Shown: one piece after another, positions 1 through 64,000 of the stretch
Numbering within the stretch: the stretch's first letter is position 1
Layout of the letters: each line of letters begins with the position of its first letter
NCBI GenBank assembly: GCA_965215045.1
Contig: OZ244031.1
Span: forward strand, 1,581,961 to 1,645,960
DNA length: 64,000 nt
Source of the DNA: Gammaproteobacteria bacterium
GTDB taxonomy: Bacteria; Pseudomonadota; Gammaproteobacteria; JABABF01
Reading direction: 5' to 3'
The notes under the pieces: generated by a model
The model's input: only the letters and a program-made list of their open reading frames with translations
The model's database searches: none
Told to the model about the DNA's origin: nothing
Made by a program: the position numbers and the translations under genes

Positions 1-1
1 G

Positions 2-262
2 GCATACTCCCTGGAGGAGTTCCTGGAAGCCGCGCCCGGGCGCAGTACCCGGGCCGGGTTGCGGGCGGCGGTGCCGCTGATGATGGCCGGTCTGGTGGAA
101 CTGGCGTACCGGGAATGCGTGGCGCGGCACCCTGAGCTGCGCTCTCCCCCGGTACTGCTCTCCGGCGGTGGGCGGCGGGTTTTGCGGCCGCACTTGCAAC
201 TGGAGCGGGTCGAAGAGTGCCCCGCCCTGGTGTTGGATGGTTTGCGCCTTGCGACGCCGTGA
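2..262 (+). CDS. coaX: Type III pantothenate kinase, C-terminal fragment (gene starts left of the window)
   Basis: Frame-2 translation ...PVLLSGGGRRVLRPHLQLERVEECPALVLDGLRLATP* matches the conserved CoaX C-terminus (LTGGGA...PDLVL.GL). It sits directly upstream of a tRNA-Thr, as in many gammaproteobacteria. Confidence 0.6.
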   Translation, partial: AYSLEEFLEAAPGRSTRAGLRAAVPLMMAGLVELAYRECVARHPELRSPPVLLSGGGRRVLRPHLQLERVEECPALVLDGLRLATP

Positions 263-457
263 TGTCACCGCTCCTGCGGCGCACCGGGGGAGGGTGCGAC
301 AGGTCTCGCTCCCCGGGTATCCTTGGGGACGGGTGCGACAGGTCTTGCCTGCGGGGAAGTTGGGGGCTCGGGTCGGGAGCTCGGGTTGGGAGCAGGTGCG
401 GCGGGCAGGGCCTGCGGACTGCGGGGAAGCCGTCGAGGCCTGGGGTCGGGTGCGGGC

Positions 458-533
458 GCCGGAATAGCTCAATTGGCAGAGCAACGCATTTGTAATGCGT
501 AGGTTGTCAGTTCGACTCTGACTTCCGGCACCA
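458..533 (+). tRNA. tRNA-Thr (anticodon TGT)
   Basis: 76-nt cloverleaf GCCGGAA...TTCCGGC-ACCA. Anticodon arm ACGCA-TTTGTAA-TGCGT, T-loop TTCGACT. Confidence 0.9.
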
Positions 534-564
534 ACCCTCCCGCACACGGAAAACCTGTGAACCC

Positions 565-600
565 CGTAGAGGTGCGGGCCGGCAAACTGTATATAATTCT
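565..600 (+). promoter_or_regulatory. Putative sigma70-type promoter (TATAAT at 592..597) upstream of the first DUF3604-like gene
   Basis: AT-rich TATATAAT about 30 nt upstream of the ATG at 628. The -35 element is weak. Confidence 0.3.
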
Positions 601-627
601 CCCCTGTTATCTGATTGGGGAAACCAC

Positions 628-2616
628 ATGCACCTGTCCTGGCGTCTGCTCTGCGCCCTGTTACTTCTGGGTCCCGTTTTTCCCGCCGATGTCTTCGCCC
701 AGTATCCACCCCGTCCCTACCAGGTGACGGAGAAACGCGATCCCTGTCGCGACTACCAGGAGCAGAAGCAGCTGTTCTGGGGGGATACGCACGTGCACAC
801 GACTTTCTCCCTGGATGCCGGCATCCAGGATACCCGCAACCGGCCCGAAGATGCTTACCGTTATGCGCGGGGCGAGCGCCTGGGCCTGCAACCCTACGAT
901 GAACAGGGGCAACCGCTGCGTTTTTCGCAGTTGCGGGAGCCGTTGGACTTTAGCGTGATCAGCGATCACGCCGAGGCCCTGGGCATCGTCGGCGTTTGCA
1001 CCACGCCGGGGTACGAGGGCTATGACTCTTTTACCTGCAAGTCCTACAGGGATCGTCCCAGTCTCGCCTATTTCATGATGCTGCGCCTGCCGATCGGCAG
1101 CCGTTACCTGGCGAATCGTTACCCGTGGCTGGGTTTCCTGAGAAAACTGACGGACCGGGATGCGGGTCTGCCGTCCCTGTGCGGGGAGGGAGGCCGGGAT
1201 TGCCTGAAGATGGGCAGTGAGCGCTGGCAGCAGATCCAGGCGGCGGCGGAGGCGGCGTACGACCGCTCTTCCGCCTGCAACTTTACTTCTTTTGTCGGTT
1301 ACGAGTGGACCGGGGACACGGAGGTGAACCTGCACCGCAACGTGGTGTTCCGCAACCGCAATGTTCCGGCACACCCGGTCAGCTATGTCGATGTCGCCAC
1401 CCCCGAGGAGCTGTGGCAGACTTTCCAGCGCGACTGCCTGGATGCGGACAACGGCTGCGATGTGCTGGCCATCCCCCATAATTCCAACCTCAGTGACGGC
1501 CGGATGTTCCCGGACTGGAAGGGCGGGGCCGGGGATTACGGCCCGGAGCAGGCGCGCCTGCGCGCCCGGGTCGAGCCGGTATTTGAAATCATGCAGCACA
1601 AGGGAGATTCGGAATGCTGGTACGGAGAGGGCGTCCAAGATGAACTGTGCGCCTTTGAAAAACTGCCCTATAACCTGTTTGCCGGGAGATTTTTCTCCCG
1701 TTTCCAGGAGCCGACCGAGCCGGGGGATGGCTATGCGCGGGGCATCCTGGCCCAGGGCATGCGTTACTGGCGGGGCATGGGTATCGATCCCTACCTGATG
1801 GGGTTTATCGGCAGCAGCGACACGCACCTGGGCACGCCGGGGGCGGTGGAGGAGGCGGACCACCAGGGGCATGGCGGTGCCGGCCGGGTGGAATTCGGGG
1901 AATTGCCGCAGGGGCTGCCCGATGACCTGGAGTTCAACCCCGGCGGGCTGGCGGCGGTGTGGGCCGAGGAAAACACGCGCGATGCGTTGTTTTCCGCGAT
2001 GCAACGGCGCGAGACGTACGGCACCAGCGGGCCGCGCATCCGACTGCGCTTTTTTGGCGGTTGGAATTATGATCCGTACTTGTGCAACCGGGGAATGCGC
2101 GACATAGTGGGCCAGGGCTATGCGCGCGGTGCGCCGATGGGCGGTGTCCTGGAGGAGAAACCCGGCGGCCGGCTGGGCTTCGTGATCGATGCCTGGCGCG
2201 CCTCCCGGAGCGCGCGCCTGCAGCAGGTGCAAATCATCAAGGGCTGGGTTGACGGGCGGGGCAATACCCGCGAAAAAATCTACCTGGCGGCGGGCGACCC
2301 CGAGAATGGTGCCAGCGTGGACCCGGTGAGCTGCCAGACGCAGGGCAGCGGCTATGACCGCCTGTGCAAGGTGTGGCAGGACCCGGATTTCAAGCGCGGG
2401 CAACAGGCGTATTACTATGCGCGGGTGGTGGAGAACCCGAGTTGCCGCTGGAGTGCGCGCGTATGCAGTGCGCACCAGGTCGACTGCGAGCAGCCCGGGA
2501 CCATCCCCGAGGGGCTTGCGGGCTGCTGTGCGCCGGAACACCGGCCGGTGGTCCAGGAGCGGGCCTGGAGTTCGCCGATCTGGTATCGTCCCGCCGCCGC
2601 CCGGGCGCAGCCTTGA
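628..2616 (+). CDS. Secreted DUF3604-like protein (PHP-type metal-dependent hydrolase fold), paralog 1 of 4
   Basis: 662 aa with an N-terminal signal-like segment (LLCALLLLGPVFPADVFAQ). Shares motifs FWGDTHVHTTFS.D, DFSVISDHAE, IPHNSNLSDG, MQHKGDSECWYG, RETYGTSGPRIRLRFFGGW and a C-terminal Cys-rich CRWSARVC...VDC...GCCAPEHRPVVQERAWSSPIWY. Length and motifs fit DUF3604. Confidence 0.8.
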   Translation: MHLSWRLLCALLLLGPVFPADVFAQYPPRPYQVTEKRDPCRDYQEQKQLFWGDTHVHTTFSLDAGIQDTRNRPEDAYRYARGERLGLQPYDEQGQPLRFSQLREPLDFSVISDHAEALGIVGVCTTPGYEGYDSFTCKSYRDRPSLAYFMMLRLPIGSRYLANRYPWLGFLRKLTDRDAGLPSLCGEGGRDCLKMGSERWQQIQAAAEAAYDRSSACNFTSFVGYEWTGDTEVNLHRNVVFRNRNVPAHPVSYVDVATPEELWQTFQRDCLDADNGCDVLAIPHNSNLSDGRMFPDWKGGAGDYGPEQARLRARVEPVFEIMQHKGDSECWYGEGVQDELCAFEKLPYNLFAGRFFSRFQEPTEPGDGYARGILAQGMRYWRGMGIDPYLMGFIGSSDTHLGTPGAVEEADHQGHGGAGRVEFGELPQGLPDDLEFNPGGLAAVWAEENTRDALFSAMQRRETYGTSGPRIRLRFFGGWNYDPYLCNRGMRDIVGQGYARGAPMGGVLEEKPGGRLGFVIDAWRASRSARLQQVQIIKGWVDGRGNTREKIYLAAGDPENGASVDPVSCQTQGSGYDRLCKVWQDPDFKRGQQAYYYARVVENPSCRWSARVCSAHQVDCEQPGTIPEGLAGCCAPEHRPVVQERAWSSPIWYRPAAARAQP

Positions 2617-2633
2617 GAACCGCAGCGTATTGA

Positions 2634-4673
2634 ATGGGCGTGAGCGTCCATTGTCGTGCTGCGGTGTTCCGGCGTTATTGCCGGGGCCAGGGGGTACTGG
2701 TACTGCTGTTGGCAACCGGCACCTGGCTTCCCCTGCCGGTGGCGGCACAAGCGGCACCGGAGCGTCCCTACCGGGTCACCGAGGAGCGCGCCCCGTGCCG
2801 CGACTACCGTCCGCAAAAACAGCTGTTCTGGGGGGATACCCACGTGCACACGGCGTTCTCTGTCGATGCGGGCCTGCAGGACACCCGCAACCGGCCGGCA
2901 GATGCCTACCGCTATGCCCGGGGCGAGCGCCTGGGACTGCAACCGTACGATGAGCAGGGGCGCCCGCTGCGTTTTTCGCAGTTGCGGGAACCGCTGGATT
3001 TCACCGTCGTCAGCGACCATGCCGAAAATTTGGGCATGGTCGCCGTGTGCACGACACCGGGTTACAAGGGGTATGACTCCTTCACCTGTACCTCCTTCAG
3101 AAAACGACCGCGTCTGTCCTATTTTTTCAGTGCCGGCATGACGCTGGGCAGCCGCTACCTGGCCGAGCGTTACTCGTGGCTGGGTTTCCTGGGAAAACTG
3201 ACGGACCCGAACCGGCCACCGCCGGCCCTGTGCGGGGAGGACGGCCGGGACTGCCGGCAATTGCGCCGGGCCCGCTGGCGGCAGATCCAGGAAGCGGCGG
3301 AGGCGGCCTATGATCGCAGCCCCGCCTGCAGTTTCACTTCTTTTGTCGGTTACGAGTGGACCGGGAACGAGGCGGTGAACCTGCACCGCAACGTGATCTT
3401 CCGCAATCGCAATGTCACGGAGCGGCCGATCAGTTACATGGATGAGAGTACCCCGGAGAAGTTGTGGCAGGCCCTGCAAAGCGAGTGCCTGGAGGCGGGC
3501 AAGGGCTGTGACGTGCTGGCCATTCCGCATAACTCCAATCTCAGTGACGGCCAGATGTTCCGGCCCTGGACGGGCGGTGCCGGCGATTACAGCCCGGGGC
3601 AGGCGCGCCTGCGCGTGCGCATCGAACCGATGTTCGAGATCATGCAACACAAGGGCGATGCGGAATGCTGGTACGGGGTGGGAGTCCGGGATGAATTCTG
3701 CGCCTTTGAAAAGCTGCCCTACGATCGCTTCGTCGGCCGGTTTTTCCGCGGTCTGCGCGAGCATCCCGAACCCCGCGATGGCTATGCGCGGGACATCCTG
3801 GCCCAGGGCATGCGCTATTTTCGGGGCATCGGCGTCGATCCCTACCAGGTGGGTTTTATCGGCAGCAGCGATACGCACCTGGGCACGCCGGGGGCGGTGG
3901 AGGAGACCGGCCACCAGGGCCACGGCGGTGCCGGCAAGATGAGTTTTGGCGAAGTGCAGCCGGGTCTGCCGGATGACCTGGAGTACAACCCCGGCGGACT
4001 GGCGGCGGTGTGGGCGGAGGAGAATACGCGCGATTCGCTGTTTGCGGCACTGCGTCGGCGCGAGGCCTACGGCACCAGCGGGCCGCGCATCCGGCTGCGT
4101 TTTTTCGGCGGCTGGAACTATGACCCGCAGCTGTGCAGCCGTGAGCTGCGGGAACTGGTCGCCCAGGGCTATGCGCGGGGTGCGCCGATGGGCGGCGTCC
4201 TGGAGGCGGCAGCGGACGGTGCGCGCCCGGGTTTCGTGGTCGATGCCTGGCGCGCCGCCGGCGGGGAGGATGCACCGCTGCAGCAGCTGCAGATCATCAA
4301 GGGTTGGCTCGATGCCCGGGGCCGGGCGCAGGAAAAAATCTACACGGTGGCGGGCGATCCTGACAACGGGGCCGGCGTGGACCTGGCGACGTGTCGGAGA
4401 CGGGGCAGCGGCTATGACCGCCTGTGCCAGGTGTGGCAGGACCCCGATTTCGAGAGCGGGCAGCAGGCGTATTATTACGCGCGGGTGCTGCAGAACCCGG
4501 GCTGCCGCTGGAGTGCGCACATCTGCGCAGCGCATCAAGTTGACTGCAAACGGCCCCAGACCATCACCGAGGGCCTGGAGGGCTGCTGTGCACGGGAGCA
4601 CCGGCCGGTGATCCAGGAGCGGGCCTGGAGTTCGCCGATCTGGTATCGTCCCGCCGCCCGGGCCGCGCGCTGA
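2634..4673 (+). CDS. Secreted DUF3604-like protein, paralog 2
   Basis: 679 aa, same conserved blocks as paralog 1 (FWGDTHVHTAFSVD, DFTVVSDHAE, IPHNSNLSDG...). Signal-like N-terminus ends VAAQAA. Starts 18 nt after paralog 1. Confidence 0.8.
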   Translation: MGVSVHCRAAVFRRYCRGQGVLVLLLATGTWLPLPVAAQAAPERPYRVTEERAPCRDYRPQKQLFWGDTHVHTAFSVDAGLQDTRNRPADAYRYARGERLGLQPYDEQGRPLRFSQLREPLDFTVVSDHAENLGMVAVCTTPGYKGYDSFTCTSFRKRPRLSYFFSAGMTLGSRYLAERYSWLGFLGKLTDPNRPPPALCGEDGRDCRQLRRARWRQIQEAAEAAYDRSPACSFTSFVGYEWTGNEAVNLHRNVIFRNRNVTERPISYMDESTPEKLWQALQSECLEAGKGCDVLAIPHNSNLSDGQMFRPWTGGAGDYSPGQARLRVRIEPMFEIMQHKGDAECWYGVGVRDEFCAFEKLPYDRFVGRFFRGLREHPEPRDGYARDILAQGMRYFRGIGVDPYQVGFIGSSDTHLGTPGAVEETGHQGHGGAGKMSFGEVQPGLPDDLEYNPGGLAAVWAEENTRDSLFAALRRREAYGTSGPRIRLRFFGGWNYDPQLCSRELRELVAQGYARGAPMGGVLEAAADGARPGFVVDAWRAAGGEDAPLQQLQIIKGWLDARGRAQEKIYTVAGDPDNGAGVDLATCRRRGSGYDRLCQVWQDPDFESGQQAYYYARVLQNPGCRWSAHICAAHQVDCKRPQTITEGLEGCCAREHRPVIQERAWSSPIWYRPAARAAR

Positions 4674-4677
4674 GTCG

Positions 4678-6693
4678 ATGCGCCGGTCCCCGCAGCTCCT
4701 GCCGCAAGGGAGTGTCCTGGTACCGCTGTTGGCGGCCTGTGCCTGTGCCGTCCTGCCGGTTGCAGCGCAGTCACCGGAGCGGCCGTACGCGCTCACCGAG
4801 GCGCGCGAGCCCTGCCGCGATTACCGCCCGCAAAAACAGCTGTTCTGGGGCGATACCCACGTGCATACGGCTTTTTCCTTCGATGCCGGCATCTATGGAA
4901 CCCGCAACCGGCCGGAAGATGCCTACCGCTATGCCCGCGGCGAGCGCCTGGGATTGCAGCCCTACGATGCGCAGGGCCGGGCACTGCGTTTTTCGCAATT
5001 GCGGGAACCGCTGGATTTCACCGTGGTCAGCGACCATGCCGAAGGTCTGGGCATTGCGGGTGTTTGCGGCGTGCCGGGCTACGAGGGCTATGACTCCTTC
5101 ACCTGCACCTCCTACAGGGAACGGCCGCGTCTTGCGCGTTTCCTGATGTTGCAACTCCCGCTCATTCGCCGCCACCTGGCCGAGCGTTACTCGTGGCTGG
5201 GTTTTCTGAAAAGACCGGAGGTCCGGGTGCGAGAGCCGCCCGCCCTGTGCGGGGAGGGGGGCAGGGACTGCCTGCAGGGCGGCCGGGAAATCTGGCGGCA
5301 GATCCAGGAAGCGGCAGAGCGCGCCTACGACCGCACTTCCGCCTGCCGTTTCACTTCTTTTGTCGCTTATGAGTGGACCGGGGATACGCGGGTGAACCTG
5401 CACCGCAACGTGATCTTCCGCAACCGCGAGGTGCTGGCACGGCCGATCAGTTACCTGGATGCGCCTACCCCGGAGGAGTTGTGGCAGGGGCTCCAACGCG
5501 ATTGCCTGGATGCCGGCAACGGCTGTGACTTGTTGGCCATTCCCCACAATGCCAATCTCAGCGACGGCCAGATGTTCCGACCCTGGGAGGGCGATACAAG
5601 CGATGATGCCCTGGCCCGGGCGCAGCTGCGCGCCCGCATCGAACCGGTGTTGGAAATCATGCAGCGCAAGGGGGACTCGGAGTGCTGGTTCGGGGCGGGG
5701 GTAGAGGATGAATTCTGCGCCTTTGAGAAACTGCCCTACGATCGATTTGCCGGAAGAACCTTCCGCAGTCTCGGGGCAGCACCCGAACCCGGCGATGGCT
5801 ATGCGCGGGACATCCTGGCCCGGGGCATGCGCTATTTTCGGGGTCTCGGCGTCGACCCCTACCGGCTGGGTTTTATCGGCAGCACGGATACACACCTGGG
5901 CATTTCGGGGGCGGTGGAGGAGGGCGGCTACCAGGGGCATGGCGACCCCGGGAATACGATACTGGGAAAATTGCCGGCGGCGGGTCTGCCGGATGCCCTG
6001 GAGTACAACCCCGGGGGATTGGCGGCGGTGTGGGCGGAGGAGAATACGCGCGATTCGCTGTTTGCGGCACTGCGTCGGCGCGAGGCCTACGGCACCAGCG
6101 GGCCGCGCATCCGGCTGCGCTTTTTCGGCGGCTGGGACTATGATCCGCAGCTGTGCCAGCAAGGAGTGCAGCACCTGGTCGACCGGGGTTATGCGCAGGG
6201 TGTGCCGATGGGCGGTGTCCTGGAGCCGGCCATGGACGGTGCCCGCCCGGGTTTCGTGGTCGATGCCTGGCGGGCCGCCGGCGGGGAAAACGCACCGCTG
6301 CAGCAGCTGCAGATCATCAAGGGTTGGCTCGATACCCGGGGCCGGGCCCAAGAAAAAATCTACACCGTGGCGGGTGAGCCCCGAAACGGGGCCGGTGTGG
6401 ACCTGGCGACATGCCGGGGACGGGGCAGCGGCTATGACCGCCTGTGCCAGGTGTGGGAGGACCCCGATTTCGAGAGCGGCCAGCAGGCGTATTATTATGT
6501 GCGGGTGCTCCAGAACCCGAGCTGCCGCTGGAGTGCGCGCATCTGCAATGCGCACCGGGTCGACTGCCAGCGGCCCGGGACCATCACCGGGGGACTTGCG
6601 GGCTGCTGTGCACCGGAGCACCGGCCGGTGATCCAGGAGCGGGCCTGGAGTTCACCGATCTGGTATCGTCCCGTCGCCCGGGCACCACACTGA
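4678..6693 (+). CDS. Secreted DUF3604-like protein, paralog 3
   Basis: 671 aa, same blocks (FWGDTHVHTAFSFD, DFTVVSDHAE, IPHNANLSDG). Starts 5 nt after paralog 2. Confidence 0.8.
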   Translation: MRRSPQLLPQGSVLVPLLAACACAVLPVAAQSPERPYALTEAREPCRDYRPQKQLFWGDTHVHTAFSFDAGIYGTRNRPEDAYRYARGERLGLQPYDAQGRALRFSQLREPLDFTVVSDHAEGLGIAGVCGVPGYEGYDSFTCTSYRERPRLARFLMLQLPLIRRHLAERYSWLGFLKRPEVRVREPPALCGEGGRDCLQGGREIWRQIQEAAERAYDRTSACRFTSFVAYEWTGDTRVNLHRNVIFRNREVLARPISYLDAPTPEELWQGLQRDCLDAGNGCDLLAIPHNANLSDGQMFRPWEGDTSDDALARAQLRARIEPVLEIMQRKGDSECWFGAGVEDEFCAFEKLPYDRFAGRTFRSLGAAPEPGDGYARDILARGMRYFRGLGVDPYRLGFIGSTDTHLGISGAVEEGGYQGHGDPGNTILGKLPAAGLPDALEYNPGGLAAVWAEENTRDSLFAALRRREAYGTSGPRIRLRFFGGWDYDPQLCQQGVQHLVDRGYAQGVPMGGVLEPAMDGARPGFVVDAWRAAGGENAPLQQLQIIKGWLDTRGRAQEKIYTVAGEPRNGAGVDLATCRGRGSGYDRLCQVWEDPDFESGQQAYYYVRVLQNPSCRWSARICNAHRVDCQRPGTITGGLAGCCAPEHRPVIQERAWSSPIWYRPVARAPH

Positions 6694-6703
6694 GGATCAT
6701 GTA

Positions 6704-8725
6704 ATGATGAATCGACATTCGCATCCCCTGCCGCTGAGCGGTATCTCGGTACTGCTGCTGGGGGCGTTCGCCTGGGCCTCCCCGCCGCTTGCAGCACAGG
6801 CACCGGAGCGGCCGTACACGATCACCGAGGAGCGCGAGCCCTGCCGCGATTACCGTCCGGAAAAACAGGTGTTCTGGGGCGACACCCACGTGCACACCGC
6901 GTACTCTTTTGACGCCTCTATGTGGGACACGCGCAATGACCCGGACGACGCCTACCGCTTCGCCCGGGGCGAGCCGGCGGGCATCCTGCCGTATAGCGAA
7001 CAGGGCGAGGCACAGCGCTGGGTGCAATTGCCCCGGCCGCTGGATTTTGCCATGGTCTCCGACCATGCCGAGCACCTGGGGCGCATCGATATCTGCGCGC
7101 GCAAAGACCTGCTGGGGTACTATTCGATCAACTGCAGGATCTTTCGCGGCCGCCCGCAACTGAGCTTTTTCACCAACCTGGCGATGCCGCTGATTCTGAA
7201 GGAACTCACGCTGCAGAACGATAATTGGCGCTTCCTGAAAAAGTTGTTTCGCGCCGAACAACCGCCGCTGTTCTGCGGCCCTGACAACCGGCGCTGTTAC
7301 GAAGCCGCGCGGCCGGTCTGGAAGCGCATCCAGGCGGCGGCGGAGCGCGCTTACGATCGCAGCACCGCCTGCCGTTTTACTTCTTTTGTCGGCTATGAAT
7401 GGACCGCCTACACCGGCGGCAATATTCATCGCAACGTGGTGTTCCGCAATGAGCGGGTGCCGGCGGACCCGATCAGTGCCAACGAGGCCCCCGAGGCTCC
7501 CGGGCTGTGGCGGGCCTTGGATCGCGAGTGCATCCAGGGGGTTCCCGGTTGCGATGTGCTGGTCATCCCGCACAACAGTAACGTGAGCCGGGGGCTGATG
7601 TTCCCCGACCCGGGCGGGGAGCGCACCGCACCGCACAACCCGCGCACCGCGGTGCTGAGTGCCCGTTTTGATCGCCTGTTCGAGATCATGCAGCACAAGG
7701 GCGATTCCGAGTGCTGGTACGGACAGGGGATCGCCGATGAACTGTGCGCCTTTGAGAAGCTGAGTTACGACGCCCTGGGTGCCCAGATCAGCCCGCGCTT
7801 TGCCATCCCCAGTCATCCCAGCGATGGTTTCCTGCGCCCCGTGCTGTCGTCGGGCCTGGTCTACCAGCGGCAATTCGGCGTCAATCCCTACCGCCTGGGC
7901 GTGATCGCGAGCACGGACAATCACCTGGGCACGCCGGGTTCGGTCGAGGAATACAATTTTGTCGGGCACACGGGCATCTCTGCCAACAGGAATTTCCAGA
8001 ACATGAGTGCCGGTCTGCGCCTGCCGGATTCGCCGAACTTCAATCCCGGCGGGCTGGCGGCGGTGTGGGCGGAAGAGAATACGCGCGACTCGCTGTTTTC
8101 TGCGATGCGCCGCCGCGAGACGTACGGCACCAGCGGCCCGCGGCTCGAGGTGCGCTTTTTCGGCGGTTGGAACTATCCCGCAGACTTGTGTCGCAACCCC
8201 GACTGGGTGAAGGAGGCGTATGCGGGCGGGGTGCCGATGGGCGGTGTCCTGGCCGCGGATGCCGCACTCGGAACCGCCGCTGCACCGCGCTTTTTGCTGT
8301 ATGCGCGTCGCGACCCGGGTGTCGCCGGGCATCCGGGTCTGCCGCTGCAATACATGCAGCTTATCAAGGGCTGGGTAGATGAGCGGGGCACCGCACAGGA
8401 GAAGGTCTACGACGTCGCCGGCAACCCCGACAGCGAGGCCGGGGTGGACAGTGACTGTCGGCCGCACGGTGCGGGATACCAGCGGCTGTGCCAGGTGTGG
8501 AGCGACCCGGACTTTGATGCGGGGCGCGATGCCTGGTACTACGCGCGCGTGTTGCAGAATCCGAGCTGCCGCTGGAGTGCTCGCTGGTGCAGTGCGCAGG
8601 GGGTGAACTGCGAGGATCCGGCATCGGTTCCCGCGGGCATGGAAGCCTGTTGTGCAGCGGATCATCGCCGGGTGATCCGGGAGCGGGCCTGGACTTCGCC
8701 GATCTGGTACCAGGCGCAGCCGTGA
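6704..8725 (+). CDS. Secreted DUF3604-like protein, paralog 4 (most divergent)
   Basis: 673 aa with the same core motifs (FWGDTHVHTAYSFD, DFAMVSDHAE, IPHNSNVSRG, MQHKGDSECWYG, C-terminal CCAADHRRVIRERAWTSPIWY). Signal-like N-terminus. Confidence 0.8.
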   Translation: MMNRHSHPLPLSGISVLLLGAFAWASPPLAAQAPERPYTITEEREPCRDYRPEKQVFWGDTHVHTAYSFDASMWDTRNDPDDAYRFARGEPAGILPYSEQGEAQRWVQLPRPLDFAMVSDHAEHLGRIDICARKDLLGYYSINCRIFRGRPQLSFFTNLAMPLILKELTLQNDNWRFLKKLFRAEQPPLFCGPDNRRCYEAARPVWKRIQAAAERAYDRSTACRFTSFVGYEWTAYTGGNIHRNVVFRNERVPADPISANEAPEAPGLWRALDRECIQGVPGCDVLVIPHNSNVSRGLMFPDPGGERTAPHNPRTAVLSARFDRLFEIMQHKGDSECWYGQGIADELCAFEKLSYDALGAQISPRFAIPSHPSDGFLRPVLSSGLVYQRQFGVNPYRLGVIASTDNHLGTPGSVEEYNFVGHTGISANRNFQNMSAGLRLPDSPNFNPGGLAAVWAEENTRDSLFSAMRRRETYGTSGPRLEVRFFGGWNYPADLCRNPDWVKEAYAGGVPMGGVLAADAALGTAAAPRFLLYARRDPGVAGHPGLPLQYMQLIKGWVDERGTAQEKVYDVAGNPDSEAGVDSDCRPHGAGYQRLCQVWSDPDFDAGRDAWYYARVLQNPSCRWSARWCSAQGVNCEDPASVPAGMEACCAADHRRVIRERAWTSPIWYQAQP

Positions 8726-8829
8726 AGCCAGTCGGCACAATTTTTTCTTGTATTTCTCCGTCGCCAATGCCGAACCCCGGTCTCCAGGAGAGCGGCCCTA
8801 AGCGCTGCTGAGCCCGACTGCGTCCGGCG

Positions 8830-9744
8830 ATGCGCCCGTTTCTCAAACCGGGAAAAAGGTCCTGGCTGCATTTCCTGGCACTGGGCCTGCTGCTGTACCT
8901 GGCGACCCTGTTATGGCCCGAACACGAGCCGCCGCCGGAACCGGTGCGACTGGATGAGACCCGGGTACAGGAACTGCGCCTGGGCTGGTTGCGGCGCACC
9001 GGGACCTACCCGGATGCGCGGCAGATGGAGGCCCTGGTGGAAGACGCGATCGACCGGGAGTTGCTGTTCCAGGAGGGTTTGCGGCTGGGCCTGCACTTGG
9101 TCGACAACGTGGTCTGGCGGCGCCTGGTGCGGAACATGCGTTTTACCGGCATGGAGGGCAGCGACTGGAAATTACTGCGCCAGGCCCTGGATTTCGACAT
9201 GCACCGCAATGATATTGTCGTGCGCCGCCGGGTCATCCAGGTCATGGAGGAGCGGGCCCGCAGCCTGGTGGAGAAGCCTTCCGCGGCGGAATTGCGCGAG
9301 CAGTACCGGTTGCGCGAGGCGGAATTTCGCCGCCGCCTGACCAGTTTCCGGCACATTTTTTCAGGCTACCAGGAGCGCGGGTTGGAGCGGGCGCAGGCTG
9401 AAATCCAGGCCTTGCGGGCACAGTGCCGGGCCGCCCTGTTTGCCGGGCAGCGGGGCGACCCGCATCCCGCCGGTTTTGAATTGCTGCAGCGCACGGACCA
9501 CCAGGTCATGAAGTATTTCGGCGGTGATTTTGTGCAGGCATTGCAGGCGGCACCCGTGGGAGACTGTTTCGGACCGGTGGAGTCCGCCTACGGCGCACAC
9601 CTGGTGTGGGTGCTGGAGCGCAGCGACGAGACGCTGTCCTTTGCGCAGCTGCGGCCCCGCTTGCACGAAGACCTGGTGCGCCGCCGCAGCCGGACGATTC
9701 TCCGGGAACAGCTGCAGCAGCTGCGCCGGCAGCGCGGGATGTGA
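8830..9744 (+). CDS. Parvulin (PpiC)-type peptidyl-prolyl isomerase domain protein with SurA-like N-terminal region
   Basis: 304 aa with an N-terminal TM/signal segment. The C-terminal region (FRHIF...YFGGDFVQAL...GDCFGPVESAYGAHLVWVLER) resembles the parvulin fold (FG.H.I.V motif). Confidence 0.45.
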   Translation: MRPFLKPGKRSWLHFLALGLLLYLATLLWPEHEPPPEPVRLDETRVQELRLGWLRRTGTYPDARQMEALVEDAIDRELLFQEGLRLGLHLVDNVVWRRLVRNMRFTGMEGSDWKLLRQALDFDMHRNDIVVRRRVIQVMEERARSLVEKPSAAELREQYRLREAEFRRRLTSFRHIFSGYQERGLERAQAEIQALRAQCRAALFAGQRGDPHPAGFELLQRTDHQVMKYFGGDFVQALQAAPVGDCFGPVESAYGAHLVWVLERSDETLSFAQLRPRLHEDLVRRRSRTILREQLQQLRRQRGM

Positions 9745-10724
9745 CGGTGCGCATCCCGCTCCTGTTCCTGGCTTGCGCCCTGGCCACACCGGCGTCGGCG
9801 CATCGCCTGGCACCCTCCCTGCTCGAAGTCCGGGAACAGGGGGAGGGGCACTATCGCATGGCCTGGCAACAGCCGGCGGTGGTGCCCTCGGGCCGGGAGC
9901 GACCCGCCCCGCGCCTGCCGGCACATTGCACCGCACTGGGCGAGGCGCAACTGGAACCGCTGCAGACTCCGACCGGTGCCGCCCTGCGCACCGTGCAGGA
10001 GATCGATTGCGGCAGCCGCGGACTGGAGCGCATCGCGGTCGACCAGTTGCGCAGTGATTCCGTGGTACTGCTGCGCATCCTGTTCGCCAATGGACGCATC
10101 CTGACGCGCCTGCTCAGCCACTCTGCGGCGGAATTCGAAGTGCCGCAGAGAATCGGTTTCCTGGCCGCCAGTGCCCAGTACCTGCGCCTGGGCGTGCAAC
10201 ATATCCTGGGCGGCATCGATCACCTGCTGTTCGTCTTTGGCCTGCTGCTGCTGATACGCACCACGCGGTCCCTGGTCTACACCATCACCGCCTTCACGGT
10301 CGGCCACAGCATCACCCTGTCGCTGACCGTGCTGGGTTGGCTCTACCTGCCTACTTCCCTGGTGGAGTTTACGATCGCATTGAGTATTTTCTGGGTGGCG
10401 GTGCAACTGACCCGCCCGGAACAAGAGCGCGGTTTCAGCGGGCGGCGGCCGGGGCTGGTGGCGGTGCTGTTCGGTTTTTTACACGGCATGGGTTTTGCCG
10501 GTGCACTGGCGGAAACCGGCCTGCCGGTGCACGAATTGCCCGCGGCCCTGCTGAGCTTTAATATCGGCATCGAGATTGGCCAGCTGCTGTTCATCGCGGC
10601 AGTGCTGCTGTTGCGCCAGCTGCCGTTCGTCATGCGGCAGGCGCAACTGCGCCCGCTGCTGGTTTACGTGCTGGGCGTGGCCGCGGCCTTCTGGTGTTTT
10701 GAACGTTTCTTCCTGATGTTTTAG
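9741..10724 (+). CDS. HupE/UreJ-2 family membrane protein (putative Ni/Co-type metal permease)
   Basis: GTG at 9741 overlaps the upstream stop (GATGTGA). Signal peptide ...ATPASA|HRLAPS gives a mature N-terminal His as in HupE/UreJ. C-terminal multi-TM domain with HSITLSL and FNIGIEIGQLLF motifs. Confidence 0.6.
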   Translation: MTVRIPLLFLACALATPASAHRLAPSLLEVREQGEGHYRMAWQQPAVVPSGRERPAPRLPAHCTALGEAQLEPLQTPTGAALRTVQEIDCGSRGLERIAVDQLRSDSVVLLRILFANGRILTRLLSHSAAEFEVPQRIGFLAASAQYLRLGVQHILGGIDHLLFVFGLLLLIRTTRSLVYTITAFTVGHSITLSLTVLGWLYLPTSLVEFTIALSIFWVAVQLTRPEQERGFSGRRPGLVAVLFGFLHGMGFAGALAETGLPVHELPAALLSFNIGIEIGQLLFIAAVLLLRQLPFVMRQAQLRPLLVYVLGVAAAFWCFERFFLMF

Positions 10725-10734
10725 CGGCGGTTGA

Positions 10735-12543
10735 TTACCGCCGGGTCTGCTTCCACAGGATATCGATGGTTTTTGGATCGTAGGGCGGCAGCATCTTGAA
10801 CAGCTTGGCCGGGTTGGTAAAGCCCTGGCGCAGCATCGCGCGCTGGTGACTGAAGGTGCGAAAACCGTCGAAGCCGTGGTAATTGCCCATGCCGCTGTCC
10901 CCGATACCCCCGAAAGGCAGGTCGCTGCAGCTGGCGTGCATCATCACGTCGTTAATGGTCACCCCCCCGGAACAGGTGCTGTCCAGGATGCGCTCCTCCT
11001 CCTTGCGATCCTCGCCAAAATAATACAGTGCCAGGGGGCGTGGCCGGGCATTGATAAAGTCGATGACTTCATCGATATCATCGTAGTGGCGCAGTACCAT
11101 CACCGGTCCGAACAGCTCGTGTTGCATCACCAGTGCCTCATCGACGGGCTCCAGGACCAGGTGCAGGGGCAGCCTGTGGGAGCCGTCATCGGCGATCGCT
11201 TTCTGCAGTTCTTCGACGCGCGCGCCGCGTTTCCTGGCATCCTCGAGCCATTGGTTCAGGCGTTGTAAATGCTTTTCGTTGACGATCGAAGTGTAATCGG
11301 GATTGCCGGAGATCAGGGGATACAGGTTGCCGAAGACCAGCTTGGCGTAATGCAGGAACTCTTCCAGACTGTTGTTAAATTCCTCGGAGTTGAAAGTATC
11401 GCGCGGCAGGAACACGTAGTCCGGGGAGATGCAGGCCTGCCCGGAATTCATCATCTTGCCGCAGATGATTCTCTCCACCGCCTGCTGCAGGTTCGCCGAC
11501 TTGCCGATAATCACCGGCGATTTGCCTCCCAGTTCCAGGGTGACCGGGGTCAGGTTGGGTGCCGCTGCACTCAATACCTTGCGGCCGATTTCCGTGCCGC
11601 CGGTAAAGATCAGGTGATCAAATGGCAGGCTGCTGAAGATCGCCCCGACCTCGGGGCCGCCCGTGCAGACCGCGATCTCGGTGGGTTCAAAATAACGCGG
11701 AAACAATTCCGCCATCAGTTCCGCGGTGGCCGGGTTGACTTCGGAGGGTTTGATCATCGCCCGGTTGCCGGCACCCAGGATATTCGACAGGGGATTGAAA
11801 ATCATATTGACCGGGAAGTTCCACGGTGCCATGATGCCGACCACTCCCTTGGGTTCGTAGCGTACACAAGCCCGGGCGCCCAGGAGCAGCGACACCAAAC
11901 CCGGGTTGCGCCGTTCCGGCCGCACCCAGCGCCGCAGGTGTCTCTTGGTGTGCTTGAGCTGGGTCAGCGAATCGAGCACGTCGCTCATCAGGCTGAGTGG
12001 TCGCGCCCGGCCGCTGAAATCCGCATCCAGCGCCTCGATAATGAGTTTCCGATGATTGACCAGCAGGGTGATGCAACGGTCGATCCGGTCGAGCCTGACG
12101 CCCAGGTGCACCTTGCCCTCGGCGAGAAAAGCCCGACGCTGCTGTTTTAGGAGTTCCTCCATGAATGCGCGTGTCGCCGGGGGTCTGGAGGCGTCCCGGG
12201 GAGGTGCTCCCGGAACGGTCACCGCCGCTGCAGAAGCTTGCGCTTGCGGCTGCTCCCCAAGCGTTTCCATGCCCTGGAAGGCGGCCTGTTCTGCGGCCGG
12301 AGCCGGGGCAGCGGGTGCCGGGGCAGCGGGTGCCGGCGTCACTTGTATTTCCGGCGTCTCGGTTGCCACCGCCTTGGCCCGGGTGCGACTGCTGGCCGTG
12401 GATTTGGCGGCCGTTTTTTTGCGTGTGCCGGTGGTGGAGCGGCGCCGGGTGGCGGTCTTGGGTTTGTTCGCGGTTTTCTTGGCGGTGCTGGATGACTTGG
12501 CAGCGGGTTTCCGTTTTTTTGTGCCCGAGGCTTCAGCGTTCAT
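10735..12543 (-). CDS. Aldehyde dehydrogenase (coniferyl-aldehyde-DH-like ALDH family) with about 127-aa N-terminal Lys/Ala/Pro/Thr-rich histone-H1-like extension
   Basis: 602 aa. The residue 128-602 core has ALDH motifs (GVVGIMAPWNFP, ELGGKSPVII, cysteine region GQACISPDY). The N-terminus is low complexity (KKRKPAAKSSSTAKKTANKPKTATRRR...PAPAAPAPAAPAPAAE). Confidence 0.8.
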   Translation of the reverse strand: MNAEASGTKKRKPAAKSSSTAKKTANKPKTATRRRSTTGTRKKTAAKSTASSRTRAKAVATETPEIQVTPAPAAPAPAAPAPAAEQAAFQGMETLGEQPQAQASAAAVTVPGAPPRDASRPPATRAFMEELLKQQRRAFLAEGKVHLGVRLDRIDRCITLLVNHRKLIIEALDADFSGRARPLSLMSDVLDSLTQLKHTKRHLRRWVRPERRNPGLVSLLLGARACVRYEPKGVVGIMAPWNFPVNMIFNPLSNILGAGNRAMIKPSEVNPATAELMAELFPRYFEPTEIAVCTGGPEVGAIFSSLPFDHLIFTGGTEIGRKVLSAAAPNLTPVTLELGGKSPVIIGKSANLQQAVERIICGKMMNSGQACISPDYVFLPRDTFNSEEFNNSLEEFLHYAKLVFGNLYPLISGNPDYTSIVNEKHLQRLNQWLEDARKRGARVEELQKAIADDGSHRLPLHLVLEPVDEALVMQHELFGPVMVLRHYDDIDEVIDFINARPRPLALYYFGEDRKEEERILDSTCSGGVTINDVMMHASCSDLPFGGIGDSGMGNYHGFDGFRTFSHQRAMLRQGFTNPAKLFKMLPPYDPKTIDILWKQTRR

Positions 12544-12602
12544 GACAATTCTCCAAAAAACATGAGGTCATGGGGGGGCAAAAGTATAGCCTGTTCCCGG
12601 TC

Positions 12603-14231
12603 TCAGTGCGGTGCCGGGGAATCCAGCATCATCCTCGCGGCGCGTTCTGCGATCATGATGGCCGCGGCATGGGTGTTGCCGCTTAGAATCCGCGGCAGAA
12701 CCGATGTGTCGGCAACCCGCAAGCCCTGGAGCCCGCGCACCCGCAGCCGGCTGTCGACCACGGCCTCCGGGTCTTCTCCCATGCGGCAGGTGCCCACAGG
12801 ATGGTACACGGAGTTTGCCTCCCGGCGCACGAATTCCAGCGTCTCCTCCGCGGTTTTGCAATCCATGCCCGCCAGCCGGGTCTGTTCATCGCGCCACGGG
12901 CGGAAGGCCGGGGCGGCGAATATGTCACGCACCCGGCGATAAGCGGCGACGATCCTCTGCCGGTCTTCCGGGTGTTGCAGGTAATTGGCGATGATGCGCG
13001 GTGCTTGGGTGGCGTCCCCGGAGTGGATATGCACGGAACCGCGGCTCTGCGGACAGAGATTGCACACCGTGGCGGTGACGCCCGGGCACAACTTCATGTT
13101 GCCGTTTTCGTAGCGTGCGGTGGCGGGGGTAAAGTGTATCTGCGCATCGGGGCGGTCCAGGTCCTCCCGGGTTTTGAAAAAGGCACCGACTTCGGAGGCG
13201 GGGTGCGTGAGCAGGCCCTTGCGATGGAGGAGAAAATTCAGCAGGTTGCGCGCAAAAGCGCCGGGTCGCGTCTCCTCGTACAGGGTGTTGATCCCCTGCA
13301 GTCCCTGGTACACATTGATGGTCAGGTGATCCTGCAGGTTTTCCCCGACCTGGGGGCGATGCAGCAGCGGGCGGATGCCGGTGTTCGAAAGCTGCTTGCG
13401 ATCGCCGATACCGGATAATTCCAGCAGCTGCGGCGAGCCGATGCTGCCGGCACAGAGCACGATTTCCCGCCGCGCCCGGGCGGTGTGTCGCCGCTCCCCG
13501 TCCCGCTCCTGTGCACGGTATTGCACGCCGATGGCGGTCTCGTCCCGGAACAGGATTTTTTCCGCCAGGGCCAGGGGCCGGATGCAGAGGTTCGGGCGCC
13601 GGCGCACCGGCTTCAGGTAGGCCGCAGCGCAGCTGTGACGCAAGCCGTTGCGGAGGTTCAACTGGTAATAACCGATGCCCTCGTTATCCCCGGTATTGAA
13701 ATCACTGCTGAACGGGATGCCCACCTCCTGCCCGGCGTCGATGAATACCTCGCCCACCGGGTAGAGGTTGATCGGGTTGCTCACCCACAGCGGGCCGCCG
13801 ACGCCGTGGAATTCATCCTCCCCGTTGACATTGTTCTCGGAGAACCGGAACCATGGCAACACATCCCGCCACGACCAGCCCCGGCAGCCGGCCGCCTCCC
13901 AGTCATCGTAGTCCAGCCGATGGCCGCGGATATAGACCATGCCGTTAATGGAACTGCTGCCACCCAGCACCTTGCCGCGCGGAAAATCGATGCGCCGGCC
14001 GTGCATGTGCTCCTCTTCTTCGGTCTGGAAACACCAGTTGAGCGTCGTGTCCTGCATCATGCGGGTGAAACCGCCCGGGATGTGGATATTGGGATTGCGG
14101 TCCCGGCCGCCGGCCTCCAGCAGCAGGACCCGGTAACTCGCCTCCCGGCTCAGGCGGTTGGCGAGCACGCAGCCCGCCGAGCCCGCCCCGATAACGATGT
14201 AATCGTATTCTTCTGTGCCATTCCCGGGCAT
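12603..14231 (-). CDS. GMC-family oxidoreductase (choline dehydrogenase BetA-like)
   Basis: Start moved to the internal Met (MPGNGTEEYDYIVIGAGSAGCVLANRLS, Rossmann GxGxxG). The C-terminal GMC motifs match. The ORF-track N-terminal extension lacks homology. Confidence 0.85.
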   Translation of the reverse strand: MPGNGTEEYDYIVIGAGSAGCVLANRLSREASYRVLLLEAGGRDRNPNIHIPGGFTRMMQDTTLNWCFQTEEEEHMHGRRIDFPRGKVLGGSSSINGMVYIRGHRLDYDDWEAAGCRGWSWRDVLPWFRFSENNVNGEDEFHGVGGPLWVSNPINLYPVGEVFIDAGQEVGIPFSSDFNTGDNEGIGYYQLNLRNGLRHSCAAAYLKPVRRRPNLCIRPLALAEKILFRDETAIGVQYRAQERDGERRHTARARREIVLCAGSIGSPQLLELSGIGDRKQLSNTGIRPLLHRPQVGENLQDHLTINVYQGLQGINTLYEETRPGAFARNLLNFLLHRKGLLTHPASEVGAFFKTREDLDRPDAQIHFTPATARYENGNMKLCPGVTATVCNLCPQSRGSVHIHSGDATQAPRIIANYLQHPEDRQRIVAAYRRVRDIFAAPAFRPWRDEQTRLAGMDCKTAEETLEFVRREANSVYHPVGTCRMGEDPEAVVDSRLRVRGLQGLRVADTSVLPRILSGNTHAAAIMIAERAARMMLDSPAPH

Positions 14232-14241
14232 CAACCCAATC

Positions 14242-14640
14242 TCAGGCAGAATCCCTGGGGGTAATTCGCAGTGCGATTGCGGTGAGGATGAAAGTGACCC
14301 ATTCGTAGATGAGCACTGACTGGATGTACGGGTTGTCAAAGGTGTGGTCCAGCCAGGCACCGAAGGTGCGCGTGATTGCCAGGGCACCGATCAGGACCAG
14401 CAGGATCCACAGGAAAGCGTGCCGCCAGCCGCTGATAAAAGCGGCGAGGATGAGCAGTACGCCCAGGGACAGTTGCACGCCCCCGTACATGGCCCGGATT
14501 TCGGTCAATGCCTGGGCCGTCACCCCGGGCAGTTCCAGGGTTGTGCTGACATACTCCGGGTTAAACAGGCACCACAGGCCGTAGCCGGCAAATAAAATCC
14601 CCGTGATCAACAGTACGATGCGCCCGAACATATCTTGCAT
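14242..14640 (-). CDS. Small integral membrane protein (DUF4345-like, 4 TM)
   Basis: 132 aa, hydrophobic. Sits directly upstream of the GMC gene on the same strand with a 10-nt spacer. Confidence 0.5.
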   Translation of the reverse strand: MQDMFGRIVLLITGILFAGYGLWCLFNPEYVSTTLELPGVTAQALTEIRAMYGGVQLSLGVLLILAAFISGWRHAFLWILLVLIGALAITRTFGAWLDHTFDNPYIQSVLIYEWVTFILTAIALRITPRDSA

Positions 14641-14688
14641 TCCCCCCGGGAATCTTTCGCTGCCCTCATCATACCCCGGAAGAGGATT

Positions 14689-15999
14689 TTATGCAGGCAG
14701 GTGGACGCCGCTGTGGAGGGCGTCGGCAATGGCCCGGCCGATGCGCCGCAGGTCTTCCTCGCCGATGGGATAGGGGGGCATGGTGTAGACCAGCCGCCCG
14801 AAAGGACGCAGCCAGACCCCGCCCTCCACCAGCGCATTTTGCAGGGCTGCGGGGTGTGCCGGTGCCTGTTCCAGTTCGACCACGCCGACGGCACCCAGGC
14901 AGCGCACATCCGCCACCCCGGGCAACTCCCCGAGCGGCATCAGCTCTTCCCGGAGAATGGTTTCCACGTTCTGTACCCGCTGCCGCCAGGGACTTTGCAG
15001 CAGCAGTTCGATGCTGGCCGAGGCCACGCTGCAGGCCAGCGGGTTGGCCATGAAGGTCGGCCCGTGCATGAGCGGCTGGCCCTGCGGTCCGCACACTTCG
15101 GCGGCAATTTCATCGCTGCACAGCACCGCCGCCAGGCTCAAGTAGCCGCCGGTGAGCGCCTTGCCCACGCAGAGAATATCGGGGCTGACCCCGGCGTGCT
15201 CGGCGGCGAACAGGGTGCCGGTGCGCCCGAAGCCGGTGGCGATCTCATCGAGAATCAGCGGCGTCTCGCAGCGGGTGCAGAGTGAGCGCACCCGCTGCAG
15301 GTATTCCGCGGAATAGGTCCACATACCGCCGGCCCCCTGCAGGATCGGTTCCAGCACCACCGCGGCGATCTCTTCCCGATGCGCAAGGAGCAGGCCTTGC
15401 AACTCTCGAATGTGCGCGTCCGTGCAGGACAGGCCGAAACGCGGGGCGGGTCGCGGTGCAAACAGGTGCCCGGCGACGACCCCGGGAAACAGTGCGTGCC
15501 CGCCCTGTTCCGGGTCCGAGATCGCCAGGGCACCGAAGGTGTCGCCGTGATAGGCACCGCGCACGCTGAGCAGGCGTCCGGGGCGGCCGTCTTGCGGCCG
15601 GCGATGCCGGTGGCGCTGCAAGACCATCTTGATCGCCACTTCCATGGCCACCGAACCGGAATCACAGAAAAACACCTTTTGCAGTGCCGCGGGACACACG
15701 GACAGCAATTGTTCGGCGAGCCGCACCGCCGGCTCGTGCGTCAGGCCGCCGAACATCAGGTGCGCCATGGAACGCAGCTGTTCATGCACGGCCGCATCCA
15801 ACTGCGGCACCGCGTACCCATGGATGGCCGCCCACCAGGAGGACATGCCGTCCACCAGTTCGCGTCCATCGGCGAGTTGCAGGCGCACGCCGGAGGCCGA
15901 AACTACCGGCAGGGCGTCGGCCCCGCCCATGCTTGCGTAGGGATGCCAGAGATGGCGACGGTCGAAGGCGAGCAGGGCCTCGCGGTCCGCTTGGGGCAT
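14689..15999 (-). CDS. bioA: Adenosylmethionine-8-amino-7-oxononanoate aminotransferase
   Basis: 436 aa. The N-terminus LAFDRRHLWHPYASM...VDGMSSWWAAIHGY is typical of BioA. Class-III aminotransferase motifs present. Confidence 0.85.
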   Translation of the reverse strand: MPQADREALLAFDRRHLWHPYASMGGADALPVVSASGVRLQLADGRELVDGMSSWWAAIHGYAVPQLDAAVHEQLRSMAHLMFGGLTHEPAVRLAEQLLSVCPAALQKVFFCDSGSVAMEVAIKMVLQRHRHRRPQDGRPGRLLSVRGAYHGDTFGALAISDPEQGGHALFPGVVAGHLFAPRPAPRFGLSCTDAHIRELQGLLLAHREEIAAVVLEPILQGAGGMWTYSAEYLQRVRSLCTRCETPLILDEIATGFGRTGTLFAAEHAGVSPDILCVGKALTGGYLSLAAVLCSDEIAAEVCGPQGQPLMHGPTFMANPLACSVASASIELLLQSPWRQRVQNVETILREELMPLGELPGVADVRCLGAVGVVELEQAPAHPAALQNALVEGGVWLRPFGRLVYTMPPYPIGEEDLRRIGRAIADALHSGVHLPA

Positions 16000-16010
16000 C
16001 GGGGATGGCT

Positions 16011-17003
16011 TCAGCCCGGGAGAAGCCTCTGCATCGTGTCGCGCTCCGCAGTCAGTTCGGCGACGCTCTGTTCCAACATCCGGCGACTGAATTCATTGAT
16101 TTCCAGTCCCTGGACAATCTCCCATTCACCGGCGTGACAGCGCACGGGAAAAGAACAGACCAGGCCTTCCTCCACCCCGTAACTGCCGTCGCTGACCACT
16201 CCCATGCTGACCCAGTCGTCCTCTTGCGTGCCCTGCATCCAGTCCCGTATATGATCGATGGCCGCATTGGCCGCAGAGGCGGCACTCGATGCACCGCGTG
16301 CTGCAATCACCCGTGCCCCCCGCTGTTGTACCTGGGGGATCATGGTGTCGCGGTACCAGTCTTCCTCCACCTGGGACAGGGCGGGTTGCCCGCGCACCCG
16401 GGCGTGATGCAGATCGGGGAATTGCGTCGAGGAATGGTTGCCCCATATAGTGAGGCGGTGTACGTCCTGCACCCGGGCACCGCTGTGTGCTGCCAGCATG
16501 GCAGCGGCCCGGTTATGGTCCAGGCGCGTCATGGCGGTGAATTGCCGGGGTGAAATGCCCGATGCGTGTGTGTAGGCGGCAAAGGTGTTGCTGTTGGCGG
16601 GATTGCCGATCACCAGGACCCGCACAGAAGGCGAAGCCGCGGCGGCGATGGCGCGTCCCTGTTGGATGAAAATCTGCGCATTTTTCTCCAGGAGTTCACT
16701 GCGTTCCATCCCCGGGCCGCGGGGAAAAGCACCCGGGAGAAGGATGTACTGGCTGTTGTCGAAGGCCTCTTCGGCGTCGCTGCTGTAATGGACACTGTGC
16801 AACAGGGGGAAGGCGCAATCGACCAACTCCATGCAGACGCCTTCCAGGCTTTCCATGGCCTGGGGGATTTCCAGTAATTGCAGGGCGACGGGTTGCTCCT
16901 CGCCCAGCATGTCCCCGGCGGCGATGCGAAACAGCAGGCTGTAACTGATCTGCCCGGCGGCACCGCTGACGGCGACGCGGGCGACTTCAGGGTTCTCCCC
17001 CAT
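16011..17003 (-). CDS. mdh: Malate dehydrogenase (LDH-like MDH family)
   Basis: 330 aa with N-terminal [24 protein letters not shown]-binding and MDH signature regions. Confidence 0.85.
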
Positions 17004-17042
17004 ACAGCCGTCTGCTGCAGACCCCGGGAAGAGGGGTGTGGG

Positions 17043-17477
17043 TCAGCGTTGTGCTTCTTCGGGAGCGACGCCGACGATCAGCGTGGAAACGCCCAGCCTG
17101 GCGTCCAAGCGCGCCTTGGTACGTTGCGCTTCCCGGGGGCTCATGTCCCTGCCCACGTAGAGGGCGAAGGAATCGGGATTGAGCCGTTCTATGTAAGCCT
17201 CATAGCCCGAAGTGCTGAGATCTTGACGCACCTTGCGGGCGACATCGCGTCCCGCCCGCGAATAAGTGCTGACGCGTACCCGGATATTTTGCAGGTTCTC
17301 CAGCGATTGCTCTTGCGTTGCCGACCGTGTGGGTCCGGCAGCGCGTTCGCTCGCAGGCGACAGACCGGGCATCTGGAAGTCCTCCAGTATGGCGCAGGCA
17401 CCCAGGGACGCCGCTCCCAGGAGAATTACAGATGCCGACAGTATGCGAACGCCGGATACGGAACTCTGATTCTTCAT
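17043..17477 (-). CDS. Lipoprotein with C-terminal SPOR-like domain
   Basis: 144 aa. Lipobox LGAC and a C-terminal RVRVSTYSRAGRDVARKV...ALYVGRDMSPREAQRTKARL resembling SPOR peptidoglycan-binding repeats. Confidence 0.45.
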   Translation of the reverse strand: MKNQSSVSGVRILSASVILLGAASLGACAILEDFQMPGLSPASERAAGPTRSATQEQSLENLQNIRVRVSTYSRAGRDVARKVRQDLSTSGYEAYIERLNPDSFALYVGRDMSPREAQRTKARLDARLGVSTLIVGVAPEEAQR

Positions 17478-17561
17478 AACTCTGCTCCTATGGTGATATT
17501 GCAGAAAAAACCTTCTTAATCATAGCAAAATAAAAACTTTTTGACATCCCCCTGAAAATAC

Positions 17562-17790
17562 GCCCATCGTGGCCCCCGCGTACGGGGGCGATGAATGCTT
17601 GGGAGCAGCGCGCACCGGGGCCGCCCATCGTGGCCCCTGCGTACGGGGGCGATGAATGCTTGGGAGCAGCGCGCACCGGGGCCGCCCATCGTGGCCCCTG
17701 CGTACGGGGGCGATGAATGCTTGGAAGCAGCGCGCACCGGGGCCGCCCATCGTGCGCCCCCGCGTACGGGGCACGGGCGACCCGGTACCG
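17562..17790. repeat. 61-bp tandem direct repeat, 3 full copies plus 1 partial
   Basis: Unit GCCCATCGTGGCCCC(C/T)GCGTACGGGGGCGATGAATGCTTGGGAGCAGCGCGCACCGGGGCC starts at 17562, 17623, 17684 and 17745. Each unit holds the hairpin GCCCCCG-CGTA-CGGGGGC. Confidence 0.9.
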
Positions 17791-17924
17791 CAGGATGCGC
17801 TTGCCGGCCCGGCTCTGCAGGTGGGTGCGGTGCGTGGCAGATGACACCCGGGGAGCTTGCACATTGCCCGCCATCCCGGCGGGCGGGCTTGCTAAAATAA
17901 ACATTTTTGCCACTTGCGCCCATG

Positions 17925-18449
17925 TATCACGGCGACGATGAATCCTGGATGCGCCGCGCCCTGCAACTGGCGGAGCGTGCCGCCACCGCCGGCCAGGTGC
18001 CGGTCGGTGCCGTGGTGGTGCGGGACGGCGAGGCGGTCGGGGAGGGCTGGAACCGCCCGGTCCAGGCCACGGACCCGACCGGGCATGCGGAAATTATCGC
18101 CCTGCGCGCCGCCGGTCGGCGTCTGCGGAACTACAGGTTGCCCGGCTGCATTCTCTACGTGACGGTGGAACCTTGTGCGATGTGTGCCGGTGCCCTGGTG
18201 CACGCGCGCATCGCCCGCCTGGTATTCGGCACCCGGGAACCGCGCGCCGGTGCAGTCGCAAGCCGCTTGCAACTGTTGGACCAGGAGCACCTGAATCATC
18301 GCGTACCGTGGGAGGAGGGTCTGCTGGCACAGAGGGCGGCCGGACTGATGCGCGACTTTTTTCGCCTGCGGCGCCGGGATGCCCGGGATGCCCGTCACAC
18401 GGGGGGGCCTGCCGCACTGGGTCTGGATTGTTCCGGGGCACCGACGTGA
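17925..18449 (+). CDS. tadA: tRNA-specific adenosine deaminase
   Basis: CDA-fold motifs HAEIIAL and TVEPCAMCAGAL. Start chosen at MYHGDDESWMRRALQLA. Confidence 0.85.
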   Translation, partial: YHGDDESWMRRALQLAERAATAGQVPVGAVVVRDGEAVGEGWNRPVQATDPTGHAEIIALRAAGRRLRNYRLPGCILYVTVEPCAMCAGALVHARIARLVFGTREPRAGAVASRLQLLDQEHLNHRVPWEEGLLAQRAAGLMRDFFRLRRRDARDARHTGGPAALGLDCSGAPT

Positions 18450-21400
18450 CAACCGGGGGGCGGACCCTGTTGTGTTTCAGGGGCGCCGCTGCACGGTCCG
18501 ACTTTCGTCTGCGCCGCTTGTTGGAAGCCCCGGAAGCCGCCGCCGTCGGCCTGGAGACCCTGGAGGCGCACTACCTGTACTTCGCCCTGTTCTACACGCC
18601 GCCGTCGGCAGAGCAGCGGCAGCAGCTCATCGAATGCCTGGGAGGGACGACGTCCGGAGACGCTGAAGAGGCGGAAGCCCGGGCGCGGGAAGATGAGTTT
18701 TTTTTCCTGGTCACTCCCCGGGCCGGAACCGTGTCTCCCTGGTCGAGCAAGGCACGGGATATCCTGCACAATTGCGGTCTGTACGAGATTTTGCGCTTGG
18801 AACAGGGCGTGGCCTGGCGCGGGCGCTGTGCTGCGAACGCGGACTGTGAGACGCTCTGGCCCCTGCTGCACGATCGCATGGTGGAGACGGTGCACCGCGG
18901 CCTCGCCGAGGCGGAATCCCTGTTCACCGAGTCTGCGCCCCGTCCGCTGCGGCACATCCCGGTCCTGGAGGGCGGGAAGGAGGCCCTGGATGCCATCGAT
19001 GCAGAGCTGGGGCTGGCCCTGAGTGAGGCGGAGCGGGCCTACCTGTTGCAGGCCTTCGGCGAACTGGGACGCGAGCCCACGGATGCGGAGTTAATGAGTT
19101 TTGCCCAGGTGAATTCCGAACACTGCCGGCACAAGATCTTCAATGCGCGCTGGAAGCGCAACGGCACCCTGGAGCCCCGTTCCCTGTTTGCGATGATTCG
19201 CAACACCATGGATTGTTCGGGCGCGGGGGTGCTGAGTGCCTACGAAGACAATGCGGCGGTGTTCGAGGGCAACCGCGCCCTGCGTTTTTTCCCGGGGGTG
19301 GAAGGGGAGTATCGCAGCGTCCGGGAAGCAGCACCGTTGTTGATCAAGGCGGAGACGCACAATCATCCCACTGCCATTGCGCCTTTCCCGGGCGCCGGTA
19401 CCGGCATCGGCGGGGAACTGCGCGATGAGGCGGCGGTTGGACAGGGTGCCCGCTTCAAGATGGGTCTCTGCGGTTTCAGTGTCTCCCATCTGCGCATTCC
19501 CGGCTATCCGCAGCCCTGGGAGGGGGCCCCGCGCCACCCCCCGCATATCGCCTCCCCGCTGGAGATCATGTTGCAAGGGCCCATTGGCGGTGCCGCCTTC
19601 GGCAATGAATTCGGACGCCCGAACCTGTGCGGCTATTTTCGCAGCTTCGAAATGGAGCGCGATGGCAAGCATTACGGCTACCATAAGCCGATCATGCTGG
19701 CCGGCGGGCTGGGTGCAGTGCGCCCGCAGCACCTGCGTTCCCGGGCACTGCCGGAGAACAGCGAGGTGGTGGTGCTGGGCGGCCCGGCATTGATGCTGGG
19801 ACTGGGTGGCGGGGCGGCCTCTTCACTCGCTTCCGGTGCTGAGCGTCGGGAATTGGATTTCATGTCGGTGCAGCGCCAGAACCCGGAAATGCAACGCCGC
19901 TGCCAGGAGGTGATCGATCGCTGCTGCGCCCTGGGAGCAAACAGCCCGATCGGGCTGCTGCACGATGTCGGTGCCGGCGGCCTGGCCAATGCGCTGTCGG
20001 AACTGGCGCGCGAGGTCGGCGGCGTGCGCGTGGAATTGCGCGCACTCCCCAGCGATGACCCGGCGATGTCGCCACTGGAATTGTTGTGCAACGAGTCCCA
20101 GGAACGCTTCGTGTTGGTACTGAAACCGGGGGGGCGTGCGGCATTCAGCAGGATCTGCGACCGGGAGTGCTGTCCCTGGGCCATCATCGGCAAGACCGGG
20201 GGCGACGCTTTTCATGTGCGGGATGCATTGTTTGACCAGGTTCCGGTCGATCTGCCGCTGTCCCTGCTGTTCGACACCCCGCCCATCCCCGCGCGGACAC
20301 TGGTTGAAACCACCGTCCCCGCACCCGGGGCCCGTTCTGAAACCGGGCCCGATTTGCGCGTGGCGGTGGAGCGGGTGCTGCGCTTTCCCGCCGTGGCCGC
20401 CAAGGACTTCCTGGTCACGATCACCGACCGCAGCGTGGGCGGTATGGTCTGCCGCGACCAAATGGTCGGCCCCTGGCAGACGGCGGTGGCGGATGCGGCC
20501 CTGTGTTGCGACGATTTCACCGGCTTTGGCGGTGCCGCGATGGCGATGGGCGAACGCAGTCCGCTGGCGGTGTACGATGCACCCGCGGCAGCGCGCATGG
20601 CAGTGGGCGAGGCACTGACCAACCTGGCCGGGGTGGAGATCGGCTCCCTGGGGGAGGTGCGCCTGTCGGCGAACTGGATGGCGGCGGCGGGCGACGCCCG
20701 GGAGGAGGAAAATCTGTTTCGCGCCGTGCACAGCCTGGGCATGGAATTGTGTCCGCCACTGAAGATCGCCATCCCGGTCGGCAAGGACTCCCTGTCCATG
20801 CGCACGGCGTGGCGACAGGGAGACGAGGAGTGCGAGGTGATTGCGCCGCTGTCCGTGGTGATCTCCGCCTTCGCCCGGGTGCGCGAGTTGCGTACCGCCC
20901 TGACGCCGCAACTTCTGCCCGCCGGCGGCGACTTGTTCCTGCTCGACCTGGGAGGGGGGCAGGATCGCCTGGGCGGTTCCTGCCTGGCGCAGGTTTTCGG
21001 CGGCGAATGGGGGCCGCCGCCCGACCTGGACTCCGCAGCGCGTCTGCGCGGGGCCTGGGAGGCAATACAGGCATGCGTGGCCCGGGGCCTGCTCAGTGCC
21101 TGTCATGATCGCTCAGACGGCGGCTTGCTGGTCGCTGCCCTGGAGATGGCTTTTGCCGGACGCTGTGGTTTGGAACTGGAGTTGCCCGCAGACAGGGAAG
21201 TGATGCCGGGCCTGTTCAGCGAAGAACTGGGCCTGTTGTTGCAGGTGCCGGCGGTGCACGAGCGGGCGGTGCGTGATCATTTCATCACTGCCGGCCTGGG
21301 AGACTGGCTGCAGCGCATCGGTGGCTGCACCGGGGAAAATACAGTGCAGATCCGGCATCGGGGCGAGCTGCTGTTCCGGGAATCGCGCAGCGTGTTGCAG

Positions 21401-22327
21401 ACTTGGTGGCGGGAGACCAGTTATCGGCTGCAATCCCTGCGGGACCATCCCGGGTGCGCCGCAGAGGAGTACGCGGCCCTGGCGGATGAAGAGGACCCGG
21501 GCCTGCAGTGGCAGCCGGGTTTTAGTCCCCAGGCTCCCGCCCTGGGCGGTGCCCGTCCCCCCTTGGCGATCCTGCGCGAGCAGGGCGTCAACGGGCAGTA
21601 CGAGATGGCGGCGGCCTTTGATCGCGCGGGATTTCGCTGTATCGACGTGCATACCAGTGAACTGCTCTACGGCAAAAGACACATCAGGGATTTTTGTGGA
21701 CTGGCGGTGTGCGGTGGATTTTCCTACGGCGACGTGTTCGGTGCCGGGCGGGGCTGGGCACAGACCATTCTCGCGCATGAGCGGCTGCGCGAGGAATTCC
21801 GCGACTTTTTTCATGACCCCGGGACCTTCAGCTTCGGCGTCTGCAACGGCTGCCAGATGCTCTCGCTGTTGCGCGAACTGATCCCCGGCAGTGCGGGGTG
21901 GCCGCTGTTCACCGGCAATCGCTCCGAGCAGTTTGAAGCGCGCCTGGTGATGGTCGAAGTCCCGGATTCCTCTTCTGTATTGCTGGCGGGCATGGCCGGT
22001 GCCCGCCTGCCGGTCCCGGTGGCGCACGCCGAGGGCCGGGTGCAATTCGGTGCGGGCGATAGCCTGGAGGAACTTGCGCGCAGTCGCCGGGTCGCACTGC
22101 GTTACGTGGACAACCGGGGGGCGGTTACCGAGCACTACCCCTGTAATCCCAACGGTTCGGAAGGCGGGTTGACCGGCGTCAGCAGTGCCGATGGCCGGGT
22201 CACCCTGATGATGCCGCATCCCGAACGCGCTTTCCGGTGCCTGCAATTTTCCTGGGCACCGCCCGCTGCGGAAGAGGAGAGCCCGTGGATGCAGCTGTTT
22301 TACAACGCCCGGCGTTTTGTCGCTTGA
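18446..22327 (+). CDS. purL: Phosphoribosylformylglycinamidine synthase (single-chain large PurL)
   Basis: About 1293 aa from GTG 18446, which overlaps the tadA stop (GTGA). N-terminal PurS-like region, FGAM synthetase domains and C-terminal glutaminase (GVCNGCQM). The ORF-track upstream extension has no homology. Confidence 0.9.
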   Translation: MTTGGRTLLCFRGAAARSDFRLRRLLEAPEAAAVGLETLEAHYLYFALFYTPPSAEQRQQLIECLGGTTSGDAEEAEARAREDEFFFLVTPRAGTVSPWSSKARDILHNCGLYEILRLEQGVAWRGRCAANADCETLWPLLHDRMVETVHRGLAEAESLFTESAPRPLRHIPVLEGGKEALDAIDAELGLALSEAERAYLLQAFGELGREPTDAELMSFAQVNSEHCRHKIFNARWKRNGTLEPRSLFAMIRNTMDCSGAGVLSAYEDNAAVFEGNRALRFFPGVEGEYRSVREAAPLLIKAETHNHPTAIAPFPGAGTGIGGELRDEAAVGQGARFKMGLCGFSVSHLRIPGYPQPWEGAPRHPPHIASPLEIMLQGPIGGAAFGNEFGRPNLCGYFRSFEMERDGKHYGYHKPIMLAGGLGAVRPQHLRSRALPENSEVVVLGGPALMLGLGGGAASSLASGAERRELDFMSVQRQNPEMQRRCQEVIDRCCALGANSPIGLLHDVGAGGLANALSELAREVGGVRVELRALPSDDPAMSPLELLCNESQERFVLVLKPGGRAAFSRICDRECCPWAIIGKTGGDAFHVRDALFDQVPVDLPLSLLFDTPPIPARTLVETTVPAPGARSETGPDLRVAVERVLRFPAVAAKDFLVTITDRSVGGMVCRDQMVGPWQTAVADAALCCDDFTGFGGAAMAMGERSPLAVYDAPAAARMAVGEALTNLAGVEIGSLGEVRLSANWMAAAGDAREEENLFRAVHSLGMELCPPLKIAIPVGKDSLSMRTAWRQGDEECEVIAPLSVVISAFARVRELRTALTPQLLPAGGDLFLLDLGGGQDRLGGSCLAQVFGGEWGPPPDLDSAARLRGAWEAIQACVARGLLSACHDRSDGGLLVAALEMAFAGRCGLELELPADREVMPGLFSEELGLLLQVPAVHERAVRDHFITAGLGDWLQRIGGCTGENTVQIRHRGELLFRESRSVLQTWWRETSYRLQSLRDHPGCAAEEYAALADEEDPGLQWQPGFSPQAPALGGARPPLAILREQGVNGQYEMAAAFDRAGFRCIDVHTSELLYGKRHIRDFCGLAVCGGFSYGDVFGAGRGWAQTILAHERLREEFRDFFHDPGTFSFGVCNGCQMLSLLRELIPGSAGWPLFTGNRSEQFEARLVMVEVPDSSSVLLAGMAGARLPVPVAHAEGRVQFGAGDSLEELARSRRVALRYVDNRGAVTEHYPCNPNGSEGGLTGVSSADGRVTLMMPHPERAFRCLQFSWAPPAAEEESPWMQLFYNARRFVA

Positions 22328-22356
22328 GCACCCGGGTCTGAGGGGGCGGGACGGCA

Positions 22357-23172
22357 GTGCCGGAACTGCCTGAAGTCGAGACCACCCGGCGCGGGATTGC
22401 GCCGCATCTCCTGGGCCAGCGGGTCGAAGCCGTGCACCTGCGCTGCCCGCGCCTGCGGCGCCCGGTGACCCGCGGCTTGCGGGGGATGCTCACCGGCCAG
22501 ACCATCGAGGCCGTGCACAGGCGCGCCAAGTACCTGCTGCTGCGCATGGAACGGGGCACCTTGTTGTTGCACCTGGGCATGTCCGGCACGCTGCGTATCC
22601 TGCTGCAGACCGGGGAACCCGGGCCGCACGACCACCTGGACCTGCGACTGGAAAACGGCAGCATCCTGCGTTTCAAGGACCCGCGACGCTTCGGCATCGT
22701 GCTGTGGCTCAAGAGTGACCCGCTGCGCCACCCGCTGCTGCGCTCCCTGGGGCCGGAGCCCCTGTCCCGGGATTTTGACGGTGAATACCTGTACCAGCGT
22801 TCCCGGGGACGCCGGCAGGCGGTCAAGCCTTTTCTCATGGACTCCCGCGTGGTGGCGGGGGTGGGCAATATCTATGCGGGTGAGGCACTGTTTGCCGCGG
22901 GCATTCATCCGGCCCGGGCCGCCGGGCGCATCAGCCGCCGGCGTTACCTGCGCCTGGCGCGGGCACTGCAAGGCGTTTTACAGCGCGCCATCGATGCGGG
23001 GGGCACCACCCTGCGCGATTTTGTCGGCGGTGACGGTCGCCCCGGTTACTTTCGCATCGCCCTGCAGGTGTACGGCAGGGAGGGACAGGCTTGTGCCAGC
23101 TGCGCCACTTCCCTGCGCACCCTGCGCTTGGGTCAGCGTTCCACGGTCTTCTGTCCCGTGTGCCAGAGATAG
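22357..23172 (+). CDS. mutM: Formamidopyrimidine-DNA glycosylase
   Basis: N-terminal [12 protein letters not shown] and C-terminal zinc finger [25 protein letters not shown]. Confidence 0.9.
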
Positions 23173-23282
23173 GAGCGGAACCGGCACCCCGGTCGGGACT
23201 TCGGTGTGCCCCGTGTGCCGGGGGCGGCGGCGAGACACCGCAGCTGGATTAGCGATTACAATAGCCACTCTCCACCGGAGGT

Positions 23283-23648
23283 TTGAACATGCGGTCCGTG
23301 GTTCGTAGTTTTGTGTTGGGCGTCGCGCTGTTTTGCAGTGCGGTTTTTTCTCCGTCGGGCCTGGCCCAGGAGGCACCGGAGCAATATAAATCGCCCGCTG
23401 CCGCCGAGATGGCACTGGACCTGGTGCTGTTGCGCCCGCTGTTGCTGGGGGCCACGGTGGTCGGGTCGGGGCTGTTTGTCGCCGCCCTGCCTTTTACCCT
23501 GCCCAGCGGCAGCACCGGGGACGCCGCCCGGGAATTGGTGGCTGTGCCTTTTCACTCCACCTTCCTGCGCTGCCTGGGCTGCACCAGGGTGGACCTGGCG
23601 CGGCGGGAAGAACAGCGGCGGCAACAGCAGCAGCAACAGCAGGAATAA
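23283..23648 (+). CDS. Hypothetical small secreted/membrane protein with C-terminal poly-Gln tail
   Basis: 121 aa with a signal-like N-terminus, a second hydrophobic segment, and a C-terminal REEQRRQQQQQQQE. Confidence 0.35.
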   Translation: MNMRSVVRSFVLGVALFCSAVFSPSGLAQEAPEQYKSPAAAEMALDLVLLRPLLLGATVVGSGLFVAALPFTLPSGSTGDAARELVAVPFHSTFLRCLGCTRVDLARREEQRRQQQQQQQE

Positions 23649-23659
23649 TCCCGCCGGGT

Positions 23660-25411
23660 TCAGAGCCCGGCAGCAGTACCTTCGCGCCGCGGGTCCGCCA
23701 CACCGAGCAGGGCCCCGGTGCGGATCTCGATCGCGTGCACTCCGCTGGAATGCCGCCGTTCCACGACCGTATGTCCCAGCCCCTGCAAGCCGGCCTGCAG
23801 GGCGGCCGGGTAGCGTCCCTGTTCGAGTTCCAGCCGGGCTCCATTGCGGTGCACCACGTGTCCCGATTGCAGGGCTTCGGCCAGGCTGGCGCGTCCTTCC
23901 AGGTACAGCCACAGGATGCGCGCCACGTAATCGATAATGCGCGCTCCCCCGGGAGAACCGATCAGCAACACCGGTCGCCCCTCCTGCAACACGATGGTCG
24001 GTGCCATGGAACTGCGCGGTCGTTTACCGGCCTGCGGGCGATTGGCGATCGCCTCTCCCTGTGCCGATGCGGGGATGAAGCTGAAGTCCGTCAGCTGCTG
24101 GTTTAGCAGGAAGCCCCGTACCAGGATGCGCGAGCCGAAGGCGCCCTCGATGGAACTGGTCATGCTGATCGCATTGCCGTGGCGATCGATAAGGGAGAGG
24201 TGCGTGGTGGAAGGGCTGTCCCGCTCTGCGCTGGACGCCTGGCGCGAAAACGGCGGGGCGTCGCCGGGAGATGCTTGCTGCATTGCCTGTTGCGCTTTGA
24301 TCTGTGCAGCCCGCCGCCGCAGGTATTCCCGGTTCAGCAGGCTCGCCGTCGGCACGGCGACAAAGTCGGGGTCGGCGAGGTAGGTGTTGCGATCGGCGAA
24401 GGCGAGGCGGGAGGCCTCGGCAAACAGGTGCAGGCCGGCGAACGAATCGGGGGACAGTTTGCGGGTGTCAAAGTTCTGCAGAATGCCGAGAATTGCGAGC
24501 ACGGTACTGCCTCCGGAAGAGGGCGGCGGCATGCCGCAAACCCGGTAGTCGCGGAATTCCCGGCACAGCGGTTCCGCCTCCAGCACCCGGTAGTCGGCCA
24601 GGTCTTGCGCCTGCAGCAGGCCGGGACGCAGCGGGTCTTCGCGCACCGCCCGCACGATGTCGGCGGCAATTTCGCCGCGGTAAAAAGTCTCGGCACCGTG
24701 CCGGGCGAATTCGCGCAGGGTGTCCGCGTATTCCGGGTTTTTGAGCATGGTGCCGACCGCCAGTGCCTGGCCATCGGCGTCCAGGAGATAATTGCGCAGC
24801 GAGGGATGGGCGCCGATCTGCGGGACATAGCGCAGCAGCAGGTTCAGGCGGGGAGAGACGGGGAAGCCCTGCCGGGCCAGGCGAATGGCGGGGGTAAAAA
24901 GAGAGCGCCAGCCCAGGCGACCGTGCCGCTGATGCAATTGTTCCAGCAGTGCCGGCACGCCGGGCACGCCGACGGAATGACCGCCGATAGCGGCCTCCCG
25001 GAAGGACATGGCCTTGCCGGCTGCATCGAGAAAATGCTTTTCCCGCAGGGCGGCGGGAGCGGTCTCGCGGCCGTTGTACGCGTACAGTCTTTTCTGTTGC
25101 GCGTCCCAGTAGAGCACGAAAGCACCGCCGCCCAGGCCCGAGGACTGGGGCTCCACCAGGCCCAGGACCAGCTGCGCCGCAATGGCGGCGTCGGCGGCAC
25201 TGCCGCCTCTTTTCAGGATGGCAAACGCCGCCTGCGTGGCATGCGGATTGGCGGTCGCCGCCATGAATTCCCGGCCGCGTGCAACGGACAGCTCTGCCCG
25301 GGAGGGGCTGGCGGCCTCCGGTGCCCGCTGTTCATCCGCTGCAAAGGCCGGTGAGAGGGGAAGCAGGCAGGGGAGAAGAACGTAGGCGAGTGCTCGCAGG
25401 CTGCGGTTCAT
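23660..25411 (-). CDS. ggt: Gamma-glutamyltranspeptidase
   Basis: Start at the internal Met (MNRSLRALAYVLL...AFA signal). GGT family motifs including the autoprocessing Thr region. The ATG overlaps the coaD stop by 4 nt. Confidence 0.85.
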   Translation of the reverse strand: MNRSLRALAYVLLPCLLPLSPAFAADEQRAPEAASPSRAELSVARGREFMAATANPHATQAAFAILKRGGSAADAAIAAQLVLGLVEPQSSGLGGGAFVLYWDAQQKRLYAYNGRETAPAALREKHFLDAAGKAMSFREAAIGGHSVGVPGVPALLEQLHQRHGRLGWRSLFTPAIRLARQGFPVSPRLNLLLRYVPQIGAHPSLRNYLLDADGQALAVGTMLKNPEYADTLREFARHGAETFYRGEIAADIVRAVREDPLRPGLLQAQDLADYRVLEAEPLCREFRDYRVCGMPPPSSGGSTVLAILGILQNFDTRKLSPDSFAGLHLFAEASRLAFADRNTYLADPDFVAVPTASLLNREYLRRRAAQIKAQQAMQQASPGDAPPFSRQASSAERDSPSTTHLSLIDRHGNAISMTSSIEGAFGSRILVRGFLLNQQLTDFSFIPASAQGEAIANRPQAGKRPRSSMAPTIVLQEGRPVLLIGSPGGARIIDYVARILWLYLEGRASLAEALQSGHVVHRNGARLELEQGRYPAALQAGLQGLGHTVVERRHSSGVHAIEIRTGALLGVADPRREGTAAGL

Positions 25412-25896
25412 CGAGCTTGTTTTTTTTGCAGGGCCGCGTGTACTGCCTGGGGCACGAAAGCACTGATGTCGCCATCCAGGAAGGCGATCTCCCGCACCAG
25501 GGTGGAAGAGAGGTCGGCAAATTGCGGGGCGGGCGTCATAAACACGGTATCGAATTCGGCGAACAGGGTGCGGTTCATGTTTGCCATTTGCATTTCGTAG
25601 GTAAAGTCCGTCGTGTTGCGCACGCCGCGCAGCACGGTATGGATGCCCTGTTCCCTGGCGAATTGTGTGATCAGTCCACGGCACTCTTTGACTTCGACCG
25701 CGTCCAGGTGGGCGAGTGAGTCGCGCGTGATCTGCACCCGCTCCTCCGGGCTGAACAGTACGTGTTTGCCGGTATTGTGCGCCACTGCCACCAGGACGCG
25801 GTCAAAGAGCCGGGTGGCGCGTTCCACCAGGTTCACGTGGCCGGAGGTCAGCGGGTCAAAACTGCCCGGGTAAATAATGTCGCCCATGTTTTTCAT
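25408..25896 (-). CDS. coaD: Phosphopantetheine adenylyltransferase
   Basis: MKNMGDIIYPGSFDPLTSGHVNLVERA is the canonical CoaD N-terminus (T/HxGH). Confidence 0.9.
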   Translation of the reverse strand: MKNMGDIIYPGSFDPLTSGHVNLVERATRLFDRVLVAVAHNTGKHVLFSPEERVQITRDSLAHLDAVEVKECRGLITQFAREQGIHTVLRGVRNTTDFTYEMQMANMNRTLFAEFDTVFMTPAPQFADLSSTLVREIAFLDGDISAFVPQAVHAALQKKQAR

Positions 25897-25897
25897 T

Positions 25898-26470
25898 TTA
25901 GCAGTCCGTTCGGCGGTAGAGTACACCCTGCACCTCGCCGCTGTAAGCCCGGCGTTGTCGCCGCCACTCCCGCGGCACGGGCAGGGCCTCGCCGCGCGGG
26001 CCTTCCAAGTAGATCAGAGCATTTTCACCCAGCAGTTCCGAGCCCTGCAGCAGGGTGCAGTACCGCGCCCGGTCGGGATCATCAAAAGGGGGGTCCAAGA
26101 AAACGATCTGGAAGGCGGGCTGGGCTGCCGGGTGCCGCAGCCAGCGCTCCGCCGGGGCGCAGTGCAGGCTGGCCTCTGCGCCCAGGGCTTGCAGTTGCCG
26201 CTCCAGGTGTCGTACCGTGGCAAGCCGGGCGTCGACCATGGTCAGCGCGTCGGCACCGCGCGAGAGAGCTTCCAGTCCCAGGGCACCGCTGCCGGCAAAC
26301 AGGTCCAGGCAGCGGCTGCCAACGATTTCCGGTGCCAGCCAGTTGAACAGGGTTTCACGCAGCCTGGCCGGCGTGGGGCGCAGTGTGCCGTGCGTCGGCA
26401 CGGGGATGTTGCGTCCGCGCCATTTGCCGGCGATGATCCTGATTTTTCCGGGTGGCGGCGCGGGTGGCAT
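25898..26470 (-). CDS. rsmD: 16S rRNA (guanine966-N2)-methyltransferase
   Basis: IRIIAGKWRGRNIPV...LDLFAGSGALGLEALSRGA is RsmD-like SAM-MTase. Conserved rsmD-coaD pairing. Confidence 0.8.
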   Translation of the reverse strand: MPPAPPPGKIRIIAGKWRGRNIPVPTHGTLRPTPARLRETLFNWLAPEIVGSRCLDLFAGSGALGLEALSRGADALTMVDARLATVRHLERQLQALGAEASLHCAPAERWLRHPAAQPAFQIVFLDPPFDDPDRARYCTLLQGSELLGENALIYLEGPRGEALPVPREWRRQRRAYSGEVQGVLYRRTDC

Positions 26471-26595
26471 GGGTGGGCGGGGATGCGGGGAGTCGGCGGT
26501 CCGCGGGCGGAGTTTTACAGTATGCGCTCCGCGGCTTTGGTGAATGCACTATTATTATGTGCGATGCGAGACATGCTAAACCCGGGCGGGATGGA

Positions 26596-27291
26596 ATGAT
26601 GGATGGAACGGGATCAGAGGTTCGCTTTGAAAAAGTGAGCAAGCGCTACGGCAGGCGCGATGCACTCTGCGAGGTGAACCTTTGCATCGGTGCCGGGGAG
26701 ATGTTTTTTCTGACCGGGCATTCCGGGGCGGGCAAGAGCACGCTGATGCGGCTGATCGCGCTGATCGAACAGCCGACCGGGGGCCGGGTACTGGTCGGCG
26801 GCAAGAACCTGGGCCGCATCGGGGGCCGGGGCGTACCGGCGTTTCGCCGCAGCATCGGCCTGGTCTTCCAGAATCACCACCTGCTCCCCGAGCACAGCGT
26901 CTTCGACAACGTGGCCCTGCCGTTGCTGGTGGCGGGACACAGTGCCCGAAAAACCCGCCAGCGGGTGCTGGCCATCCTGGACCAGGTCGGCCTGCTGGAC
27001 CGGAGCAAACAACTCCCGGCCTCCCTTTCGGCCGGAGAGCAACAGCGCGTCGGCATCGCCCGCGCCGTGATCGCCCGGCCAAAAATTATCCTGGCGGATG
27101 AACCGACCGGAAACCTGGATGCGGAGTTGTCGCGCGATATCCTGCACCTGTTTGAGCGGTTTCACCAGGCGGGCGCCACGGTGCTGGTCGCCACCCATGA
27201 TATGTCGCTGGTGCAGGATCTGCCGCACGCGGTGTTGCAGTTGGAACACGGCGTCTTGGTAGACGGGCAAGAGGGCACCGCAGGGAACTGA
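26596..27291 (+). CDS. ftsE: Cell division ATP-binding protein FtsE
   Basis: Start at [19 protein letters not shown]. Walker [13 protein letters not shown] signature [14 protein letters not shown]. Confidence 0.9.
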
Positions 27292-27292
27292 G

Positions 27293-28399
27293 ATGGCGCG
27301 GCGGACCGGCAAGGATTCTTTTTTTCGCTTCCTGGCGGGCGGCGCGCGGAAAAAAAGAAGGGCACACGGTGCGCGGCAGTCCCGCGCAAGCGCGGCCGCC
27401 AAGCGCGTCTCTGCGCGGCGTCGCCAGGTCCGTCGCGCACATACCCGGGTCTCCGTCCCGGGTTTTTCCTCCAGGTTCCTGGCCTGGCTGCGACATCATA
27501 GTGCTTCGCTGGGCGATGGCCTGTACCGCCTGGGAAGCCAGCCCGTACCCACCCTGTTGAATTGCCTGGGGATCGGTATTGCACTCGCCCTGCCGCTGCT
27601 GCTCTACCTGGGCTTGGACAACCTGCAGAGGTTGAGTCATGACTGGGACCAGGGGGGTGGCATTTCCGTGTTTTTGCGTTCCGATATCGATGCGGATGCC
27701 GGTGAGCGGCTGGCGGAACGGGTTCGTTCCTGGAGGGGTGTGGGTGCCGTGCGCTACCAGGGCCGGTCGGAGTCCCTGGCGGAATTCCGCAGCTGGTCGG
27801 GTCTGGGGGATGTCCTGGATGGTCTCAGGGAAAATCCGCTGCCGCCGCTGCTGATCGTTCTGGCTGCAGATGTGGCACCGGAAGCCAACGTACTGGAACG
27901 CCTGCGCTTGGAACTGGATGCCCTGCCGGAGGCCGACAGTGCCCGCGCCGACCTGGAATGGGTGCGCCGGCTGCATGAGTTCACCGTGCTGGCACAGCGC
28001 ATGGTTTTTGCCCTGGCGGCCCTGCTGGGATTCGGTGCCCTGCTGGCGGTGGTCAACAATACCCGCCTGATGATCGTCGGTCGCCGCGAAGAGATCGTGG
28101 TAGTCAAGCTGGTGGGCGGCACCGTCGCCTACGTGCGGCGTCCTTTTCTCTATTGCGGGCTGCTGTACGGACTGGGAGGTGCCGCCATGGCCTGGTTGCT
28201 CAGCACGGCCGGCATTGCCTGGCTGAAACAGCCGGTGCAGAACCTGGCGGACTTGTATGGCAGTGATTTCGTGATTGAGGGATTATCCTGGCGCTATGTG
28301 CTGTTGTTGTTCGGCGGTATGGCACTGCTGGGTCTGTCCGGTGCATGGCTGGCGGTGGTGCGCTACATCGAGAGCATTGAAATCGACTTCGATCACTGA
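27293..28399 (+). CDS. ftsX: Cell division permease FtsX (Arg-rich N-terminal extension)
   Basis: Four C-terminal TM helices with a periplasmic loop. Immediately follows ftsE. Confidence 0.8.
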   Translation: MARRTGKDSFFRFLAGGARKKRRAHGARQSRASAAAKRVSARRRQVRRAHTRVSVPGFSSRFLAWLRHHSASLGDGLYRLGSQPVPTLLNCLGIGIALALPLLLYLGLDNLQRLSHDWDQGGGISVFLRSDIDADAGERLAERVRSWRGVGAVRYQGRSESLAEFRSWSGLGDVLDGLRENPLPPLLIVLAADVAPEANVLERLRLELDALPEADSARADLEWVRRLHEFTVLAQRMVFALAALLGFGALLAVVNNTRLMIVGRREEIVVVKLVGGTVAYVRRPFLYCGLLYGLGGAAMAWLLSTAGIAWLKQPVQNLADLYGSDFVIEGLSWRYVLLLFGGMALLGLSGAWLAVVRYIESIEIDFDH

Positions 28400-28585
28400 G
28401 GGAACTTGAGCGAGGCCGCGGGGGAGCGCGCGGTGATTTGACGGCACTGTTTTCTTGGGGAACTGCGGGGGAGCACGCGGTGATTTGACGGCACTGCTTT
28501 CTTGGGGAACTGCGGAGGAGTGCGCGGTGATTTGACGACTGCCTCCCTGGGAAACTGCGGGGGAGCGCACTGCCGGAGGGGGGTG
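28400..28585. repeat. About 47-bp imperfect tandem repeat, 3 copies plus 1 partial, between ftsX and comEC
   Basis: Copies start near 28400, 28457, 28504 and 28549. Shared core GGGAACTGCGGGGGAGCRCGCGGTGATTTGACGRCACTG. Confidence 0.8.
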
Positions 28586-28645
28586 CTAAAGTACTGGCAA
28601 GCACGGTTCTGAGGAGAGAGTTTTTCCCCGCCAGGGAGGGGATGG

Positions 28646-31027
28646 ATGCGCATCTTGTTTTTTACCGCGGCACTGGGCGTTTTTTGCGTCTCCTTTCTGC
28701 CGTACCTGCCTTCGCCGTGGTGGTTGACGTCGCTGCCGGCGGTCTTGTGGCTGGCCTGGTGCCGCCGCACTCCCGCAACGCGCGCCTTGGCGGGGCTGGC
28801 CCTGGGACTGGGCTGGGGCACTGTCGCCGGTCACTGGCTGTTGACGGGCATCCTGTCGCCTGCATGGGAGCGCGAGGACCTGCAGCTTCGAGGATGTATC
28901 AGCGGCTTGCCGGCGTATTACGGGGAGGGTCGGCAGTATCGCGGTCGCTTTGTCTTCCTCGTCCATCACGCCCACCCGCTGGCCGCTCCCGCGACCCGCT
29001 TGCCATTGCGTCGCCTGCGTCTGTCCTGGTACGGGCCGCCGCCATTGCAGACCGGGCAGTGCTGGGAATTGCAGGTGCGTCTGCGAGCACCGCGCGGCTT
29101 TGCCAACCCCGGCGGCAGCGACTACGGGGCCTGGCTGTTGGCCCAGGGCATCGGTGCCACGGGTTATGTGCGCGCTCCCGAACGCGCCCGCCGGCTTGCA
29201 GACCGTGACTGGCGCACCGTCCACCACCGGTTGCGCGCCGTGTTGGCGCGGCGCATGGAGGGTCGCCCGCAGGGCGAATTCACGGGCTTTGTCAGTGCCC
29301 TGGCTTTCGGCGATCGGCGCGCTCTTGCACCTGAACTGCGGCGCATCCTGCAGCACAGCGGGACGGCGCACCTGTTGGCCATTTCCGGGCTGCATGTCGG
29401 TTTTATCGCCTTGTTGTGCCAACTGCTGTGCAAGCTGCTGACGCGCCTGGTGCCGCCATGCCTGCGCCTGATGCCGGCGCAGTGCTGGGGTGCTGCCGGG
29501 GGGCTGCTGGGTGCTTTTTGTTATGCCATGCTGGCGGGTTTTTCCCTGCCGACCCGCCGCGCCCTGGTCATGGTGGCCGTGGTGATGCTTGCCCTGCTGT
29601 TGCGGCGCCGGGTCAGTTTCGCCGGTGGGTTTTGCCTGGCCCTGTTCCTGGTGGCACTCCAGGATCCCCTGGCACCGCACACGGCCGGGTTCTGGTTGTC
29701 TTTTGTCGCGGTCGGTGTCCTGCTCTACGCCTTTCAGCGCACGCCCGACATGCTGCAACAGGCGCGCGCACCGCGCACCCCATGGCGAGCCCCGTGGCGC
29801 ATCCTGCGGCATTTCCTGTACGCGCAACTGGCGGTCAGCCTGGGACTCGTGCTGCCGCTGGGCCTGTTCCTGCACGGGGTGCCGCTGCTCTCGGTGCCGG
29901 CCAATCTTTTTGCCATTCCCTGGGTCAGCCTGCTGGTGGCGCCCGCCGCCCTGGCGGGGACCCTGGGCCTGGCGGTCTCGCCCCTGGGAGAGTACGGGGT
30001 GCGTTTGGCCGAATGGGGCCTGGCAGTGTTGTTTGCCGTCCTGCACGGCATGATGGAACTGCTGGAGCTGCCGGTGTGGCATCCGCCGCGCTGGCCGGTG
30101 CTGAGCATGATCGCGGCCATAGCGGGGACCCTGCTGCTGTTACGCGCCCGGCACCTGTACATTGCTGCTGCCGGCTTGGCACTGCTGTTGCCATTGACCT
30201 GGAGCGGTGGCAACGCCCCGGCGGCGGGTGCCCTGCAGGTTCTGGTGCTCGACGTGGGCCAGGGTCTTTCCGTGTTGTTGCGCACCCGCAATCACGGGCT
30301 GCTGTACGACACGGGTCCCGTGATGGGCCAGACAGACGCCGCCCGCCTGGCGGTTCTTCCCACCCTGCGTTCGTTGGGGGTGCGCTCCCTGGACGTCCTG
30401 GTGCTGAGTCACGGGGACCTGGACCACGTCGGTGGCACGGTCTCGGTGCTGGAAGAGCTGCCGGTGGATACTATTTTCAGCGGCGAGCCCTGGCGCAGCC
30501 AAGAGGACCTGGCACCGGGCATCCGGCGCCAACTGGAGACGGCAGAGCCCTGCAGGGCCGGTCAACACTGGCGGTGGGACGGAGTGGATTTTCGTATCCT
30601 GCATCCCCCGGAAAGTTTTGCCACGCGCAATGCCAACGATCTTTCCTGCGTGCTGCTGGTCGAGGTGGGCGGGCGGCGGGTGCTGCTGCCGGGGGATATC
30701 TCCAGGCGGGTGGAACGGCGGCTTGCCGGCACCTGGAGCGGGGCACCGGTCAGCGTGTTGCTGGCCTCGCATCACGGCAGTAACAGCTCGTCGGCGATGG
30801 ATTGGATTGCGGCCTTGCGCCCGCGCCACGTGGTGTACTCCAGCGGGCATCTGAACCATTTTTCGCATCCGCATCCCGCGGTCGTCCGGCGTTACCTGCG
30901 GGCCGGGGCGTCCGGCATTCACACCGGGCGCAGTGGGGCGGTGCAATTTCACATTGATGCGAACGGCACCGTGCAGGGGCCCGGCCTGTATCGCACCCGG
31001 CATCGCCGCTATTGGCACCGTCCTTAG
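28646..31027 (+). CDS. comEC: DNA internalization competence protein ComEC/Rec2
   Basis: 793 aa polytopic membrane protein with a C-terminal metallo-beta-lactamase domain (VLVLSHGDLDHVGG). Confidence 0.85.
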   Translation: MRILFFTAALGVFCVSFLPYLPSPWWLTSLPAVLWLAWCRRTPATRALAGLALGLGWGTVAGHWLLTGILSPAWEREDLQLRGCISGLPAYYGEGRQYRGRFVFLVHHAHPLAAPATRLPLRRLRLSWYGPPPLQTGQCWELQVRLRAPRGFANPGGSDYGAWLLAQGIGATGYVRAPERARRLADRDWRTVHHRLRAVLARRMEGRPQGEFTGFVSALAFGDRRALAPELRRILQHSGTAHLLAISGLHVGFIALLCQLLCKLLTRLVPPCLRLMPAQCWGAAGGLLGAFCYAMLAGFSLPTRRALVMVAVVMLALLLRRRVSFAGGFCLALFLVALQDPLAPHTAGFWLSFVAVGVLLYAFQRTPDMLQQARAPRTPWRAPWRILRHFLYAQLAVSLGLVLPLGLFLHGVPLLSVPANLFAIPWVSLLVAPAALAGTLGLAVSPLGEYGVRLAEWGLAVLFAVLHGMMELLELPVWHPPRWPVLSMIAAIAGTLLLLRARHLYIAAAGLALLLPLTWSGGNAPAAGALQVLVLDVGQGLSVLLRTRNHGLLYDTGPVMGQTDAARLAVLPTLRSLGVRSLDVLVLSHGDLDHVGGTVSVLEELPVDTIFSGEPWRSQEDLAPGIRRQLETAEPCRAGQHWRWDGVDFRILHPPESFATRNANDLSCVLLVEVGGRRVLLPGDISRRVERRLAGTWSGAPVSVLLASHHGSNSSSAMDWIAALRPRHVVYSSGHLNHFSHPHPAVVRRYLRAGASGIHTGRSGAVQFHIDANGTVQGPGLYRTRHRRYWHRP

Positions 31028-31145
31028 AGAGATCTGCGGGTTTGCGCAGTGCTGCCCGGCCATCCAGGTACTGAGCGGGCGGGCGGACGACGGCGGGGGT
31101 AGTACAATCGCCGGTCGCATGAAGCCCGGCACGCCCGCCTCCTGA

Positions 31146-32954
31146 ATGACACCTGCAACCAGCGATTCCCGCATTTACCTGCGCTTGCTGCATTGCGCCG
31201 CTCCCTACACGGCGATGCTGGTCCTGGCGCTGTTCGGTTACGCGGTTTTTTCATTGGCGGTGATGCTGCTGGCGGATGTCATGCAGTTTATTCTCGACTC
31301 CTTGAATAACCGCACCCAGAGCGGGCGCGGCCTGGTTTCGGGCCTGGTGGTCTCGCTGTTTGGCGCGGAGGCACTGGGCCGCAACGATTTTGTTCGCCTG
31401 GCGGCACCGCTCAGCATTGTGCTGATTGTCCTGTTGCGGGGCCTGGGTTTTGTCGCCGGGGTCTTCGGTATGACCCGCACTTCCCGCGGCATGGTGCATG
31501 ACTTGCGACGCAATCTTTTTGACCAACTGCTGGTCACGCCCGGCCAGATGATCGCCCGGGAGGGCGTCGGCTATACGCTGGCTAATTTTGGTTTCAAGAT
31601 CGAGCAGATGGTCATGATCATCCAAGGGGCCCTGAACATATTGTTGCGCGAAGGGCTGACGGTTTGCGCATTGCTGGGCTACATGTTCTACCTGCAATGG
31701 AAACTGGCACTCATCATGCTGGCGATTATGCCGCTGATCGTGCTCCTGGTCAGGTACGCCGCAAATTTCGTTCGTCGCTACGCGCACCGCATCCAGGATT
31801 CCACCGGTGAGATCAACCACGTGGTCAACGAGGCGGTGCAGCACTTCCGGGAAATCCGCCTGTTCGGCGGCGAGGAATACGAGAGCAGGCGTTTTGCCGA
31901 GGCCAGCGAATACAACCGTCACCAGTCACTGAAAATCAAGATGGTGCGCGCCCTGCTGCAGCCGGTAGTGCAACTGCTGCTGGCGGCGACGCTGGCCCTG
32001 CTGGTGTGGATGATTTTGGGCGAGTTCGCAGCGGTGGATTTCAGCCCCGGGGAATTTGTCGCTTTCCTGACTGCCGCGGGCCTGCTCGCCAAGCCGATGC
32101 GACAACTGACCGGCCTGGTGGACACCGTGCAACAGGGCTTGGTCGCCGCCCGCGATGTGTTCGAGCTGCAGGATGCGGAACCGGAACCGGATACGGGCAC
32201 GTACGAGGTGCAGCGGGTGCGCGGGGAGATTCATGTCGAGAATCTCAGCTTCCGCTATCACCCCGAAGACGAGCCGGCACTGCAAGACATCAGCTTTGCG
32301 CTGTCGCCCGGCCAGATGGTGGCACTGGTCGGACGCAACGGCAGCGGCAAGAGTACCCTGTTGCGCTTGTTGACGCGCATGCACGTGCATCTGCAGGGAC
32401 GCATTCTGCTCGACGGCGTCGATGTCAACGAGTACCGCCTGCGCTCCCTGCGGGCGCAGTTTTCCGTAGTTCCGCAACAGCCGGTATTGTTTGATGACAC
32501 GGTGTACCACAACATTGCCTACGGCGACATGGCGCGCGCGAGTCGCTCTGAAGTACTGTGGGCGGCAGAGGCGGCCTCGGCCCGCGAGTTCATCGAACAA
32601 CTGCCACAGGGACTGGATACACGCCTGGGCAGAATGGGGGTGCAACTGTCCGGTGGACAGATGCAGTGCATCGCCATTGCCCGCGCACTGCTCAAAAATG
32701 CGCCGGTGCTGCTGTTGGATGAGGCGACCGCGGCACTCGACCGGGAAACGGAACGCCAGGTACAGAGAGCCCTGCACACGCTGACGGCCAACTGCAGCTG
32801 CATCGCCATCGCCCATCGCCTGGACACGGTGCAGCACGCGCACATGATCCTGGTGCTCGATGCGGGGCGCATCGTCGAACGCGGCAGGCACGAAGAATTA
32901 CTGGCCGCCGGCGGCGAATACGCGCGCCTCTACCAGCGGAGCTTCGAAGGGTGA
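31146..32954 (+). CDS. msbA: Lipid A export ABC transporter (fused permease/ATPase), MsbA-like
   Basis: 602 aa with an N-terminal 6-TM domain, Walker A GRNGSGKST, signature LSGGQMQCIAIARA. Lies upstream of lpxK as in E. coli. Confidence 0.8.
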   Translation: MTPATSDSRIYLRLLHCAAPYTAMLVLALFGYAVFSLAVMLLADVMQFILDSLNNRTQSGRGLVSGLVVSLFGAEALGRNDFVRLAAPLSIVLIVLLRGLGFVAGVFGMTRTSRGMVHDLRRNLFDQLLVTPGQMIAREGVGYTLANFGFKIEQMVMIIQGALNILLREGLTVCALLGYMFYLQWKLALIMLAIMPLIVLLVRYAANFVRRYAHRIQDSTGEINHVVNEAVQHFREIRLFGGEEYESRRFAEASEYNRHQSLKIKMVRALLQPVVQLLLAATLALLVWMILGEFAAVDFSPGEFVAFLTAAGLLAKPMRQLTGLVDTVQQGLVAARDVFELQDAEPEPDTGTYEVQRVRGEIHVENLSFRYHPEDEPALQDISFALSPGQMVALVGRNGSGKSTLLRLLTRMHVHLQGRILLDGVDVNEYRLRSLRAQFSVVPQQPVLFDDTVYHNIAYGDMARASRSEVLWAAEAASAREFIEQLPQGLDTRLGRMGVQLSGGQMQCIAIARALLKNAPVLLLDEATAALDRETERQVQRALHTLTANCSCIAIAHRLDTVQHAHMILVLDAGRIVERGRHEELLAAGGEYARLYQRSFEG

Positions 32955-33982
32955 ATTCCAGACGTTTGCGTTGGCACCGCCACTTGCTGGACTCCTGGGA
33001 ACAATCCCGGCTGCTGGGATTCCTGCTGGCCTGGGCGGCCTGGATATTTCGCGGTCTCGCCTACTGGCGCCGGCACCGCTGCCTGGCGCAGGCACAGCCA
33101 TTGCCAATACCGGTGGTGGTGGTCGGCAATCTGCACTTGGGCGGTACAGGTAAAACGCCGCTGGTCTGTCGCTTGGCCGGCATCCTGCGCGAAGCCGGTT
33201 ACCGCCCGGGCATTGTCAGTCGCGGTTGGGGCGGTCGCCAGGCAGCCGTGCACATCGTGCGGGAAGACGATGATCCCGCGCAGGTCGGCGACGAGGCCCT
33301 GTTGCTGGCGGCGGTCGCACCGACCGCGATCGGCCGGGACCGGCCCGCTGCCGCACGGTGCTTGCTGGACCGGGGTTGCGACCTGCTGCTCAGTGATGAC
33401 GGCTTGCAACATTACCGGTTACCGCGCGATATAGAAATTGTCGTGGTGGATGGCGCGCGCGGCATGGGCAACGGTCGCTGCCTGCCCGCCGGTCCACTGC
33501 GCGAGCCGCCACACCGCCTGCGGGAAGCGGATTTTGTCGTCTGCAACGGCCCCCGGGGTCCGGGCGTCCCGGCGGGCGAGAAGATGGAAATGCGCGCAGT
33601 GGAACTGTTGCGCCTGGACCAGGCCGAGCGCTGTGCACCGGGGGAGCGCGATTTCGGTGCCCGGGCGCATGCCGTTGCCGGCATCGGTGCCCCGGAACGT
33701 TTTTTTGCCCTGTTGCGCCCCTGGGTTGCCACGCTCATCGAGCATCCCTTTCCCGACCATTACGGCTATCGTGCGGGAGACCTGCAGTTCGCAGACGAGG
33801 TGCCGGTACTGATGACGGAAAAAGATGCGGTGAAGTGCCGCGCACTGCCGGAGTGCAGGGCCGCCCCGGAACGCTTCTGGGTCTTGCGGGCACGGGCAGA
33901 ACTGGAAGAGGATTTCGTGCGCCGCCTGCTGCACCGCCTGCGGGAATGCGCTCCCATGCGCGAGGTGCCGGTGCCGGCATGA
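32951..33982 (+). CDS. lpxK: Tetraacyldisaccharide 4'-kinase
   Basis: VVVGNLHLGGTGKTPLV P-loop. GTG overlaps the msbA stop (GTGA). Confidence 0.85.
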   Translation: MNSRRLRWHRHLLDSWEQSRLLGFLLAWAAWIFRGLAYWRRHRCLAQAQPLPIPVVVVGNLHLGGTGKTPLVCRLAGILREAGYRPGIVSRGWGGRQAAVHIVREDDDPAQVGDEALLLAAVAPTAIGRDRPAAARCLLDRGCDLLLSDDGLQHYRLPRDIEIVVVDGARGMGNGRCLPAGPLREPPHRLREADFVVCNGPRGPGVPAGEKMEMRAVELLRLDQAERCAPGERDFGARAHAVAGIGAPERFFALLRPWVATLIEHPFPDHYGYRAGDLQFADEVPVLMTEKDAVKCRALPECRAAPERFWVLRARAELEEDFVRRLLHRLRECAPMREVPVPA

Positions 33983-34767
33983 GTAGTGGCGGCGGCTTCC
34001 AGGTGCTGATCCCGGCGCGCTACCAGGCGCATCGCCTGCCGGGCAAACTGCTGCTGGAGATCGAGGGGAAAACGATCCTGCAGCGCACCTGGGAACGCGC
34101 CTGTCGCAGCACCGCAGAGCAGGTTCGGATCGTCACCGACGATCCGCGCATTTACACGGCCGCGACCGGTTTCGGTGCACAGGTGCTGCAGAGTGTCCAG
34201 GCGCATGCCTCCGGCACCGAGCGGCTGTCCGAGGCGGTGCAGCTCCTGGAACTGCCGGCGAACGCCCTGGTGGTCAACGTGCAGGGGGATGAGCCTTTGA
34301 TTCCACCCGCGGTCATCGACCAGGCGGCGGCCTGCCTGGAGGCTTCCCCGGAGGCGGAGATCGCCACCGCCTGGACGCCCATTGCGACCGTGGAGGAGCT
34401 CTTGTCTCCCGACGTGGTCAAGCTGATGGCCGATGCCCGGGAGTGCGCCGCGTATTTCTCCCGGGCGCCGATTCCCTGGGCCCGGGAGGCGTTTGCGGAT
34501 GGCATGCCCCGCACCCTGCCGCCGCAGTTTTCGTGGCGGCGGCACCTGGGAATTTATGCGTATCGCGTGCGGGTGTTACAGGGCTGGCGGCAGATGCCGC
34601 CGTCTCCGTGGGAGCAGGCGGAACGCCTGGAACAGTTGCGCGCGCTGTGGCACGGGATGACGGTGCAACTGTTCGAAGTTTGTGAGCCCGCACCGCCCGG
34701 GGTGGACACGGAAGAGGACTTGGAAGCACTGCGTGCGCAAGTGCGCATTGCAGATGCCGGCGGATGA
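33979..34767 (+). CDS. kdsB: 3-deoxy-manno-octulosonate cytidylyltransferase
   Basis: Start at MSSGGGFQVLIPARYQAHRLPGK (ATGA overlap with lpxK). KdsB motifs. Confidence 0.85.
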   Translation: MSSGGGFQVLIPARYQAHRLPGKLLLEIEGKTILQRTWERACRSTAEQVRIVTDDPRIYTAATGFGAQVLQSVQAHASGTERLSEAVQLLELPANALVVNVQGDEPLIPPAVIDQAAACLEASPEAEIATAWTPIATVEELLSPDVVKLMADARECAAYFSRAPIPWAREAFADGMPRTLPPQFSWRRHLGIYAYRVRVLQGWRQMPPSPWEQAERLEQLRALWHGMTVQLFEVCEPAPPGVDTEEDLEALRAQVRIADAGG

Positions 34768-35777
34768 AGATCGCCGAGGAATTTTCCCTGCAGGAGCACA
34801 ATACACTGCGACTGCCTTCCGTGGCGCAGTACCGGGTTTGCCCCCGCAACCGGGACGAGTTGCACAGTGCCCTGTCATTTGCGCGCGAACGCAATGTGCC
34901 GCTGTGCATCCTGGGCGGCGGCAGCAACGTGGTCCTGCCCGGGCGTCTGCCGGGACTGGTGCTGCATCCGCAGTTGCGCGGCATAGACATATTGCGCGAA
35001 GACGATGCCGGACTGCTGCTGCGCGTCGGTGCCGGTGAATCGTGGCCCGCCCTGGTCGATCTGTGCCTGGAGCGGTGCTGGTACGGGCTGGAGAACCTGG
35101 CCTTGATCCCGGGCAGCGTCGGTGCCGCACCGGTGCAGAATATCGGTGCCTACGGCGTGGAATTGGCGGAACTCCTGCACGGCGTGGAGACGCTCGATAC
35201 GCAAACGGGCGAGCAGCGCCTGCTCGCGGTCCGGGATTGCGGCTTCGCCTATCGCGACAGCGCATTCCGGGACCGCTGGCGCGACCGGCTGTTAATCTGC
35301 GCCCTGCAGTTGCGGCTGTCAAAGATTCCGCGGGCGCGCTGCGAGTACCCGCCATTGCGCGAGGCACTTGCGCGCGCCGGTTGCACGTCGCCGACCCCGG
35401 AAGATGTACACCGGGAAGTGACGGCCCTGCGGCGGCGTCTGCCGGACCCCGCACAGACGCCAAACGCGGGCAGCTTTTTCCGGAACCCGGAGCTCGACGC
35501 CGCGCACTACCGGCGCCTGCTCAGCGAACACCCCGGGCTCCGCGCATTCCTACAGCCCAGCGGCTGTTATAGAATTGCAGCAGGCTGGTTGCTGGAACAG
35601 GCGGGCTGGCGCGGGCGCGCCCGCGGGGCGGTGGCCGTGCACCATCGGCACGCACTGGTGTTAATCAACCGGGGCGGGGCGGCGGCCGCGGAAGTGCTGG
35701 ACTGCGCCCGGGCGATGCAGGAATCGGTGCGCGATCGTTTTGGCATTGTGTTGGAGATCGAACCGCGTGTCTTCTGA
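34764..35777 (+). CDS. murB: UDP-N-acetylenolpyruvoylglucosamine reductase
   Basis: FAD-binding ILGGGSNVV. ATGA overlap with kdsB. Confidence 0.85.
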   Translation: MKIAEEFSLQEHNTLRLPSVAQYRVCPRNRDELHSALSFARERNVPLCILGGGSNVVLPGRLPGLVLHPQLRGIDILREDDAGLLLRVGAGESWPALVDLCLERCWYGLENLALIPGSVGAAPVQNIGAYGVELAELLHGVETLDTQTGEQRLLAVRDCGFAYRDSAFRDRWRDRLLICALQLRLSKIPRARCEYPPLREALARAGCTSPTPEDVHREVTALRRRLPDPAQTPNAGSFFRNPELDAAHYRRLLSEHPGLRAFLQPSGCYRIAAGWLLEQAGWRGRARGAVAVHHRHALVLINRGGAAAAEVLDCARAMQESVRDRFGIVLEIEPRVF

Positions 35778-36363
35778 GAAACAACGCGTCCTCTTGCCAG
35801 GCGGTGAGTTGTGGAGCTATCCCGGGGCCTTCGCCCGGCAGGCGGATGACTGGCTGCGCGCCTTGCTGGACAAGGTCGCCTGGCGCAGTGAGAAACTGCA
35901 TCTCTTCGGGCGCTGGGTCGAAGCACCGCGGCGCATCGCCTGGTACGGCGACCCGGGTGCCGAGTACTGTTATTCGGGACGCCGTCATGCGCCCCGCCCC
36001 TGGATCGTCCCGCTGCAGGAAATGCGTACCGCGGTCCAAAAGCTGCTGGGGGCTTCTTTCAACAGTGCCCTGCTTAACCTGTACCGCGATGGCAATGACG
36101 CCATGGGCTGGCACAGCGATGATGAGCCGGAACTGCAACCGCGGCCCCTGATCGCCTCGCTGAGTTTCGGTGCCACCCGGCGTTTTGATCTGCGTCCGCG
36201 CGGCGGCGGCGCAATCGTCTCCCTGCAACTGGAACACGGTTCCCTGCTGGTGATGGGCGGCGATACGCAGCGTCACTGGCGGCACCGCGTACCGCGCAGT
36301 GCCCGCTGCCAGGCACCGCGGGTGAACGTGACGTTCCGGCGGGTGCGCGGGGTGCGTGCATGA
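35740..36363 (+). CDS. AlkB-like Fe(II)/2-oxoglutarate-dependent dioxygenase (alternative GTG start at 35767)
   Basis: LYRDGNDAMGWHSDDE...SLSFGATRRFDLR...LEHGSLLVMGGDTQRHWRHRVP matches the HxD...H motifs of AlkB/2OG-FeII oxygenases. Confidence 0.7.
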   Translation: MALCWRSNRVSSEKQRVLLPGGELWSYPGAFARQADDWLRALLDKVAWRSEKLHLFGRWVEAPRRIAWYGDPGAEYCYSGRRHAPRPWIVPLQEMRTAVQKLLGASFNSALLNLYRDGNDAMGWHSDDEPELQPRPLIASLSFGATRRFDLRPRGGGAIVSLQLEHGSLLVMGGDTQRHWRHRVPRSARCQAPRVNVTFRRVRGVRA

Positions 36364-38192
36364 TGCCGGCCGCGGACCGGGACTTCGACTCGCGCCGGCT
36401 GATCGGCGGCCTGCAGGAGCACCCCGGGATCTACCAGATGCTGGACCGCGAGGGCGAAGTGCTGTACGTGGGCAAGGCGCGCAATCTCAAGAAGCGCGTC
36501 GCCAGCTACTTTCAAAAGCGCGCACTGAACCGCCGCACGCTGGCGATGCTGGCGCGCGTGCGGGAGGTACAGGTCACGGTGACCGCCAGTGAGACGGAAG
36601 CACTGTTGCTGGAGCAAAACCTGATCAAGGAATACCATCCGCCGTACAACATCCTGTTGCGAGACGACAAGTCTTATCCCTGCATTCGCCTGTCAGAAGA
36701 GGAGTTTCCGCGGCTGTCTTTTTACCGCGGCGCGCGGCGCAGTGGTGCGCGCTATTTCGGCCCGTATCCCGGCGCGTCGGCGGTGCGCGACAGTTTGAAT
36801 TTTCTCTACCGCACCTTTCGCATACGGCAGTGTGAAAACAGCGTGTTTCGCAATCGTTCCCGCCCCTGCCTGCAATACGAGATCAAACGTTGCAGCGCCC
36901 CTTGCGTCGGTTTGATCAGTGCTGCGGAGTACGCCGAGAGTGTCGCGGATGCCGAAATGTTTCTGCAGGGCAACAACCGCGAGCTGCTCACGGGTCTCAG
37001 CGAGCGCATGGAGTCCGCTGCTGCGGCCGAGCACTACGAACGCGCCGCCGAGTTGCGCGACCAGGTCGCCGCGCTGAACCAGCTTCAGGAAAAGCAGTAC
37101 ATCGAGGGCGAGAAGGGCGATGTCGATATTCTCGCGGCGGCGGCGGCACCGGACTGTGTCTCGGTGCAGATGCTCTACGTGCGCGCCGGCCGTGTCATCG
37201 GCTCGCGCGGCTATTTCCCGCGCCTGCCCCTGGCGGAAAATCCGGGCGAGGCGCTGGCGGCATTTATTCCCGGCTTTTACCTGCGTGCGGCGGCCGAGAT
37301 CCCGCGCAAGATCCTGTTGAGTCACCCGGTGGCCGGCACCCGTGCGCTGGAGGAAGCCCTGGAGCGCCGCGCCAGTCACAAGGTACGCCTGCAATCCCGC
37401 GTGCAGGGTGCCCGACTGCGCTGGTTGCGCCTGGCCCGGGAGACCGCCGAACAGAACTTGCAGGGACGCATGGCGGGCGAGAGGCAGACCATTGCCCAGT
37501 TGCAGGAATTGCGCGAGGCCTTGCAACTGGAAGAGACGCCGCGCCGCCTGGAATGCTTTGATATCAGTCACAGCGGCGGCATAGAGACCGTGGCTTCCTG
37601 CGTGGCTTTTGACCAGGAAGGGGCGCGCAAAAGCGATTACCGCCGTTATATCATCCGCGGTATTGCGCCGGGAGACGATTATGCCGCCCTGCGCCAGGCC
37701 CTGTTGCGGCGCTACCGGCGGGTGCAGACGGGGCAGGGGGGCGCCCTGCCCGACGTGTTGCTGGTCGACGGCGGACCGGGGCAATTGCGCCAGGCGCGCG
37801 AAGTGTGGGACGAGCTGGGACTCGGCGCGGCGGCATTGCTGGGCGTCGCCAAGGGGCGCAGTCGCCGCCCGGGGCGGGAACGCTTGTGGACCGGCTCCGG
37901 GAAGGAGCTCCGGCTGGCACCGGACTCCGGTGCACTGCACCTGGTACAGCGTATCCGCGATGAGGCCCACCGTTTTGCCATCCAAGGGCACCGCCGCCGG
38001 CGCAGTGCCCGCAGTGGGGCCTCGCCGCTGGCGGAAGTCCCCGGCATCGGCCCCAAGCGCCGCCGCATGCTGTTGCGTTCTTTCGGGGGTTTGCAGGGCA
38101 TTCGCAAGGCGGCCCCGGAAGAGATTGCACGCACGCCGGGTATCAGCCTTAAAATGGCCGAAGATATTCTCGCGCACTTGCGGCGCAATTGA
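36360..38192 (+). CDS. uvrC: Excinuclease ABC subunit C
   Basis: N-terminal GIY-YIG (GIYQMLDREGEVLYVGKARNLKKR), UvrBC domain, C-terminal HhH. Confidence 0.9.
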   Translation: MMPAADRDFDSRRLIGGLQEHPGIYQMLDREGEVLYVGKARNLKKRVASYFQKRALNRRTLAMLARVREVQVTVTASETEALLLEQNLIKEYHPPYNILLRDDKSYPCIRLSEEEFPRLSFYRGARRSGARYFGPYPGASAVRDSLNFLYRTFRIRQCENSVFRNRSRPCLQYEIKRCSAPCVGLISAAEYAESVADAEMFLQGNNRELLTGLSERMESAAAAEHYERAAELRDQVAALNQLQEKQYIEGEKGDVDILAAAAAPDCVSVQMLYVRAGRVIGSRGYFPRLPLAENPGEALAAFIPGFYLRAAAEIPRKILLSHPVAGTRALEEALERRASHKVRLQSRVQGARLRWLRLARETAEQNLQGRMAGERQTIAQLQELREALQLEETPRRLECFDISHSGGIETVASCVAFDQEGARKSDYRRYIIRGIAPGDDYAALRQALLRRYRRVQTGQGGALPDVLLVDGGPGQLRQAREVWDELGLGAAALLGVAKGRSRRPGRERLWTGSGKELRLAPDSGALHLVQRIRDEAHRFAIQGHRRRRSARSGASPLAEVPGIGPKRRRMLLRSFGGLQGIRKAAPEEIARTPGISLKMAEDILAHLRRN

Positions 38193-38214
38193 GTCTGGCA
38201 GCGGAGCGATCAAC

Positions 38215-38772
38215 ATGAATTTGCCGATGTGGTTCACGGTATTGCGCATTGCCCTGGTGCCGCTGATCGTGCTGGCGATGCTGCTGTTGCCCGGCTACTG
38301 GGCGGCACTGTTATTCGTATGCGCTGCGCTCAGCGATTGGTTGGACGGCTGGCTGGCCCGGCGTTATGCGCAAGTCAGCCGCTTCGGTGCCTTCTTGGAC
38401 CCGGTGGCGGACAAGCTGGTGATCATCAGTGTGCTGATACTGTTGACGGCGTTTCACCAGACACTGTGGTTTTCACTGCCGGCACTGTGCATTATCAGCC
38501 GGGAAGTGCTGGTGCTGGCATTGCGGGAGTGGATGGTCGAAGTGGGCCGGCGCGCCCCGGTCTCCGTCTCGCGCCTGGGCAAGTGGAAGACCACGCTGCA
38601 ATTTGTCGCGCTGTTGCTATTCCTGCTCCTGGGCCGGGGCGACGAACTGCTGTTATTGCTGACGGCTTACCTGCTGTTGTACGTGTCACTGGTGCTGACC
38701 CTGTGGTCCATGGTCAACTACCTGCGCGCGGCGTGGTCAGAATTGGATTGGAGAGGCGAGCGCAAGCACTGA
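38215..38772 (+). CDS. pgsA: CDP-diacylglycerol--glycerol-3-phosphate 3-phosphatidyltransferase
   Basis: Start at MNLPMWFTVLRIALVP. CDP-alcohol phosphatidyltransferase motif DG.LAR......G...D...DK. Confidence 0.85.
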   Translation: MNLPMWFTVLRIALVPLIVLAMLLLPGYWAALLFVCAALSDWLDGWLARRYAQVSRFGAFLDPVADKLVIISVLILLTAFHQTLWFSLPALCIISREVLVLALREWMVEVGRRAPVSVSRLGKWKTTLQFVALLLFLLLGRGDELLLLLTAYLLLYVSLVLTLWSMVNYLRAAWSELDWRGERKH

Positions 38773-38778
38773 GGAGTT

Positions 38779-40167
38779 TCAATCCGATCGGGCACCCGGT
38801 GTCGTCGCCGCCGGCGATGCTGTAGCGGTGGCGGCAGGGGCTGTATCCAGGTGCCGGCGGTCCCAGCAGTTTTCGTGGTAATGCCGGCTGCCCCGGTAAT
38901 AAAAGAATATGCCGACCAGGTAGCTGAAGAAGGCGGCAGCCAGGCCCCAGCGTATGGAGTTCTTGCCGAAGACAGGATGCGTGAGGTCACTGACCCAGCC
39001 GACCAGGAACGGCCCCAGGCTCAGGCCGATCAGGCTCATGAACAGCATCAAGATGGCGCAGGCCAGGGTGCGTTGCGTGGGTGCCACCAACGCTTGGGCG
39101 GCGACATAAGAGGGGGCGGCCCACCAGGTGCCGACGACACCGGACAGGATGGCGAACAAGGCTGCGACCGGCAGCTGGAACTGGCCGAAAAACAAGTTCT
39201 GCCCCTCCGGCCACAGCAGGAACAGCAGCAGCAGGGGCAGCGACAGTATCAGGCTCAGCATCGGCACGAGCATTTGCCAGGCGCGGTCCCTCATCACCAT
39301 CCGGTCGCAGAGTAAGCCGCCCAGCAGGGAGCCGGCCAGGGCGCTGACCGTGCCCAGCAGACCGACGACAATGCTGGCGTGAAACAGGCTCATTTCATGC
39401 ACGCGGATTAAGAAACTGACCTGCCAGTGCCCGAGTCCGTAACCGGCCAGCGAGGCAAAACCAGCACCCAGCAACAGGGCGCGCATCGCCGGGATATTCC
39501 ACATCTCGCGGAAAGTGCGAAAGGCACCTTGTTGTTCATCGTCTGCCGTCGTCGTTTGCTCATCCCAGTACCCCTTGGCCGGCTCGCGCAGGGTGAAACG
39601 GATCAGCAGGGCGAGCACCAGCCCGGGGGCACCCAGGACCAGGAAGGCCCTGCGCCAGCCGTAATTTTCCGCGATCCAACCGCCGCCGCCGAAAGCGAGC
39701 ATCATGCCGATAAAAGTGCCGCAGGCAAAAATCGACATCGCCGTGGAACGGTCCTTGGGCGGATAATAATCGGCGACCAGGGATTGGGAGGGCGGAGTAC
39801 CGCCGGCCTGGCCGATGCCGACGCCGATGCGGAACAACAGCAGGTGCCAGTAGTTTCCAGCGACCGCGCAGAGCACGGTCATCAGGCTCCATACGCCCGC
39901 CGCCCATGCCAGCACATTGCGGCGCACGCCCCGGTCCGCCCACATGGCCGCCGGAATACTGAGCGTGACATAGAACACGGCGAAGACCAGGCCGTACAGA
40001 ATGCCCATTTGTGTATCGCTGGCCTGGAATTCCTCTTTCATAGGCTCCACGAGCACGGAAAGAAGTTGCCGGTGGAGGAAATTAAAGACGTACGTCAGTG
40101 TCAGGATGCCCAGTGCATAATGCGCATGGGCGCGGGAAATTTCAGTTAAAGATGAATCTGTGCGCAC
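38779..40167 (-). CDS. MFS transporter
   Basis: 462 aa, 12 TM, with MFS signature regions (GRRNVLAWAAGVWSLMTV..., second half repeat). Confidence 0.75.
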   Translation of the reverse strand: MRTDSSLTEISRAHAHYALGILTLTYVFNFLHRQLLSVLVEPMKEEFQASDTQMGILYGLVFAVFYVTLSIPAAMWADRGVRRNVLAWAAGVWSLMTVLCAVAGNYWHLLLFRIGVGIGQAGGTPPSQSLVADYYPPKDRSTAMSIFACGTFIGMMLAFGGGGWIAENYGWRRAFLVLGAPGLVLALLIRFTLREPAKGYWDEQTTTADDEQQGAFRTFREMWNIPAMRALLLGAGFASLAGYGLGHWQVSFLIRVHEMSLFHASIVVGLLGTVSALAGSLLGGLLCDRMVMRDRAWQMLVPMLSLILSLPLLLLFLLWPEGQNLFFGQFQLPVAALFAILSGVVGTWWAAPSYVAAQALVAPTQRTLACAILMLFMSLIGLSLGPFLVGWVSDLTHPVFGKNSIRWGLAAAFFSYLVGIFFYYRGSRHYHENCWDRRHLDTAPAATATASPAATTPGARSD

Positions 40168-40234
40168 AAGAGCTCCCGGAAAACAAGTCTGCAGACTGCT
40201 AAAATAACACGTTATGTGATGCGGTGCTTTCCCG

Positions 40235-40308
40235 GGCTGGATGGCAGAGTGGTTATGCAGCGGACTGCAACTCCGTGTACGCCGGTTCGATTCCGACTCC
40301 AGCCTCCA
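40235..40308 (+). tRNA. tRNA-Cys (anticodon GCA)
   Basis: Acceptor GGCTGGA/TCCAGCC plus TCCA. Anticodon arm GCGGA-CTGCAAC-TCCGT, T-loop TTCGATT. One C-A mismatch in the T stem. Confidence 0.8.
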
Positions 40309-40328
40309 TATTTGCCGCGCTCTCTAAG

Positions 40329-40512
40329 CAGGGGGGAGTGGAAAGCAGAGGGGGAGTGGAAAGCAGAGGGGGAGTGGAGAGCAGGGGGGGAGTGGAGAGC
40401 AGGGGGGAGTGGAGAGCAGAGGGGGAGTGGAAAGCAGAGGGGGAGTGGAGAGCAGAGGGGGAGTGGAAAGCAGAGGGGGAGTGGAAAGCAGAGGGGGAGT
40501 GGAGAGCAGGGG
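40329..40512. repeat. 18-bp G-rich tandem repeat, about 11 copies, between tRNA-Cys and tRNA-Leu
   Basis: Unit GGGGGAGTGGA(A/G)AGCAGA, with occasional 17/19-bp variants. The G5-7 runs recur every 18 nt on the + strand. Confidence 0.9.
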
Positions 40513-40596
40513 GAGCATGAAAACAGCATGCCGGGCGGGTGGTTTGATTTTCCTGGCACCGGTGATGAGAGGCACAAGAGTAGCCTGGCAGTGAAC

Positions 40597-40683
40597 GCCC
40601 GGGTGGCGAAATTGGTAGACGCAGGGGACTTAAAATCCCCGGACTTGCAAGTCATGTCGGTTCGAGTCCGGCCCCGGGCACCA
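40597..40683 (+). tRNA. tRNA-Leu (anticodon TAA), long variable arm
   Basis: 87 nt, GCCCGGG...CCCGGGC-ACCA. Anticodon arm GGGGA-CTTAAAA-TCCCC. Same cysT-leuZ order after pgsA as in E. coli. Confidence 0.9.
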
Positions 40684-40741
40684 GGAACGGGCGGGGAATG
40701 CTCCCCGGCTCGCAAGACCCCGGCTATATGATGCTGGCGTT

Positions 40742-41000
40742 GAGTATAGGGCTTGGGATTGGTTTATATATACGCTGTCGTTTAGTATAGGGCTAGGGAT
40801 TGGTTTATATATACGCTGTCGTTTAGTATAGGGCTAGGGATTGGTTTATATATACGCTGTCGTTTAGTATAGGGCTAGGAATTGGTTTATATTATTCTAT
40901 CGTTTAGTATAGGGCTAGGGGTTGGTTTATATTATTCTATCATTTAGTATAGGGCTTGGAATTGGTTTATATATACGCTATCGTTTAGTATAGATATTGA
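40742..41000. repeat. 41-bp AT-rich tandem repeat, about 6.5 copies
   Basis: Unit GTTTAGTATAGGGCTAGGGATTGGTTTATATATACGCTGTC at 40742, 40780, 40821, 40862, 40902 and 40942, with a partial copy to about 41000. Copies 4-5 carry the variant TATTATTCTATC. Confidence 0.9.
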
Positions 41001-41060
41001 AATTTTATGCTATTATGTGTTATCTACAATCATTTTCCTCCAAACACGGGTCTGAGCAAA

Positions 41061-42254
41061 ATGGCAGAGCATCCACAAGCAAGCTCTCCCGATCGGGAAC
41101 GCACCGGCCGCTATGTACAGCAGCCACAGGGATACCGCGCTTTTATCCCCAGGGCATTGCCTCCCGATCCCCCCTTGCGGCTCAGCCCGGGGATGCAGCA
41201 ACTGCTCTCCCAAGCGGACCGTGCCCTGGGGCGGCTGAGTGGTTCCGCGGGGGTATTGCCCAGCCTGGGTTTGTTTGTCTACGAGATGCACGTGCGCAAG
41301 GAGGCGGTGTTATCCAGCCGGATCGAGGGAACCCGGAGTTCCCTGCAGGATTTGCTGATTGCCGAGGCCGGCGTGCTCCCATCCGGGCGTCCCGATGATG
41401 TCGCCGAAGTCACCAATTATGTGCGGGCTTTCAACTATGGTCTGTATCGACTGGAGGAGCTTCCCGTGTGTGTTCGGCTATTATGCGAAATGCACGAGCT
41501 CTTGCTGCAGGGGGTGCGGGGGGCCCCGGCCCGGCCCGGGCTGCTGCGCGAGTCTCAAAATTGGCTCGGGCCCGCCGGGTGCGATCGGAGCGAAGCCACT
41601 TTTATACCTCCTCCTCCCGCCGAGGTGCCTGCCGCCCTGGGGGAGCTGGAAAAGTTTCTGAATGCCCCAGGCGGCTTACCCCCACTGGTCTGGATTGGCC
41701 TGGCGCATGCCCAATTTGAAACCATTCATCCCTTCCTGGATGGCAATGGGCGCCTGGGCCGCCTGCTGATTAGCTTGCTGCTGGCGCAACAGCAGATCTT
41801 GCAAAAGCCGGTTCTCTACCTGTCGGATTATTTTTATCGCCACCGCTTGGAGTACTACGATCGTCTCCAGGCCGTACATGAGCAGGGCGACTGGGAAGGA
41901 TGGATCGAATTCTTTCTGCAGGGGGTCGCCGATGTGAGTCAGGATGCGGCCGAAACCATTCAGCACATCTATGCTCTGCGTGAAAAACATCGTGCTGAGA
42001 TTAATATGGCATTGGGGCGGGCTGCCGGCAACGGGCTGCGTATCCTGGAGTTCCTTTACTCGCAGCCGCTGTTCACCGTGCCCCGGGTGCAGGGACACCT
42101 GGGTGTCAGTTATGCATCGGCCAATCAACTGGTATCGCGCCTGGAAAAATTGGGGATCCTGGAGGAAATCAGTGGCCGTAAACGCAATCGCGTGTACCGC
42201 TATTCCTCTTACCTGGAACTCTTTGAAAAAAATCCTCCGCCGAACCAGGCCTGA
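41061..42254 (+). CDS. Fic family protein (class-II-like; putative AMPylating toxin-type enzyme) with C-terminal winged-helix region
   Basis: Start at MAEHPQ. Fic_N-type N-terminus (YVQQPQGYRAFIPRALPP), inhibitory-helix motif SSRIEG (S/TxxxE(G/N)), catalytic motif HPFLDGNGRLGR. Confidence 0.8.
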   Translation: MAEHPQASSPDRERTGRYVQQPQGYRAFIPRALPPDPPLRLSPGMQQLLSQADRALGRLSGSAGVLPSLGLFVYEMHVRKEAVLSSRIEGTRSSLQDLLIAEAGVLPSGRPDDVAEVTNYVRAFNYGLYRLEELPVCVRLLCEMHELLLQGVRGAPARPGLLRESQNWLGPAGCDRSEATFIPPPPAEVPAALGELEKFLNAPGGLPPLVWIGLAHAQFETIHPFLDGNGRLGRLLISLLLAQQQILQKPVLYLSDYFYRHRLEYYDRLQAVHEQGDWEGWIEFFLQGVADVSQDAAETIQHIYALREKHRAEINMALGRAAGNGLRILEFLYSQPLFTVPRVQGHLGVSYASANQLVSRLEKLGILEEISGRKRNRVYRYSSYLELFEKNPPPNQA

Positions 42255-42272
42255 AGGCCGGGGGTGCTGTGC

Positions 42273-42824
42273 TTATTGGCCCGCCGGGCATCCCTCTGCG
42301 TCACAATCGTCGGCCGGGTGCTCCGGTGCCAGGTTTTCCGTCTGCTCCTGTGCCGGTTCTTCTCGCAGCAGTGCCATGATCTCTGCGCCCAGTTCCATGT
42401 CCTGCACGGCACCGAATTTCTGTTTCCTGCATCTTCCCTGGCGGTCGACCAGGATTTGCGTCGGCGTGCCCTGCATCCCGTAAGCGGCCATGGTTTGCGG
42501 GATGCCGCCTCCTTGGGCGGGTGCATCGATGCCGACCGGAAAGAAAATGCGGTATTCGTGCAGGAAGGCCTCCAGGGCTTGGCGGCTGCCCTGGGCGGCG
42601 TGGTGTTCGAATACCGTGTGCAAGCCGATGACCGTGACTTCGTCCTGGCGGAAGGTCTGGGCGACGCGCCCCGCCTGGGGCAGGGCATGCGATACGCAGC
42701 CCGGGCAGAGCATCTGGAAAGCCTCGATCAAAACGACCCGGCCGCGCAGTTCCCGCAGGGTGCAGGGGCGATCGGTATTCAGCCATTCGCTGGTTTGCAG
42801 TTCCGGGGCGGGTTTGAATGCCAT
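42273..42824 (-). CDS. TlpA/ResA-like thiol-disulfide oxidoreductase (thioredoxin fold, CPGC)
   Basis: 183 aa with a redoxin-like VVLIEAFQMLCPGCVSHALP CxxC motif. Confidence 0.65.
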   Translation of the reverse strand: MAFKPAPELQTSEWLNTDRPCTLRELRGRVVLIEAFQMLCPGCVSHALPQAGRVAQTFRQDEVTVIGLHTVFEHHAAQGSRQALEAFLHEYRIFFPVGIDAPAQGGGIPQTMAAYGMQGTPTQILVDRQGRCRKQKFGAVQDMELGAEIMALLREEPAQEQTENLAPEHPADDCDAEGCPAGQ

Positions 42825-42956
42825 GGCGGTATTTCCAAGGGCGCGGTTCGTGTCTCGCGGGGACGGGCGTTGCCGGGGGACCCAGGGGCTGTTTTGCCGC
42901 CTCCCGGGGCCCCCGAATTATAAGCCCGGAACCCCCGTTTCCGATGCCGGGGAAAA

Positions 42957-42984
42957 TTGACATTGATTCTTTCCCTGTTATAAA
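42957..42984 (+). promoter_or_regulatory. S10 operon sigma70 promoter (TTGACA-16 nt-TATAAA)
   Basis: TTGACA at 42957..42962 and TATAAA at 42979..42984, upstream of rpsJ. Confidence 0.55.
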
Positions 42985-42996
42985 CTATTTCACCTT

Positions 42997-43052
42997 TTGC
43001 CCCGCCAGCCTGACCTCCAGACAGGGGAGGTCGGGGCGGGGCTGTATACATT
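42997..43052 (+). promoter_or_regulatory. S10 leader GC-rich hairpin followed by a T-run (putative L4-responsive attenuator)
   Basis: GCCCCGCCAGCCTGACCTCC-AGACA-GGGGAGGTCGGGGCGGGGC then TGTATACATTTTTAAAC, immediately before rpsJ. Confidence 0.4.
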
Positions 43053-43072
43053 TTTAAACCCGGAGCTCCCCC

Positions 43073-43399
43073 GTGGAAGGAGAACAGCGGATACGCATAC
43101 GGTTGAAGTCGTTCGACCACCGTATCATCGATGCCTCGACGCGCGAGATCGTCGAGGCGGCGCGGCGTACCGGTGCCCGGGTCCGCGGGCCGATTCCCCT
43201 GCCGACGCGCAAGGAGCACTACACCGTGCTGATCTCCCCGCACGCGGACAAGGATGCGCGCGACCAGTATGAAATACGCACTCACAAGCGTCTGCTCGAA
43301 ATCGACGTGACGCCGCAGACCATTGACGCGCTGGCGCAACTGGCCCTGCCGGCCGGTGTAGACACGCAGATCAAAACTTTTGGCAAGGACGAGAAATAA
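43073..43399 (+). CDS. rpsJ: 30S ribosomal protein S10
   Basis: [52 protein letters not shown]. Confidence 0.95.
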
Positions 43400-43413
43400 G
43401 CGGGGAGTCGGCG

Positions 43414-44109
43414 ATGGCAATCGGTTTACTGGGACGCAAGCTGGGAATGACCCGCGTGTTCAACGAGGACGGAGTCTCGGTGCCCGTCACCGTGATTGAA
43501 GTGGCGCCCAATCGCGTCGTGCGCCTGCTGGACAAGGAGCGCGAGGGCTACCGCGCGGTGCAACTCAGCAGCGGGGAGGCCAGGACCAAGCACTTGTCCC
43601 GCGCCGAGGCGGGGCATTTCACCCGGCATAACACGCCTCCCGGTGCCCGGCTGCGGGAGTTTCGCCTGGAGGAGACGGAAGAGGTACCCGCCGAAGACGG
43701 CATGCTGACCGTCGATTGGTTTCGAGTTGGCCAGCAGGTGAACGTGACCGGCGTCTCCCGCGGCAAGGGTTTCCAGAGCGGCATTCGCCGCTGGAATTTT
43801 CGCAGCCAGGACCACAGTCATGGCAATTCCAAGGCGCACCGTTCCAACGGTGCCATCGGTCAATGCCAGACCCCTGGACGGGTCTGGAAGGGTAAGAAAA
43901 TGTCGGGTCGCATGGGAAATATGCAGGTGACTGCGCGCAACCTGGGTGTGGTGCGCGTCGACACCGAACGCAATCTTCTGCTGGTTCGGGGCGCGGTGCC
44001 CGGGGCACCGGATGCCGAGTTGCTGGTGCGTCCCTCCCGCGGATGCCTGACGCCGCCGGCACCGCCCGCGGCAACGGAAGCCGCCGCGGCAGAGGCTGCT
44101 GCCGAATAA
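43414..44109 (+). CDS. rplC: 50S ribosomal protein L3
   Basis: MAIGLLGRKLGMTRVFNEDG... Confidence 0.95.
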   Translation: MAIGLLGRKLGMTRVFNEDGVSVPVTVIEVAPNRVVRLLDKEREGYRAVQLSSGEARTKHLSRAEAGHFTRHNTPPGARLREFRLEETEEVPAEDGMLTVDWFRVGQQVNVTGVSRGKGFQSGIRRWNFRSQDHSHGNSKAHRSNGAIGQCQTPGRVWKGKKMSGRMGNMQVTARNLGVVRVDTERNLLLVRGAVPGAPDAELLVRPSRGCLTPPAPPAATEAAAAEAAAE

Positions 44110-44125
44110 GGTGCGGGGGGCGGCG

Positions 44126-44746
44126 ATGGAACTCAGCGTGGTTGGATGGCAGGGGGAGGGAGGCACCCAGGTGGAAGTTTCCGACCGGGTGTTTGCCTGT
44201 CGCTACAATTCCGGGCTGGTGCACCAGGTGGTCACGGCATTCATGGCGCGGGGCCGGCAGAACAGCCGCGCGCTCAAGTCGCGTTCCGATGTTCGCGGCA
44301 GCGGGCGCAAACCCTGGCGTCAGAAGGGCACCGGCCGCTCGCGCGCCGGCACGATCGGCTCTCCGTTGTGGCGCGGCGGCGGCGTCAGCTTCCCCAACAA
44401 CGATCGCAACTTCTCACAAAAAATCAATCGCAAGATGTACCGCGGCGCAATGCGCGTGCTCCTGTCTGAATTGTTGCGCCATCGGCGTCTCGTGGTGGCG
44501 GACGAGATCAGCGTGCCTGAGGCCAAGACCCGCGCCCTGCACAAGCTGCTCGATGCGCGCGAGTGGCGCGACGTGTTGCTGGTGACCCTGGAGGCGGATG
44601 AGGCCCTGGAGCGCGCGGCGGGCAACTTGCCGCGCGTCGAAGTGCGAACGGCGGCGCGTGTCGACCCGTTGTGTCTGCTGGGGCGCGAACGCACCGTGTT
44701 TTCGCTGTCGGCATTGCAATACCTGGAACAGAGGTTGTCGGCATGA
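44126..44746 (+). CDS. rplD: 50S ribosomal protein L4
   Basis: Start at MELSVV. Has GSGRKPWRQKGTGRSRAG. Confidence 0.9.
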   Translation: MELSVVGWQGEGGTQVEVSDRVFACRYNSGLVHQVVTAFMARGRQNSRALKSRSDVRGSGRKPWRQKGTGRSRAGTIGSPLWRGGGVSFPNNDRNFSQKINRKMYRGAMRVLLSELLRHRRLVVADEISVPEAKTRALHKLLDAREWRDVLLVTLEADEALERAAGNLPRVEVRTAARVDPLCLLGRERTVFSLSALQYLEQRLSA

Positions 44747-45042
44747 ACCGCGAGAGAATGTTCCAGGTGTTGCGCCAGCCGCGCGTCTCTGAGAAGGCGG
44801 CACTCCTGAGCCAGCAGCACAACCAGTACGTGTTTAACGTCTCCATCGATGCGACTAAGCCGGAGATCCGCGCGGCGATCGAAAACATTTACGACGTGCG
44901 CGTGCTGGGCGTGCAGGTGCTGCGCGGCAAGAAAAGAACCCGGCGCTTGCGCTTTGGCAGCGGACGGTTAAAACAGCGGAAGAAAGCCTACGTGCGCCTG
45001 GTTCCGGGGCATCGCATCGACTTCTCGACGAAGGTGGAATGA
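44743..45042 (+). CDS. rplW: 50S ribosomal protein L23
   Basis: Start at [19 protein letters not shown] (ATGA overlap with rplD). Confidence 0.9.
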
Positions 45043-45052
45043 GGACGCGCTG

Positions 45053-45877
45053 ATGGCTATCGTACCTGCCAAGCCCACCTCTCCCGGGCGTCGCTTCGCC
45101 ACCCGCAGGGTGAACCCGGAACTGCACCGGGGTGCGCCGTACAAACCCCTGTTAGCGTCCAAGACCAAGAGCGGGGGGCGCAATAACCAGGGCCGGATCA
45201 CCACCCGTCATATCGGCGGCGGGCACAAGCAGCGCTACCGGCGCATCGATTTTCGGCGCGACAAGGATGGTGTGCCCGGTCGCGTGGAACGCCTGGAGTA
45301 CGATCCCAATCGCAGTGCGCACATCGCCCTGGTGTTGTACGCGGACGGGGAGCGCCGCTACATCATTGCCAGTGCCAATCTTAAGCAGGGCGATGAAATC
45401 CTGTCCGGTAGCGATGCACCGCTGCGTGAAGGCAGTGCCATGGCCCTGGCGGACATGCCCCTGGGCAGCGTGGTGCATTGCGTGGAATTGAAGCCGGGCA
45501 AGGGTGCCCAACTGGCGCGCAGTGCCGGTGCCTCGGCGCAACTGGCAGCGCGGGAAGGCGGTTACGCCACCTTGCGCCTGCGCTCCGGGGAGGTGCGCAA
45601 GGTGCTGGAGGGATGTCGCGCCGTGCTCGGGGCGGTCTCCAACAGTGAACACAACCAGCGGCGCCTGGGCAAGGCGGGGGCCGCGCGTTGGCGCGGCCGG
45701 CGTCCCACGGTGCGCGGGGTGGCGATGAACCCGGTGGACCATCCGCACGGCGGCGGCGAGGGACGCACCTCCGGCGGCCGCCACCCGGTGAGTCCGCAAG
45801 GTCTGCCGACCAAGGGATACAGAACACGGCGGCGCAAGAATTCACTGATTGTGCGGCGCCGGCAGAGGAACAGGTGA
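45053..45877 (+). CDS. rplB: 50S ribosomal protein L2
   Basis: 274 aa with conserved GGGHKQRYR and HPHGGGEG. Confidence 0.95.
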
Positions 45878-45879
45878 TC

Positions 45880-46176
45880 ATGCCGCGCTCACTGAAAAAA
45901 AGTTATTTTGTCGATATCCACCTGATGCAAAAGGTGCAGGAGGCGCAGGACAAGAAAGACAAGCGTCCGATTCGCACGTGGTCGCGTCGTTCCATGGTCG
46001 TGCCGACCATGGTCGGCTTGACGATCGCGGTGCACAATGGCCGTGACCACGTGCCGATCTTCATCACCGAGGAGATGGTGGGACACAAGCTGGGAGAGTT
46101 TGCACCGACCCGCACCTTTCGCATGCATTCCGGTGACCGCCAGGCCAAGGGTGTCGTCGAGAAGAGGAAGCAGTGA
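45880..46176 (+). CDS. rpsS: 30S ribosomal protein S19
   Basis: Start at [19 protein letters not shown]. Confidence 0.9.
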
Positions 46177-46514
46177 TGGAAGAAGTGACGGCGAAATTAA
46201 AGGGGGCGCGCACTTCGCCGCAGAAGATGCGCCTGGTTGCCGACAGCATACGCGGCAAGCCGGTCGGCCAGGCCCTGGATATCCTGCGCTTCAGCCCGCG
46301 CAAGGCGGCGGCCATTCTCTGGAAACTGCTGCAATCGGCACTTGCCAATGCCGAACATAACCGGAACTGGGACGTGGATGCGCTGTACGTCTCGGCGGTG
46401 CAGGTCGATGAAGGACCGATGATGAAACGCATGAAGCCGCGCGCGCGGGGCCGCGCCGACCGCATTCACAAGCGCACCAGTCACGTCATCCTGAAACTCG
46501 GGAGGGTCGCCTGA
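46173..46514 (+). CDS. rplV: 50S ribosomal protein L22
   Basis: 113 aa. ATGA overlap with rpsS. Confidence 0.9.
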
Positions 46515-47194
46515 TGGGACAGAAAGTGCACCCGGTGGGCATGCGCCTGGGAATTATCCGTCAGCATGCGTCGGTGTGGTACGCCGAGCGCGACCAGTAC
46601 CGCAAGCAGCTGCTGATCGACATGATGGTGCGCGAGTACCTGGAAAAAGAACTCTCCGGTGCCTCGCTCAGCAAGATCGCCATCGAGCGGCCCGCCGGTG
46701 CCGCCAAGATCACCATTTATACCGCGCGCCCGGGTATCGTGATCGGGAAAAACCATGAGAACATCGACAAGCTGATCAAGGAATTGAAATCATCGCGCTA
46801 CATGGACATGGAAAACCTGGACGTCCAGGTCGAGGAGGTGCGGGAGCCGGATGCGGATGCGCGCCTGGTCGCCAACCATGTCGCCCGCCAGTTGGAAAAC
46901 CGTGTGATGTTCCGGCGGGTGCTGAAAAAGGCGGTGCAGAACACGATGGCGCAAAAGGTGGAGGGCGTGCGCGTGCAGGTCAGCGGACGCTTGGGCGGCG
47001 CGGATATCGCCCGCACGGAATGGAGCCACGAGGGCAGGCTGCCGCTGCATACATTGCGGGCGGATATCGATTATGCGACCGTGCGCGCTTCCACCACGTA
47101 CGGAGTCATCGGCGTCAAGGTGTGGATTTGCAAGGGCGAGGTGTTTGAAACCCCGACGCCCGAGACGCAGGAACCCTCCGCTGCGACGAACTGA
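46514..47194 (+). CDS. rpsC: 30S ribosomal protein S3
   Basis: [14 protein letters not shown]... KH domain. Confidence 0.95.
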
Positions 47195-47205
47195 GATTTG
47201 CCGTC

Positions 47206-47622
47206 ATGTTACAGCCCCGCAAAACCCGTTACCGCAAGCAGCAAAAGGGCCGCAACCGCGGTCAGGCCCACGTCGGCAACGCGGTCAGCTTCGGCGAGTA
47301 CGGTCTCAAGGCGACCGGGCGCGGCCGTCTGACCGCGCGTCAGATCGAGGCCGGGCGCCGGGCGATGGCGCGTCACATCAAGCGCGGCGGCAAGATCTGG
47401 ATTCGCGTGTTTCCCGACAAGCCGGTCACCAGGAAACCCCTGGAAGTTCGCCAGGGCAAGGGCAAGGGCAACGTGGAATTCTGGGTGGCCCCGGTGCAAC
47501 CGGGGCGCGTGGTGTACGAGGTGGACGGTATCTCCGAAGAGTTGGCGCGCGAGGCTTTCAAACGTGCGGCGGCCAAGCTCTCCGTGCCGACCGTGTTTAC
47601 CAGGCGGGAGGTGCGGCTGTGA
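47206..47622 (+). CDS. rplP: 50S ribosomal protein L16
   Basis: [16 protein letters not shown]... Confidence 0.95.
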
Positions 47623-47891
47623 AGATGTCGGAATTGCGTTCCCAGACCGACGTGGAACTGCAGCTGGAACTGGCGCGCCTGGCGCGGGAGAGCTTTGAAT
47701 TGCGGATGGTCCAGGTCTCCTCCCAGGAGAAGCGCACGCATCGTGCCAGTGCCATGCGGCGGGACGTGGCGCGGATCCGGACCATCTTGCGCGAACGGCA
47801 AATTGCCGCCTCCTTGGAGATAGAGGAGGAGGAGGAGGCACCGTCCGCGGACGAACCGCGGCAGGGCCGGGAAGCGGAGACGGAGAGCTGA
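47619..47891 (+). CDS. rpmC: 50S ribosomal protein L29 with acidic C-terminal extension
   Basis: GTG 47619 overlaps the rplP stop (alternative ATG at 47625). Core [27 protein letters not shown]. Tail [24 protein letters not shown]. Confidence 0.85.
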
Positions 47892-47892
47892 G

Positions 47893-48189
47893 ATGAAAGG
47901 CGAACCCGTGATCAATGAGCGGGGCCGGCGGCTGACCGGGCGCGTGGTCAGTGACAAGATGGACAAGACCATCGTCGTGCTGATCCGGCGCCGGGTGCGT
48001 CACCCGATCTACAAGAAATACATTTTTCGCTCCACCAGGCTGCAGGCGCACGATGAGCAAAACCAGTGCAGCGTCGGCGACCGGGTGACGATCGGTGAGA
48101 CTCGTCCCCTGTCGCGCAAGAAATCCTGGGCACTGGTGCGCATCGAGGAGCGGGCCATCGTGCAGGGCGCGGAGGGTGCGGCATCATGA
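47893..48189 (+). CDS. rpsQ: 30S ribosomal protein S17
   Basis: [29 protein letters not shown]... Confidence 0.9.
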
Positions 48190-48554
48190 TCCAGGCGGAA
48201 ACCGCGCTGAATGCAGCTGACAACAGCGGCGCCCGGCGCCTGGTGTGCATCAAGGTGCTGGGCGGTTCCCGGCGTCGCTACGCGCACATCGGCGACCTGA
48301 TCAAGGTCACCGTCAAGGACGCCGCGCCCGGGGGACGGGTGAAAAAGGGCGAGGTAATGACCGCCGTGGTGGTGCGCACCCGCAAGGGTGTGCGCCGGAT
48401 GGACGGCTCCGTGATCCGCTTTGATGACAATGCCGCGGTGTTGCTGAACAGCCAACTGGCCCCGGTGGGCACGCGGATTTTCGGACCGGTCACGCGCGAA
48501 TTGCGCGCCGAGAACTTCATGCGCATTGTCTCCCTGGCACCGGAAGTTCTGTGA
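48186..48554 (+). CDS. rplN: 50S ribosomal protein L14
   Basis: [28 protein letters not shown]... Confidence 0.95.
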
Positions 48555-48564
48555 GGACGGTGCG

Positions 48565-48879
48565 ATGAAAAAGATCAGGCGCAATGACGAGGTACTGGTA
48601 CTCAAGGGGCGCGATCGCGGCAAGCGCGGCCGGGTGAGCCGGGTGTTGCCGGACGGGCGCCTGATTGTCGCCAATGTCAACATGGTGAAGCGGCATACCA
48701 AGCCCAACCCCGGGCAGAACCGCCCGGGAGGCATTGTCGAGAAAGAGGCACCGATCGACGTCTCCAACGTGGCGATTTTCAACACCGGGACGGAGCGCGC
48801 CGATCGCGTCGGCTTCGCGGTCGATGAGCAGGGCGTGCGTTACCGGGTGTTCAAGTCCAGCGGGGAACGAATCGGCTGA
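48565..48879 (+). CDS. rplX: 50S ribosomal protein L24
   Basis: Start at [22 protein letters not shown]. Confidence 0.9.
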
Positions 48880-48887
48880 GGCTGTTT

Positions 48888-49436
48888 ATGATGGCGAGGC
48901 TCAAAGAACTGTACGACAAGGAGATTGCCCCGGCGCTGTTGCAGGAACTGGGATACAAGAATCCCATGCAGGCGCCGCGGCTGGAAAAAGTCGTGATCAA
49001 CATGGGTGTGGGCGAGGCACTCGCGGATAAAAATGCGCTGGAGCATGCGCTCAATGACCTGCAATTGATCAGCGGTCAGAAGCCGGCACTCACCCGGGCG
49101 CGAAAATCCGTTGCCGGTTTCAAACTGCGCGCCGGCTGGGCGGTGGGTTGCAAGGTCACCCTGCGCCGGCAGCGCATGTACGAATTCTTCGATCGCCTGG
49201 TCAACGTGGCGATTCCCAGGGTGCGGGACTTCCGCGGCATCAGTCCGCGTTCGATGGACCGGGCCGGGAACTGCAGCATCGGCATCGCCGAGCAGATTAT
49301 TTTCCCGGAAATCGATTATGACAAGACCGACAAGTTGCGCGGCATGGACATCAGCATCGTGATTCGCGCCCTGAAAAAGGAAGATGCGTATGCCCTGCTG
49401 CGCGCCTTTAAATTTCCTTTCCGGGAAACGCACTGA
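48888..49436 (+). CDS. rplE: 50S ribosomal protein L5
   Basis: [23 protein letters not shown]... Confidence 0.95.
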
Positions 49437-49449
49437 GGCACGCTGTTCC

Positions 49450-49755
49450 ATGGCCAAGAAATCCGTAATTGCACGCAATGAAAAGCGTCAGCGCACCGTG
49501 CACAAGTATGCCGAGCGCCGCGCTGAGCTCAAGGCAGCACTGCGCAATCCCCGCGCCACCGATGAAGAGCGCTGGGAGGCGCAGCAGGCGTTGCAGAAAC
49601 TGCCGCGCAATGCCAGCCCGGTGCGCCTGCGCAACCGCTGCCATTTCACCGGCCGCGGCCAATCGGTGTATCGCAAGTTCGGCCTGGCCAGGAACAAGCT
49701 GCGCGAGGCGGCCATGGAAGGCAATATCCCGGGACTGGTCAAGTCCAGCTGGTGA
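49450..49755 (+). CDS. rpsN: 30S ribosomal protein S14
   Basis: Start at [15 protein letters not shown]. Confidence 0.9.
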
Positions 49756-49783
49756 GCCGGGGCGCGGAGAGAAGGGGCAGACG

Positions 49784-50182
49784 ATGAGCATACAGGACCC
49801 GTTGGCGGACATGTTTACCGTCATTCGCAATGCGCAAATGGTCGCCCATCCCCGGGTGAGCGTGGGTGCCTCCCGTTTGAAGATCGCGATCTGCGAGGTC
49901 TTGCAACAGGAGGGATACATCGACCGCTACCAGGTGGAGGAAAAGGAAGGCAACAAGCGCGTATTGCACATCGACCTGCGCTACCGTGAGGGACGGCCGG
50001 TGATCCGGGAGATCAAGAGAGTCAGTCGCCCGGGACTGCGTCTCTACACGCGGGGCGATGCGCTGCCGCAGGTGCGCAACGGCCTGGGCGTGGCGATCGT
50101 CTCCACCAGCCGGGGATTGATGACGGACCGCACCGCGCGCCGTGCCCGTTGCGGTGGCGAAGTGTTGTGCACGGTTTTTTGA
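49784..50182 (+). CDS. rpsH: 30S ribosomal protein S8
   Basis: Start at [18 protein letters not shown]. Confidence 0.9.
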
Positions 50183-50195
50183 GCACCTGCTGATC

Positions 50196-50738
50196 ATGTC
50201 CCGCATCGCCAGGATCCCGGTGCCCGTGCCACGGGGAGTGGAAGTTCGCCTGGAGACGGACCGGGTGCAGGCCAAGGGCGGGAAAGGCGACTTGGAGATG
50301 AAGTTGCACCGCTTGGTCGCGGTGCGGCAGGAGGGCGATGTCCTGCGCGTGGAGGCGCGTGAAGACGTCGCGAAGGCCAGGGAATTGAGCGAGATCATGG
50401 GTTCCACCCGCGCCCTGCTGAACAACATGGTGCAGGGTGTCAGCCAAGGTTTCGAGAGGCGCCTGTTGTTGAACGGCGTTGGTTACCGGGCGGCACTGTC
50501 CGGTAAAACCCTGAACCTGACGCTGGGGTTTTCCCACCCGGTGCGGTATTCGCTGCCGGAGGGAATCAGCGCCGAGTTGCCGTCGCAAACCGAGATCATT
50601 TTGCGCGGTGCCGACAAGCAGTTGCTGGGACAGACGGCCGCGGAAATCCGTGCATTCCGTCCGCCCGAGCCCTACAAGGGCAAGGGCATTCGCCATGCCG
50701 ATGAGCAACTGCGGCTCAAGGAAGCCAAGAAGAAATAA
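50196..50738 (+). CDS. rplF: 50S ribosomal protein L6
   Basis: Start at [17 protein letters not shown]. Confidence 0.9.
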
Positions 50739-50749
50739 GGCGGGAGACG

Positions 50750-51103
50750 ATGAAAATTGCCAAGAGAACAGCCCGTTTGCGCCGCGCCCGCCGCGCGCGC
50801 ATGCGCATCCGCGAACGGGAACTGCCCCGGCTCAGCGTTTTTCGTTCGCCGCGGCACATCTACGCGCAGATTTTCAATGCCGACGGCGGCCGGGTGCTGG
50901 TCAGTGCTTCGACCACGGAGCGGGAGTTGCGCCAGGCGGCGACCGGCAACGTCGAGGCGGCGCGACGCGTGGGCGTGTTGATCGCCGAACGCGCCCGGAA
51001 TGCCGGCATCGAAAAGGTCGCTTTCGATCGCGGCGGTTTCAAGTATCACGGGCGCATCGCGGCACTGGCCGAAGCGGCGCGCGGCGGCGGTTTACATTTT
51101 TGA
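50750..51103 (+). CDS. rplR: 50S ribosomal protein L18
   Basis: 117 aa, L18 family. Confidence 0.9.
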
Positions 51104-51126
51104 TTCGCGGAAGAGGTTGATCGATC

Positions 51127-51639
51127 ATGGCGCTTCGCTTGCAAGAAGAGGGTGCAAACCAGGAAGGATTACAAGAAAAACTGGTCGGCGTCCGGCGCGT
51201 GACCAAGGCGGTCAAGGGCGGTCGCCTGTTCGGCTTTGCCGCGCTCTCGGTGGTCGGGGACGGCAAGGGCAAGGTGGGATACGGACGCGGCAAGGCGCGC
51301 GAGGCGCAATCCGCGATTCAAAAATCCCAGGAAGTGGCGCGCCGCAACATGGTCCAGGTGTATCTCAACGGTGTGACCCTGCAGTACCCGATCAAGGCGC
51401 GGCACGGTGCCTCCCTGGTGTACATGCAGCCGGCTTCTCCCGGCACCGGGGTGATCGCCGGCGGGGCGATGCGCGCCGTGCTGGAACTGGCCGGCGTGCA
51501 GGACGTGCTCGCCAAGTGCTACGGTTCCACCAACCCGGTGAATGTCGTGCGCGCGACCATCAAGGGCCTGCGTGAAATGCAGCATCCGCGCCAAGTCGCC
51601 GAAAGGCGCGGCAAAACCGTGGAGGAGATCCGCTCCTGA
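51127..51639 (+). CDS. rpsE: 30S ribosomal protein S5
   Basis: ...[42 protein letters not shown]. Confidence 0.95.
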
Positions 51640-51653
51640 GCGGGGTCGGGGCC

Positions 51654-51881
51654 ATGAGCGAGGGCAAGGCGACTTTGCGGGTTACGCAGCTGCGCAGCGT
51701 CAACCGGCGCCGCAAATCACACCGGGACTGTGTCGTCGGCCTGGGTCTGCGCCGCATCGGGCAGACGGTGGAGGTGGAAGACACGCCCGCGGTGCGGGGC
51801 ATGATCGCCAAGGCGCATTACCTGCTGCGTGTGGAAACGCCGGCACCGGCAGCGGAGTCGCGGGAGCAGCGCGATGCCTGA
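51654..51881 (+). CDS. rpmD: 50S ribosomal protein L30 (short C-terminal extension)
   Basis: [34 protein letters not shown]. Confidence 0.85.
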
Positions 51882-52353
51882 GACCCCCGGCCCCCGCATC
51901 AACAGCCTCTCGCCGGCACCGGGCAGCCGCCGCCTGCGCACGCGCATCGGGCGCGGTGTGGGCTGCGGCTCTGACAAGACCGCCGGCCGCGGACACAAGG
52001 GCCAGAAATCGCGCGCCGGCAGTGGCCCCAAGGCGCGTTTCGAAGGGGGGCAGATGCCACTGCATCGGCGCCTGCCCAAGTTCGGTTTCCGTTCCCGCAT
52101 CGCGCGGGTGACCGCCCGGGTGCGCCTCTCTGAGATCGACCGCATGAGCGAGGAGATCATCGACCTGGAGGCCCTCAAGCGCGCCGGGGTGGTCAAGCGC
52201 AATGCCCGGCGCGCGCGGGTCTTCCTGTCCGGCACGATCAGCCGCAGCGTGCAGCTGCGGGGTCTCGCGGTGAGCCGGGGCGCGCGTGCGGCAATTGAAG
52301 AGGCCGGCGGCAGCGTGCTGGATGATGCCGCCCGGAGTGGCGAGGCGGGCTGA
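51874..52353 (+). CDS. rplO: 50S ribosomal protein L15
   Basis: Start at [18 protein letters not shown], overlapping rpmD by 8 nt. Has [19 protein letters not shown]. Confidence 0.85.
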
Positions 52354-52361
52354 GGAGAGTC

Positions 52362-53699
52362 ATGGCACAGGCGGACAACGCACAGGGTGGTCTGCTGGGC
52401 GAGCGCCCGGGCATGCGCGAGCTGTTCATACGGCTGCGTTTCCTGTTGCTGGCGATCCTGGTGTATCGCATCGGCACGCATATACCCCTGCCGGGCATCG
52501 ACCCGCAGCGCCTGCAGTTGTTGTTCTCGGAAAACCAGGGCACCCTGCTGGGGCTGTTCAACATGTTCTCCGGGGGCGCACTGGAGCGCATGAGCATCCT
52601 CGCCCTGGGCGTGGTGCCCTACATCACGGCTTCGATCATCATGCAGATGGCGTCGGCGGTGCACCCGCACCTGGAGCAACTGCGCAAGGAGGGAGCACTG
52701 GGCCGGCGCACGATCTCCCAGTACACCCGCTACCTGACGGTCGCTCTCGCCGCCCTGCAGGCTTTCGGCATGTCCGGTGCCCTGGCGGGGCAGGGATTGG
52801 TCTACGAACCCGATGCCTCGTTTTACACGATCGCGATCATGTCATTGATCACCGGCTCGGTGTTCATGATGTGGCTCGGCGAACAAATTACCGAACGCGG
52901 CATCGGCAACGGTATCTCGATGTTGATTTTTGCCGGCATTGTCGCCGGGCTCCCCGGTGCCATCGGGCAGTCCCTGGAGCAGACGCGCCAGGGACAGTTG
53001 AGTGCCCTGCTGTTGCTGGTGCTGCTGGCACTGGCACTGGCACTGATGTACATCATCGTGCGTATCGAACGCGGACAACGGCGGGTGAGTTTGAATTACG
53101 CGCGGCAGATGCAGGGCGGGATGCAGCCGCCGGGGCACCTGCCGCTGAAAATTAACATGGCGGGCGTGGTGCCGGCGATCTTTGCCAGCAGCATCCTGTT
53201 GTTTCCCAGTTCGATCGCCCAGTGGTTTGGCCAGAGCAGTGCCACGGAATGGCTGCAGGATATCTCCTTTGCCATCGCCCCGGGGCAGCCGTTGAACATG
53301 CTGCTGTTCGGGATGTTGATTATTTTCTTTTGCTTTTTTTACACGGCCCTGGTGTTCAATCCGCGCGACGTGGCGGAAAACCTCAAGCGCAGCGGTGCTT
53401 TTGTTCCCGGGATTCGCCCGGGAGAACATACCGCGGATTACATCGATGACGTGTTGACCCGCCTGACCCTGTTCGGTTCGATTTACATTACCGCGGTATG
53501 CCTGCTGCCGCAGTTTCTCATCTCGACGTGGAACGTGCCCTTTTACCTGGGCGGGACCTCCCTGTTAATTGTCGTGGTGGTCACCATCGATTTTCTCTCG
53601 CAACTGCAATCACACCTGATGAGCCACCAGTACCAGTCGCTGATGAAAAAGGCGCGCCTGGTCGGCGATGGCGCCGGCGGTATGCCGCGCATGCGTTGA
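52362..53699 (+). CDS. secY: Preprotein translocase subunit SecY
   Basis: 445 aa, 10 TM, SecY signatures. Confidence 0.95.
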
Positions 53700-53728
53700 G
53701 CAGTGATGATCGAAGCGGAGCCAGCAAC

Positions 53729-53842
53729 ATGAAAGTCAGAACCTCGGTTAAAAAAATTTGCCGCAACTGCAAGGTAGTGCGCCGCCGCCGGGTGGTGCGG
53801 GTGATCTGCCGCGAGCCCCGGCACAAGCAGCGCCAGGGCTGA
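53729..53842 (+). CDS. rpmJ: 50S ribosomal protein L36
   Basis: [37 protein letters not shown]. Confidence 0.9.
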
Positions 53843-53923
53843 GGGACGATCCGGGATGCTGTCTGCGAAGCTCGGTATACAGGGCGTCCGGGCCGGGGAG
53901 TGGGTCTGGATGTCCCCGCTATG

Positions 53924-53952
53924 CTTGCTTTTCCCCCTGAAGGGCGTCATAA
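53924..53952 (+). promoter_or_regulatory. Putative alpha-operon promoter (TTGCTT-17 nt-CATAAT)
   Basis: TTGCTT at 53924..53929 and CATAAT at 53947..53952, about 55 nt upstream of rpsM. Confidence 0.45.
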
Positions 53953-54005
53953 TGCCTTGTTCGGCAAAATTTCACCCCTCCCCCTCCAATAAGGATTGAA
54001 CCGCC

Positions 54006-54362
54006 ATGGCGAGAATTGTCGGTGTCAACGTCCCTGACAATAAGCATCTCTGCATCGCATTGACCCATATTTACGGCATCGGCCGCAGCCTTGCGCTGCG
54101 GATTTGCCAAACCACGGGGCTGCCCCCGGGGCAGCGGGTCTCCGAGTTGGCCGAGCCACAACTGGACCTGTTGCGGCGCGAAGTTTCCCGTCTCAAGGTG
54201 GAAGGAGACCTGCGCCGGGAAGTGAGCATGAACATCAAACGCATGGTCGACCTGGGTTGCATGAGCGGCATTCGCCATCGCCGGGGTCTGCCGGTGCGCG
54301 GACAGCGCACCCGCACCAACGCCCGCACCCGCAAGGGTCCGCGGCGCCTGATCAAGAAGTAA
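54006..54362 (+). CDS. rpsM: 30S ribosomal protein S13
   Basis: [14 protein letters not shown]... Confidence 0.95.
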
Positions 54363-54377
54363 GGCGGGGCGACGGAC

Positions 54378-54773
54378 ATGACAAAACCGCGCGGCAAATC
54401 CAGGTCCAGGACCGGGGCGCAACGGACGGTCGTGGACGGCATCGCCCATATCCAGGCGACTTTCAATAACACGATCATTACGATTACCGATACCCGCGGC
54501 AACACGCTGACCTGGGCGACTGCCGGCGATTCGGGTTTCAAGGGTTCGCGCAAGAGCACGCCTTTTGCCGCGCAGGTGGCGGCCGAACGTGTCGGGCGCA
54601 ACGCACTGGAGCGCGGCGTGCGCAACCTGGATATACGTGTGCAGGGTCCGGGTCCGGGGCGCGATTCGGCGGTTCGCACCCTGGGCAATCTCGACTTCAG
54701 CGTGCGCTCCATCTCGGACGTGACGCCCCTGCCGCACAACGGTTGCCGGCCGCGCAAGCTGCGGCGTCCCTGA
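54378..54773 (+). CDS. rpsK: 30S ribosomal protein S11
   Basis: ...[18 protein letters not shown]. Confidence 0.95.
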
Positions 54774-54779
54774 GGATTT

Positions 54780-55406
54780 GTGACCATGGCCAGGTACCGG
54801 GGACCGACTTGCAAGCTGGCGCGCCGCGAAGGCGTGGACCTGATGCTCAAAAGCGGCGTGCGCGCACTGGCGGAGAAGTGCAATCTCGAAACGCCCCCGG
54901 GCATTCATGGCATGCGCCGCGTACGCCCGGGCGATTACCGGATGCAACTGCGTGAAAAACAGAAGGTGCGGCGCATTTACGGGGTGCTGGAGAAGCCGTT
55001 TCGCAATTATTACGCCAAGGCGGCGCGCCAGAAGGGCGACACCAGTGAGAACCTGCTGCGTTTCTTGGAGCGACGCCTGGATAACGTGGTCTACCGCATG
55101 GGTTTTGGTGCCACCCGGGCGGAGAGCCGGCAGTTGGTTTCACACCGCCTGATCCAGGTGAACGGCAGGACGGTGAACATTCCCTCCTACCTGTTGTCGC
55201 CCAATGACACGGTTTCCGTGCGTTCGCGCGCGCACAAGCAGGAGCGGATTAAAAGTGCCCTGCAGCTGGCCTCGCAACTCCCTGACCAGGAGTGGCTGTC
55301 CGTGGATAACGAGAAGTTGGAAGGCGTGTTCAAACGTTTCCCGGAGCGTTCCGAGTTGTCTGCAGACATCAACGAGAGCCTCATCGTCGAACTGTATTCC
55401 AAGTAA
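54780..55406 (+). CDS. rpsD: 30S ribosomal protein S4
   Basis: [16 protein letters not shown]... Confidence 0.95.
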
Positions 55407-55449
55407 GAGTGGGTTTTTCCAAGACGGGTTTCCAGGAGCCTTAAAAAAG

Positions 55450-56433
55450 ATGCAAGATTTGACCAAAGAATTTTCCATTCCCGAAGAGCTGCAGGTAGAG
55501 CAGGTCTCGGACACGGAGGCACGGGTGACGCTGGAACCGCTGGAGCGCGGTTTTGGCCATACCCTGGGCAACGCGTTGCGCCGGATCCTGTTGTCTTCCA
55601 TGCCGGGCAGTGCAGTCACCGAGGTGCACATCGAGGGCATCATGCACGAATACGCCACCCGGGAGGGGGTGCGCGAGGACGTGGTGGATATTCTTCTCAA
55701 TCTCAAGCAACTGGCACTCAGGCTGGAGGAAGGGGAGAGTGCCGAACTGCAGCTGCAGGCCAAGGGACCGGGCGAGGTCAAGGCCGGGGACGTTCGCAAG
55801 CCGGCCAACGTCGAAGTGGCGAACCCCGATTACGTGATCGCGCACTTGGCCGAAGGTGCCAGTTTGAACATGAACATGCTGGTGGAACGCGGCCGCGGCT
55901 ACGTCCCCGCCGAACAGAAACTCGATGACCTGGACTTCGAGACCGAGACCATCGGCAAGTTGCGCCTGGATGCTTCCTTCAGCCCGATCAAGCGGGTTTC
56001 CTACACGGTGGACAGCACCCGTAAGGGGCAGCGCACGGACCTGGACAAGCTGGTGCTGGAACTGGAAACCAACGGCACGATCACCGCCGATGAGGCGGTG
56101 CGCCGGGCGGCCACTATTCTCCAGGAGCACCTGGCGCCGATCACGGAGCCGGAAGCCCGGCAGAGACCGGGAGCGGCCTCGCAGGTGGTGATGACCGATC
56201 CCTTTTTCAACCAGCGCCTGGAAGAACTGAAAAACCTGGGTAAGAGCACGCGCAACAAGCTGGAAAAAGAGGGCGTCTTCTACATCGGGGAACTGGTGCG
56301 CATGACGGAACTGGACCTGCTGAAAATGCCAAATATCGGCAAGAAATCCCTCGATGAAATCGTCATGGCACTGGCCGAAGAGGATATGCAGCTGGGCCTG
56401 GATATCGATCCCTGGGAGGCACCGGCGGCCTGA
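55450..56433 (+). CDS. rpoA: DNA-directed RNA polymerase subunit alpha
   Basis: Start at MQDLTKEF. Has [28 protein letters not shown]. Confidence 0.95.
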
Positions 56434-56464
56434 GCGGTTTGCCGGGTGCCGGGGAGAAGACGGG

Positions 56465-57058
56465 ATGCGACACCGGAATAGCGGACGGCGGCTGAACCGC
56501 AACAGCGCGCACCGCAAGGCGATGTTTCGCAACATGACCGCCTCGCTGGTAGCACATGAGATGATCCGCACCACCGTGCCCAAGGCGAAATCGCTGCGCG
56601 GCTTCGCTGAACCCCTGATCACGCTGGCCAAGAAAGATACGGCGGCAAACCGCCGCCTGGCCTTTGCGCGACTGCGCAACCACGATGCGGTGGGCAAGAT
56701 ATTTTCCGTCTTGGGCAAACGCTACCGGGACCGCCCGGGAGGCTACCTGCGCATTCTCAAGGCCGGCTTTCGCCCGGGCGACCGGGCACCGATGGCCGTG
56801 GTGGAATTGATCGGGCGCCCGGAACATGCCCTGTCGCCGGTGATCGAAAGAGAGCAGAGGCTGGATGAATGGCGCCAGCGGGTAGAGACGGAAAAGATGG
56901 AACCCGCGGTGGAGAGAGCACCCGCCGCCGCTCCTGCCGCAGCCGCCGACCCTGCCGCAGCCTCCGACCAGCCGCCGCAAGAGGAGCGGGCACCGAAAAA
57001 AAGAGGCTGGTTCTCGCGCTTGTTGGGCGGTCGTCGGGACACGGACCCGGAAAAGTGA
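56465..57058 (+). CDS. rplQ: 50S ribosomal protein L17 with about 70-aa Ala/Pro/Glu-rich C-terminal extension
   Basis: Start at [25 protein letters not shown]17 core to about residue 125. Tail ...[40 protein letters not shown]. Confidence 0.9.
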
Positions 57059-57286
57059 GTGCCTCCCGCGCGGGTCTGTATGGCAGGGCGGCATTGCCGC
57101 CCGGTTCCAGGCCGCGGAGAAAAATTTTGGGCACGCAGAAATTTTTGTGCGTCTGCGCCGGTTGTTTGCCCTGCAAACCAAGTTTGCAAATTTCTGCTGG
57201 TTGTGATTGACTGTAGCCTGCAGATGCCGCAGTATTGCACGCATTATTATCGCCATCTCGATCTCACATACGGGGGAACCTAAATC

Positions 57287-57703
57287 ATGGCAGCAAAGAA
57301 AAAGACCGCTCGTAAACCAGCCAAAAGCAAGGCCCGGGCTCCGGCGCGCCGCAAAAAGGCTGCCGCCAAGCCAGTCTCGCCCGGTGCGCCGATCCGCAGC
57401 CGGCTGACCAAGTCTGGCATTGTCGGTGCCATTGCGGAGAGTCGCGACTTGAGACGCGCAGACGTGAGTGCCGTGCTCGAGGAGCTGGAGCTTTTGATCG
57501 GACGCAGCGTTCGTCGGGGCAGCGTGGGAGAATTCCAGCTGCCGGGCCTGATGAAGGTGGTTGCGGTGAAAGTCGCGGCGCGCAAGGCGCGTCCGGGGGT
57601 CAACCCGTTCACCGGCGAAAAAATCATGATCAAGGCGCGTCCGGCAAGCCGCAGTGCCCGCGTGCGGGTGCTGAAGAAGCTCAAAGAATACGCTTCCAGC
57701 TGA
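57287..57703 (+). CDS. HU-family nucleoid DNA-binding protein with N-terminal Lys/Ala-rich histone-H1-like tail
   Basis: N-terminus MAAKKKTARKPAKSKARAPARRKKAAAKP. C-terminal HU/IHF fold (GIVGAIAES...LEELELLIGRSVRRGSVGEFQLPGLMKVVAV...RPGVNPFTGEKIMIKARP). Confidence 0.75.
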   Translation: MAAKKKTARKPAKSKARAPARRKKAAAKPVSPGAPIRSRLTKSGIVGAIAESRDLRRADVSAVLEELELLIGRSVRRGSVGEFQLPGLMKVVAVKVAARKARPGVNPFTGEKIMIKARPASRSARVRVLKKLKEYASS

Positions 57704-57736
57704 ACGTTCCTGCGGGAAAGTCGCACCCGCAATTTT

Positions 57737-57790
57737 CCACCTGCGGGGGAACTTGGTTTCCCCTGCAGGTGCTTTTTTTTATCTGGCGCA
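57737..57790 (+). terminator. Rho-independent terminator after the HU-like gene
   Basis: CACCTGCGGGGGAA-CTTGGT-TTCCCCTGCAGGTG followed by TTTTTTTT. Confidence 0.75.
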
Positions 57791-57841
57791 GTGCGGCCAG
57801 GAGCTGCAACGGGCGTCAGTTTGCCCCGTATAATAAATAAG

Positions 57842-57875
57842 TGCCCCGCCCGGTTGCGGGGCATTTTTGCCTCGA
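57842..57875 (+). terminator. Second hairpin plus T-run (tandem terminator or 5'-UTR attenuator of the FmdB gene)
   Basis: TGCCCCGC-CCGGTT-GCGGGGCA followed by TTTTTG, 23 nt upstream of the ATG at 57898. Confidence 0.55.
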
Positions 57876-57897
57876 ACTAGCGCGCGGATGCCCTGCC

Positions 57898-58593
57898 ATG
57901 CCAATTTACGAATACAGCTGTTCACACTGCGCCCATGAGCTGGAAGCCCTGCAGGCGATGGGTGAACCGCTGCTGGTTAAATGTCCCGCCTGCGGTGAGA
58001 GGAAGCTGCAGAAAAAACTGAGTGCCGCCGCCTTTCATCTCAAGGGGCAGGGGTGGTACAAGACGGATTTCCAGGACCAGGGGAAAAAGAACGCCGCAGA
58101 AGGCGCGGATGCCGCCGGCACCGGGGATGCAAAAGAAGATGCCGCACGGTCTGCGGCCGCCCAAGCCGGTGAGCGCGGCGATGGTGCCTCTAGGGCTGGT
58201 GAGCGCGGCGATGGTGCCTCTAGGGCTGGTGAGCGCGGCGACGGCAACTCTCGGGCAGGCGAGCGCGGCGATGGTGCCTCTAGGGCCGGTGAGCGCGGCG
58301 ATGGTGCCTCCCGGGCCGGCGAGCGCGGCGATGGCAGCTCTCGGGCCGGTGAGCGCGGGGATGGTGCCTCTAGGGCCGGCGAGCGCGGCGATGGGGCCTC
58401 TAGGGCCGGTGAGCGCGGGGATGGCAGCTCTAGGGCCGGTGAGCGCGGCGATGGCAGCTCTCGGGCCGGTGAGCGCGGGGATGGTGCCTCTAGGGCCGGC
58501 GAGCGCGGCGATGGCACCGCGACTGTAAACAACAGCACCCGGGAGACGTCCTCCCGCTCCTCCGGAAGCGACTCCCAGGGCGCCTCCGCCTGA
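57898..58593 (+). CDS. FmdB-family zinc-ribbon protein with 12x decapeptide (AGERGDGASR) C-terminal repeat tail
   Basis: MPIYEYSCSHCAHELEALQAMGEPLLVKCPACGERKL is the FmdB CxxC...CxxC zinc ribbon. This is followed by 30-bp in-frame DNA repeats across 58165..58525. Confidence 0.75.
   Translation: MPIYEYSCSHCAHELEALQAMGEPLLVKCPACGERKLQKKLSAAAFHLKGQGWYKTDFQDQGKKNAAEGADAAGTGDAKEDAARSAAAQAGERGDGASRAGERGDGASRAGERGDGNSRAGERGDGASRAGERGDGASRAGERGDGSSRAGERGDGASRAGERGDGASRAGERGDGSSRAGERGDGSSRAGERGDGASRAGERGDGTATVNNSTRETSSRSSGSDSQGASA
58165..58525 (+). repeat. 30-bp near-perfect tandem repeat x12 (in-frame, inside the FmdB-family CDS)
   Basis: Unit GGTGAGCGCGGCGATGGTGCCTCTAGGGC(T/C), with minor variants (GGCAGCTCT, GGCAACTCT). 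Confidence 0.9.
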
Positions 58594-60371
58594 TGTTCAC
58601 GCGCAGTCGCTATTGCGGCGATTTGCGCCCCGAACATACAGGCGAGCGGGTGCGCCTGTGCGGTTGGGTCGACCGCCGGCGCGACCACGGGGGCGTGATC
58701 TTTCTCGACCTGCGCGACCGTTCCGGGGTCGTGCAACTGGTATTTGACCCCGATGCAGGGGAGCATTTTCACCGCGCCGAACAGGTGCGCGGTGAATTTG
58801 TTCTCTGGGCGGAGGGCACCGTGCGCCTCCGCAGTGAAGACACCCGCAACCCCAAGATGCCGACCGGCGAGGTGGAGGTGCTGGGTGCTTCCCTGGAAAT
58901 TCTCAACACCGCGGAAACCCCACCTTTTCAACTCGATGAATATATTGAAGCCGGCGAGGAACTGCGTCTTCGGCACCGCTACCTGGACCTGCGGCGTCCG
59001 GCCATGCAAGGCGGGCTGCTGCTGCGCGCGCGCTTGTTGTCCTTGTTGCGCAAGGCCTTGGAACGGGAGGGTTTCTGGGAGGTGGAGACGCCGGCGCTGA
59101 CCCGTGCCACGCCCGAAGGGGCGCGGGATTACCTGGTGCCCAGCCGCCTGGATCCCGGCACCTTCTACGCGCTGCCGCAGTCGCCGCAGCTGTTCAAACA
59201 ATTGCTGATGATCGGCGGCATCGACCGCTACTTCCAGGCGGCGCGCTGTTTTCGCGACGAGGATTTGCGCGCTGACCGGCAGCCGGAATTTACCCAGATC
59301 GATATCGAGGCCTCCTTTGTCGACGAGGAGGCGATCATGGAAATCACCGAGCGTATCTTGCGCGAGGCTTTCAGCGAGTTGCTGGGCGAGGAACTGCCGG
59401 CCTTCCCGCGCATGGAATACGCCGAGGCGATGCGCCGTTTCGGCAGTGACTGCCCGGATTTGCGCAATCCCCTGGAACTGGTCGAGATCTCAGAGCTGAT
59501 GCGCGAGGTGGAATTCAATATTTTTCGTCAAGCGGCGCGGGATGCAGATTCCCGCCTGGCGGTATTGCGCGTGCCGGGCGGCGGTGCCATGAGTCGTGCG
59601 GAGATCGACGCCTGCACCGAATTCGTGGCGGAATTCGGCGCCGGGGGTCTGGCCTGGATTCGCGTCAATGATCGTTCTGCCGGCATCCGGGGTCTGCAGT
59701 CACCTATTTTGAAATTCATTCCCGCGGAGCAGACGTTGGCGCTGCTTGCGTGTTGTGCCGCAGAGAGCGGCGACCTGCTCTTCTTCGGTGCGGGTCCGAT
59801 CGCCACGGTCAACCAGTCGCTGGGGGCCCTGCGCGACCGGCTGGGTGCCGAGCGCGGGCTTTTGCGCGCGGGCTGGGCACCGCTCTGGGTGCATTCCTTC
59901 CCGATGTTCGAGCGTGACGAGGCGGGCGGTTTTATGGCCCTGCACCATCCCTTCACCGCGCCGCAAACCGAAGATCCGCAAGCGGTGCAACAGGATCCCG
60001 GGGCGCAACTGTCGCGCGCTTATGACGTGGTTTTGAACGGCCACGAGATCGGCGGTGGTTCAGTGCGTATCCACAAACCGGAGATGCAGCGGACGGTGCT
60101 CCAGGTCCTGGGTTTTGAACGCGCCGAGGCGGAGCAGCGTTTTGGTTTCCTGTTGGAAGCCCTGCGTTACGGGGCACCGCCCCACGGTGGCATCGCCCTG
60201 GGACTGGACCGCCTGGCGATGTTGTTCAGCGGTGCCGGGTCGATTCGCGAGGTGATCGCTTTTCCCAAGACGCAGAGCGGCTCCTGTCCCCTGACGGGAG
60301 CGCCCCGGGAAGTGGAAGCCGAACGTCTGCGCGAATTGCGACTGCGCCTGCAAGCGCGCGGGGCACGTTGA
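58593..60371 (+). CDS. aspS: Aspartate--tRNA ligase
   Basis: 592 aa with an N-terminal OB fold and class-II motifs (FRDEDLRADRQPEFTQID, GGGSVRIH, GLDRL). Confidence 0.95.
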   Translation: MFTRSRYCGDLRPEHTGERVRLCGWVDRRRDHGGVIFLDLRDRSGVVQLVFDPDAGEHFHRAEQVRGEFVLWAEGTVRLRSEDTRNPKMPTGEVEVLGASLEILNTAETPPFQLDEYIEAGEELRLRHRYLDLRRPAMQGGLLLRARLLSLLRKALEREGFWEVETPALTRATPEGARDYLVPSRLDPGTFYALPQSPQLFKQLLMIGGIDRYFQAARCFRDEDLRADRQPEFTQIDIEASFVDEEAIMEITERILREAFSELLGEELPAFPRMEYAEAMRRFGSDCPDLRNPLELVEISELMREVEFNIFRQAARDADSRLAVLRVPGGGAMSRAEIDACTEFVAEFGAGGLAWIRVNDRSAGIRGLQSPILKFIPAEQTLALLACCAAESGDLLFFGAGPIATVNQSLGALRDRLGAERGLLRAGWAPLWVHSFPMFERDEAGGFMALHHPFTAPQTEDPQAVQQDPGAQLSRAYDVVLNGHEIGGGSVRIHKPEMQRTVLQVLGFERAEAEQRFGFLLEALRYGAPPHGGIALGLDRLAMLFSGAGSIREVIAFPKTQSGSCPLTGAPREVEAERLRELRLRLQARGAR

Positions 60372-60380
60372 GAACAGGCC

Positions 60381-61100
60381 ATGGCGGGGCACAGCAAGTG
60401 GGCGAATGTCCGGCACCGCAAGGCGGCACAGGACGCCAAGCGGGGCAAGTTGTTTACGAAGATTATCCGTGAACTGACGGTCGCCGCCAGCGGCGGTGGC
60501 AACCCGGCGGACAACCCGCGCCTGCGCGCCGCGGTGGAAAAAGCCAACTTGGCGAACATGAACCGCGACACCATTCAAAGAGCGATTAACCGGGGCAGCG
60601 GCGAGGGTGATGCCGAGAGCCTGCAAGAAGTGCGCTACGAGGGCTATGCGCCCGGGGGCGTGGCACTGTTGGTGGAGACCATGACCGACAACCGGAATCG
60701 CACGGTCTCGGAAGTGCGGAACACCTTCAACCGGGTGGGCGGCAACCTGGGCAACGACGGCTCGGTGGCCTGGCAGTTCGCGCGCAAGGGAGAGATCCGG
60801 ATGGGGGAGGGAGTGCGCGAGGAACATGCGCTGGATATCGCCATCGAGGCGGGCGCCGAAGACGTCTTGGAGGAGGATGGCAGTCTGCGTATCCTGACGG
60901 CACCCGACAACTTTTACGAGGTGCTCAAGGCCCTGCAGCAGAAGAATCTTGCGATCGAGAACAGTGAACTGGCGATGGTTGCCGAAACCCTGGTGGAAGT
61001 GCAGGAGGACATGGCGGAAAAAGTACTGGAATTAATCGCCGCCCTGGAGGATCTCGATGACGTGCAAAACGTGTACGACAATGCCAAGCTGCCCGGTTGA
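60381..61100 (+). CDS. yebC: YebC/PmpR family DNA-binding transcriptional regulator
   Basis: MAGHSKWANVRHRKAAQDAKRGKLFTKIIRELTVAA... Confidence 0.9.
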   Translation: MAGHSKWANVRHRKAAQDAKRGKLFTKIIRELTVAASGGGNPADNPRLRAAVEKANLANMNRDTIQRAINRGSGEGDAESLQEVRYEGYAPGGVALLVETMTDNRNRTVSEVRNTFNRVGGNLGNDGSVAWQFARKGEIRMGEGVREEHALDIAIEAGAEDVLEEDGSLRILTAPDNFYEVLKALQQKNLAIENSELAMVAETLVEVQEDMAEKVLELIAALEDLDDVQNVYDNAKLPG

Positions 61101-61139
61101 CGATCTTTCTGCACCGGCCCCGGCCGCCGGGACGAGGGC

Positions 61140-61670
61140 ATGAACACGAGAGCCGCCCGGGTGGTGCTGGGGGTGGACCCGGGGTGGCGCACGGTCGGCT
61201 ACGGGGTGATCCGCTCAGACGGCACGCGCAGTGAACACATCGCTTGCGGCTGTATCCATGTGCACCGTTACGAGGGCGTGCAGCGCCTGTCATATATTTT
61301 CAAAGGGGTGTCCGAACTGGTGGAAAAATTTACCCCGGAGGCCCTGGCCATCGAGCAGGTGTTCTTAGCGCGCAACCCGGTGGTCGCCCTGAAGCTGGGG
61401 CAGGCACGCGGTGCCGCGGTGGCGGCCGCAGGGCAGACGCCAGTCGCCGAGTATTCGGCGCGGCACATCAAGCTGGCATTGACCGGCGTCGGTACGGCGG
61501 ACAAGGAACAGGTGTCGTACATGGTGCAGCGCTTGCTGGGTATCCGTGGTGAATTCCCCGCCGACGCCACGGATGCGCTGGCGGCGGCCTTGTGCCATGC
61601 GCACAGCAGCGTCGGACAGGTCGCAGCGCATGCGCCGGCGCAACAACAGGATGCCGGGGGGCGGGGATGA
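61140..61670 (+). CDS. ruvC: Crossover junction endodeoxyribonuclease RuvC
   Basis: VLGVDPGWRTVGYGVI... The start may lie a few codons downstream. Confidence 0.85.
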   Translation: MNTRAARVVLGVDPGWRTVGYGVIRSDGTRSEHIACGCIHVHRYEGVQRLSYIFKGVSELVEKFTPEALAIEQVFLARNPVVALKLGQARGAAVAAAGQTPVAEYSARHIKLALTGVGTADKEQVSYMVQRLLGIRGEFPADATDALAAALCHAHSSVGQVAAHAPAQQQDAGGRG

Positions 61671-62254
61671 TCGGTGCCATTCGCGGCAAGCTGGTGCTGC
61701 GTCAGCCGCCGGACCTGCTGGTCGAAGCGGGCGGCCTCTGTTATGAGCTGCAGGTACCGCTGAGCATTTTTGACAGCCTGCCGGAGCAGGGTGCCGAGGT
61801 GTTCTTGTTTACGCACCTGGTCAGCCGCGAGGACAGTACCAGTCTTTACGCCTTTGCCTCGCAGCGGGAGCGCGACCTCTTCCGCATGCTCATCCGAGTC
61901 AGCGGCGTGGGCCCGCGCCTGGGACTCGCCGTCCTGTCGGGCATGAGCATCGACGAACTGGTGCATTGCCTGCTGGAAAACGAAGTGCAGCGCCTGGTCC
62001 GGGTGCCCGGCATCGGTCGCCGCACGGCGGAGCGGCTGGTACTGGAAATGCGCGGCAAGCTGGAGGGCAGTGAACTGCTGCCGGTGGCCGTTTCTGCGAG
62101 TGATGCAGCGCAACGCGATGCGGTGCGCGCCCTGGAAACCTTGGGATATTCACGGCGGGAAGCCACGAAGGCGGCGGCCGATGCGGCCCGGGAGCTCCCG
62201 GAAGGGAACAGCGAACAACTGATCCGCGAGGCCTTGCGCCGCTTAGCCCGGTGA
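61667..62254 (+). CDS. ruvA: Holliday junction helicase subunit RuvA
   Basis: Start at MIGAIRGKLV (ATGA overlap with ruvC). HhH motifs VPGIGRRTAERL. Confidence 0.9.
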   Translation: MIGAIRGKLVLRQPPDLLVEAGGLCYELQVPLSIFDSLPEQGAEVFLFTHLVSREDSTSLYAFASQRERDLFRMLIRVSGVGPRLGLAVLSGMSIDELVHCLLENEVQRLVRVPGIGRRTAERLVLEMRGKLEGSELLPVAVSASDAAQRDAVRALETLGYSRREATKAAADAARELPEGNSEQLIREALRRLAR

Positions 62255-62330
62255 GCGCGTTCGGGGGCATCGTGGCGTGCGGGTAAAATGACGCGGCGTC
62301 CTCCACCTGTGATCCTTATGGTCCGCGGCA

Positions 62331-63398
62331 ATGAATTCTGCCTCTACTGAGCGCCTGGTCTCTCCCTTCGAACTCGCCGAGGAGGTGGAGCAGGGCACCG
62401 ATGCGCCTTCCTTGCGGCCGCGCTTGCTGCGTGAGTATATCGGGCAGAACCAGGTGCGCGAGCAGATGCAGATGTTTATCCAGGCGGCCCGCGCCCGTGG
62501 AGAACCGGTTGACCACGCCCTGCTGTTCGGTCCGCCGGGACTCGGCAAAACCACCCTGGCGCACATTATCGCCAACGAGATGGGCGCACACCTGCGCGCC
62601 ACTTCCGGTCCGGTGCTGGAAAAACCGGGCGACCTGGCCGGTATGCTGACCAGCCTGGAAGAGGGCGACGTGCTGTTCATCGATGAAATTCATCGACTGC
62701 GCCCACCCATCGAAGAGATCCTCTACCCGGCGATGGAAGACCGGCAGATCGATATCCTGGTCGGTGAAGGACCCGCGGCGCGTTCGATCAAACTCGACCT
62801 GCCGCCTTTTACGCTGGTCGGTGCCACCACCCGGGCCGGCCTTCTGACTTCACCGCTGCGCGATCGTTTTGGCATTTTCCAGCGCCTGGAGTTTTACGAC
62901 ATCCCCGACCTGCAGAGCATCTGCCAGCGTTCCGCCAGTCTGCTGGAGGTGCCGATCGAGGAACAGGGAGCGGCGGAGGTCGCCCGCCGTGCGCGCGGCA
63001 CCCCGCGCATCGTCAATCGCCTGCTGCGTCGGGTGCGCGATTACGTGGAGGTTCGGGCAGACGGGCGCATTACCCCGGATTCTGCCGCTGCCGCCCTGGA
63101 CATGTTCCAGGTCGACCGCCAGGGCCTGGACCAACTGGACCGGCGCATGTTGAAAATCCTGCTGGAGACCTTCGGTGGCGGCCCGGTGGGCATCGACAGC
63201 CTGGCCGCCTCCCTGGGCGAGGAACGCGACACGCTGGAAGACGTGCTGGAGCCTTTTCTGCTGCAGCAGGGCTACATCGCCCGCACCGCCCGGGGCCGGG
63301 TGGCGACCGCCCTGTGTTACCAGTTGTTCGGCCTGCAGGCACCTGCCGGCGCAGCGCAGCCGGGATTATTGCCGGAGCAGGAGGAGCCGGCATCCTGA
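62331..63398 (+). CDS. ruvB: Holliday junction helicase subunit RuvB
   Basis: AAA+ Walker [12 protein letters not shown]. Confidence 0.95.
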
Positions 63399-63496
63399 GA
63401 CTTTCACATATAATTACAAGGCTGTCGCGTCCTGCACACAAGTACCGGTGCAATTTCAGGACGGCGCCTGGCGCACACCTTGCAAGCCGAATGGCC

Positions 63497-64000
63497 ATGA
63501 ACAGAATCGTCTTTTCCCTGCGCATTGCCGGCAGCCGCCGCCATTGCGTGCGCACCGCCCTGTACCTGGCGTTCCTGCTTTGGATACCCGCGACGCAGTC
63601 ACAGACCGGGGCGATCGATGAGACTGCACAATTGCCGCTACAGGAACAGATGCGTTACCTGCGGCAGGAAATCCGGCGCCTGCAATCGGACTTGGAGCAA
63701 AGCCGCGAACTGCTCAACCAGCTGCGGCAACAACAGCTGAACCAGTACTTGGAATTGGAACGCCGCCTGTTGCAGGTGGAAGCCGAGCGCGAGGCGGCCG
63801 CCACCCCCGCGGCCGATGCGGCCCGGGCGTCGCCGGCGCAGGGGCAGGCGGAGGCATACCGGAAATACCAGGAGGCGCGCAGCCTGTTGCAAAAGGGACT
63901 CCACGCACAGGCACTGGCCGCTTTCAGTGAATTTCTCTCGCGCTGGCCGCAAGGAGATTACACGGCGGATGCCTGGTTTTGGACCGGCGAGTTGTACCTG
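63497..64000 (+). CDS. cpoB: CpoB/YbgF-like periplasmic protein (coiled-coil plus TPR), 3'-truncated by the window end
   Basis: Signal-like N-terminus, Gln/Leu-rich coiled coil (LRQEIRRLQSDLEQSRELLNQLRQQQLNQYLELERRL), then a TPR-like region (YRKYQEARSLLQKGLHAQALAAFSEFLSRWPQGDYTADAWFWTGELYL). Confidence 0.6.
   Translation, partial: MNRIVFSLRIAGSRRHCVRTALYLAFLLWIPATQSQTGAIDETAQLPLQEQMRYLRQEIRRLQSDLEQSRELLNQLRQQQLNQYLELERRLLQVEAEREAAATPAADAARASPAQGQAEAYRKYQEARSLLQKGLHAQALAAFSEFLSRWPQGDYTADAWFWTGELYL

What the first reader, a model, noticed from the sequence alone, without database searches (positions are those of the whole stretch)
40742..41000. AT-rich 41-bp tandem repeats (6.5 copies) immediately 3' of tRNA-Leu
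The unit GTTTAGTATAGGGCTAGGGATTGGTTTATATATACGCTGTC is about 65 % AT in a genome of about 67 % GC. It begins about 60 bp after the tRNA-Leu 3' end and ends about 60 bp before the fic start. There are no spacers, so it is not a CRISPR array. It resembles iterons or operator arrays, or a foreign-DNA scar.
Basis: partly seen in the sequence, partly recalled or inferred. Interest (0 to 1): 0.75.

Follow-up and report, generated by a model that had tools for sequence, protein, structure and literature searches.

The report
Tandem operator boxes upstream of SoFic
The AT-rich 41-bp repeat is most likely a seven-fold expanded array of binding sites through which the neighbouring Fic/SoFic toxin-like anti-phage enzyme represses its own gene; this kind of self-control is already known for related enzymes, but it is unusually amplified here.

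Summary
The repeat is real: TRF finds 40725-40993, period 41, 6.6 copies, 34% GC in a 64% GC window.

It is not an iteron array, a CRISPR array, a structured RNA or an integration scar. Each unit carries one copy of a box that recurs immediately upstream of homologous fic genes in unrelated organisms. The family consensus is CCATATTAAAGGCAGCCTTTAATATGG, an imperfect palindrome. Homologous loci usually have 2-4 boxes, spaced 39-41 bp apart. The window has seven, the most seen.

The downstream gene is a SoFic-type class II Fic with a C-terminal wHTH (PADLOC SoFic, E=2.6e-116). Published experiments show that two relatives bind their own promoters as dimers, and CccR represses its promoter that way. 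The published SoFic promoter DNA also carries a repeated motif at about 40-bp spacing.

The best reading is a phased operator array for cooperative autorepression of a toxic AMPylase, expanded by slippage or unequal recombination.

A closely related strain has the same locus with fewer units. Its fic allele differs by about 9% while the flanks differ by about 0.3%. This means the array-plus-fic module was exchanged by recombination.

Binding, repression and the promoter position are inferred, not shown. The window's boxes match the family consensus only partly: the right half-sites are good and the left halves are weak.

The parts
40723..40749 (+). Box 0 (GCTATATGATGCTGGCGTTGAGTATAG). It is the most distal and most divergent box: good right half-site, poor left half.
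   Evidence: Right half-site scores 11.6 bits with a PWM built only from other loci. It lies in the first TRF unit.
40764..40790 (+). Box 1, type A (TTATATATACGCTGTCGTTTAGTATAG), in the family's canonical half-site spacing.
   Evidence: PWM score 7.4 bits. It is among the top 8 hits of the whole 64-kb window on both strands.
40805..40831 (+). Box 2, type A, identical to box 1. This suggests a recent duplication.
40846..40872 (+). Box 3, type A, identical to box 1.
40886..40912 (+). Box 4, type B (TTTATATTATTCTATCGTTTAGTATAG), in a 40-bp unit. The left half ATATTA is one base closer to the right half than in the consensus.
   Evidence: Right half scores 8.7 bits. The left half scores positively (1.3 bits) only when shifted by one base.
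40926..40952 (+). Box 5, type B variant (…CTATCATTTAGTATAG).
   Evidence: Right half scores 4.2 bits.
40967..40993 (+). Box 6, the box nearest fic and the best match to the family consensus (TTATATATACGCTATCGTTTAGTATAG). By sequence reading it carries a weak promoter-like pair, TTGGTT (40962-40967) - N18 - TAGTAT (40986-40991).
   Evidence: PWM score 13.0 bits, the top hit of the window; reached by 1.2% of dinucleotide shuffles of the array. The promoter-like pair is my reading and did not pass the scan threshold.
40994..41060 (+). Degenerate last unit plus leader. It contains TACAAT (41025-41030), a possible -10 element, and the alternative start ATG 41007. In homologues the box at this phase overlaps the start codon.
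   Evidence: Sequence; comparison with homologous loci. No transcription start data exist.
41061..42254 (+). fic, a SoFic-type class II Fic AMPylase (Fic_N, Fic and a C-terminal wHTH). It is the presumed protein that binds the boxes.
   Evidence: Pfam Fic_N and Fic. PADLOC SoFic E=2.6e-116 over residues 24-389. PDB SoFic/3EQX E about 1e-30 over residues 51-390. Motifs SSRIEG and HPFLDGNGRLGR.

Best explanation
The repeat is a tandem array of seven operator boxes for the product of the gene just downstream. [quoted passage not shown]

Each 40/41-bp unit holds one ~27-bp box plus a 13-14 bp spacer. The period is about four helical turns, so all boxes face the same side of the DNA.

Proposed mechanism (inferred): Fic dimers bind the boxes, and neighbouring dimers help each other bind. 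The occupied array covers the promoter region and keeps transcription of the potentially toxic enzyme low and self-limiting. This matches what has been shown for the relative CccR and suggested for SoFic.

The usual family layout is 2-4 phased boxes. Here the unit has been amplified to seven, probably by replication slippage or unequal recombination between the direct repeats. This may sharpen or strengthen repression, or titrate the protein.

Shown here: the repeat itself, box homology, positional specificity, the conserved phasing, and the family membership of the gene.

Inferred: that this Fic binds the boxes, that binding represses transcription, where the promoter lies, and any effect of copy number.
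For: 1. Upstream regions of 80 fic homologues from metagenomes revealed a recurrent imperfect palindrome with consensus CCATATTAAAGGCAGCCTTTAATATGG.

2. The box is specific to the fic upstream region. In 381 kb of those loci, 59 of 79 PWM hits lie within 250 bp upstream of the fic start and 13 more at 0 to +25. Only 7 lie elsewhere.

3. Box-to-box spacing is 39-41 bp in 25 of 27 adjacent pairs from independent loci, the same period as the window's repeat. Among 68 loci with upstream DNA, boxes per locus were 0 (39 loci), 1 (9), 2 (14), 3 (5) and 4 (1).

4. A PWM built only from other loci places its top 8 hits of the whole 64-kb window (both strands) inside the array. All are in one register, and the best (13.0 bits) is the box nearest fic.

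5. Whole units align with those of homologous loci. The closest homologues, L165 and L166 (64% and 62% identity), have three boxes at -100, -59 and -20. Their left half CTATACTAAACGC is the reverse complement of the window's right half.

6. The same layout occurs on finished plasmids of cultured isolates: Synechocystis PCC 6803 pSYSX, PCC 7002 pAQ6, Microvirga and Phyllobacterium.

7. The boxes travel with fic whatever the neighbouring genes are: hsdM, hsdR, tRNA or others.

8. Loci with canonical boxes share the C-terminal-domain motif GRAAGNGHRVLE. Loci without them differ at that motif.

9. Experimental precedent exists. CccR (Fic-HTH) represses its own promoter as a dimer through inverted repeats (PMC9755527). 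Dimeric SoFic binds the AT-rich 100 bp upstream of its own start codon (bioRxiv 10.64898/2026.07.09.737422). In their published promoter DNA I find ATGTCGAT at -107, -68 and -28, that is at about 40-bp spacing; the -68 copy is part of a compact palindrome.

10. The wHTH helix and wing are conserved between the window and strain L001, as are the boxes.
Against: - The window's boxes match the family consensus only partly. The right half-sites score 4.2-11.6 bits, but the left halves score only -1.4 to 4.3. The best full box is reached by 1.2% of shuffles of the AT-rich array.
- 39 of 68 homologous loci have no box detectable with this PWM. They probably carry diverged box types, which was seen but not quantified.
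- No promoter passed the consensus scan in the array, so whether the boxes overlap the promoter is unknown. Here the last good box ends 68 bp before the preferred start codon, whereas in homologues the proximal box overlaps the start codon.
- The link between box type and C-terminal-domain motif could simply reflect shared ancestry.
- Nothing shows that seven copies behave differently from three. This genome has other intergenic tandem repeats, so the expansion could be neutral.
Confidence: 0.7

Rival explanations
1. The expansion is a neutral minisatellite (VNTR). Only the two or three boxes nearest fic act as an operator. The extra units are a by-product of slippage in a genome prone to intergenic tandem repeats, and they have no function of their own.
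For: The window holds other intergenic tandem repeats: 61 bp x3.4 at 17561-17771, 47 bp x3.3 at 28418-28568, and 18 bp x10.6 at 40326-40513. Units 2 and 3 are identical, which suggests recent duplication. The related strain seems to manage with 3-4 boxes. No other locus had more than 4 boxes.
Against: The right half-site is kept in all seven units, while the spacer and left half vary. The 40/41-bp phase is kept throughout. This reading is compatible with the main explanation for the proximal boxes and differs only on the extra copies.
Confidence: 0.18
2. The boxes are bound by another protein rather than by Fic. Candidates are a nucleoid-associated silencer of AT-rich DNA (H-NS- or IHF-like) or an unlinked regulator, and the phased AT-rich DNA could be intrinsically curved.
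For: The array is 34% GC in a 64% GC genome, which is typical of DNA targeted by xenogeneic silencers. A period of 40-41 bp is close to four helical turns. No binding experiment exists for this protein.
Against: The box sequence, not just AT-richness, is conserved next to fic across Alphaproteobacteria, Gammaproteobacteria and cyanobacteria, in genomes of 31-69% GC and with different neighbouring genes. The only constant partner is Fic itself. SoFic did not bind a random fragment of matched GC content.
Confidence: 0.07
3. The array is a plasmid- or phage-type iteron array, an integration scar, or the remnant of a mobile element inserted at tRNA-Leu.
For: The array lies next to a tRNA gene. fic has a lower GC3 than its neighbours (0.66 against 0.75-0.81). 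The fic allele was replaced by recombination between strains.
Against: There is no rep gene, integrase or transposase between tRNA-Leu and the S10 operon. There is no direct repeat of the tRNA 3' end. The array has no DNA match in plasmid or phage collections, nor in viral, genome or metagenome pattern scans. The same boxes occur at fic loci that are not next to tRNA genes.
Confidence: 0.03
4. The array is transcribed and acts as RNA, either as a structured leader or as repeated small RNAs.
For: The family box is palindromic and could form a hairpin. In homologues the proximal box overlaps the start codon.
Against: Across 50 boxes only 52% of mirrored positions are Watson-Crick, and G-U (64) equals A-C (61). 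So no strand is favoured and pairing is not maintained. The array folds worse than shuffles on both strands (z +1.67 and +2.54). There is no Rfam match.
Confidence: 0.02

Closest known systems
CccR of Yersinia pseudotuberculosis and its PcccR operator (PMC9755527)
   Same: Both are class II Fic proteins with an N-terminal inhibitory helix and a C-terminal HTH. CccR's dimer binds inverted repeats in its own promoter and represses it. The toxic and regulatory activities sit in one polypeptide.
   Different: The CccR operator is two 10-bp inverted repeats (AGATAATCAT) separated by 26 bp and bound by one dimer. Here the boxes are compact ~27-bp imperfect palindromes repeated seven times at 40/41 bp. 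The box sequences are unrelated. CccR is a T6SS effector, and no T6SS context is seen here.
SoFic of Shewanella oneidensis (anti-phage SoFic family; bioRxiv 10.64898/2026.07.09.737422; PMC12249575)
   Same: The domain architecture is the same, and the window's protein matches the PADLOC SoFic model over its full length (E=2.6e-116). Dimeric SoFic binds the AT-rich 100 bp upstream of its own start codon. Its promoter DNA carries a repeated motif at about 40-bp spacing (my reading of their Table S2).
   Different: Sequence similarity to the S. oneidensis protein is remote: 147.7 bits against NCBIfam's equivalog cut-off of 550. The motif differs (ATGTCGAT), with 3-5 copies instead of seven near-identical tandem units. 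The authors defined no operator motif or phasing. No AS1-like small ORF follows fic here.
CbFic2 of Coxiella burnetii (PMC10628234)
   Same: It is a Fic enzyme with an HTH domain, and DNA binding induces its dimerisation and its (de)AMPylation activity. This shows that DNA can regulate the enzyme as well as the gene.
   Different: CbFic2 was tested only on random DNA, and no cognate site is known. It is a secreted effector that acts on histone H3.
Multi-operator autorepression with helical phasing (for example lambda OR/OL, or toxin-antitoxin operators)
   Same: Repeated dyad-symmetric sites lie upstream of the regulator's own gene, spaced by whole helical turns. This is consistent with cooperative binding.
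   Different: Here the sites form a perfect head-to-tail tandem repeat whose copy number appears to vary, and the repressor is fused to an AMPylase.

Membership tests
SoFic-type class II Fic (Fic_N - Fic - wHTH) | [quoted passage not shown] | tested here: met
   HPFLDGNGRLGR is present in the translation. Pfam Fic E=5.2e-18.
SoFic-type class II Fic (Fic_N - Fic - wHTH) | N-terminal inhibitory helix motif (S/T)xxxE(G/N), which defines class II | tested here: met
   SSRIEG lies in the Fic_N region. Pfam Fic_N E=5.4e-22. The motif definition is from PMC9755527.
SoFic-type class II Fic (Fic_N - Fic - wHTH) | C-terminal SoFic-like winged-helix domain | tested here: met
   The phmmer alignment to the SoFic chains (3EQX, 9TCH) runs through query residues 51-390 and chain residues 37-364. 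The PADLOC SoFic model is matched at 5-359 of 361 positions. There is a weak Csa3 wHTH hit at residues 317-382. No structure was predicted here.
SoFic-type class II Fic (Fic_N - Fic - wHTH) | Equivalog of S. oneidensis SoFic by NCBIfam's curated cut-off | tested here: not met
   NF046030 scores 147.7 bits against a cut-off of 550. The protein is a family member, not an equivalog.
SoFic-type class II Fic (Fic_N - Fic - wHTH) | Protection against phage, or AMPylation of EF-Tu | not testable with these tools
   These are known only for other members.
Autoregulatory operator of a Fic-HTH protein (CccR/SoFic type) | Repeated or dyad-symmetric sites immediately upstream of the regulator's own gene | tested here: met
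   Seven boxes lie at 40723-40993, ending 68 bp before ATG 41061. Homologous boxes lie within 250 bp upstream of fic in 29 of 68 loci.
Autoregulatory operator of a Fic-HTH protein (CccR/SoFic type) | Sites overlap the -35/-10 promoter elements | tested here: inconclusive
   The consensus scan finds no promoter in the array. By eye there is TTGGTT-N18-TAGTAT in type A units and TACAAT at 41025-41030. No transcription start data exist.
Autoregulatory operator of a Fic-HTH protein (CccR/SoFic type) | The sites are bound by the protein's C-terminal domain, and binding represses transcription | not testable with these tools
   This needs EMSA or footprinting and reporter assays.
Iterons of a replication origin | An adjacent rep gene or origin features, and direct repeats of about 17-22 bp | tested here: not met
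   The neighbours are tRNA-Cys, tRNA-Leu, fic, a thioredoxin-fold gene and the S10 operon. The period is 41 bp.
tRNA-linked genomic island or integration scar | An integrase, and a direct repeat of the tRNA 3' end at the far border | tested here: not met
   There is no such ORF between 40684 and 43072. There is no repeat of the tRNA-Leu 3' end in 40500-43100.
CRISPR array | Repeats separated by unique spacers | tested here: not met
   The units are head to tail with no spacers.

The most novel reading that the evidence does not exclude
The 39-41 bp phased multi-box layout may be a general and so far undescribed feature of the whole SoFic defence family. It may be more than a repressor site: a DNA scaffold on which Fic dimers assemble side by side, so that DNA occupancy controls the enzyme's dimer-dependent AMPylase (toxin) activity as well as its transcription. 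CbFic2 shows that such control of the enzyme by DNA is possible. The seven-unit array would then be a store or sensor for the defence protein. Copy-number change would tune the threshold at which the toxin is released during infection.
Probability: 0.12. Interest if true: 0.75.

Novelty: new variant of a known kind. Interest (0 to 1): 0.45.

Why it matters
SoFic is a recognised single-gene anti-phage system, and how its toxic AMPylase is held in check is still being worked out. The two published DNA-binding studies each looked at one promoter, and the SoFic study defined no motif.

The comparison made here gives three things:
- a concrete consensus box for one large SoFic subfamily;
- a conserved spacing of four helical turns that also fits the published SoFic promoter;
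- a natural allele in which the unit is amplified to seven copies.

Together these allow direct tests of cooperativity, copy-number dependence and DNA-controlled enzyme activity.

The work also explains a striking AT-rich island in a GC-rich genome without invoking foreign DNA. It shows that the operator-plus-fic module is exchanged as a unit between otherwise near-identical strains.

Tried and rejected
**Source genome and relatives**
- Exact look-ups of the Fic protein, in both start variants and as the database copy P0001, returned no contig. The source genome itself could not be retrieved.
- Exact look-ups of the thioredoxin-fold protein and of S10 found only the two L001/L002 contigs.
- L3 homologues with names are only about 61% identical. 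The lineage is therefore deep and poorly sampled, and no orthologous locus lacking fic could be obtained.
- A genome-collection scan with the neighbouring thioredoxin-fold protein gave 80 loci, none syntenic.

**Searches for the repeat elsewhere**
- Pattern scans for the repeat core in genome, metagenome and viral collections gave 0 matches.
- blastn of the array against plasmids and phages gave no match.

**Annotation-type searches**
- Rfam found only the two tRNAs.
- The promoter/terminator scan found nothing in the array.
- nhmmer with the box HMM did not pick up the window's boxes. A position weight matrix was needed.

**Readings rejected**
- RNA hairpin: there is no pairing bias and folding is poor.
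- att scar at the tRNA: there is no duplicated tRNA end.
- In-situ diversifying selection on fic: dN/dS is 0.40 and dS is 0.168, about 50 times the flank divergence. This points to allele replacement instead.

Full report
**1. Observation**

The repeat is real. Tandem Repeats Finder reports 40725-40993, period 41, 6.6 copies, 91% matches, score 403. A 24-nt core of the unit occurs six times with at most 3 mismatches, only here. None are expected in 100 dinucleotide shuffles of the window.

Units start at 40739, 40780, 40821, 40862, 40902 and 40942. Two of them are 40 bp long. A degenerate seventh unit follows. The array is 34% GC against 64.4% for the window.

**2. Context**

| Feature | Coordinates | Evidence |
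|---|---|---|
| uvrC | 36360-38192 | |
| pgsA | C-terminal part of the frame of ORF 37609-38772 | |
| MFS transporter (minus strand) | 38779-40167 | |
| tRNA-Cys | 40235-40308 | |
| 18-bp purine-rich repeat, x10.6 | 40326-40513 | |
| tRNA-Leu(UAA) | 40597-40683 | |
| the array | 40725-40993 | |
| fic | 41061-42254 | |
| thioredoxin-fold gene (minus strand) | 42273-42824 | |
| S10 ribosomal operon | from 43073 | |

**3. The gene downstream**

The ORF carries Pfam Fic_N and Fic, the class II inhibitory motif SSRIEG, and the catalytic motif HPFLDGNGRLGR.

It matches the PADLOC SoFic model over its whole length (E=2.6e-116). It aligns to the solved SoFic structures through residue 390, which includes the C-terminal winged-helix domain. 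It falls well below NCBIfam's equivalog cut-off for S. oneidensis SoFic (147.7 bits against 550). It is therefore a family member, not an equivalog.

The database gene call (415 aa) starts at ATG 41007, inside the last degenerate unit. Homologue lengths (about 385-405 aa) and alignments favour ATG 41061.

**4. The only relative available**

The source genome could not be retrieved. One related strain exists as two short contigs, L001 and L002. It has the same order: 18-bp repeat, tRNA-Leu, AT-rich units, fic, thioredoxin-fold gene, S10 operon. It shows four boxes in L001 and three in L002, against seven in the window. These are low-coverage short-read assemblies, so the unit number there may be collapsed.

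tRNA-Leu and the 55 bp after it are identical between the strains. The 3.7 kb downstream of fic differ by about 0.3%. fic itself differs by about 9%, or 111 differences. For fic, dS is 0.168, dN is 0.067 and dN/dS is 0.40.

A synonymous divergence about 50 times that of the flanks means the array-plus-fic segment was replaced by recombination with a diverged allele. It did not evolve fast in place.

The predicted recognition helix and wing (GVSYASANQLVSRLE.LGILEEISGRKRNRVYRY) are almost unchanged between the strains, as is the right half of every box.

**5. What the unit is**

I fetched 80 metagenomic loci encoding homologues of 45-62% identity. Reading their upstream regions showed a recurrent imperfect palindrome, consensus CCATATTAAAGGCAGCCTTTAATATGG, often in several copies.

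An HMM seeded from 15 sites found 76 hits on both strands, all just upstream of fic.

A weight matrix built from 33 sites gave these results across 381 kb:

| Measure | Result |
|---|---|
| Hits within 250 bp upstream of the fic start | 59 of 79 |
| Hits at 0 to +25 (start estimates are rough) | 13 |
| Hits elsewhere | 7 |
| Adjacent-box spacing of 39-41 bp | 25 of 27 pairs |
| Boxes per locus, 68 loci with upstream DNA | 0 (39 loci), 1 (9), 2 (14), 3 (5), 4 (1) |

Applied to the window, the same matrix contains no window sequence. It places its eight best hits of both strands inside the array, all in one register (ATATATACGCTGTCGTTTAGTATA). The best, 13.0 bits, is the box nearest fic. Dinucleotide shuffles of the array reach that score 1.2% of the time.

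All seven right half-sites score 4.2-11.6 bits. The left halves are weak, and two units have the left half one base closer. Whole units align with those of other loci.

The two closest homologues, L165 and L166 (64% and 62% identity), both lie downstream of hsdM. They have exactly three boxes at -100, -59 and -20. Their left half CTATACTAAACGC is the reverse complement of the window's CGTTTAGTATAG. Their proximal box overlaps the start codon.

Finished plasmids of cultured isolates show the same phased layout with a variant box (CCTTATTATCG...CGATAATA). The start codon lies inside the proximal box in pSYSX of Synechocystis PCC 6803 and pAQ6 of PCC 7002.

The boxes stay AT-rich in loci whose fic gene is 65-69% GC. 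The composition of the window's array is therefore a property of the site, not evidence of foreign origin.

**6. DNA site or RNA structure**

- Across 50 boxes only 52% of mirrored positions are Watson-Crick. G-U (64) equals A-C (61), so pairing is not maintained and no strand is favoured.
- The array folds worse than its shuffles on both strands (z +1.67 and +2.54).
- Rfam finds nothing apart from the two tRNAs.

The boxes behave as an imperfect DNA dyad, not as a hairpin.

**7. Who binds it**

The only constant neighbour of the boxes is fic. The upstream genes vary: hsdM, hsdR, a tRNA, an aminotransferase and others.

Loci with canonical boxes share the C-terminal-domain motif GRAAGNGHRVLE, and loci without them differ there. 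The window's protein (GRAAGNGLRILE) and its boxes are both intermediate. This link is suggestive but was not corrected for shared ancestry.

Experiments on relatives supply the mechanism:
- CccR, a class II Fic with a C-terminal HTH, binds inverted repeats in its own promoter as a dimer and represses it. Mutating the repeats abolishes binding and raises expression (PMC9755527).
- Dimeric SoFic, but not the monomeric mutant, binds the AT-rich 100 bp upstream of its own start codon and does not bind GC-matched random DNA. The authors defined no motif (bioRxiv 10.64898/2026.07.09.737422).
- In their published promoter sequence I find ATGTCGAT at -107, -68 and -28, with inverted copies at -137 and -57. 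That is a compact palindrome plus direct copies at 39-41 bp spacing. The four-turn phasing therefore extends to the tested protein.
- CbFic2 shows that DNA binding can also induce dimerisation and enzyme activity (PMC10628234).

**8. Mechanism proposed**

The array is a set of seven phased operators. Fic dimers bind one per box on one face of the helix, probably cooperatively, and hold transcription of a potentially toxic AMPylase low and self-limiting.

Where the promoter lies is not known. Type A units read TTGGTT-N18-TAGTAT, and TACAAT lies at 41025-41030, but nothing passed the scan.

The expansion from the usual 2-4 boxes to seven is best explained by slippage or unequal recombination between the direct repeats. 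Units 2 and 3 are identical. Whether the extra copies matter is open. The same window has other intergenic tandem repeats, so a neutral expansion is a serious partial rival.

**9. Other readings**

- Iterons: there is no rep gene, and the site is chromosomal and conserved.
- Island scar: there is no integrase and no duplicated tRNA end.
- Dispersed repeat family: there are no other copies in the window or in any collection scanned.

fic itself does look horizontally mobile. Its GC3 is 0.66 against 0.75-0.81 in its neighbours, its allele was replaced between strains, and its homologues sit in type I R-M loci and on plasmids.

**10. Verdict**

The element belongs to a known kind, the autoregulatory operator of a Fic-wHTH protein. 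It has two features I did not find described in the papers read:
- a conserved box with four-turn phasing across a large SoFic subfamily;
- a seven-unit tandem amplification in this genome.

All statements about binding and regulation are inferred.

Noticed in passing
window 40326-40513: An 18-bp purine-rich tandem repeat (AAGCAGAGGGGGAGTGGA, 10.6 copies, 94% matches) fills the spacer between tRNA-Cys and tRNA-Leu. It is also present in the related strain, whose contig L001 begins inside it. Its function is unknown; it may be part of the tRNA primary transcript.
   Followed up: partly
window 41061-42254 compared with L001 471-1661: fic is a sharp divergence hotspot. It differs by about 9% at the nucleotide level (dS 0.168) between two strains whose flanking tRNA, thioredoxin-fold gene and ribosomal genes differ by 0-0.3%. 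This indicates allele replacement of the operator-plus-fic module by recombination.
   Followed up: yes
window 17561-17771, 28418-28568 and 58165-58516: There are further tandem repeats: 61 bp x3.4 (97% matches) and 47 bp x3.3, both apparently intergenic and GC-rich, and 30 bp x11.7, whose period is a multiple of three and which may be coding. The genome seems prone to tandem repeats.
   Followed up: partly
L166, about 4769 and 5185: In one homologous locus, two more boxes (12.7 and 19.0 bits) lie downstream of fic. The second is about 60 bp upstream of a protein kinase gene (5245-6729). This hints that the Fic protein may regulate neighbouring genes too.
   Followed up: no
L165 3793-4026, L166 4185-4430, L167 4173-4271: In the closest homologous loci, small ORFs (32-81 aa) overlap the fic stop codon by 4 bp. 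They recall the AS1 anti-SoFic small protein reported for E. coli (PMC12249575). No such ORF follows fic in the window; there a convergent thioredoxin-fold gene ends 18 bp after fic.
   Followed up: partly
L170 and L171 (PCC 7002 pAQ6, PCC 6803 pSYSX) near 2465-2491; also L087, L098, L100, L106, L109: In many homologues the promoter-proximal box overlaps the fic start codon. The ATG lies in the box's right half-site (…AATTATGG), so the operator and the translation start are physically fused.
   Followed up: partly
window 43073-44109: The ribosomal proteins place the organism in a deep, poorly sampled gammaproteobacterial lineage. The L3 homologues that carry a name are about 61% identical (Halioglobus, Oceanospirillum, Halomonadaceae). 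One unnamed 1.5-kb metagenome contig is 91% identical.
   Followed up: partly
L002 1-38: The second assembly of the related strain begins with a divergent unit (…TTGTAGCATGGGCGCATGACTGGGGTTATAT) in place of the tRNA-proximal sequence. This points either to array heterogeneity in that population or to an assembly artefact at the repeat.
   Followed up: no

Follow-up and report, generated by a model that had tools for sequence, protein, structure and literature searches.

A stand-alone SoFic-type class II Fic gene and its putative operator array beside a tRNA-Cys/tRNA-Leu pair in a gammaproteobacterium

The DNA analyzed here is a stretch of 64,000 nucleotides from a Gammaproteobacteria bacterium (assembly GCA_965215045.1, contig OZ244031.1, forward-strand positions 1,581,961 to 1,645,960), which we call the window and whose numbering is used throughout. 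On its plus strand, at 41061..42254, lies a gene for a 397-aa Fic protein that Pfam, PADLOC, PDB, and AF2/Foldseek comparisons identify as SoFic-type and class II. The upstream neighbors are the housekeeping genes lpxK, kdsB, murB, uvrC, and pgsA, while the S10 ribosomal operon lies downstream, and no defense genes flank Fic in the window. ARAGORN and Rfam both call two plus-strand tRNA genes ahead of it: tRNA-Cys(GCA) at 40235..40308 (Rfam tRNA, 57.5 bits), in the position of E. coli cysT, and tRNA-Leu(UAA) at 40597..40683, in the position of leuZ; Rfam returned no matches besides these two. The order uvrC-pgsA-glyW-cysT-leuZ is identical in E. coli K-12, and the Fic cassette starts just 3' of this ancestral cysT-leuZ pair. 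The UvrC of the window is at most 67% identical to any match, and its named matches, at about 55%, are Pseudomonadales or Cellvibrionales-like gammaproteobacteria. Past the 3' end of Fic, a thioredoxin-fold redoxin (CPGC) is encoded on the minus strand at 42273..42824, with marginal Pfam scores (AhpC-TSA, 28.6 bits; Redoxin, 28.3 bits). The earlier note had described this redoxin as divergent on the other strand; the strand is right, but the two genes are convergent, with stop codons 18 bp apart.

We found that the Fic protein carries the Pfam domains Fic_N (PF13784) at aa 47-128 (78.2 bits vs a cutoff of 26.7) and Fic (PF02661) at aa 137-241 (66.2 bits vs a gathering cutoff of 24). Its catalytic motif, H223-PFLDGNGRLG-R234 (HPFLDGNGRLGR; aa 223-234, nt 41727-41762, plus strand), was read from the sequence and fits HxFx(D/E)GNGRxxR, the canonical motif for AMPylation, and retains the catalytic His. 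The inhibitory-helix motif S85-S-R-I-E89-G90 (aa 85-90, nt 41313-41330, plus strand), read in the same way, fits (S/T)xxxE(G/N), aligns with SSEIEN of SoFic at the site of E73, and sits at the end of helix 69-88 in the AF2 model. In an alignment of 64 homologs, the catalytic motif is invariant save for the variable x at 232, and S85, S86, I88, E89, and G90 are likewise invariant. The inhibitory motif lies N-terminal to the Fic core within the same polypeptide, which places the protein in class II, a class that reportedly goes back to the Engel et al. 2012 classification. The earlier note had claimed a class II Fic protein whose catalytic motif is complete and which bears an N-terminal auto-inhibitory helix motif, SSRIEG. 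Both parts are borne out; the degenerate catalytic His that it had named as an outcome against its reading is not the case.

The public annotation starts the gene at ATG 41007 and gives 415 aa (P0001). We favor ATG 41061 from sequence comparison because homologs are about 395-401 aa long and align from M1 of this start, and because the last upstream half-site (see below) lies 77 bp before 41061, close to the homolog median of 74 bp. The gene has a GC content of 59.6%, compared to 64.4% for the window, and its GC3 of 0.663 is 3.2 SD below the mean of 0.770 ± 0.033 in 44 window ORFs chosen with a rough filter on length and GC3.

The PADLOC SoFic model (PDLC03963) matches the protein with an E value of 2.6e-116 and 386.9 bits over model positions 5-359 of 361. 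Sequence matches in the PDB to 9vjc and SoFic have E values of 1e-30 to 1e-34, the best being to E. coli Sofic 9vjc (8.5e-34 over aa 33-379). The AF2 model (pLDDT 84.4, pTM 0.86) has 3eqx and 7cb8 as its top Foldseek matches, at TM 0.76-0.82 over the full length (about 370 columns), and superposes end to end on SoFic and the M. marinum Fic protein, C-terminal domain included. Crystal structures on record for the SoFic family are 3eqx, 3zcn, and 9vjc. [quoted passage not shown] The predicted dimerization helix (aa 43-63, nt 41187..41249, plus strand; pLDDT 92-96) aligns with SoFic residues of about 36-52, inside the L28-L50 dimerization helix of that protein (bioRxiv 10.64898/2026.07.09.737422). 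The predicted winged helix-turn-helix domain spans about aa 319-390 (nt 42015..42230, plus strand) and is drawn from AF2, Foldseek, and sub-threshold Pfam matches; AF2 gives a wHTH-like helix-strand-helix-helix-strand order at aa 319-389, and the Pfam matches to MarR_2 and HTH_13 at aa 326-379 are sub-threshold only. The first reading of this DNA had overlooked both the SoFic family assignment and this DNA-binding domain.

Identity to the tested SoFic and EcSofic proteins is only about 25-30%. The NCBIfam SoFic equivalog NF046030 scores 147.7 bits, and because this falls far below its cutoff of 550 bits, the protein is by sequence not an ortholog of S. oneidensis SoFic but represents a separate subfamily with the same architecture. 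It is an ordinary member of the widespread, already named, and partly characterized SoFic family of self-inhibited protein-AMPylating enzymes. Homologs number more than 8000, and 220 plasmid records contain them, several adjoining toxin-antitoxin or restriction-modification genes. They recur within type I restriction-modification operons, with HsdM, HsdS, HsdR, AAA_13, WYL, and Eco57I-like genes as neighbors. SoFic is listed as a single-gene defense system (bioRxiv 10.1101/2022.05.11.491447). The toxicity of E. coli Sofic is lost on mutation of H194, and the protein requires both dimerization and its C-terminal domain (PMC12249575). S. oneidensis SoFic AMPylates and de-AMPylates EF-Tu, with de-AMPylation constitutive and AMPylation dimer-dependent, and a dual transcriptional/translational regulator has been proposed (bioRxiv 10.64898/2026.07.09.737422). 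A role in growth arrest or defense, as the earlier note had supposed, is plausible.

The stretch between tRNA-Leu and Fic (40684-41060) is AT-rich but short, with 39.5% GC compared to the 64.4% of the window. Most of it is a tandem array on the plus strand at 40725..40993 (TRF: period 41, 6.6 copies, 91% matches), which occurs only once within the window. The array contains six in-phase half-sites, TTTAGTATAG, starting at 40781, 40822, 40863, 40903, 40943, and 40984. We found a related half-site, TTTAATATGG, upstream of homologs from unrelated bacteria at 6.05 vs 0.386 per kb, an approximately 16-fold enrichment, and 23 of 33 same-strand spacings there are 40-41 bp. In 68 homolog upstream regions, half-sites number 107, compared to 20.3 ± 4.2 in dinucleotide shuffles, and same-strand pairs 40-41 bp apart number 23, compared to 0.02 in shuffles, with the consensus having been derived from some of the loci later used for these counts. 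Control regions upstream of neighbor genes (n = 247) hold 39 half-sites and a single pair at 40-41 bp. The consensus unit is TTTAATATGG-N13-CCATATTAAA-N7 with a 40-bp period; the window array conforms to its register, with the second (minus) half-site degenerate in the window repeat. The in-phase chain comprises six units in the window and four in a sister strain, and it does not exceed three in 68 other loci. Among six more distant plasmid homologs, only four have a half-site match, and the motif has drifted.

Because this half-site is enriched and recurs at 40-41 bp spacing before homologs of unrelated bacteria, the array is probably an operator to which the C-terminal winged-helix domain of the protein itself would bind. 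Likewise, since the AT-rich DNA consists mostly of an array whose half-site recurs before SoFic-type genes elsewhere, it is more likely the gene's own regulatory region than foreign islet filler. Between the array and the gene lies a promoter-proximal AT-rich leader (40994..41060, plus strand) that is near-invariant between the two strains, with a single difference, at 41021, from the sister locus (L001). A promoter and terminator scan gave nothing convincing upstream of Fic, and no consensus sigma-70 promoter was called. An RNA element in the repeat region was rejected, as its fold is no better than that of shuffles (z = +1.13), and a literature search with the half-site sequence returned only unrelated primer matches.

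The earlier note had read the locus as an AT-rich, tRNA-Leu-associated islet carrying the gene as an inserted cargo. In its fullest form, this reading takes the AT-rich DNA and Fic, perhaps with the redoxin, as an integrative islet targeted to tRNA-Leu, the AT-rich stretch being foreign filler; we consider this possible but doubtful. Fic does adjoin tRNA-Leu, both the spacer and the GC3 of the gene are AT-shifted, and at 7 of 81 homolog loci a tRNA lies no more than about 500 bp away, one of these loci sitting between two tRNA-Val genes. However, no integrase or recombinase occurs between tRNA-Leu and rpsJ, where Fic and the redoxin are the only ORFs with family support, and a search of 40150-43150 for an att-like direct repeat of the tRNA 3' end was negative. 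Two family-level relatives have no Fic after pgsA, but they also lack the tRNAs and the S10 operon there, and the comparison is therefore confounded by rearrangement. The half-site of the array is common to unrelated SoFic-type loci, which argues that the array moves along with the gene and forms its control region. The redoxin, on the other hand, has a GC3 of 0.75, normal for the window, and is 99.8% identical in the sister strain, with one nucleotide difference. In a scan of representative genomes covering 80 redoxin loci from other taxa, none was near a close Fic relative or an S10 gene, and one (L050) had a distant Fic-like ORF nearby, 30% identical. We therefore rejected a Fic-redoxin module, and the redoxin is a neighbor rather than cargo or part of the Fic system. 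What stands of the earlier islet is the tRNA adjacency, the AT-richness, and the lack of an integrase, although the AT-rich part is mostly half-site array. The gene itself was probably acquired horizontally: after the sister strain, identity drops to about 64% for the next-best homologs, which are spread over several phyla. Acquisition beside the tRNA is plausible because GC3 is low, the family is scattered phylogenetically, and some homolog loci lie near tRNAs; neither an integrase nor an att repeat was detected.

In the sister strain, the Fic cassette is present with synteny kept, and the same tRNA-Leu precedes Fic (L001 130-216). Its flanks are 99-100% identical to the window, but identity falls to 91% in the Fic gene, whose dS is ten-fold above that of the flanks. 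Over the whole gene, the two alleles show a dN/dS of 0.40, and the core and winged-helix segments lie at 0.13-0.18, whereas patches at aa 59-80 and 146-178 have a dN/dS of about 1; these fast patches overlap lower-confidence regions of the AF2 model (10-residue block means of about 60-76). The substitutions comprise 72 transitions and 30 transversions spread along the whole gene, and given this ordinary spectrum and gene-wide spread, we set aside a diversity-generating or mutational-hotspot cause. The window protein departs from columns conserved at 90% or more in 34-35 positions, which could reflect relaxed constraint; for other family members, the median is 4 and the highest count 18. A metagenome scan with the conserved promoter-proximal 32-mer gave no matches, and a metagenome protein scan found no relative above 62% identity and no further alleles of the lineage.

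Alternatively, Fic might be a physiological regulator, reversibly AMPylating EF-Tu or another host protein to adjust translation under stress and also acting as a transcription factor, with no anti-phage role. The dual role proposed in the SoFic preprint (bioRxiv 10.64898/2026.07.09.737422) points this way, as do the housekeeping surroundings of the gene, which immediately precedes the S10 operon, the lack of defense neighbors, and its conserved synteny in the sister strain. We nevertheless think it unlikely, if a serious candidate: homologs sit in type I restriction-modification operons, near toxin-antitoxin or defense genes, and on plasmids; Fic is absent from the uvrC-pgsA locus of the family-level relatives; its GC3 is atypical; and a ten-fold excess of allele divergence over the flanks is unusual for a core regulator.

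It is improbable that the gene is an inactive remnant drifting under relaxed selection. The many departures from conserved columns and the two patches with a dN/dS near 1 would fit decay, but the ORF is intact in both strains, every invariant catalytic and inhibitory residue is retained, the core and winged-helix segments have a low dN/dS, the fast patches fall where the model is less confident, and the promoter-proximal region is conserved. Less probable still is a two-gene toxin-antitoxin pair of the class I FicT/FicA or Sofic/AS1 type with an overlooked antitoxin: AS1 (47 aa), encoded just downstream, neutralizes E. coli Sofic (PMC12249575), and the homolog at locus L003 has an 81-aa ORF overlapping its 3' end, but here the inhibitory helix is in the same polypeptide, no antitoxin-sized gene fits in the 18-bp gap between Fic and the redoxin, the upstream space is occupied by the array, and no small neighbor recurs among 81 homolog loci, in agreement with the earlier observation that no antitoxin gene is evident.

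Our preferred reading, to which we give a probability of roughly 60%, is that the locus comprises a single SoFic-type gene for a class II Fic enzyme, standing alone, plus the DNA that regulates it. By analogy with characterized relatives, we infer the enzymatic activity, target, DNA binding, and defense role of the protein as follows. The Fic core would supply catalytic His223 and the C-terminus the winged-helix domain, while Glu89 of the inhibitory helix would block productive ATP binding and, if it acts as E73 does in SoFic, also support de-AMPylation. The Fic dimer may AMPylate an essential host protein; known targets of relatives are switch I of EF-Tu for S. oneidensis SoFic and FtsZ for CccR. 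Such a modification would halt translation or growth and could thereby provide phage defense of the abortive-infection type, as is thought for the family. The winged-helix domains would occupy the repeated upstream half-sites and keep Fic expression low, and the half-site unit has been amplified in tandem to six in-phase copies right after the tRNA-Cys/tRNA-Leu pair. More tentatively, the 40-bp-periodic array may be a previously undescribed operator of a large SoFic-type subfamily, its amplification a copy-number-variable repression dial, and the ten-fold excess of synonymous divergence, limited to the gene, a sign that alleles of an immune locus are exchanged or kept by balancing selection.

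The Fic gene of the window by itself adds little, being a routine member of a type that is among the commonest matches of defense finders. The candidate half-site with its fixed 40-41 bp phasing, however, makes autoregulation by SoFic-type proteins directly testable, where evidence so far is limited to SoFic binding a promoter fragment and to CccR, which uses a palindrome unlike this one. It also offers a sequence handle for locating a regulon, if one exists. Furthermore, two strains that are about 99% identical yet have unequal numbers of operator copies and Fic alleles that diverge by 9% form a natural contrast that could inform how toxin-like immune genes are tuned and exchanged.

Among known systems, SoFic of S. 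oneidensis (SO_4266/MloA; 3eqx, 3zcn, 9tch) shares the three-part architecture and motifs of the window protein and matches its model over the full length (TM 0.76-0.82). Both genes have AT-rich upstream DNA, and in S. oneidensis, the protein binds the 100 bp that immediately precede its gene (bioRxiv 10.64898/2026.07.09.737422). The two differ in sequence, with about 25% identity and a score far short of orthology (147.7 vs 550 bits), and without a defined operator motif for SoFic, the upstream elements are not comparable. EcSofic (9vjc) is the best PDB sequence match, and the PADLOC model of the SoFic system of Millman et al. 2022 recognizes the window protein (E 2.6e-116). The stand-alone gene is a shared trait, but identity to EcSofic is about 30%, and EcSofic has its own downstream antitoxin, AS1, for which the Fic locus has no room. 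The class I pairs FicT/FicA and VbhT/VbhA share the Fido fold and a toxicity restrained by a Glu-bearing inhibitory helix, and Doc/Phd also has the fold, Doc too acting on EF-Tu, although Doc works as a kinase and its motif is a variant one. In all three pairs, the inhibitory element comes from a separate antitoxin, whereas that of the window Fic is intramolecular with no partner gene. [quoted passage not shown] Unlike the window protein, whose locus has no T6SS context, CccR is secreted by a T6SS as an effector and AMPylates FtsZ, and its half-site and geometry are different from the consensus unit TTTAATATGG-N13-CCATATTAAA-N7 with its 40-bp period, a unit that the window has in six copies.

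The Fic gene is a real ORF that ends at 42254 on the forward strand and, when read from the ATG at 41061, encodes 397 aa. Pfam finds Fic_N at aa 47-128 and Fic at aa 137-241, each far over its cutoff, along with weak winged-helix matches at aa 326-379. In the sequence itself we could read the catalytic motif HPFLDGNGRLGR at aa 223-234 (nt 41727-41762) and the inhibitory motif SSRIEG at aa 85-90 (nt 41313-41330), and an alignment of 64 homologs showed S85, S86, I88, E89, G90, and the entire catalytic motif to be invariant. The earlier note was right to call the product a class II Fic protein with a complete catalytic motif, whose His is not degenerate, and an auto-inhibitory SSRIEG. It overlooked that a name and a partial characterisation of the family already exist, that the protein has a predicted DNA-binding domain, and that the AT-rich DNA is best read as a regulatory array of the gene.

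The AT-rich DNA, previously taken for an islet, is limited to 40684-41060 (39.5% GC) and is better read as this regulatory array, as most of it is a 41-bp half-site repeat present in 6.6 tandem copies (40725-40993), with no second copy found elsewhere in the window. Tandem repeats with a period of ~40 bp also lie directly upstream of homologs in two unrelated metagenomic contigs (L087 and L092), where the half-sites are inverted in alternation. We counted matches to the half-site consensus TTTAATATGG (≤2 mismatches, both strands) in 68 homolog loci, from some of which the consensus had itself been drawn, and found 6.05 per kb within 260 bp around the start compared to 0.386 per kb in the rest of the loci. 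At least two sites were present in 27 of the 68 loci, and 23 of 33 successive same-strand spacings were 40 or 41 bp; minus-strand half-sites fell at +23 and -17, which gives the unit TTTAATATGG-N13-CCATATTAAA-N7. Dinucleotide-preserving shuffles yielded 20.3 ± 4.2 half-sites and 0.02 pairs at 40-41 bp, compared to the 107 and 23 observed, while the upstream regions of 247 neighbouring genes, used as a control, held 39 half-sites and one such pair. Six more distant plasmid-borne homologs carry a drifted but recognisable element, with a match in four of them.

The half-site of the window, TTTAGTATAG, occurs at 40781, 40822, 40863, 40903, 40943, and 40984, in the register of the homolog unit, and the two mismatches that set it apart from the consensus are also seen in other loci. 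Its longest in-phase chain is six, whereas the sister strain reaches four and none of the 68 other loci exceeds three. A promoter scan upstream of the gene called none. Together, the half-site patterns suggest that the 41-bp array is most probably the Fic gene's own operator in amplified form; apart from this candidate operator and its amplification, the results here stay within routine annotation. A public record (P0001) starts 54 nt further upstream, at 41007, to give 415 aa; we favour the start at 41061 because of homolog lengths, the N-terminal alignment, and a distance of 77 bp from the last upstream half-site, close to the homolog median of 74 bp.

Upstream of the Fic gene lie uvrC, pgsA, an MFS transporter gene (38779-40167, minus strand), tRNA-Cys(GCA), and tRNA-Leu(UAA). 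Since E. coli K-12 has a like order (uvrC-pgsA-glyW-cysT-leuZ), the tRNA-Cys/tRNA-Leu pair is ancestral; the tRNA-Gly of the E. coli cluster is absent from the window locus (36360-40683). On the 3' side are a convergent redoxin gene, with the two stops 18 bp apart, and then the S10 ribosomal operon, whose rpsJ (43073) is preceded by the redoxin gene and not by a tuf gene. Over the region that it covered, the promoter scan picked up just one promoter-like sequence, TTGACA-18-TAAACT (42957-42986), which lies in the redoxin-rpsJ spacer (42825-43072). An 18-bp G-rich tandem repeat, AAGCAGAGGGGGAGTGGA (40326-40513, 10.6 copies), fills the tRNA-Cys/tRNA-Leu spacer with a G5 run each 18 nt on the tRNA-coding strand and recurs where the sister-strain contig (L001) begins. 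With further arrays at 17561-17771 (61 bp × 3.4), 28418-28568 (47 bp × 3.3), and 58165-58516 (30 bp × 11.7), the number of tandem repeats seems unusually high for a ~2.1-Mb genome. At 628-8725, a tRNA-Thr is followed by four successive plus-strand ORFs of near-equal size (662, 679, 671, and 673 aa).

A tRNA-associated insertion of atypical DNA had been proposed for this locus. We found neither an integrase at the tRNA-Leu/Fic/redoxin locus nor a repeat of the tRNA end near it, and our results lend no support to an integrative island of the classical kind. The GC3 of the Fic gene is low (0.663) compared to 0.770 ± 0.033 for 44 window ORFs that were roughly filtered on length and GC3, while that of the redoxin gene is typical (0.75). 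The sister MAG (GCA_964348175.1) has the same arrangement of tRNA-Leu, repeats, Fic, redoxin, and rpsJ. In 80 other loci the redoxin had no close relative of the window Fic protein and no S10 gene alongside. One of these, in Sphingopyxis granuli (L050, 10001-11529), has a distant convergent Fic-like ORF (30% identical) ~370 bp on, a single pairing that is probably coincidence. In two relatives at the family level (UvrC 66% identical), uvrC-pgsA is followed by unrelated genes, a comparison confounded by rearrangement since the tRNAs are also absent there. Elsewhere, homologs lie after hsdM and among hsdS, hsdR, AAA_13, WYL, and Eco57I-like genes; 220 plasmid records carry homologs, several of which adjoin toxin-antitoxin or restriction-modification genes, and a tRNA lies within ~500 bp in 7 of 81 loci. 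Taking neighbourhood, mobile-element signs, composition, relatives, homolog contexts, and the redoxin together, we favour the view that a small cassette of putative operator and Fic gene was acquired horizontally beside the tRNA operon.

In L148 (206-2182), tRNA-Val genes lie on either side of a SoFic-type homolog, as if it had been inserted between tandem tRNAs. In Thermus brockianus pTB1 (L171, 1-6988), a helicase-related gene, a SoFic-type homolog, and a DUF1156 gene share one orientation and may form an operon, with a short palindrome, TATAACAAGC..GCTTGTTATA, upstream.

Compared to the sister MAG, the Fic gene is only 91.2% identical (105 of 1194 nt and 49 aa differ), while identity is 99.1% over 8.1 kb on the uvrC side and 99.5-100% for the redoxin and five ribosomal genes. 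This divergence extends from ~41066 to 42270 and ends abruptly. Where the sister contig ends (~5370-5470; window 45961-46058), a cluster of 14 mismatches, most of them changes to G or C, is probably an assembly artefact and was left out of this argument. The dS is 0.168 for Fic compared to 0.016 for uvrC and the MFS gene combined. Selection on the protein alone cannot produce this ten-fold synonymous excess, which suggests that a diverged allele was swapped in or that allelic variation has long persisted at the locus, as seen from two genomes only. The substitution spectrum is ordinary. Over the whole gene dN/dS is 0.40; it falls to 0.13-0.18 in segments of the core and the winged helix and rises to ~1 at aa 59-80 and 146-178, two patches in lower-confidence parts of the structural model (10-residue block means of ~60-76). 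Although both alleles break 34-35 family-conserved columns, compared to a median of 4 in other members, the gene is intact and constrained in both strains.

The Fic gene adds another member to the already known SoFic-type family, a very large one with at least 8000 proteins at E ≤ 1e-20 and hundreds of homologs at 60-65% identity in Xanthomonadales, Verrucomicrobiota, and others. The PADLOC model of SoFic, a single-gene defence system, matches over its whole length (E 2.6e-116). Millman et al. included SoFic, a stand-alone Fic protein, in their list of new defence systems and described it as common (bioRxiv 10.1101/2022.05.11.491447). Among solved structures, the best matches come from E. coli Sofic (9vjc, E 8.5e-34) and from S. 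oneidensis SoFic (E ~1e-30). However, identity to solved SoFic-type proteins is only ~25-30% and the NCBIfam SoFic equivalog score is 147.7 bits against a cutoff of 550, so by sequence comparison the protein is not an ortholog of S. oneidensis SoFic itself. Its AlphaFold2 model (pLDDT 84.4, pTM 0.86) superposes over its full length on SoFic (3eqx) and a Mycobacterium marinum Fic protein (7cb8) with TM 0.76-0.82, taking in the predicted C-terminal winged-helix domain and N-terminal helix 43-63, whose counterpart in SoFic forms the dimer interface. In E. coli Sofic, toxicity is lost on H194 mutation, dimerisation and the C-terminal domain are both required, and a 47-aa protein encoded downstream is the neutraliser (PMC12249575). 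S. oneidensis SoFic, as a dimer, AMPylates EF-Tu in switch I; its de-AMPylation of EF-Tu is constitutive, with E73 needed for removal, and the protein also binds DNA within the 100 bp that directly precede its gene (bioRxiv 10.64898/2026.07.09.737422). The related CccR represses its own promoter via AGATAATCAT-N26-ATGATAATCT (PMC9755527).

What the first reader, a model, noticed from the sequence alone, without database searches (positions are those of the whole stretch)
57287..57703. HU-fold protein with histone-H1-like KAAKK N-terminal tail immediately after the alpha operon
MAAKKKTARKPAKSKARAPARRKKAAAKPVSPGAP precedes a complete HU/IHF DNA-binding fold. H1-like tails on HU occur in only some lineages and increase DNA compaction. 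The same kind of tail is found fused to the ALDH at 12163..12543, hinting at a mobile basic tail module in this genome.
Basis: partly seen in the sequence, partly recalled or inferred. Interest (0 to 1): 0.55.

Follow-up and report, generated by a model that had tools for sequence, protein, structure and literature searches.

The report
HU-like nucleoid protein with basic tail
This gene encodes an ordinary member of a large, already described group of proteobacterial HU-type DNA-packaging proteins that carry a disordered lysine/arginine-rich N-terminal tail. The proposed "mobile tail module" shared with an aldehyde dehydrogenase is not supported.

Summary
The ORF at 57287..57703 (+) is real and encodes 138 aa: a 38-aa K/R/A/P-rich tail plus a complete HU/IHF (DNABII) domain. 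Evidence for the domain is Pfam PF00216 at E 6e-13 and an AlphaFold core with pLDDT about 90. The top structural match is ASFV pA104R (TM 0.78, rmsd 2.9 A).

The protein is not a HupA/HupB/IHF orthologue. It belongs to a large proteobacterial "histone-like protein" (HLP) subfamily with at least 595 genome loci in Gamma- and Betaproteobacteria. The basic N-terminal tail is the rule there: 81-92% of sampled members have one, with a median length of 46 aa. This class (Bordetella BpH2, Ralstonia, Xylella) was described by 2005.

The tail must be translated, because no alternative start codon precedes codon 55. It is predicted to be disordered and appears to be under purifying selection (omega about 0.2, one pair only).

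The "mobile tail module" idea fails. The HU and ALDH tail DNAs are no more alike than codon-shuffled controls (p about 0.09; protein p about 0.17). The HU tail is ancestral to its family, and the ALDH tail is absent from the nearest relative.

Placement after rplQ is lineage-specific. The widely conserved neighbour is fmdB-aspS.

Verdict: a new member of a known kind, of low interest.

The parts
57287..57703 (+). HLP gene: a 138-aa HU-family (DNABII) nucleoid-associated protein with a basic N-terminal tail. The end coordinate includes the stop codon.
   Evidence: ORF. Pfam PF00216 at E 6e-13. 1714 homologues. AlphaFold model with mean pLDDT 79.9. Foldseek top hit pA104R 6lmh_A, E 9.6e-9, TM 0.78.
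57287..57400 (+). Tail, aa 1-38: K/R/A/P-rich, net charge about +14, predicted disordered. It contains the family-conserved APA(R/K)(R/K)K motif (A18-P19-A20).
   Evidence: Composition. pLDDT below 50 for residues 1-28. No in-frame ATG/GTG/TTG between codons 1 and 55. A18/P19/A20 are invariant in alignment A2. omega about 0.22 against L086.
57401..57700 (+). HU core, aa 39-138: helices 42-52 and 57-75, strands 82-85 and 89-96, beta-arm 102-105/112-115, strand 121-128, helix 130-137.
   Evidence: Secondary structure and pLDDT of 87-95. Structural matches to pA104R, HU and IHF. omega about 0.08.
57602..57616 (+). Arm-tip motif N106-P107-F108-T109-G110. P107 aligns with the DNA-intercalating proline of HU and with P74 of pA104R.
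   Evidence: N106, P107, F108 and T109 are invariant in 98 family members, and G110 is conserved in at least 90%. Alignment to pA104R and HU.
57272..57277 (+). Shine-Dalgarno-like GGGGGA, with 9 nt before the ATG.
   Evidence: Sequence. Conserved in the relative L086.
57184..57212 (+). Conserved block in the rplQ-HLP spacer (TTGCAAATTTC...TTGTGATTGACT). It is a candidate promoter or regulatory element, with TTGACT at 57207..57212. This role is inferred only.
   Evidence: Conserved against L086 while the flanks diverge. No strict sigma-70 consensus was found in the window. L002 has a TTGATT-17-TATAAT site in its spacer.
57738..57780 (+). Intrinsic terminator just after the HLP stop: a 14-bp stem with 9 G-C pairs, followed by a T8 run.
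56462..57058 (+). rplQ (L17), last gene of the alpha operon and upstream neighbour. It carries a ~70-aa low-complexity C-terminal extension.
   Evidence: Pfam Ribosomal_L17 covers residues 21-117 of 198. 18-nt tandem repeat at 56924..56969.
57898..60371 (+). fmdB-family zinc-ribbon gene (57898..58593) and aspS (58593..60371): the neighbours conserved across the HLP family. yebC-ruvCAB follow. A TATAAT lies at 57829..57834.
   Evidence: Synteny in 44 of 80 loci. The TATAAT is conserved in L086.
12163..12543 (-). N-terminal extension of the coniferyl-aldehyde-dehydrogenase-like ALDH: aa 1-60 basic, aa 61-127 Pro/Ala-rich. It is unrelated in origin to the HLP tail.
   Evidence: GGAG RBS lies 7 nt before the ATG at 12543, and none precedes M128. 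The extension is absent from most homologues. No similarity beyond composition.

Best explanation
The gene encodes a nucleoid-associated protein of the proteobacterial 'HLP' branch of the HU/IHF (DNABII) superfamily. This is the branch whose closest solved structure is ASFV pA104R and which, according to the literature, includes Bordetella BpH2.

Inferred mechanism: the 100-aa core forms the intertwined HU-type dimer. Its two beta-arms wrap the minor groove, and P107 (in the invariant NPFTG tip) intercalates to kink the DNA. Basic residues on the arm and body (R102, K116, R118, R125, R127, K130) contact the backbone. The 38-aa disordered K/R/A/P tail adds low-affinity, multivalent, sequence-independent contacts that lengthen the binding site and allow bridging and compaction, as reported for the N-terminal tail of Deinococcus HU.

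Shown here: fold, family membership, conservation of the arm and contact residues, predicted disorder and obligatory translation of the tail, and family-wide presence of the tail. Inferred only: dimerisation, DNA bending and compaction. The gene is closed by its own strong terminator and probably has its own promoter in the 228-nt spacer. Read-through from the alpha operon cannot be excluded.
For: - Domain and fold: Pfam PF00216 at E 6e-13. AlphaFold with a 98-sequence alignment gives core pLDDT 87-95 and tail pLDDT below 50. Foldseek hits are pA104R 6lmh_A (E 9.6e-9, TM 0.78, rmsd 2.9 A), followed by about 35 HU/IHF chains.
- Subfamily: the family profile hits pA104R at E 9e-17, against 2e-9 for TF1 and 3.5e-8 for HU-alpha. 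The alignment to pA104R lacks the gaps that TF1 and HU need.
- DNA-contact residues: six of the seven pA104R contact residues listed in PMC7712801 are basic here. These are R69/R102, K83/K116, K85/R118, K92/R125, R94/R127 and K97/K130. H72 corresponds to V105. The mapping comes from the alignment.
- Invariant motifs across 98 members: GEF, PGL, NPFT and P119-A120 of the KA(K/R)PA motif.
- Betaproteobacterial relatives: the Ralstonia/Cupriavidus HLPs align without gaps at 43% identity, E 2e-24.
- Tail prevalence: tails of at least 15 aa occur in 92% of 260 sampled members and in 69 of 85 rows of the genome-locus table, which includes the window itself.
- Tail translation: no alternative start codon before codon 55.
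- Selection: tail omega 0.22, core omega 0.08.
- Literature: bacterial HLPs with an A/K/P-rich N-terminal extension and an HU-like domain, PMC1173104. Basic extensions on proteobacterial, actinobacterial and Deinococcus HU contribute to DNA binding, PMC5499826. DrHU uses two binding modes, the beta-hairpin plus the N-tail, bioRxiv 10.64898/2026.08.18.745388.
Against: - No biochemical data exist for this protein or for any close relative.
- The R61-equivalent arm residue of HU is V/I in this family, so DNA-binding details may differ.
- NCBIfam HupA, HupB and IHF-alpha equivalog scores are far below their cut-offs, so functions cannot simply be transferred from E. coli HU.
- The structure was predicted as a monomer; the dimer was not modelled.
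- The dN/dS estimate rests on one sequence pair, with dS close to saturation.
- Conserved adjacency to fmdB-aspS-yebC-ruvCAB leaves room for a more specific role.
Confidence: 0.8

Rival explanations
1. Mobile basic tail module: one DNA segment encoding an H1-like tail has been copied or fused onto unrelated genes (HU and ALDH) in this genome.
For: Both proteins start with K/R/A-rich, acid-free stretches. A BLASTP-short run without composition correction gives apparent E values of 5e-6.
Against: DNA Smith-Waterman score is 28 against a codon-shuffle null of 22.7 +/- 3.4, reached by 9.1% of shuffles. The best DNA match falls in the ALDH Pro/Ala linker, not in its basic part. The protein score is 47 against 41.7 +/- 5.3, reached by 17% of shuffles. 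The best blastn-short hit is 14 nt. Compositions differ: the ALDH tail is 18% T, 13% S and 3% P, while the HU tail is 3% T and 13% P. The HU tail is ancestral to the whole family, with a conserved APA(K/R)K motif. The ALDH tail is absent from the nearest relative genome, and other ALDH extensions are unrelated in sequence.
Confidence: 0.03
2. The tail is an annotation artefact: translation starts downstream and the real protein is a tail-less HU of about 100 aa.
For: Some family members are called as 99-119 aa without a tail.
Against: There is no in-frame ATG, GTG or TTG between codon 1 and codon 55, which lies inside helix 2. A later start would therefore delete helix 1. A Shine-Dalgarno-like site sits 9 nt upstream of the ATG at 57287 and is conserved in L086. 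The tail is conserved in close relatives with omega about 0.2.
Confidence: 0.02
3. The protein is a locus-specific architectural or regulatory factor (IHF-like, or a junction-binding accessory) tied to its conserved neighbours fmdB-aspS-yebC-ruvCAB, rather than a general nucleoid protein.
For: The HLP gene lies next to fmdB-aspS in 44 of 80 loci from several gammaproteobacterial families: co-directional in 27 and divergent in 17. The window and relatives continue with yebC-ruvC-ruvA-ruvB. From general knowledge rather than a test here, HU proteins prefer four-way junctions. BpH2 is reported to affect virulence gene expression (PMC1173104).
Against: The 80 loci are phylogenetically clustered (mostly Cellvibrionales-type taxa), so the adjacency may be inherited gene order. 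The other 36 of 80 loci lack it, as do the plasmid copies. Each gene has its own terminator and promoter signals. The IHF-alpha equivalog score is 24.9 against a cut-off of 111.
Confidence: 0.12
4. The protein is the sole or principal HU of a reduced genome of about 2 Mb, appended to the alpha operon so that it is made in step with ribosomes and RNA polymerase.
For: The gene directly follows rplQ in the window and in four loci from close relatives. In the relatives the spacers are short, about 20-76 nt. No strong terminator lies between rplQ and the gene in the window. The source contig is only 2.08 Mb.
Against: Only 64 kb of the genome could be inspected, and it holds no other HU gene; the rest is unknown. 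The window spacer is 228 nt and contains a conserved block. L002 has a promoter-like site in its spacer.
Confidence: 0.2

Closest known systems
Proteobacterial histone-like proteins (HLPs) of the BpH2 type (Bordetella pertussis BpH2; Ralstonia, Xylella and Cupriavidus 'HU family DNA-binding protein')
   Same: Same architecture: an Ala/Lys/Pro-rich N-terminal extension followed by an HU-like domain that retains the arm proline (PMC1173104). Ralstonia and Cupriavidus members align without gaps to the window core at 43% identity, E 2e-24, and share the GEFxLPGL, G.NPFTG, A(K/R)PA and VR.LKK.K motifs as well as the APAKK tail motif.
   Different: The window tail is shorter (38 aa against a family median of 46) and richer in Arg: K/(K+R) is 0.64 against a median of 0.92. 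It belongs to the gammaproteobacterial branch. BpH2 itself could not be compared because its sequence and paper were not available.
African swine fever virus pA104R (PDB 6LMH/6LMJ)
   Same: Closest solved structure by sequence (profile E 9e-17) and by fold (TM 0.78, rmsd 2.9 A). It shares the extra residues that TF1 and HU lack, the arm-tip NP.TGE motif, and six of seven DNA-contact basic residues.
   Different: pA104R is 104 aa with no basic tail, is viral, and works in genome packaging in a eukaryotic virus. Identity is only about 28-35%.
Deinococcus radiodurans HU (DrHU)
   Same: An HU core plus a lysine-rich N-terminal tail. The documented two-mode binding (beta-hairpin plus multivalent tail, giving DNA bridging and alignment) is the best mechanistic analogue.
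   Different: A different HU lineage, so the tails probably arose independently. No sequence relationship between the tails was tested.
Actinobacterial HupB/MDP1/Hlp (PAKKA-repeat HU)
   Same: An HU domain fused to a basic, H1-like low-complexity region that enhances DNA binding.
   Different: The tail is C-terminal and much longer. The core is of canonical HU type (4PT4 ranks below pA104R).
Dinoflagellate nuclear HLPs (HCc, HLP-I/II)
   Same: Reported to group with the proteobacterial HLPs and to carry a basic N-terminal extension (PMC1173104; PMC6723414).
   Different: They are eukaryotic nuclear proteins that lack the arm proline. They were not compared here.
E. coli HU-alpha/HU-beta and IHF
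   Same: Same DNABII fold and the same arm-tip proline.
   Different: NCBIfam equivalog scores are 19-25 bits against cut-offs of 111-162. There is no tail, GFG is replaced by PGL, and there are two insertions.

Membership tests
HU/IHF (DNABII) superfamily, Pfam PF00216 | Significant match to the family profile above the curated threshold | tested here: met
   49.3 bits against a cut-off of 22.4, E 6e-13, residues 40-134.
HU/IHF (DNABII) superfamily, Pfam PF00216 | Fold of two helices, a beta-sheet with a protruding beta-arm, and a C-terminal helix | tested here: met
   AlphaFold core pLDDT 87-95 with H42-52, H57-75, four to five strands and H130-137. Foldseek TM 0.67-0.82 to about 35 HU/IHF chains.
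HU/IHF (DNABII) superfamily, Pfam PF00216 | Conserved intercalating proline at the arm tip | tested here: met
   P107 lies in the invariant NPFT motif and aligns with the HU and pA104R proline.
HU/IHF (DNABII) superfamily, Pfam PF00216 | Obligate dimer that binds and bends DNA | not testable with these tools
   Only a monomer model was possible; there is no biochemistry.
Canonical HU (HupA/HupB orthologues) | Score above the NCBIfam equivalog cut-off (NF008023 / NF007945) | tested here: not met
   22.8 bits against 162, and 19.2 against 157.
IHF alpha | Score above the NCBIfam equivalog cut-off (NF001401) | tested here: not met
   24.9 bits against 111.
Proteobacterial HLP (BpH2-type) subfamily | Ala/Lys/Pro-rich N-terminal extension preceding the HU-like domain | tested here: met
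   The 38-aa tail is 24% K, 13% R, 29% A and 13% P. The feature is described in PMC1173104.
Proteobacterial HLP (BpH2-type) subfamily | Closer homology to HLPs of the taxa used to define the group (Ralstonia, Xylella/Xanthomonas, Bordetella) than to canonical HU | tested here: met
   Ralstonia P0423: 43% identity, ungapped, E 2e-24. Xanthomonas and Ralstonia plasmid copies: 44%. Canonical HU-alpha: only E 2.5e-5 to 4e-3.
Proteobacterial HLP (BpH2-type) subfamily | Direct similarity to BpH2 itself | not testable with these tools
   Goyard 1996 is not held. No Bordetella sequence appeared in the 120 listed hits.
pA104R-like HU | The pA104R-type extra residues and basic DNA-contact residues | tested here: met
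   The alignment to pA104R has only one 2-residue gap, whereas TF1 and HU need gaps of 3+3 or 5 residues. Six of seven contact residues are conserved as basic.
Actinobacterial HupB/MDP1 type | C-terminal PAKKA-type repeat tail | tested here: not met
   The protein ends 4 residues after helix 3, and the tail is N-terminal.

The most novel reading that the evidence does not exclude
This small-genome, GC-rich gammaproteobacterial lineage may have a general tendency to grow charged low-complexity extensions on unrelated proteins. Examples are the Arg-shifted HLP tail, a 127-aa basic plus Pro/Ala N-extension on an aldehyde dehydrogenase, long C-terminal extensions on L17 and L15, and an 11.7-copy acidic repeat on FmdB. 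In that reading the HLP, placed behind the alpha operon, would be the main chromatin protein. The basic tail would tether a metabolic enzyme (the ALDH) to the nucleoid or to a polyanion-rich condensate.
Probability: 0.07. Interest if true: 0.5.

Novelty: new member of a known kind. Interest (0 to 1): 0.15.

Why it matters
It matters little beyond correct annotation. The gene should be named an HLP-type (pA104R/BpH2-like) HU-family nucleoid protein, not HupA/B or IHF. The apparent sharing of a tail with the ALDH is convergent low complexity. Two modest points may be useful. First, the subfamily is very large, almost always tailed and biochemically uncharacterised, although it is the closest bacterial relative with a solved-structure counterpart in ASFV pA104R and is reported as the source of dinoflagellate HLPs. 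A tractable bacterial member would therefore be a good model for tail-plus-HU chromatin. Second, the family shows an unexplained conserved adjacency to fmdB-aspS(-yebC-ruvCAB).

Tried and rejected
It appears to be an uncultured gammaproteobacterium; the closest named relatives of the HLP and the ALDH are Halieaceae/Cellvibrionales-type taxa at about 55-60% identity.
- The first AlphaFold run, with 21 sequences, gave a poor model (pLDDT 64.7) and meaningless superpositions (rmsd about 15 A). It was replaced by the 98-sequence run.
- Rfam scan of 56900..58000 found nothing near gathering scores.
- The strict sigma-70 scan found no promoter upstream of the gene in the window.
- Phage collection: no homologue.
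- I tested whether the Arg-rich tail simply reflects high GC. This was rejected: K/(K+R) against locus GC gives rho -0.19, p 0.13 over 69 loci, and Halieaceae at 63-65% GC keep Lys-rich tails.
- The third protein search, with a Ralstonia HLP, aimed to reach Bordetella BpH2 by name. It returned only Ralstonia and Cupriavidus in the listed hits.
- Goyard 1996 and Wong 2003 are not held in the library.
- A scan for other basic tails in the window turned up mostly out-of-frame Arg-rich artefacts of GC-rich DNA, plus the ordinary basic N-terminus of FtsX.

Full report
**Observation.**
- The ORF at 57287..57703 (+) exists as described and encodes 138 aa beginning MAAKKKTARKPAKSKARAPARRKKAAAKPVSPGAP.
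- A stop codon lies two codons upstream of the ATG. A GGGGGA ribosome-binding site sits at 57272..57277. There is no other in-frame ATG, GTG or TTG until codon 55.
- The first helix of the fold starts at residue 42, so a complete domain can only be made if the tail is translated.
- The tail (aa 1-38) is 24% K, 13% R, 29% A and 13% P, with no acidic residue.
- The gene follows rpsD, rpoA and rplQ, whose identities were confirmed by Pfam. A 228-nt spacer separates it from rplQ.
- The ALDH ORF 10735..12543 (-) does have a 127-aa N-terminal extension.

**What the protein is.**
- Residues 40-134 match Pfam Bac_DNA_binding (E 6e-13, 49.3 bits against a cut-off of 22.4).
- It is not an orthologue of HupA, HupB or IHF-alpha. 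The NCBIfam equivalog scores are 19-25 bits against cut-offs of 111-162.
- Against solved structures, the best sequence match is the African swine fever virus histone-like protein pA104R (E 1e-8), ahead of every bacterial HU.
- With a family profile the gap widens: pA104R 9e-17, phage TF1 2e-9, E. coli HU-alpha 3.5e-8. The alignment to pA104R lacks the 3+3- or 5-residue gaps that TF1 and HU require.
- A first AlphaFold model from 21 sequences was poor. A second, from 98 sequences, gave mean pLDDT 79.9, with the core at 87-95 and residues 1-28 below 50.
- Foldseek on the second model returned pA104R first (E 9.6e-9, TM 0.78, rmsd 2.9 A over 99 columns), followed by about 35 HU and IHF chains.
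- The arm-tip residues N106, P107, F108 and T109 are invariant in 98 relatives, and G110 is conserved in at least 90%. P107 aligns with the intercalating proline.
- Using the alignment, six of the seven pA104R DNA-contact residues listed in PMC7712801 are basic here: R102, K116, R118, R125, R127 and K130. H72 corresponds to V105.

**The family.**
- The word-indexed search found 1714 relatives, most 130-180 aa long. Where named, they are called 'HU family DNA-binding protein', 'nucleoid DNA-binding protein' or, in UniRef, 'Viral histone-like protein'.
- The exhaustive profile search of 1.84 billion representatives found 5280 proteins at E<=1e-3 and 1923 at E<=1e-10.
- A scan of one genome per species found at least 595 loci. 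Most are in Gammaproteobacteria: Halieaceae, Spongiibacteraceae, Cellvibrionaceae, Microbulbifer, Kangiellaceae, Zooshikella, Coxiella-like and Thiohalomonadaceae MAGs.
- Plasmid copies occur in Spartinivicinus, Piscirickettsia, Xanthomonas and Ralstonia. There are none in phages.
- A search seeded with the Ralstonia copy found 3737 further proteins of 130-160 aa in Ralstonia and Cupriavidus, including chromosomal copies.
- These betaproteobacterial proteins align without gaps to the window core (43% identity, E 2e-24). They share the signature motifs and even an APAKK motif in the tail.

**The tail is a family character.**
- In 260 sampled members the median N-terminal extension is 46 aa, and 92% have at least 15 aa. 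The pooled composition is 28% K, 26% A, 8% P and 5% R.
- That sample is biased upward, because the search profile included tail columns.
- In the genome loci, which were found through core motifs, the figure is 69 of 85 rows (a count that includes the window itself).
- The window tail is shorter than the median and richer in Arg: K/(K+R) is 0.64 against a median of 0.92. Its closest relatives L001-L004 share this trait. It is not explained by GC content (rho -0.19, p 0.13).
- Against the closest relative with DNA available (L086, 80% protein identity), Nei-Gojobori omega is 0.22 for the tail and 0.08 for the core. This is a single pair with dS near saturation, so it is only indicative.

**Prior knowledge.**
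- Hackett et al. 2005 (PMC1173104) already defined 'bacterial HLPs', including Bordetella BpH2. Their taxon set for the HLP analysis also included Ralstonia and Xylella.
- They described them as HU-like proteins with an Ala/Lys/Pro-rich N-terminal extension reminiscent of the histone H1 C-terminus. The proteins retain the arm proline and group with dinoflagellate HLPs.
- Burroughs et al. 2017 (PMC5499826) note basic low-complexity extensions at either terminus of HU in actinobacteria, proteobacteria and Deinococcus, and that these contribute to DNA binding.
- A 2026 preprint on Deinococcus HU reports two synergistic modes: high-affinity beta-hairpin binding, plus low-affinity multivalent binding by the N-terminal tail that aligns and bridges DNA.
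- The similarity of pA104R to proteobacterial HU-family proteins is also published.
- The finding is therefore a new member of a known kind.

**Mechanism.** Shown here: the fold, the arm proline, conservation of the contact residues, and a disordered, obligatorily translated, conserved basic tail. Inferred by homology and analogy: an HU-type dimer that kinks DNA through its arms, while the two tails per dimer add electrostatic, multivalent contacts that extend the site and permit bridging and compaction.

**Genomic context.**
- A strong intrinsic terminator (14-bp stem, T8) follows the stop codon at 57738..57780.
- A TATAAT at 57829..57834 upstream of fmdB is conserved in L086.
- In the rplQ-HLP spacer, a block at 57184..57212 (TTGCAAATTTC...TTGTGATTGACT) is conserved against L086 while the flanks diverge. 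No strict sigma-70 match was found in the window. L002 has a TTGATT-17-TATAAT site in its spacer.
- The position after rplQ is seen only in the window and in L001-L004.
- Across 80 other loci the recurrent neighbour is fmdB-aspS, present in 44 of 80: co-directional in 27 and divergent in 17. In the window and its relatives, yebC-ruvC-ruvA-ruvB follow.
- This adjacency may be inherited gene order among related taxa. A functional link is kept as a low-confidence rival.

**The 'mobile tail module'.**
- blastn-short finds at most a 14-nt match between the two tail-coding segments.
- A Smith-Waterman comparison scores 28, against 22.7 +/- 3.4 for codon-shuffled HU tails; 9.1% of shuffles reach it. 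The best alignment falls in the ALDH Pro/Ala linker.
- At protein level the score is 47 against 41.7 +/- 5.3, reached by 17% of shuffles.
- The small E values from uncorrected BLASTP-short are composition artefacts.
- The ALDH extension looks translated. GGAG lies 7 nt before the ATG at 12543, there is no RBS before M128, and only 59 nt separate it from the upstream gene.
- Nearly all of the listed ALDH homologues are about 482 aa. The orthologue in the nearest relative genome (P0125, 487 aa) lacks the extension. The few other extended homologues (P0126, P0127, P0137) carry unrelated low-complexity sequences.
- The two tails therefore arose independently: one is ancient and vertically inherited, the other recent and local.

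**Verdict.** The feature is an ordinary member of a described but biochemically neglected HU subfamily, and interest is low.

Noticed in passing
window 57898..58593 (repeat array 58165..58514): The FmdB-family zinc-ribbon protein downstream of the HLP carries 11.7 tandem copies of a 30-nt unit (85% matches). They encode an SRAGERGDGA repeat as a long acidic/Gly-rich C-terminal tail. Relatives have a 117-122-aa FmdB (L001, L086), which is too short to hold such an array.
   Followed up: partly
window 56462..57058 (repeat 56924..56969); L001 5231..5980; L002 648..1415: Ribosomal protein L17 is 198 aa, with the L17 domain ending at residue 117 and a ~70-80-aa Ala/Pro/acidic low-complexity C-terminal extension. 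Relatives have L17 of 195-249 aa and L15 of 170-255 aa. The lineage seems prone to low-complexity extensions on ribosomal proteins.
   Followed up: partly
window 10735..12543 (-), extension 12163..12543: A coniferyl-aldehyde-dehydrogenase-like ALDH has a 127-aa N-terminal extension, basic over aa 1-60 and Pro/Ala-rich over aa 61-127. It has a good RBS. It is absent from the nearest relative, while a few distant homologues (P0126, P0127, P0137) have unrelated low-complexity extensions. The function of a basic tail on a metabolic enzyme is unexplained.
   Followed up: partly
L005-L084 (genome loci), e.g. L006 4001..6522, L036 1578..4309: The HLP gene is adjacent to fmdB-aspS in 44 of 80 loci across several gammaproteobacterial families, in either co-directional (27) or divergent (17) orientation. 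This linkage did not come up in the papers I read.
   Followed up: partly
window 57287..57400; L001-L004: The window clade has Arg-shifted HLP tails (K/(K+R) about 0.4-0.64), whereas other equally GC-rich taxa keep Lys-rich tails. There is no correlation with GC across 69 loci.
   Followed up: yes
window 57842..57863: A second G+C-rich hairpin (8 pairs) lies just upstream of the fmdB start, between the conserved TATAAT and the ATG. It has a T-run on the + strand (GGGGCATTTTTG) and an A/T-rich tail on the - strand. It may be an attenuator or a bidirectional terminator.
   Followed up: no
L002 10325..11835: In one relative, an N6/N4 methyltransferase plus an MvaI/BcnI-type restriction enzyme pair is inserted between ruvA and ruvB.
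   Followed up: no
window 57184..57212: A sequence block in the rplQ-HLP spacer (TTGCAAATTTC-N6-TTGTGATTGACT) is conserved in L086 while the surrounding spacer diverges and carries indels. It is a candidate promoter or operator.
   Followed up: partly
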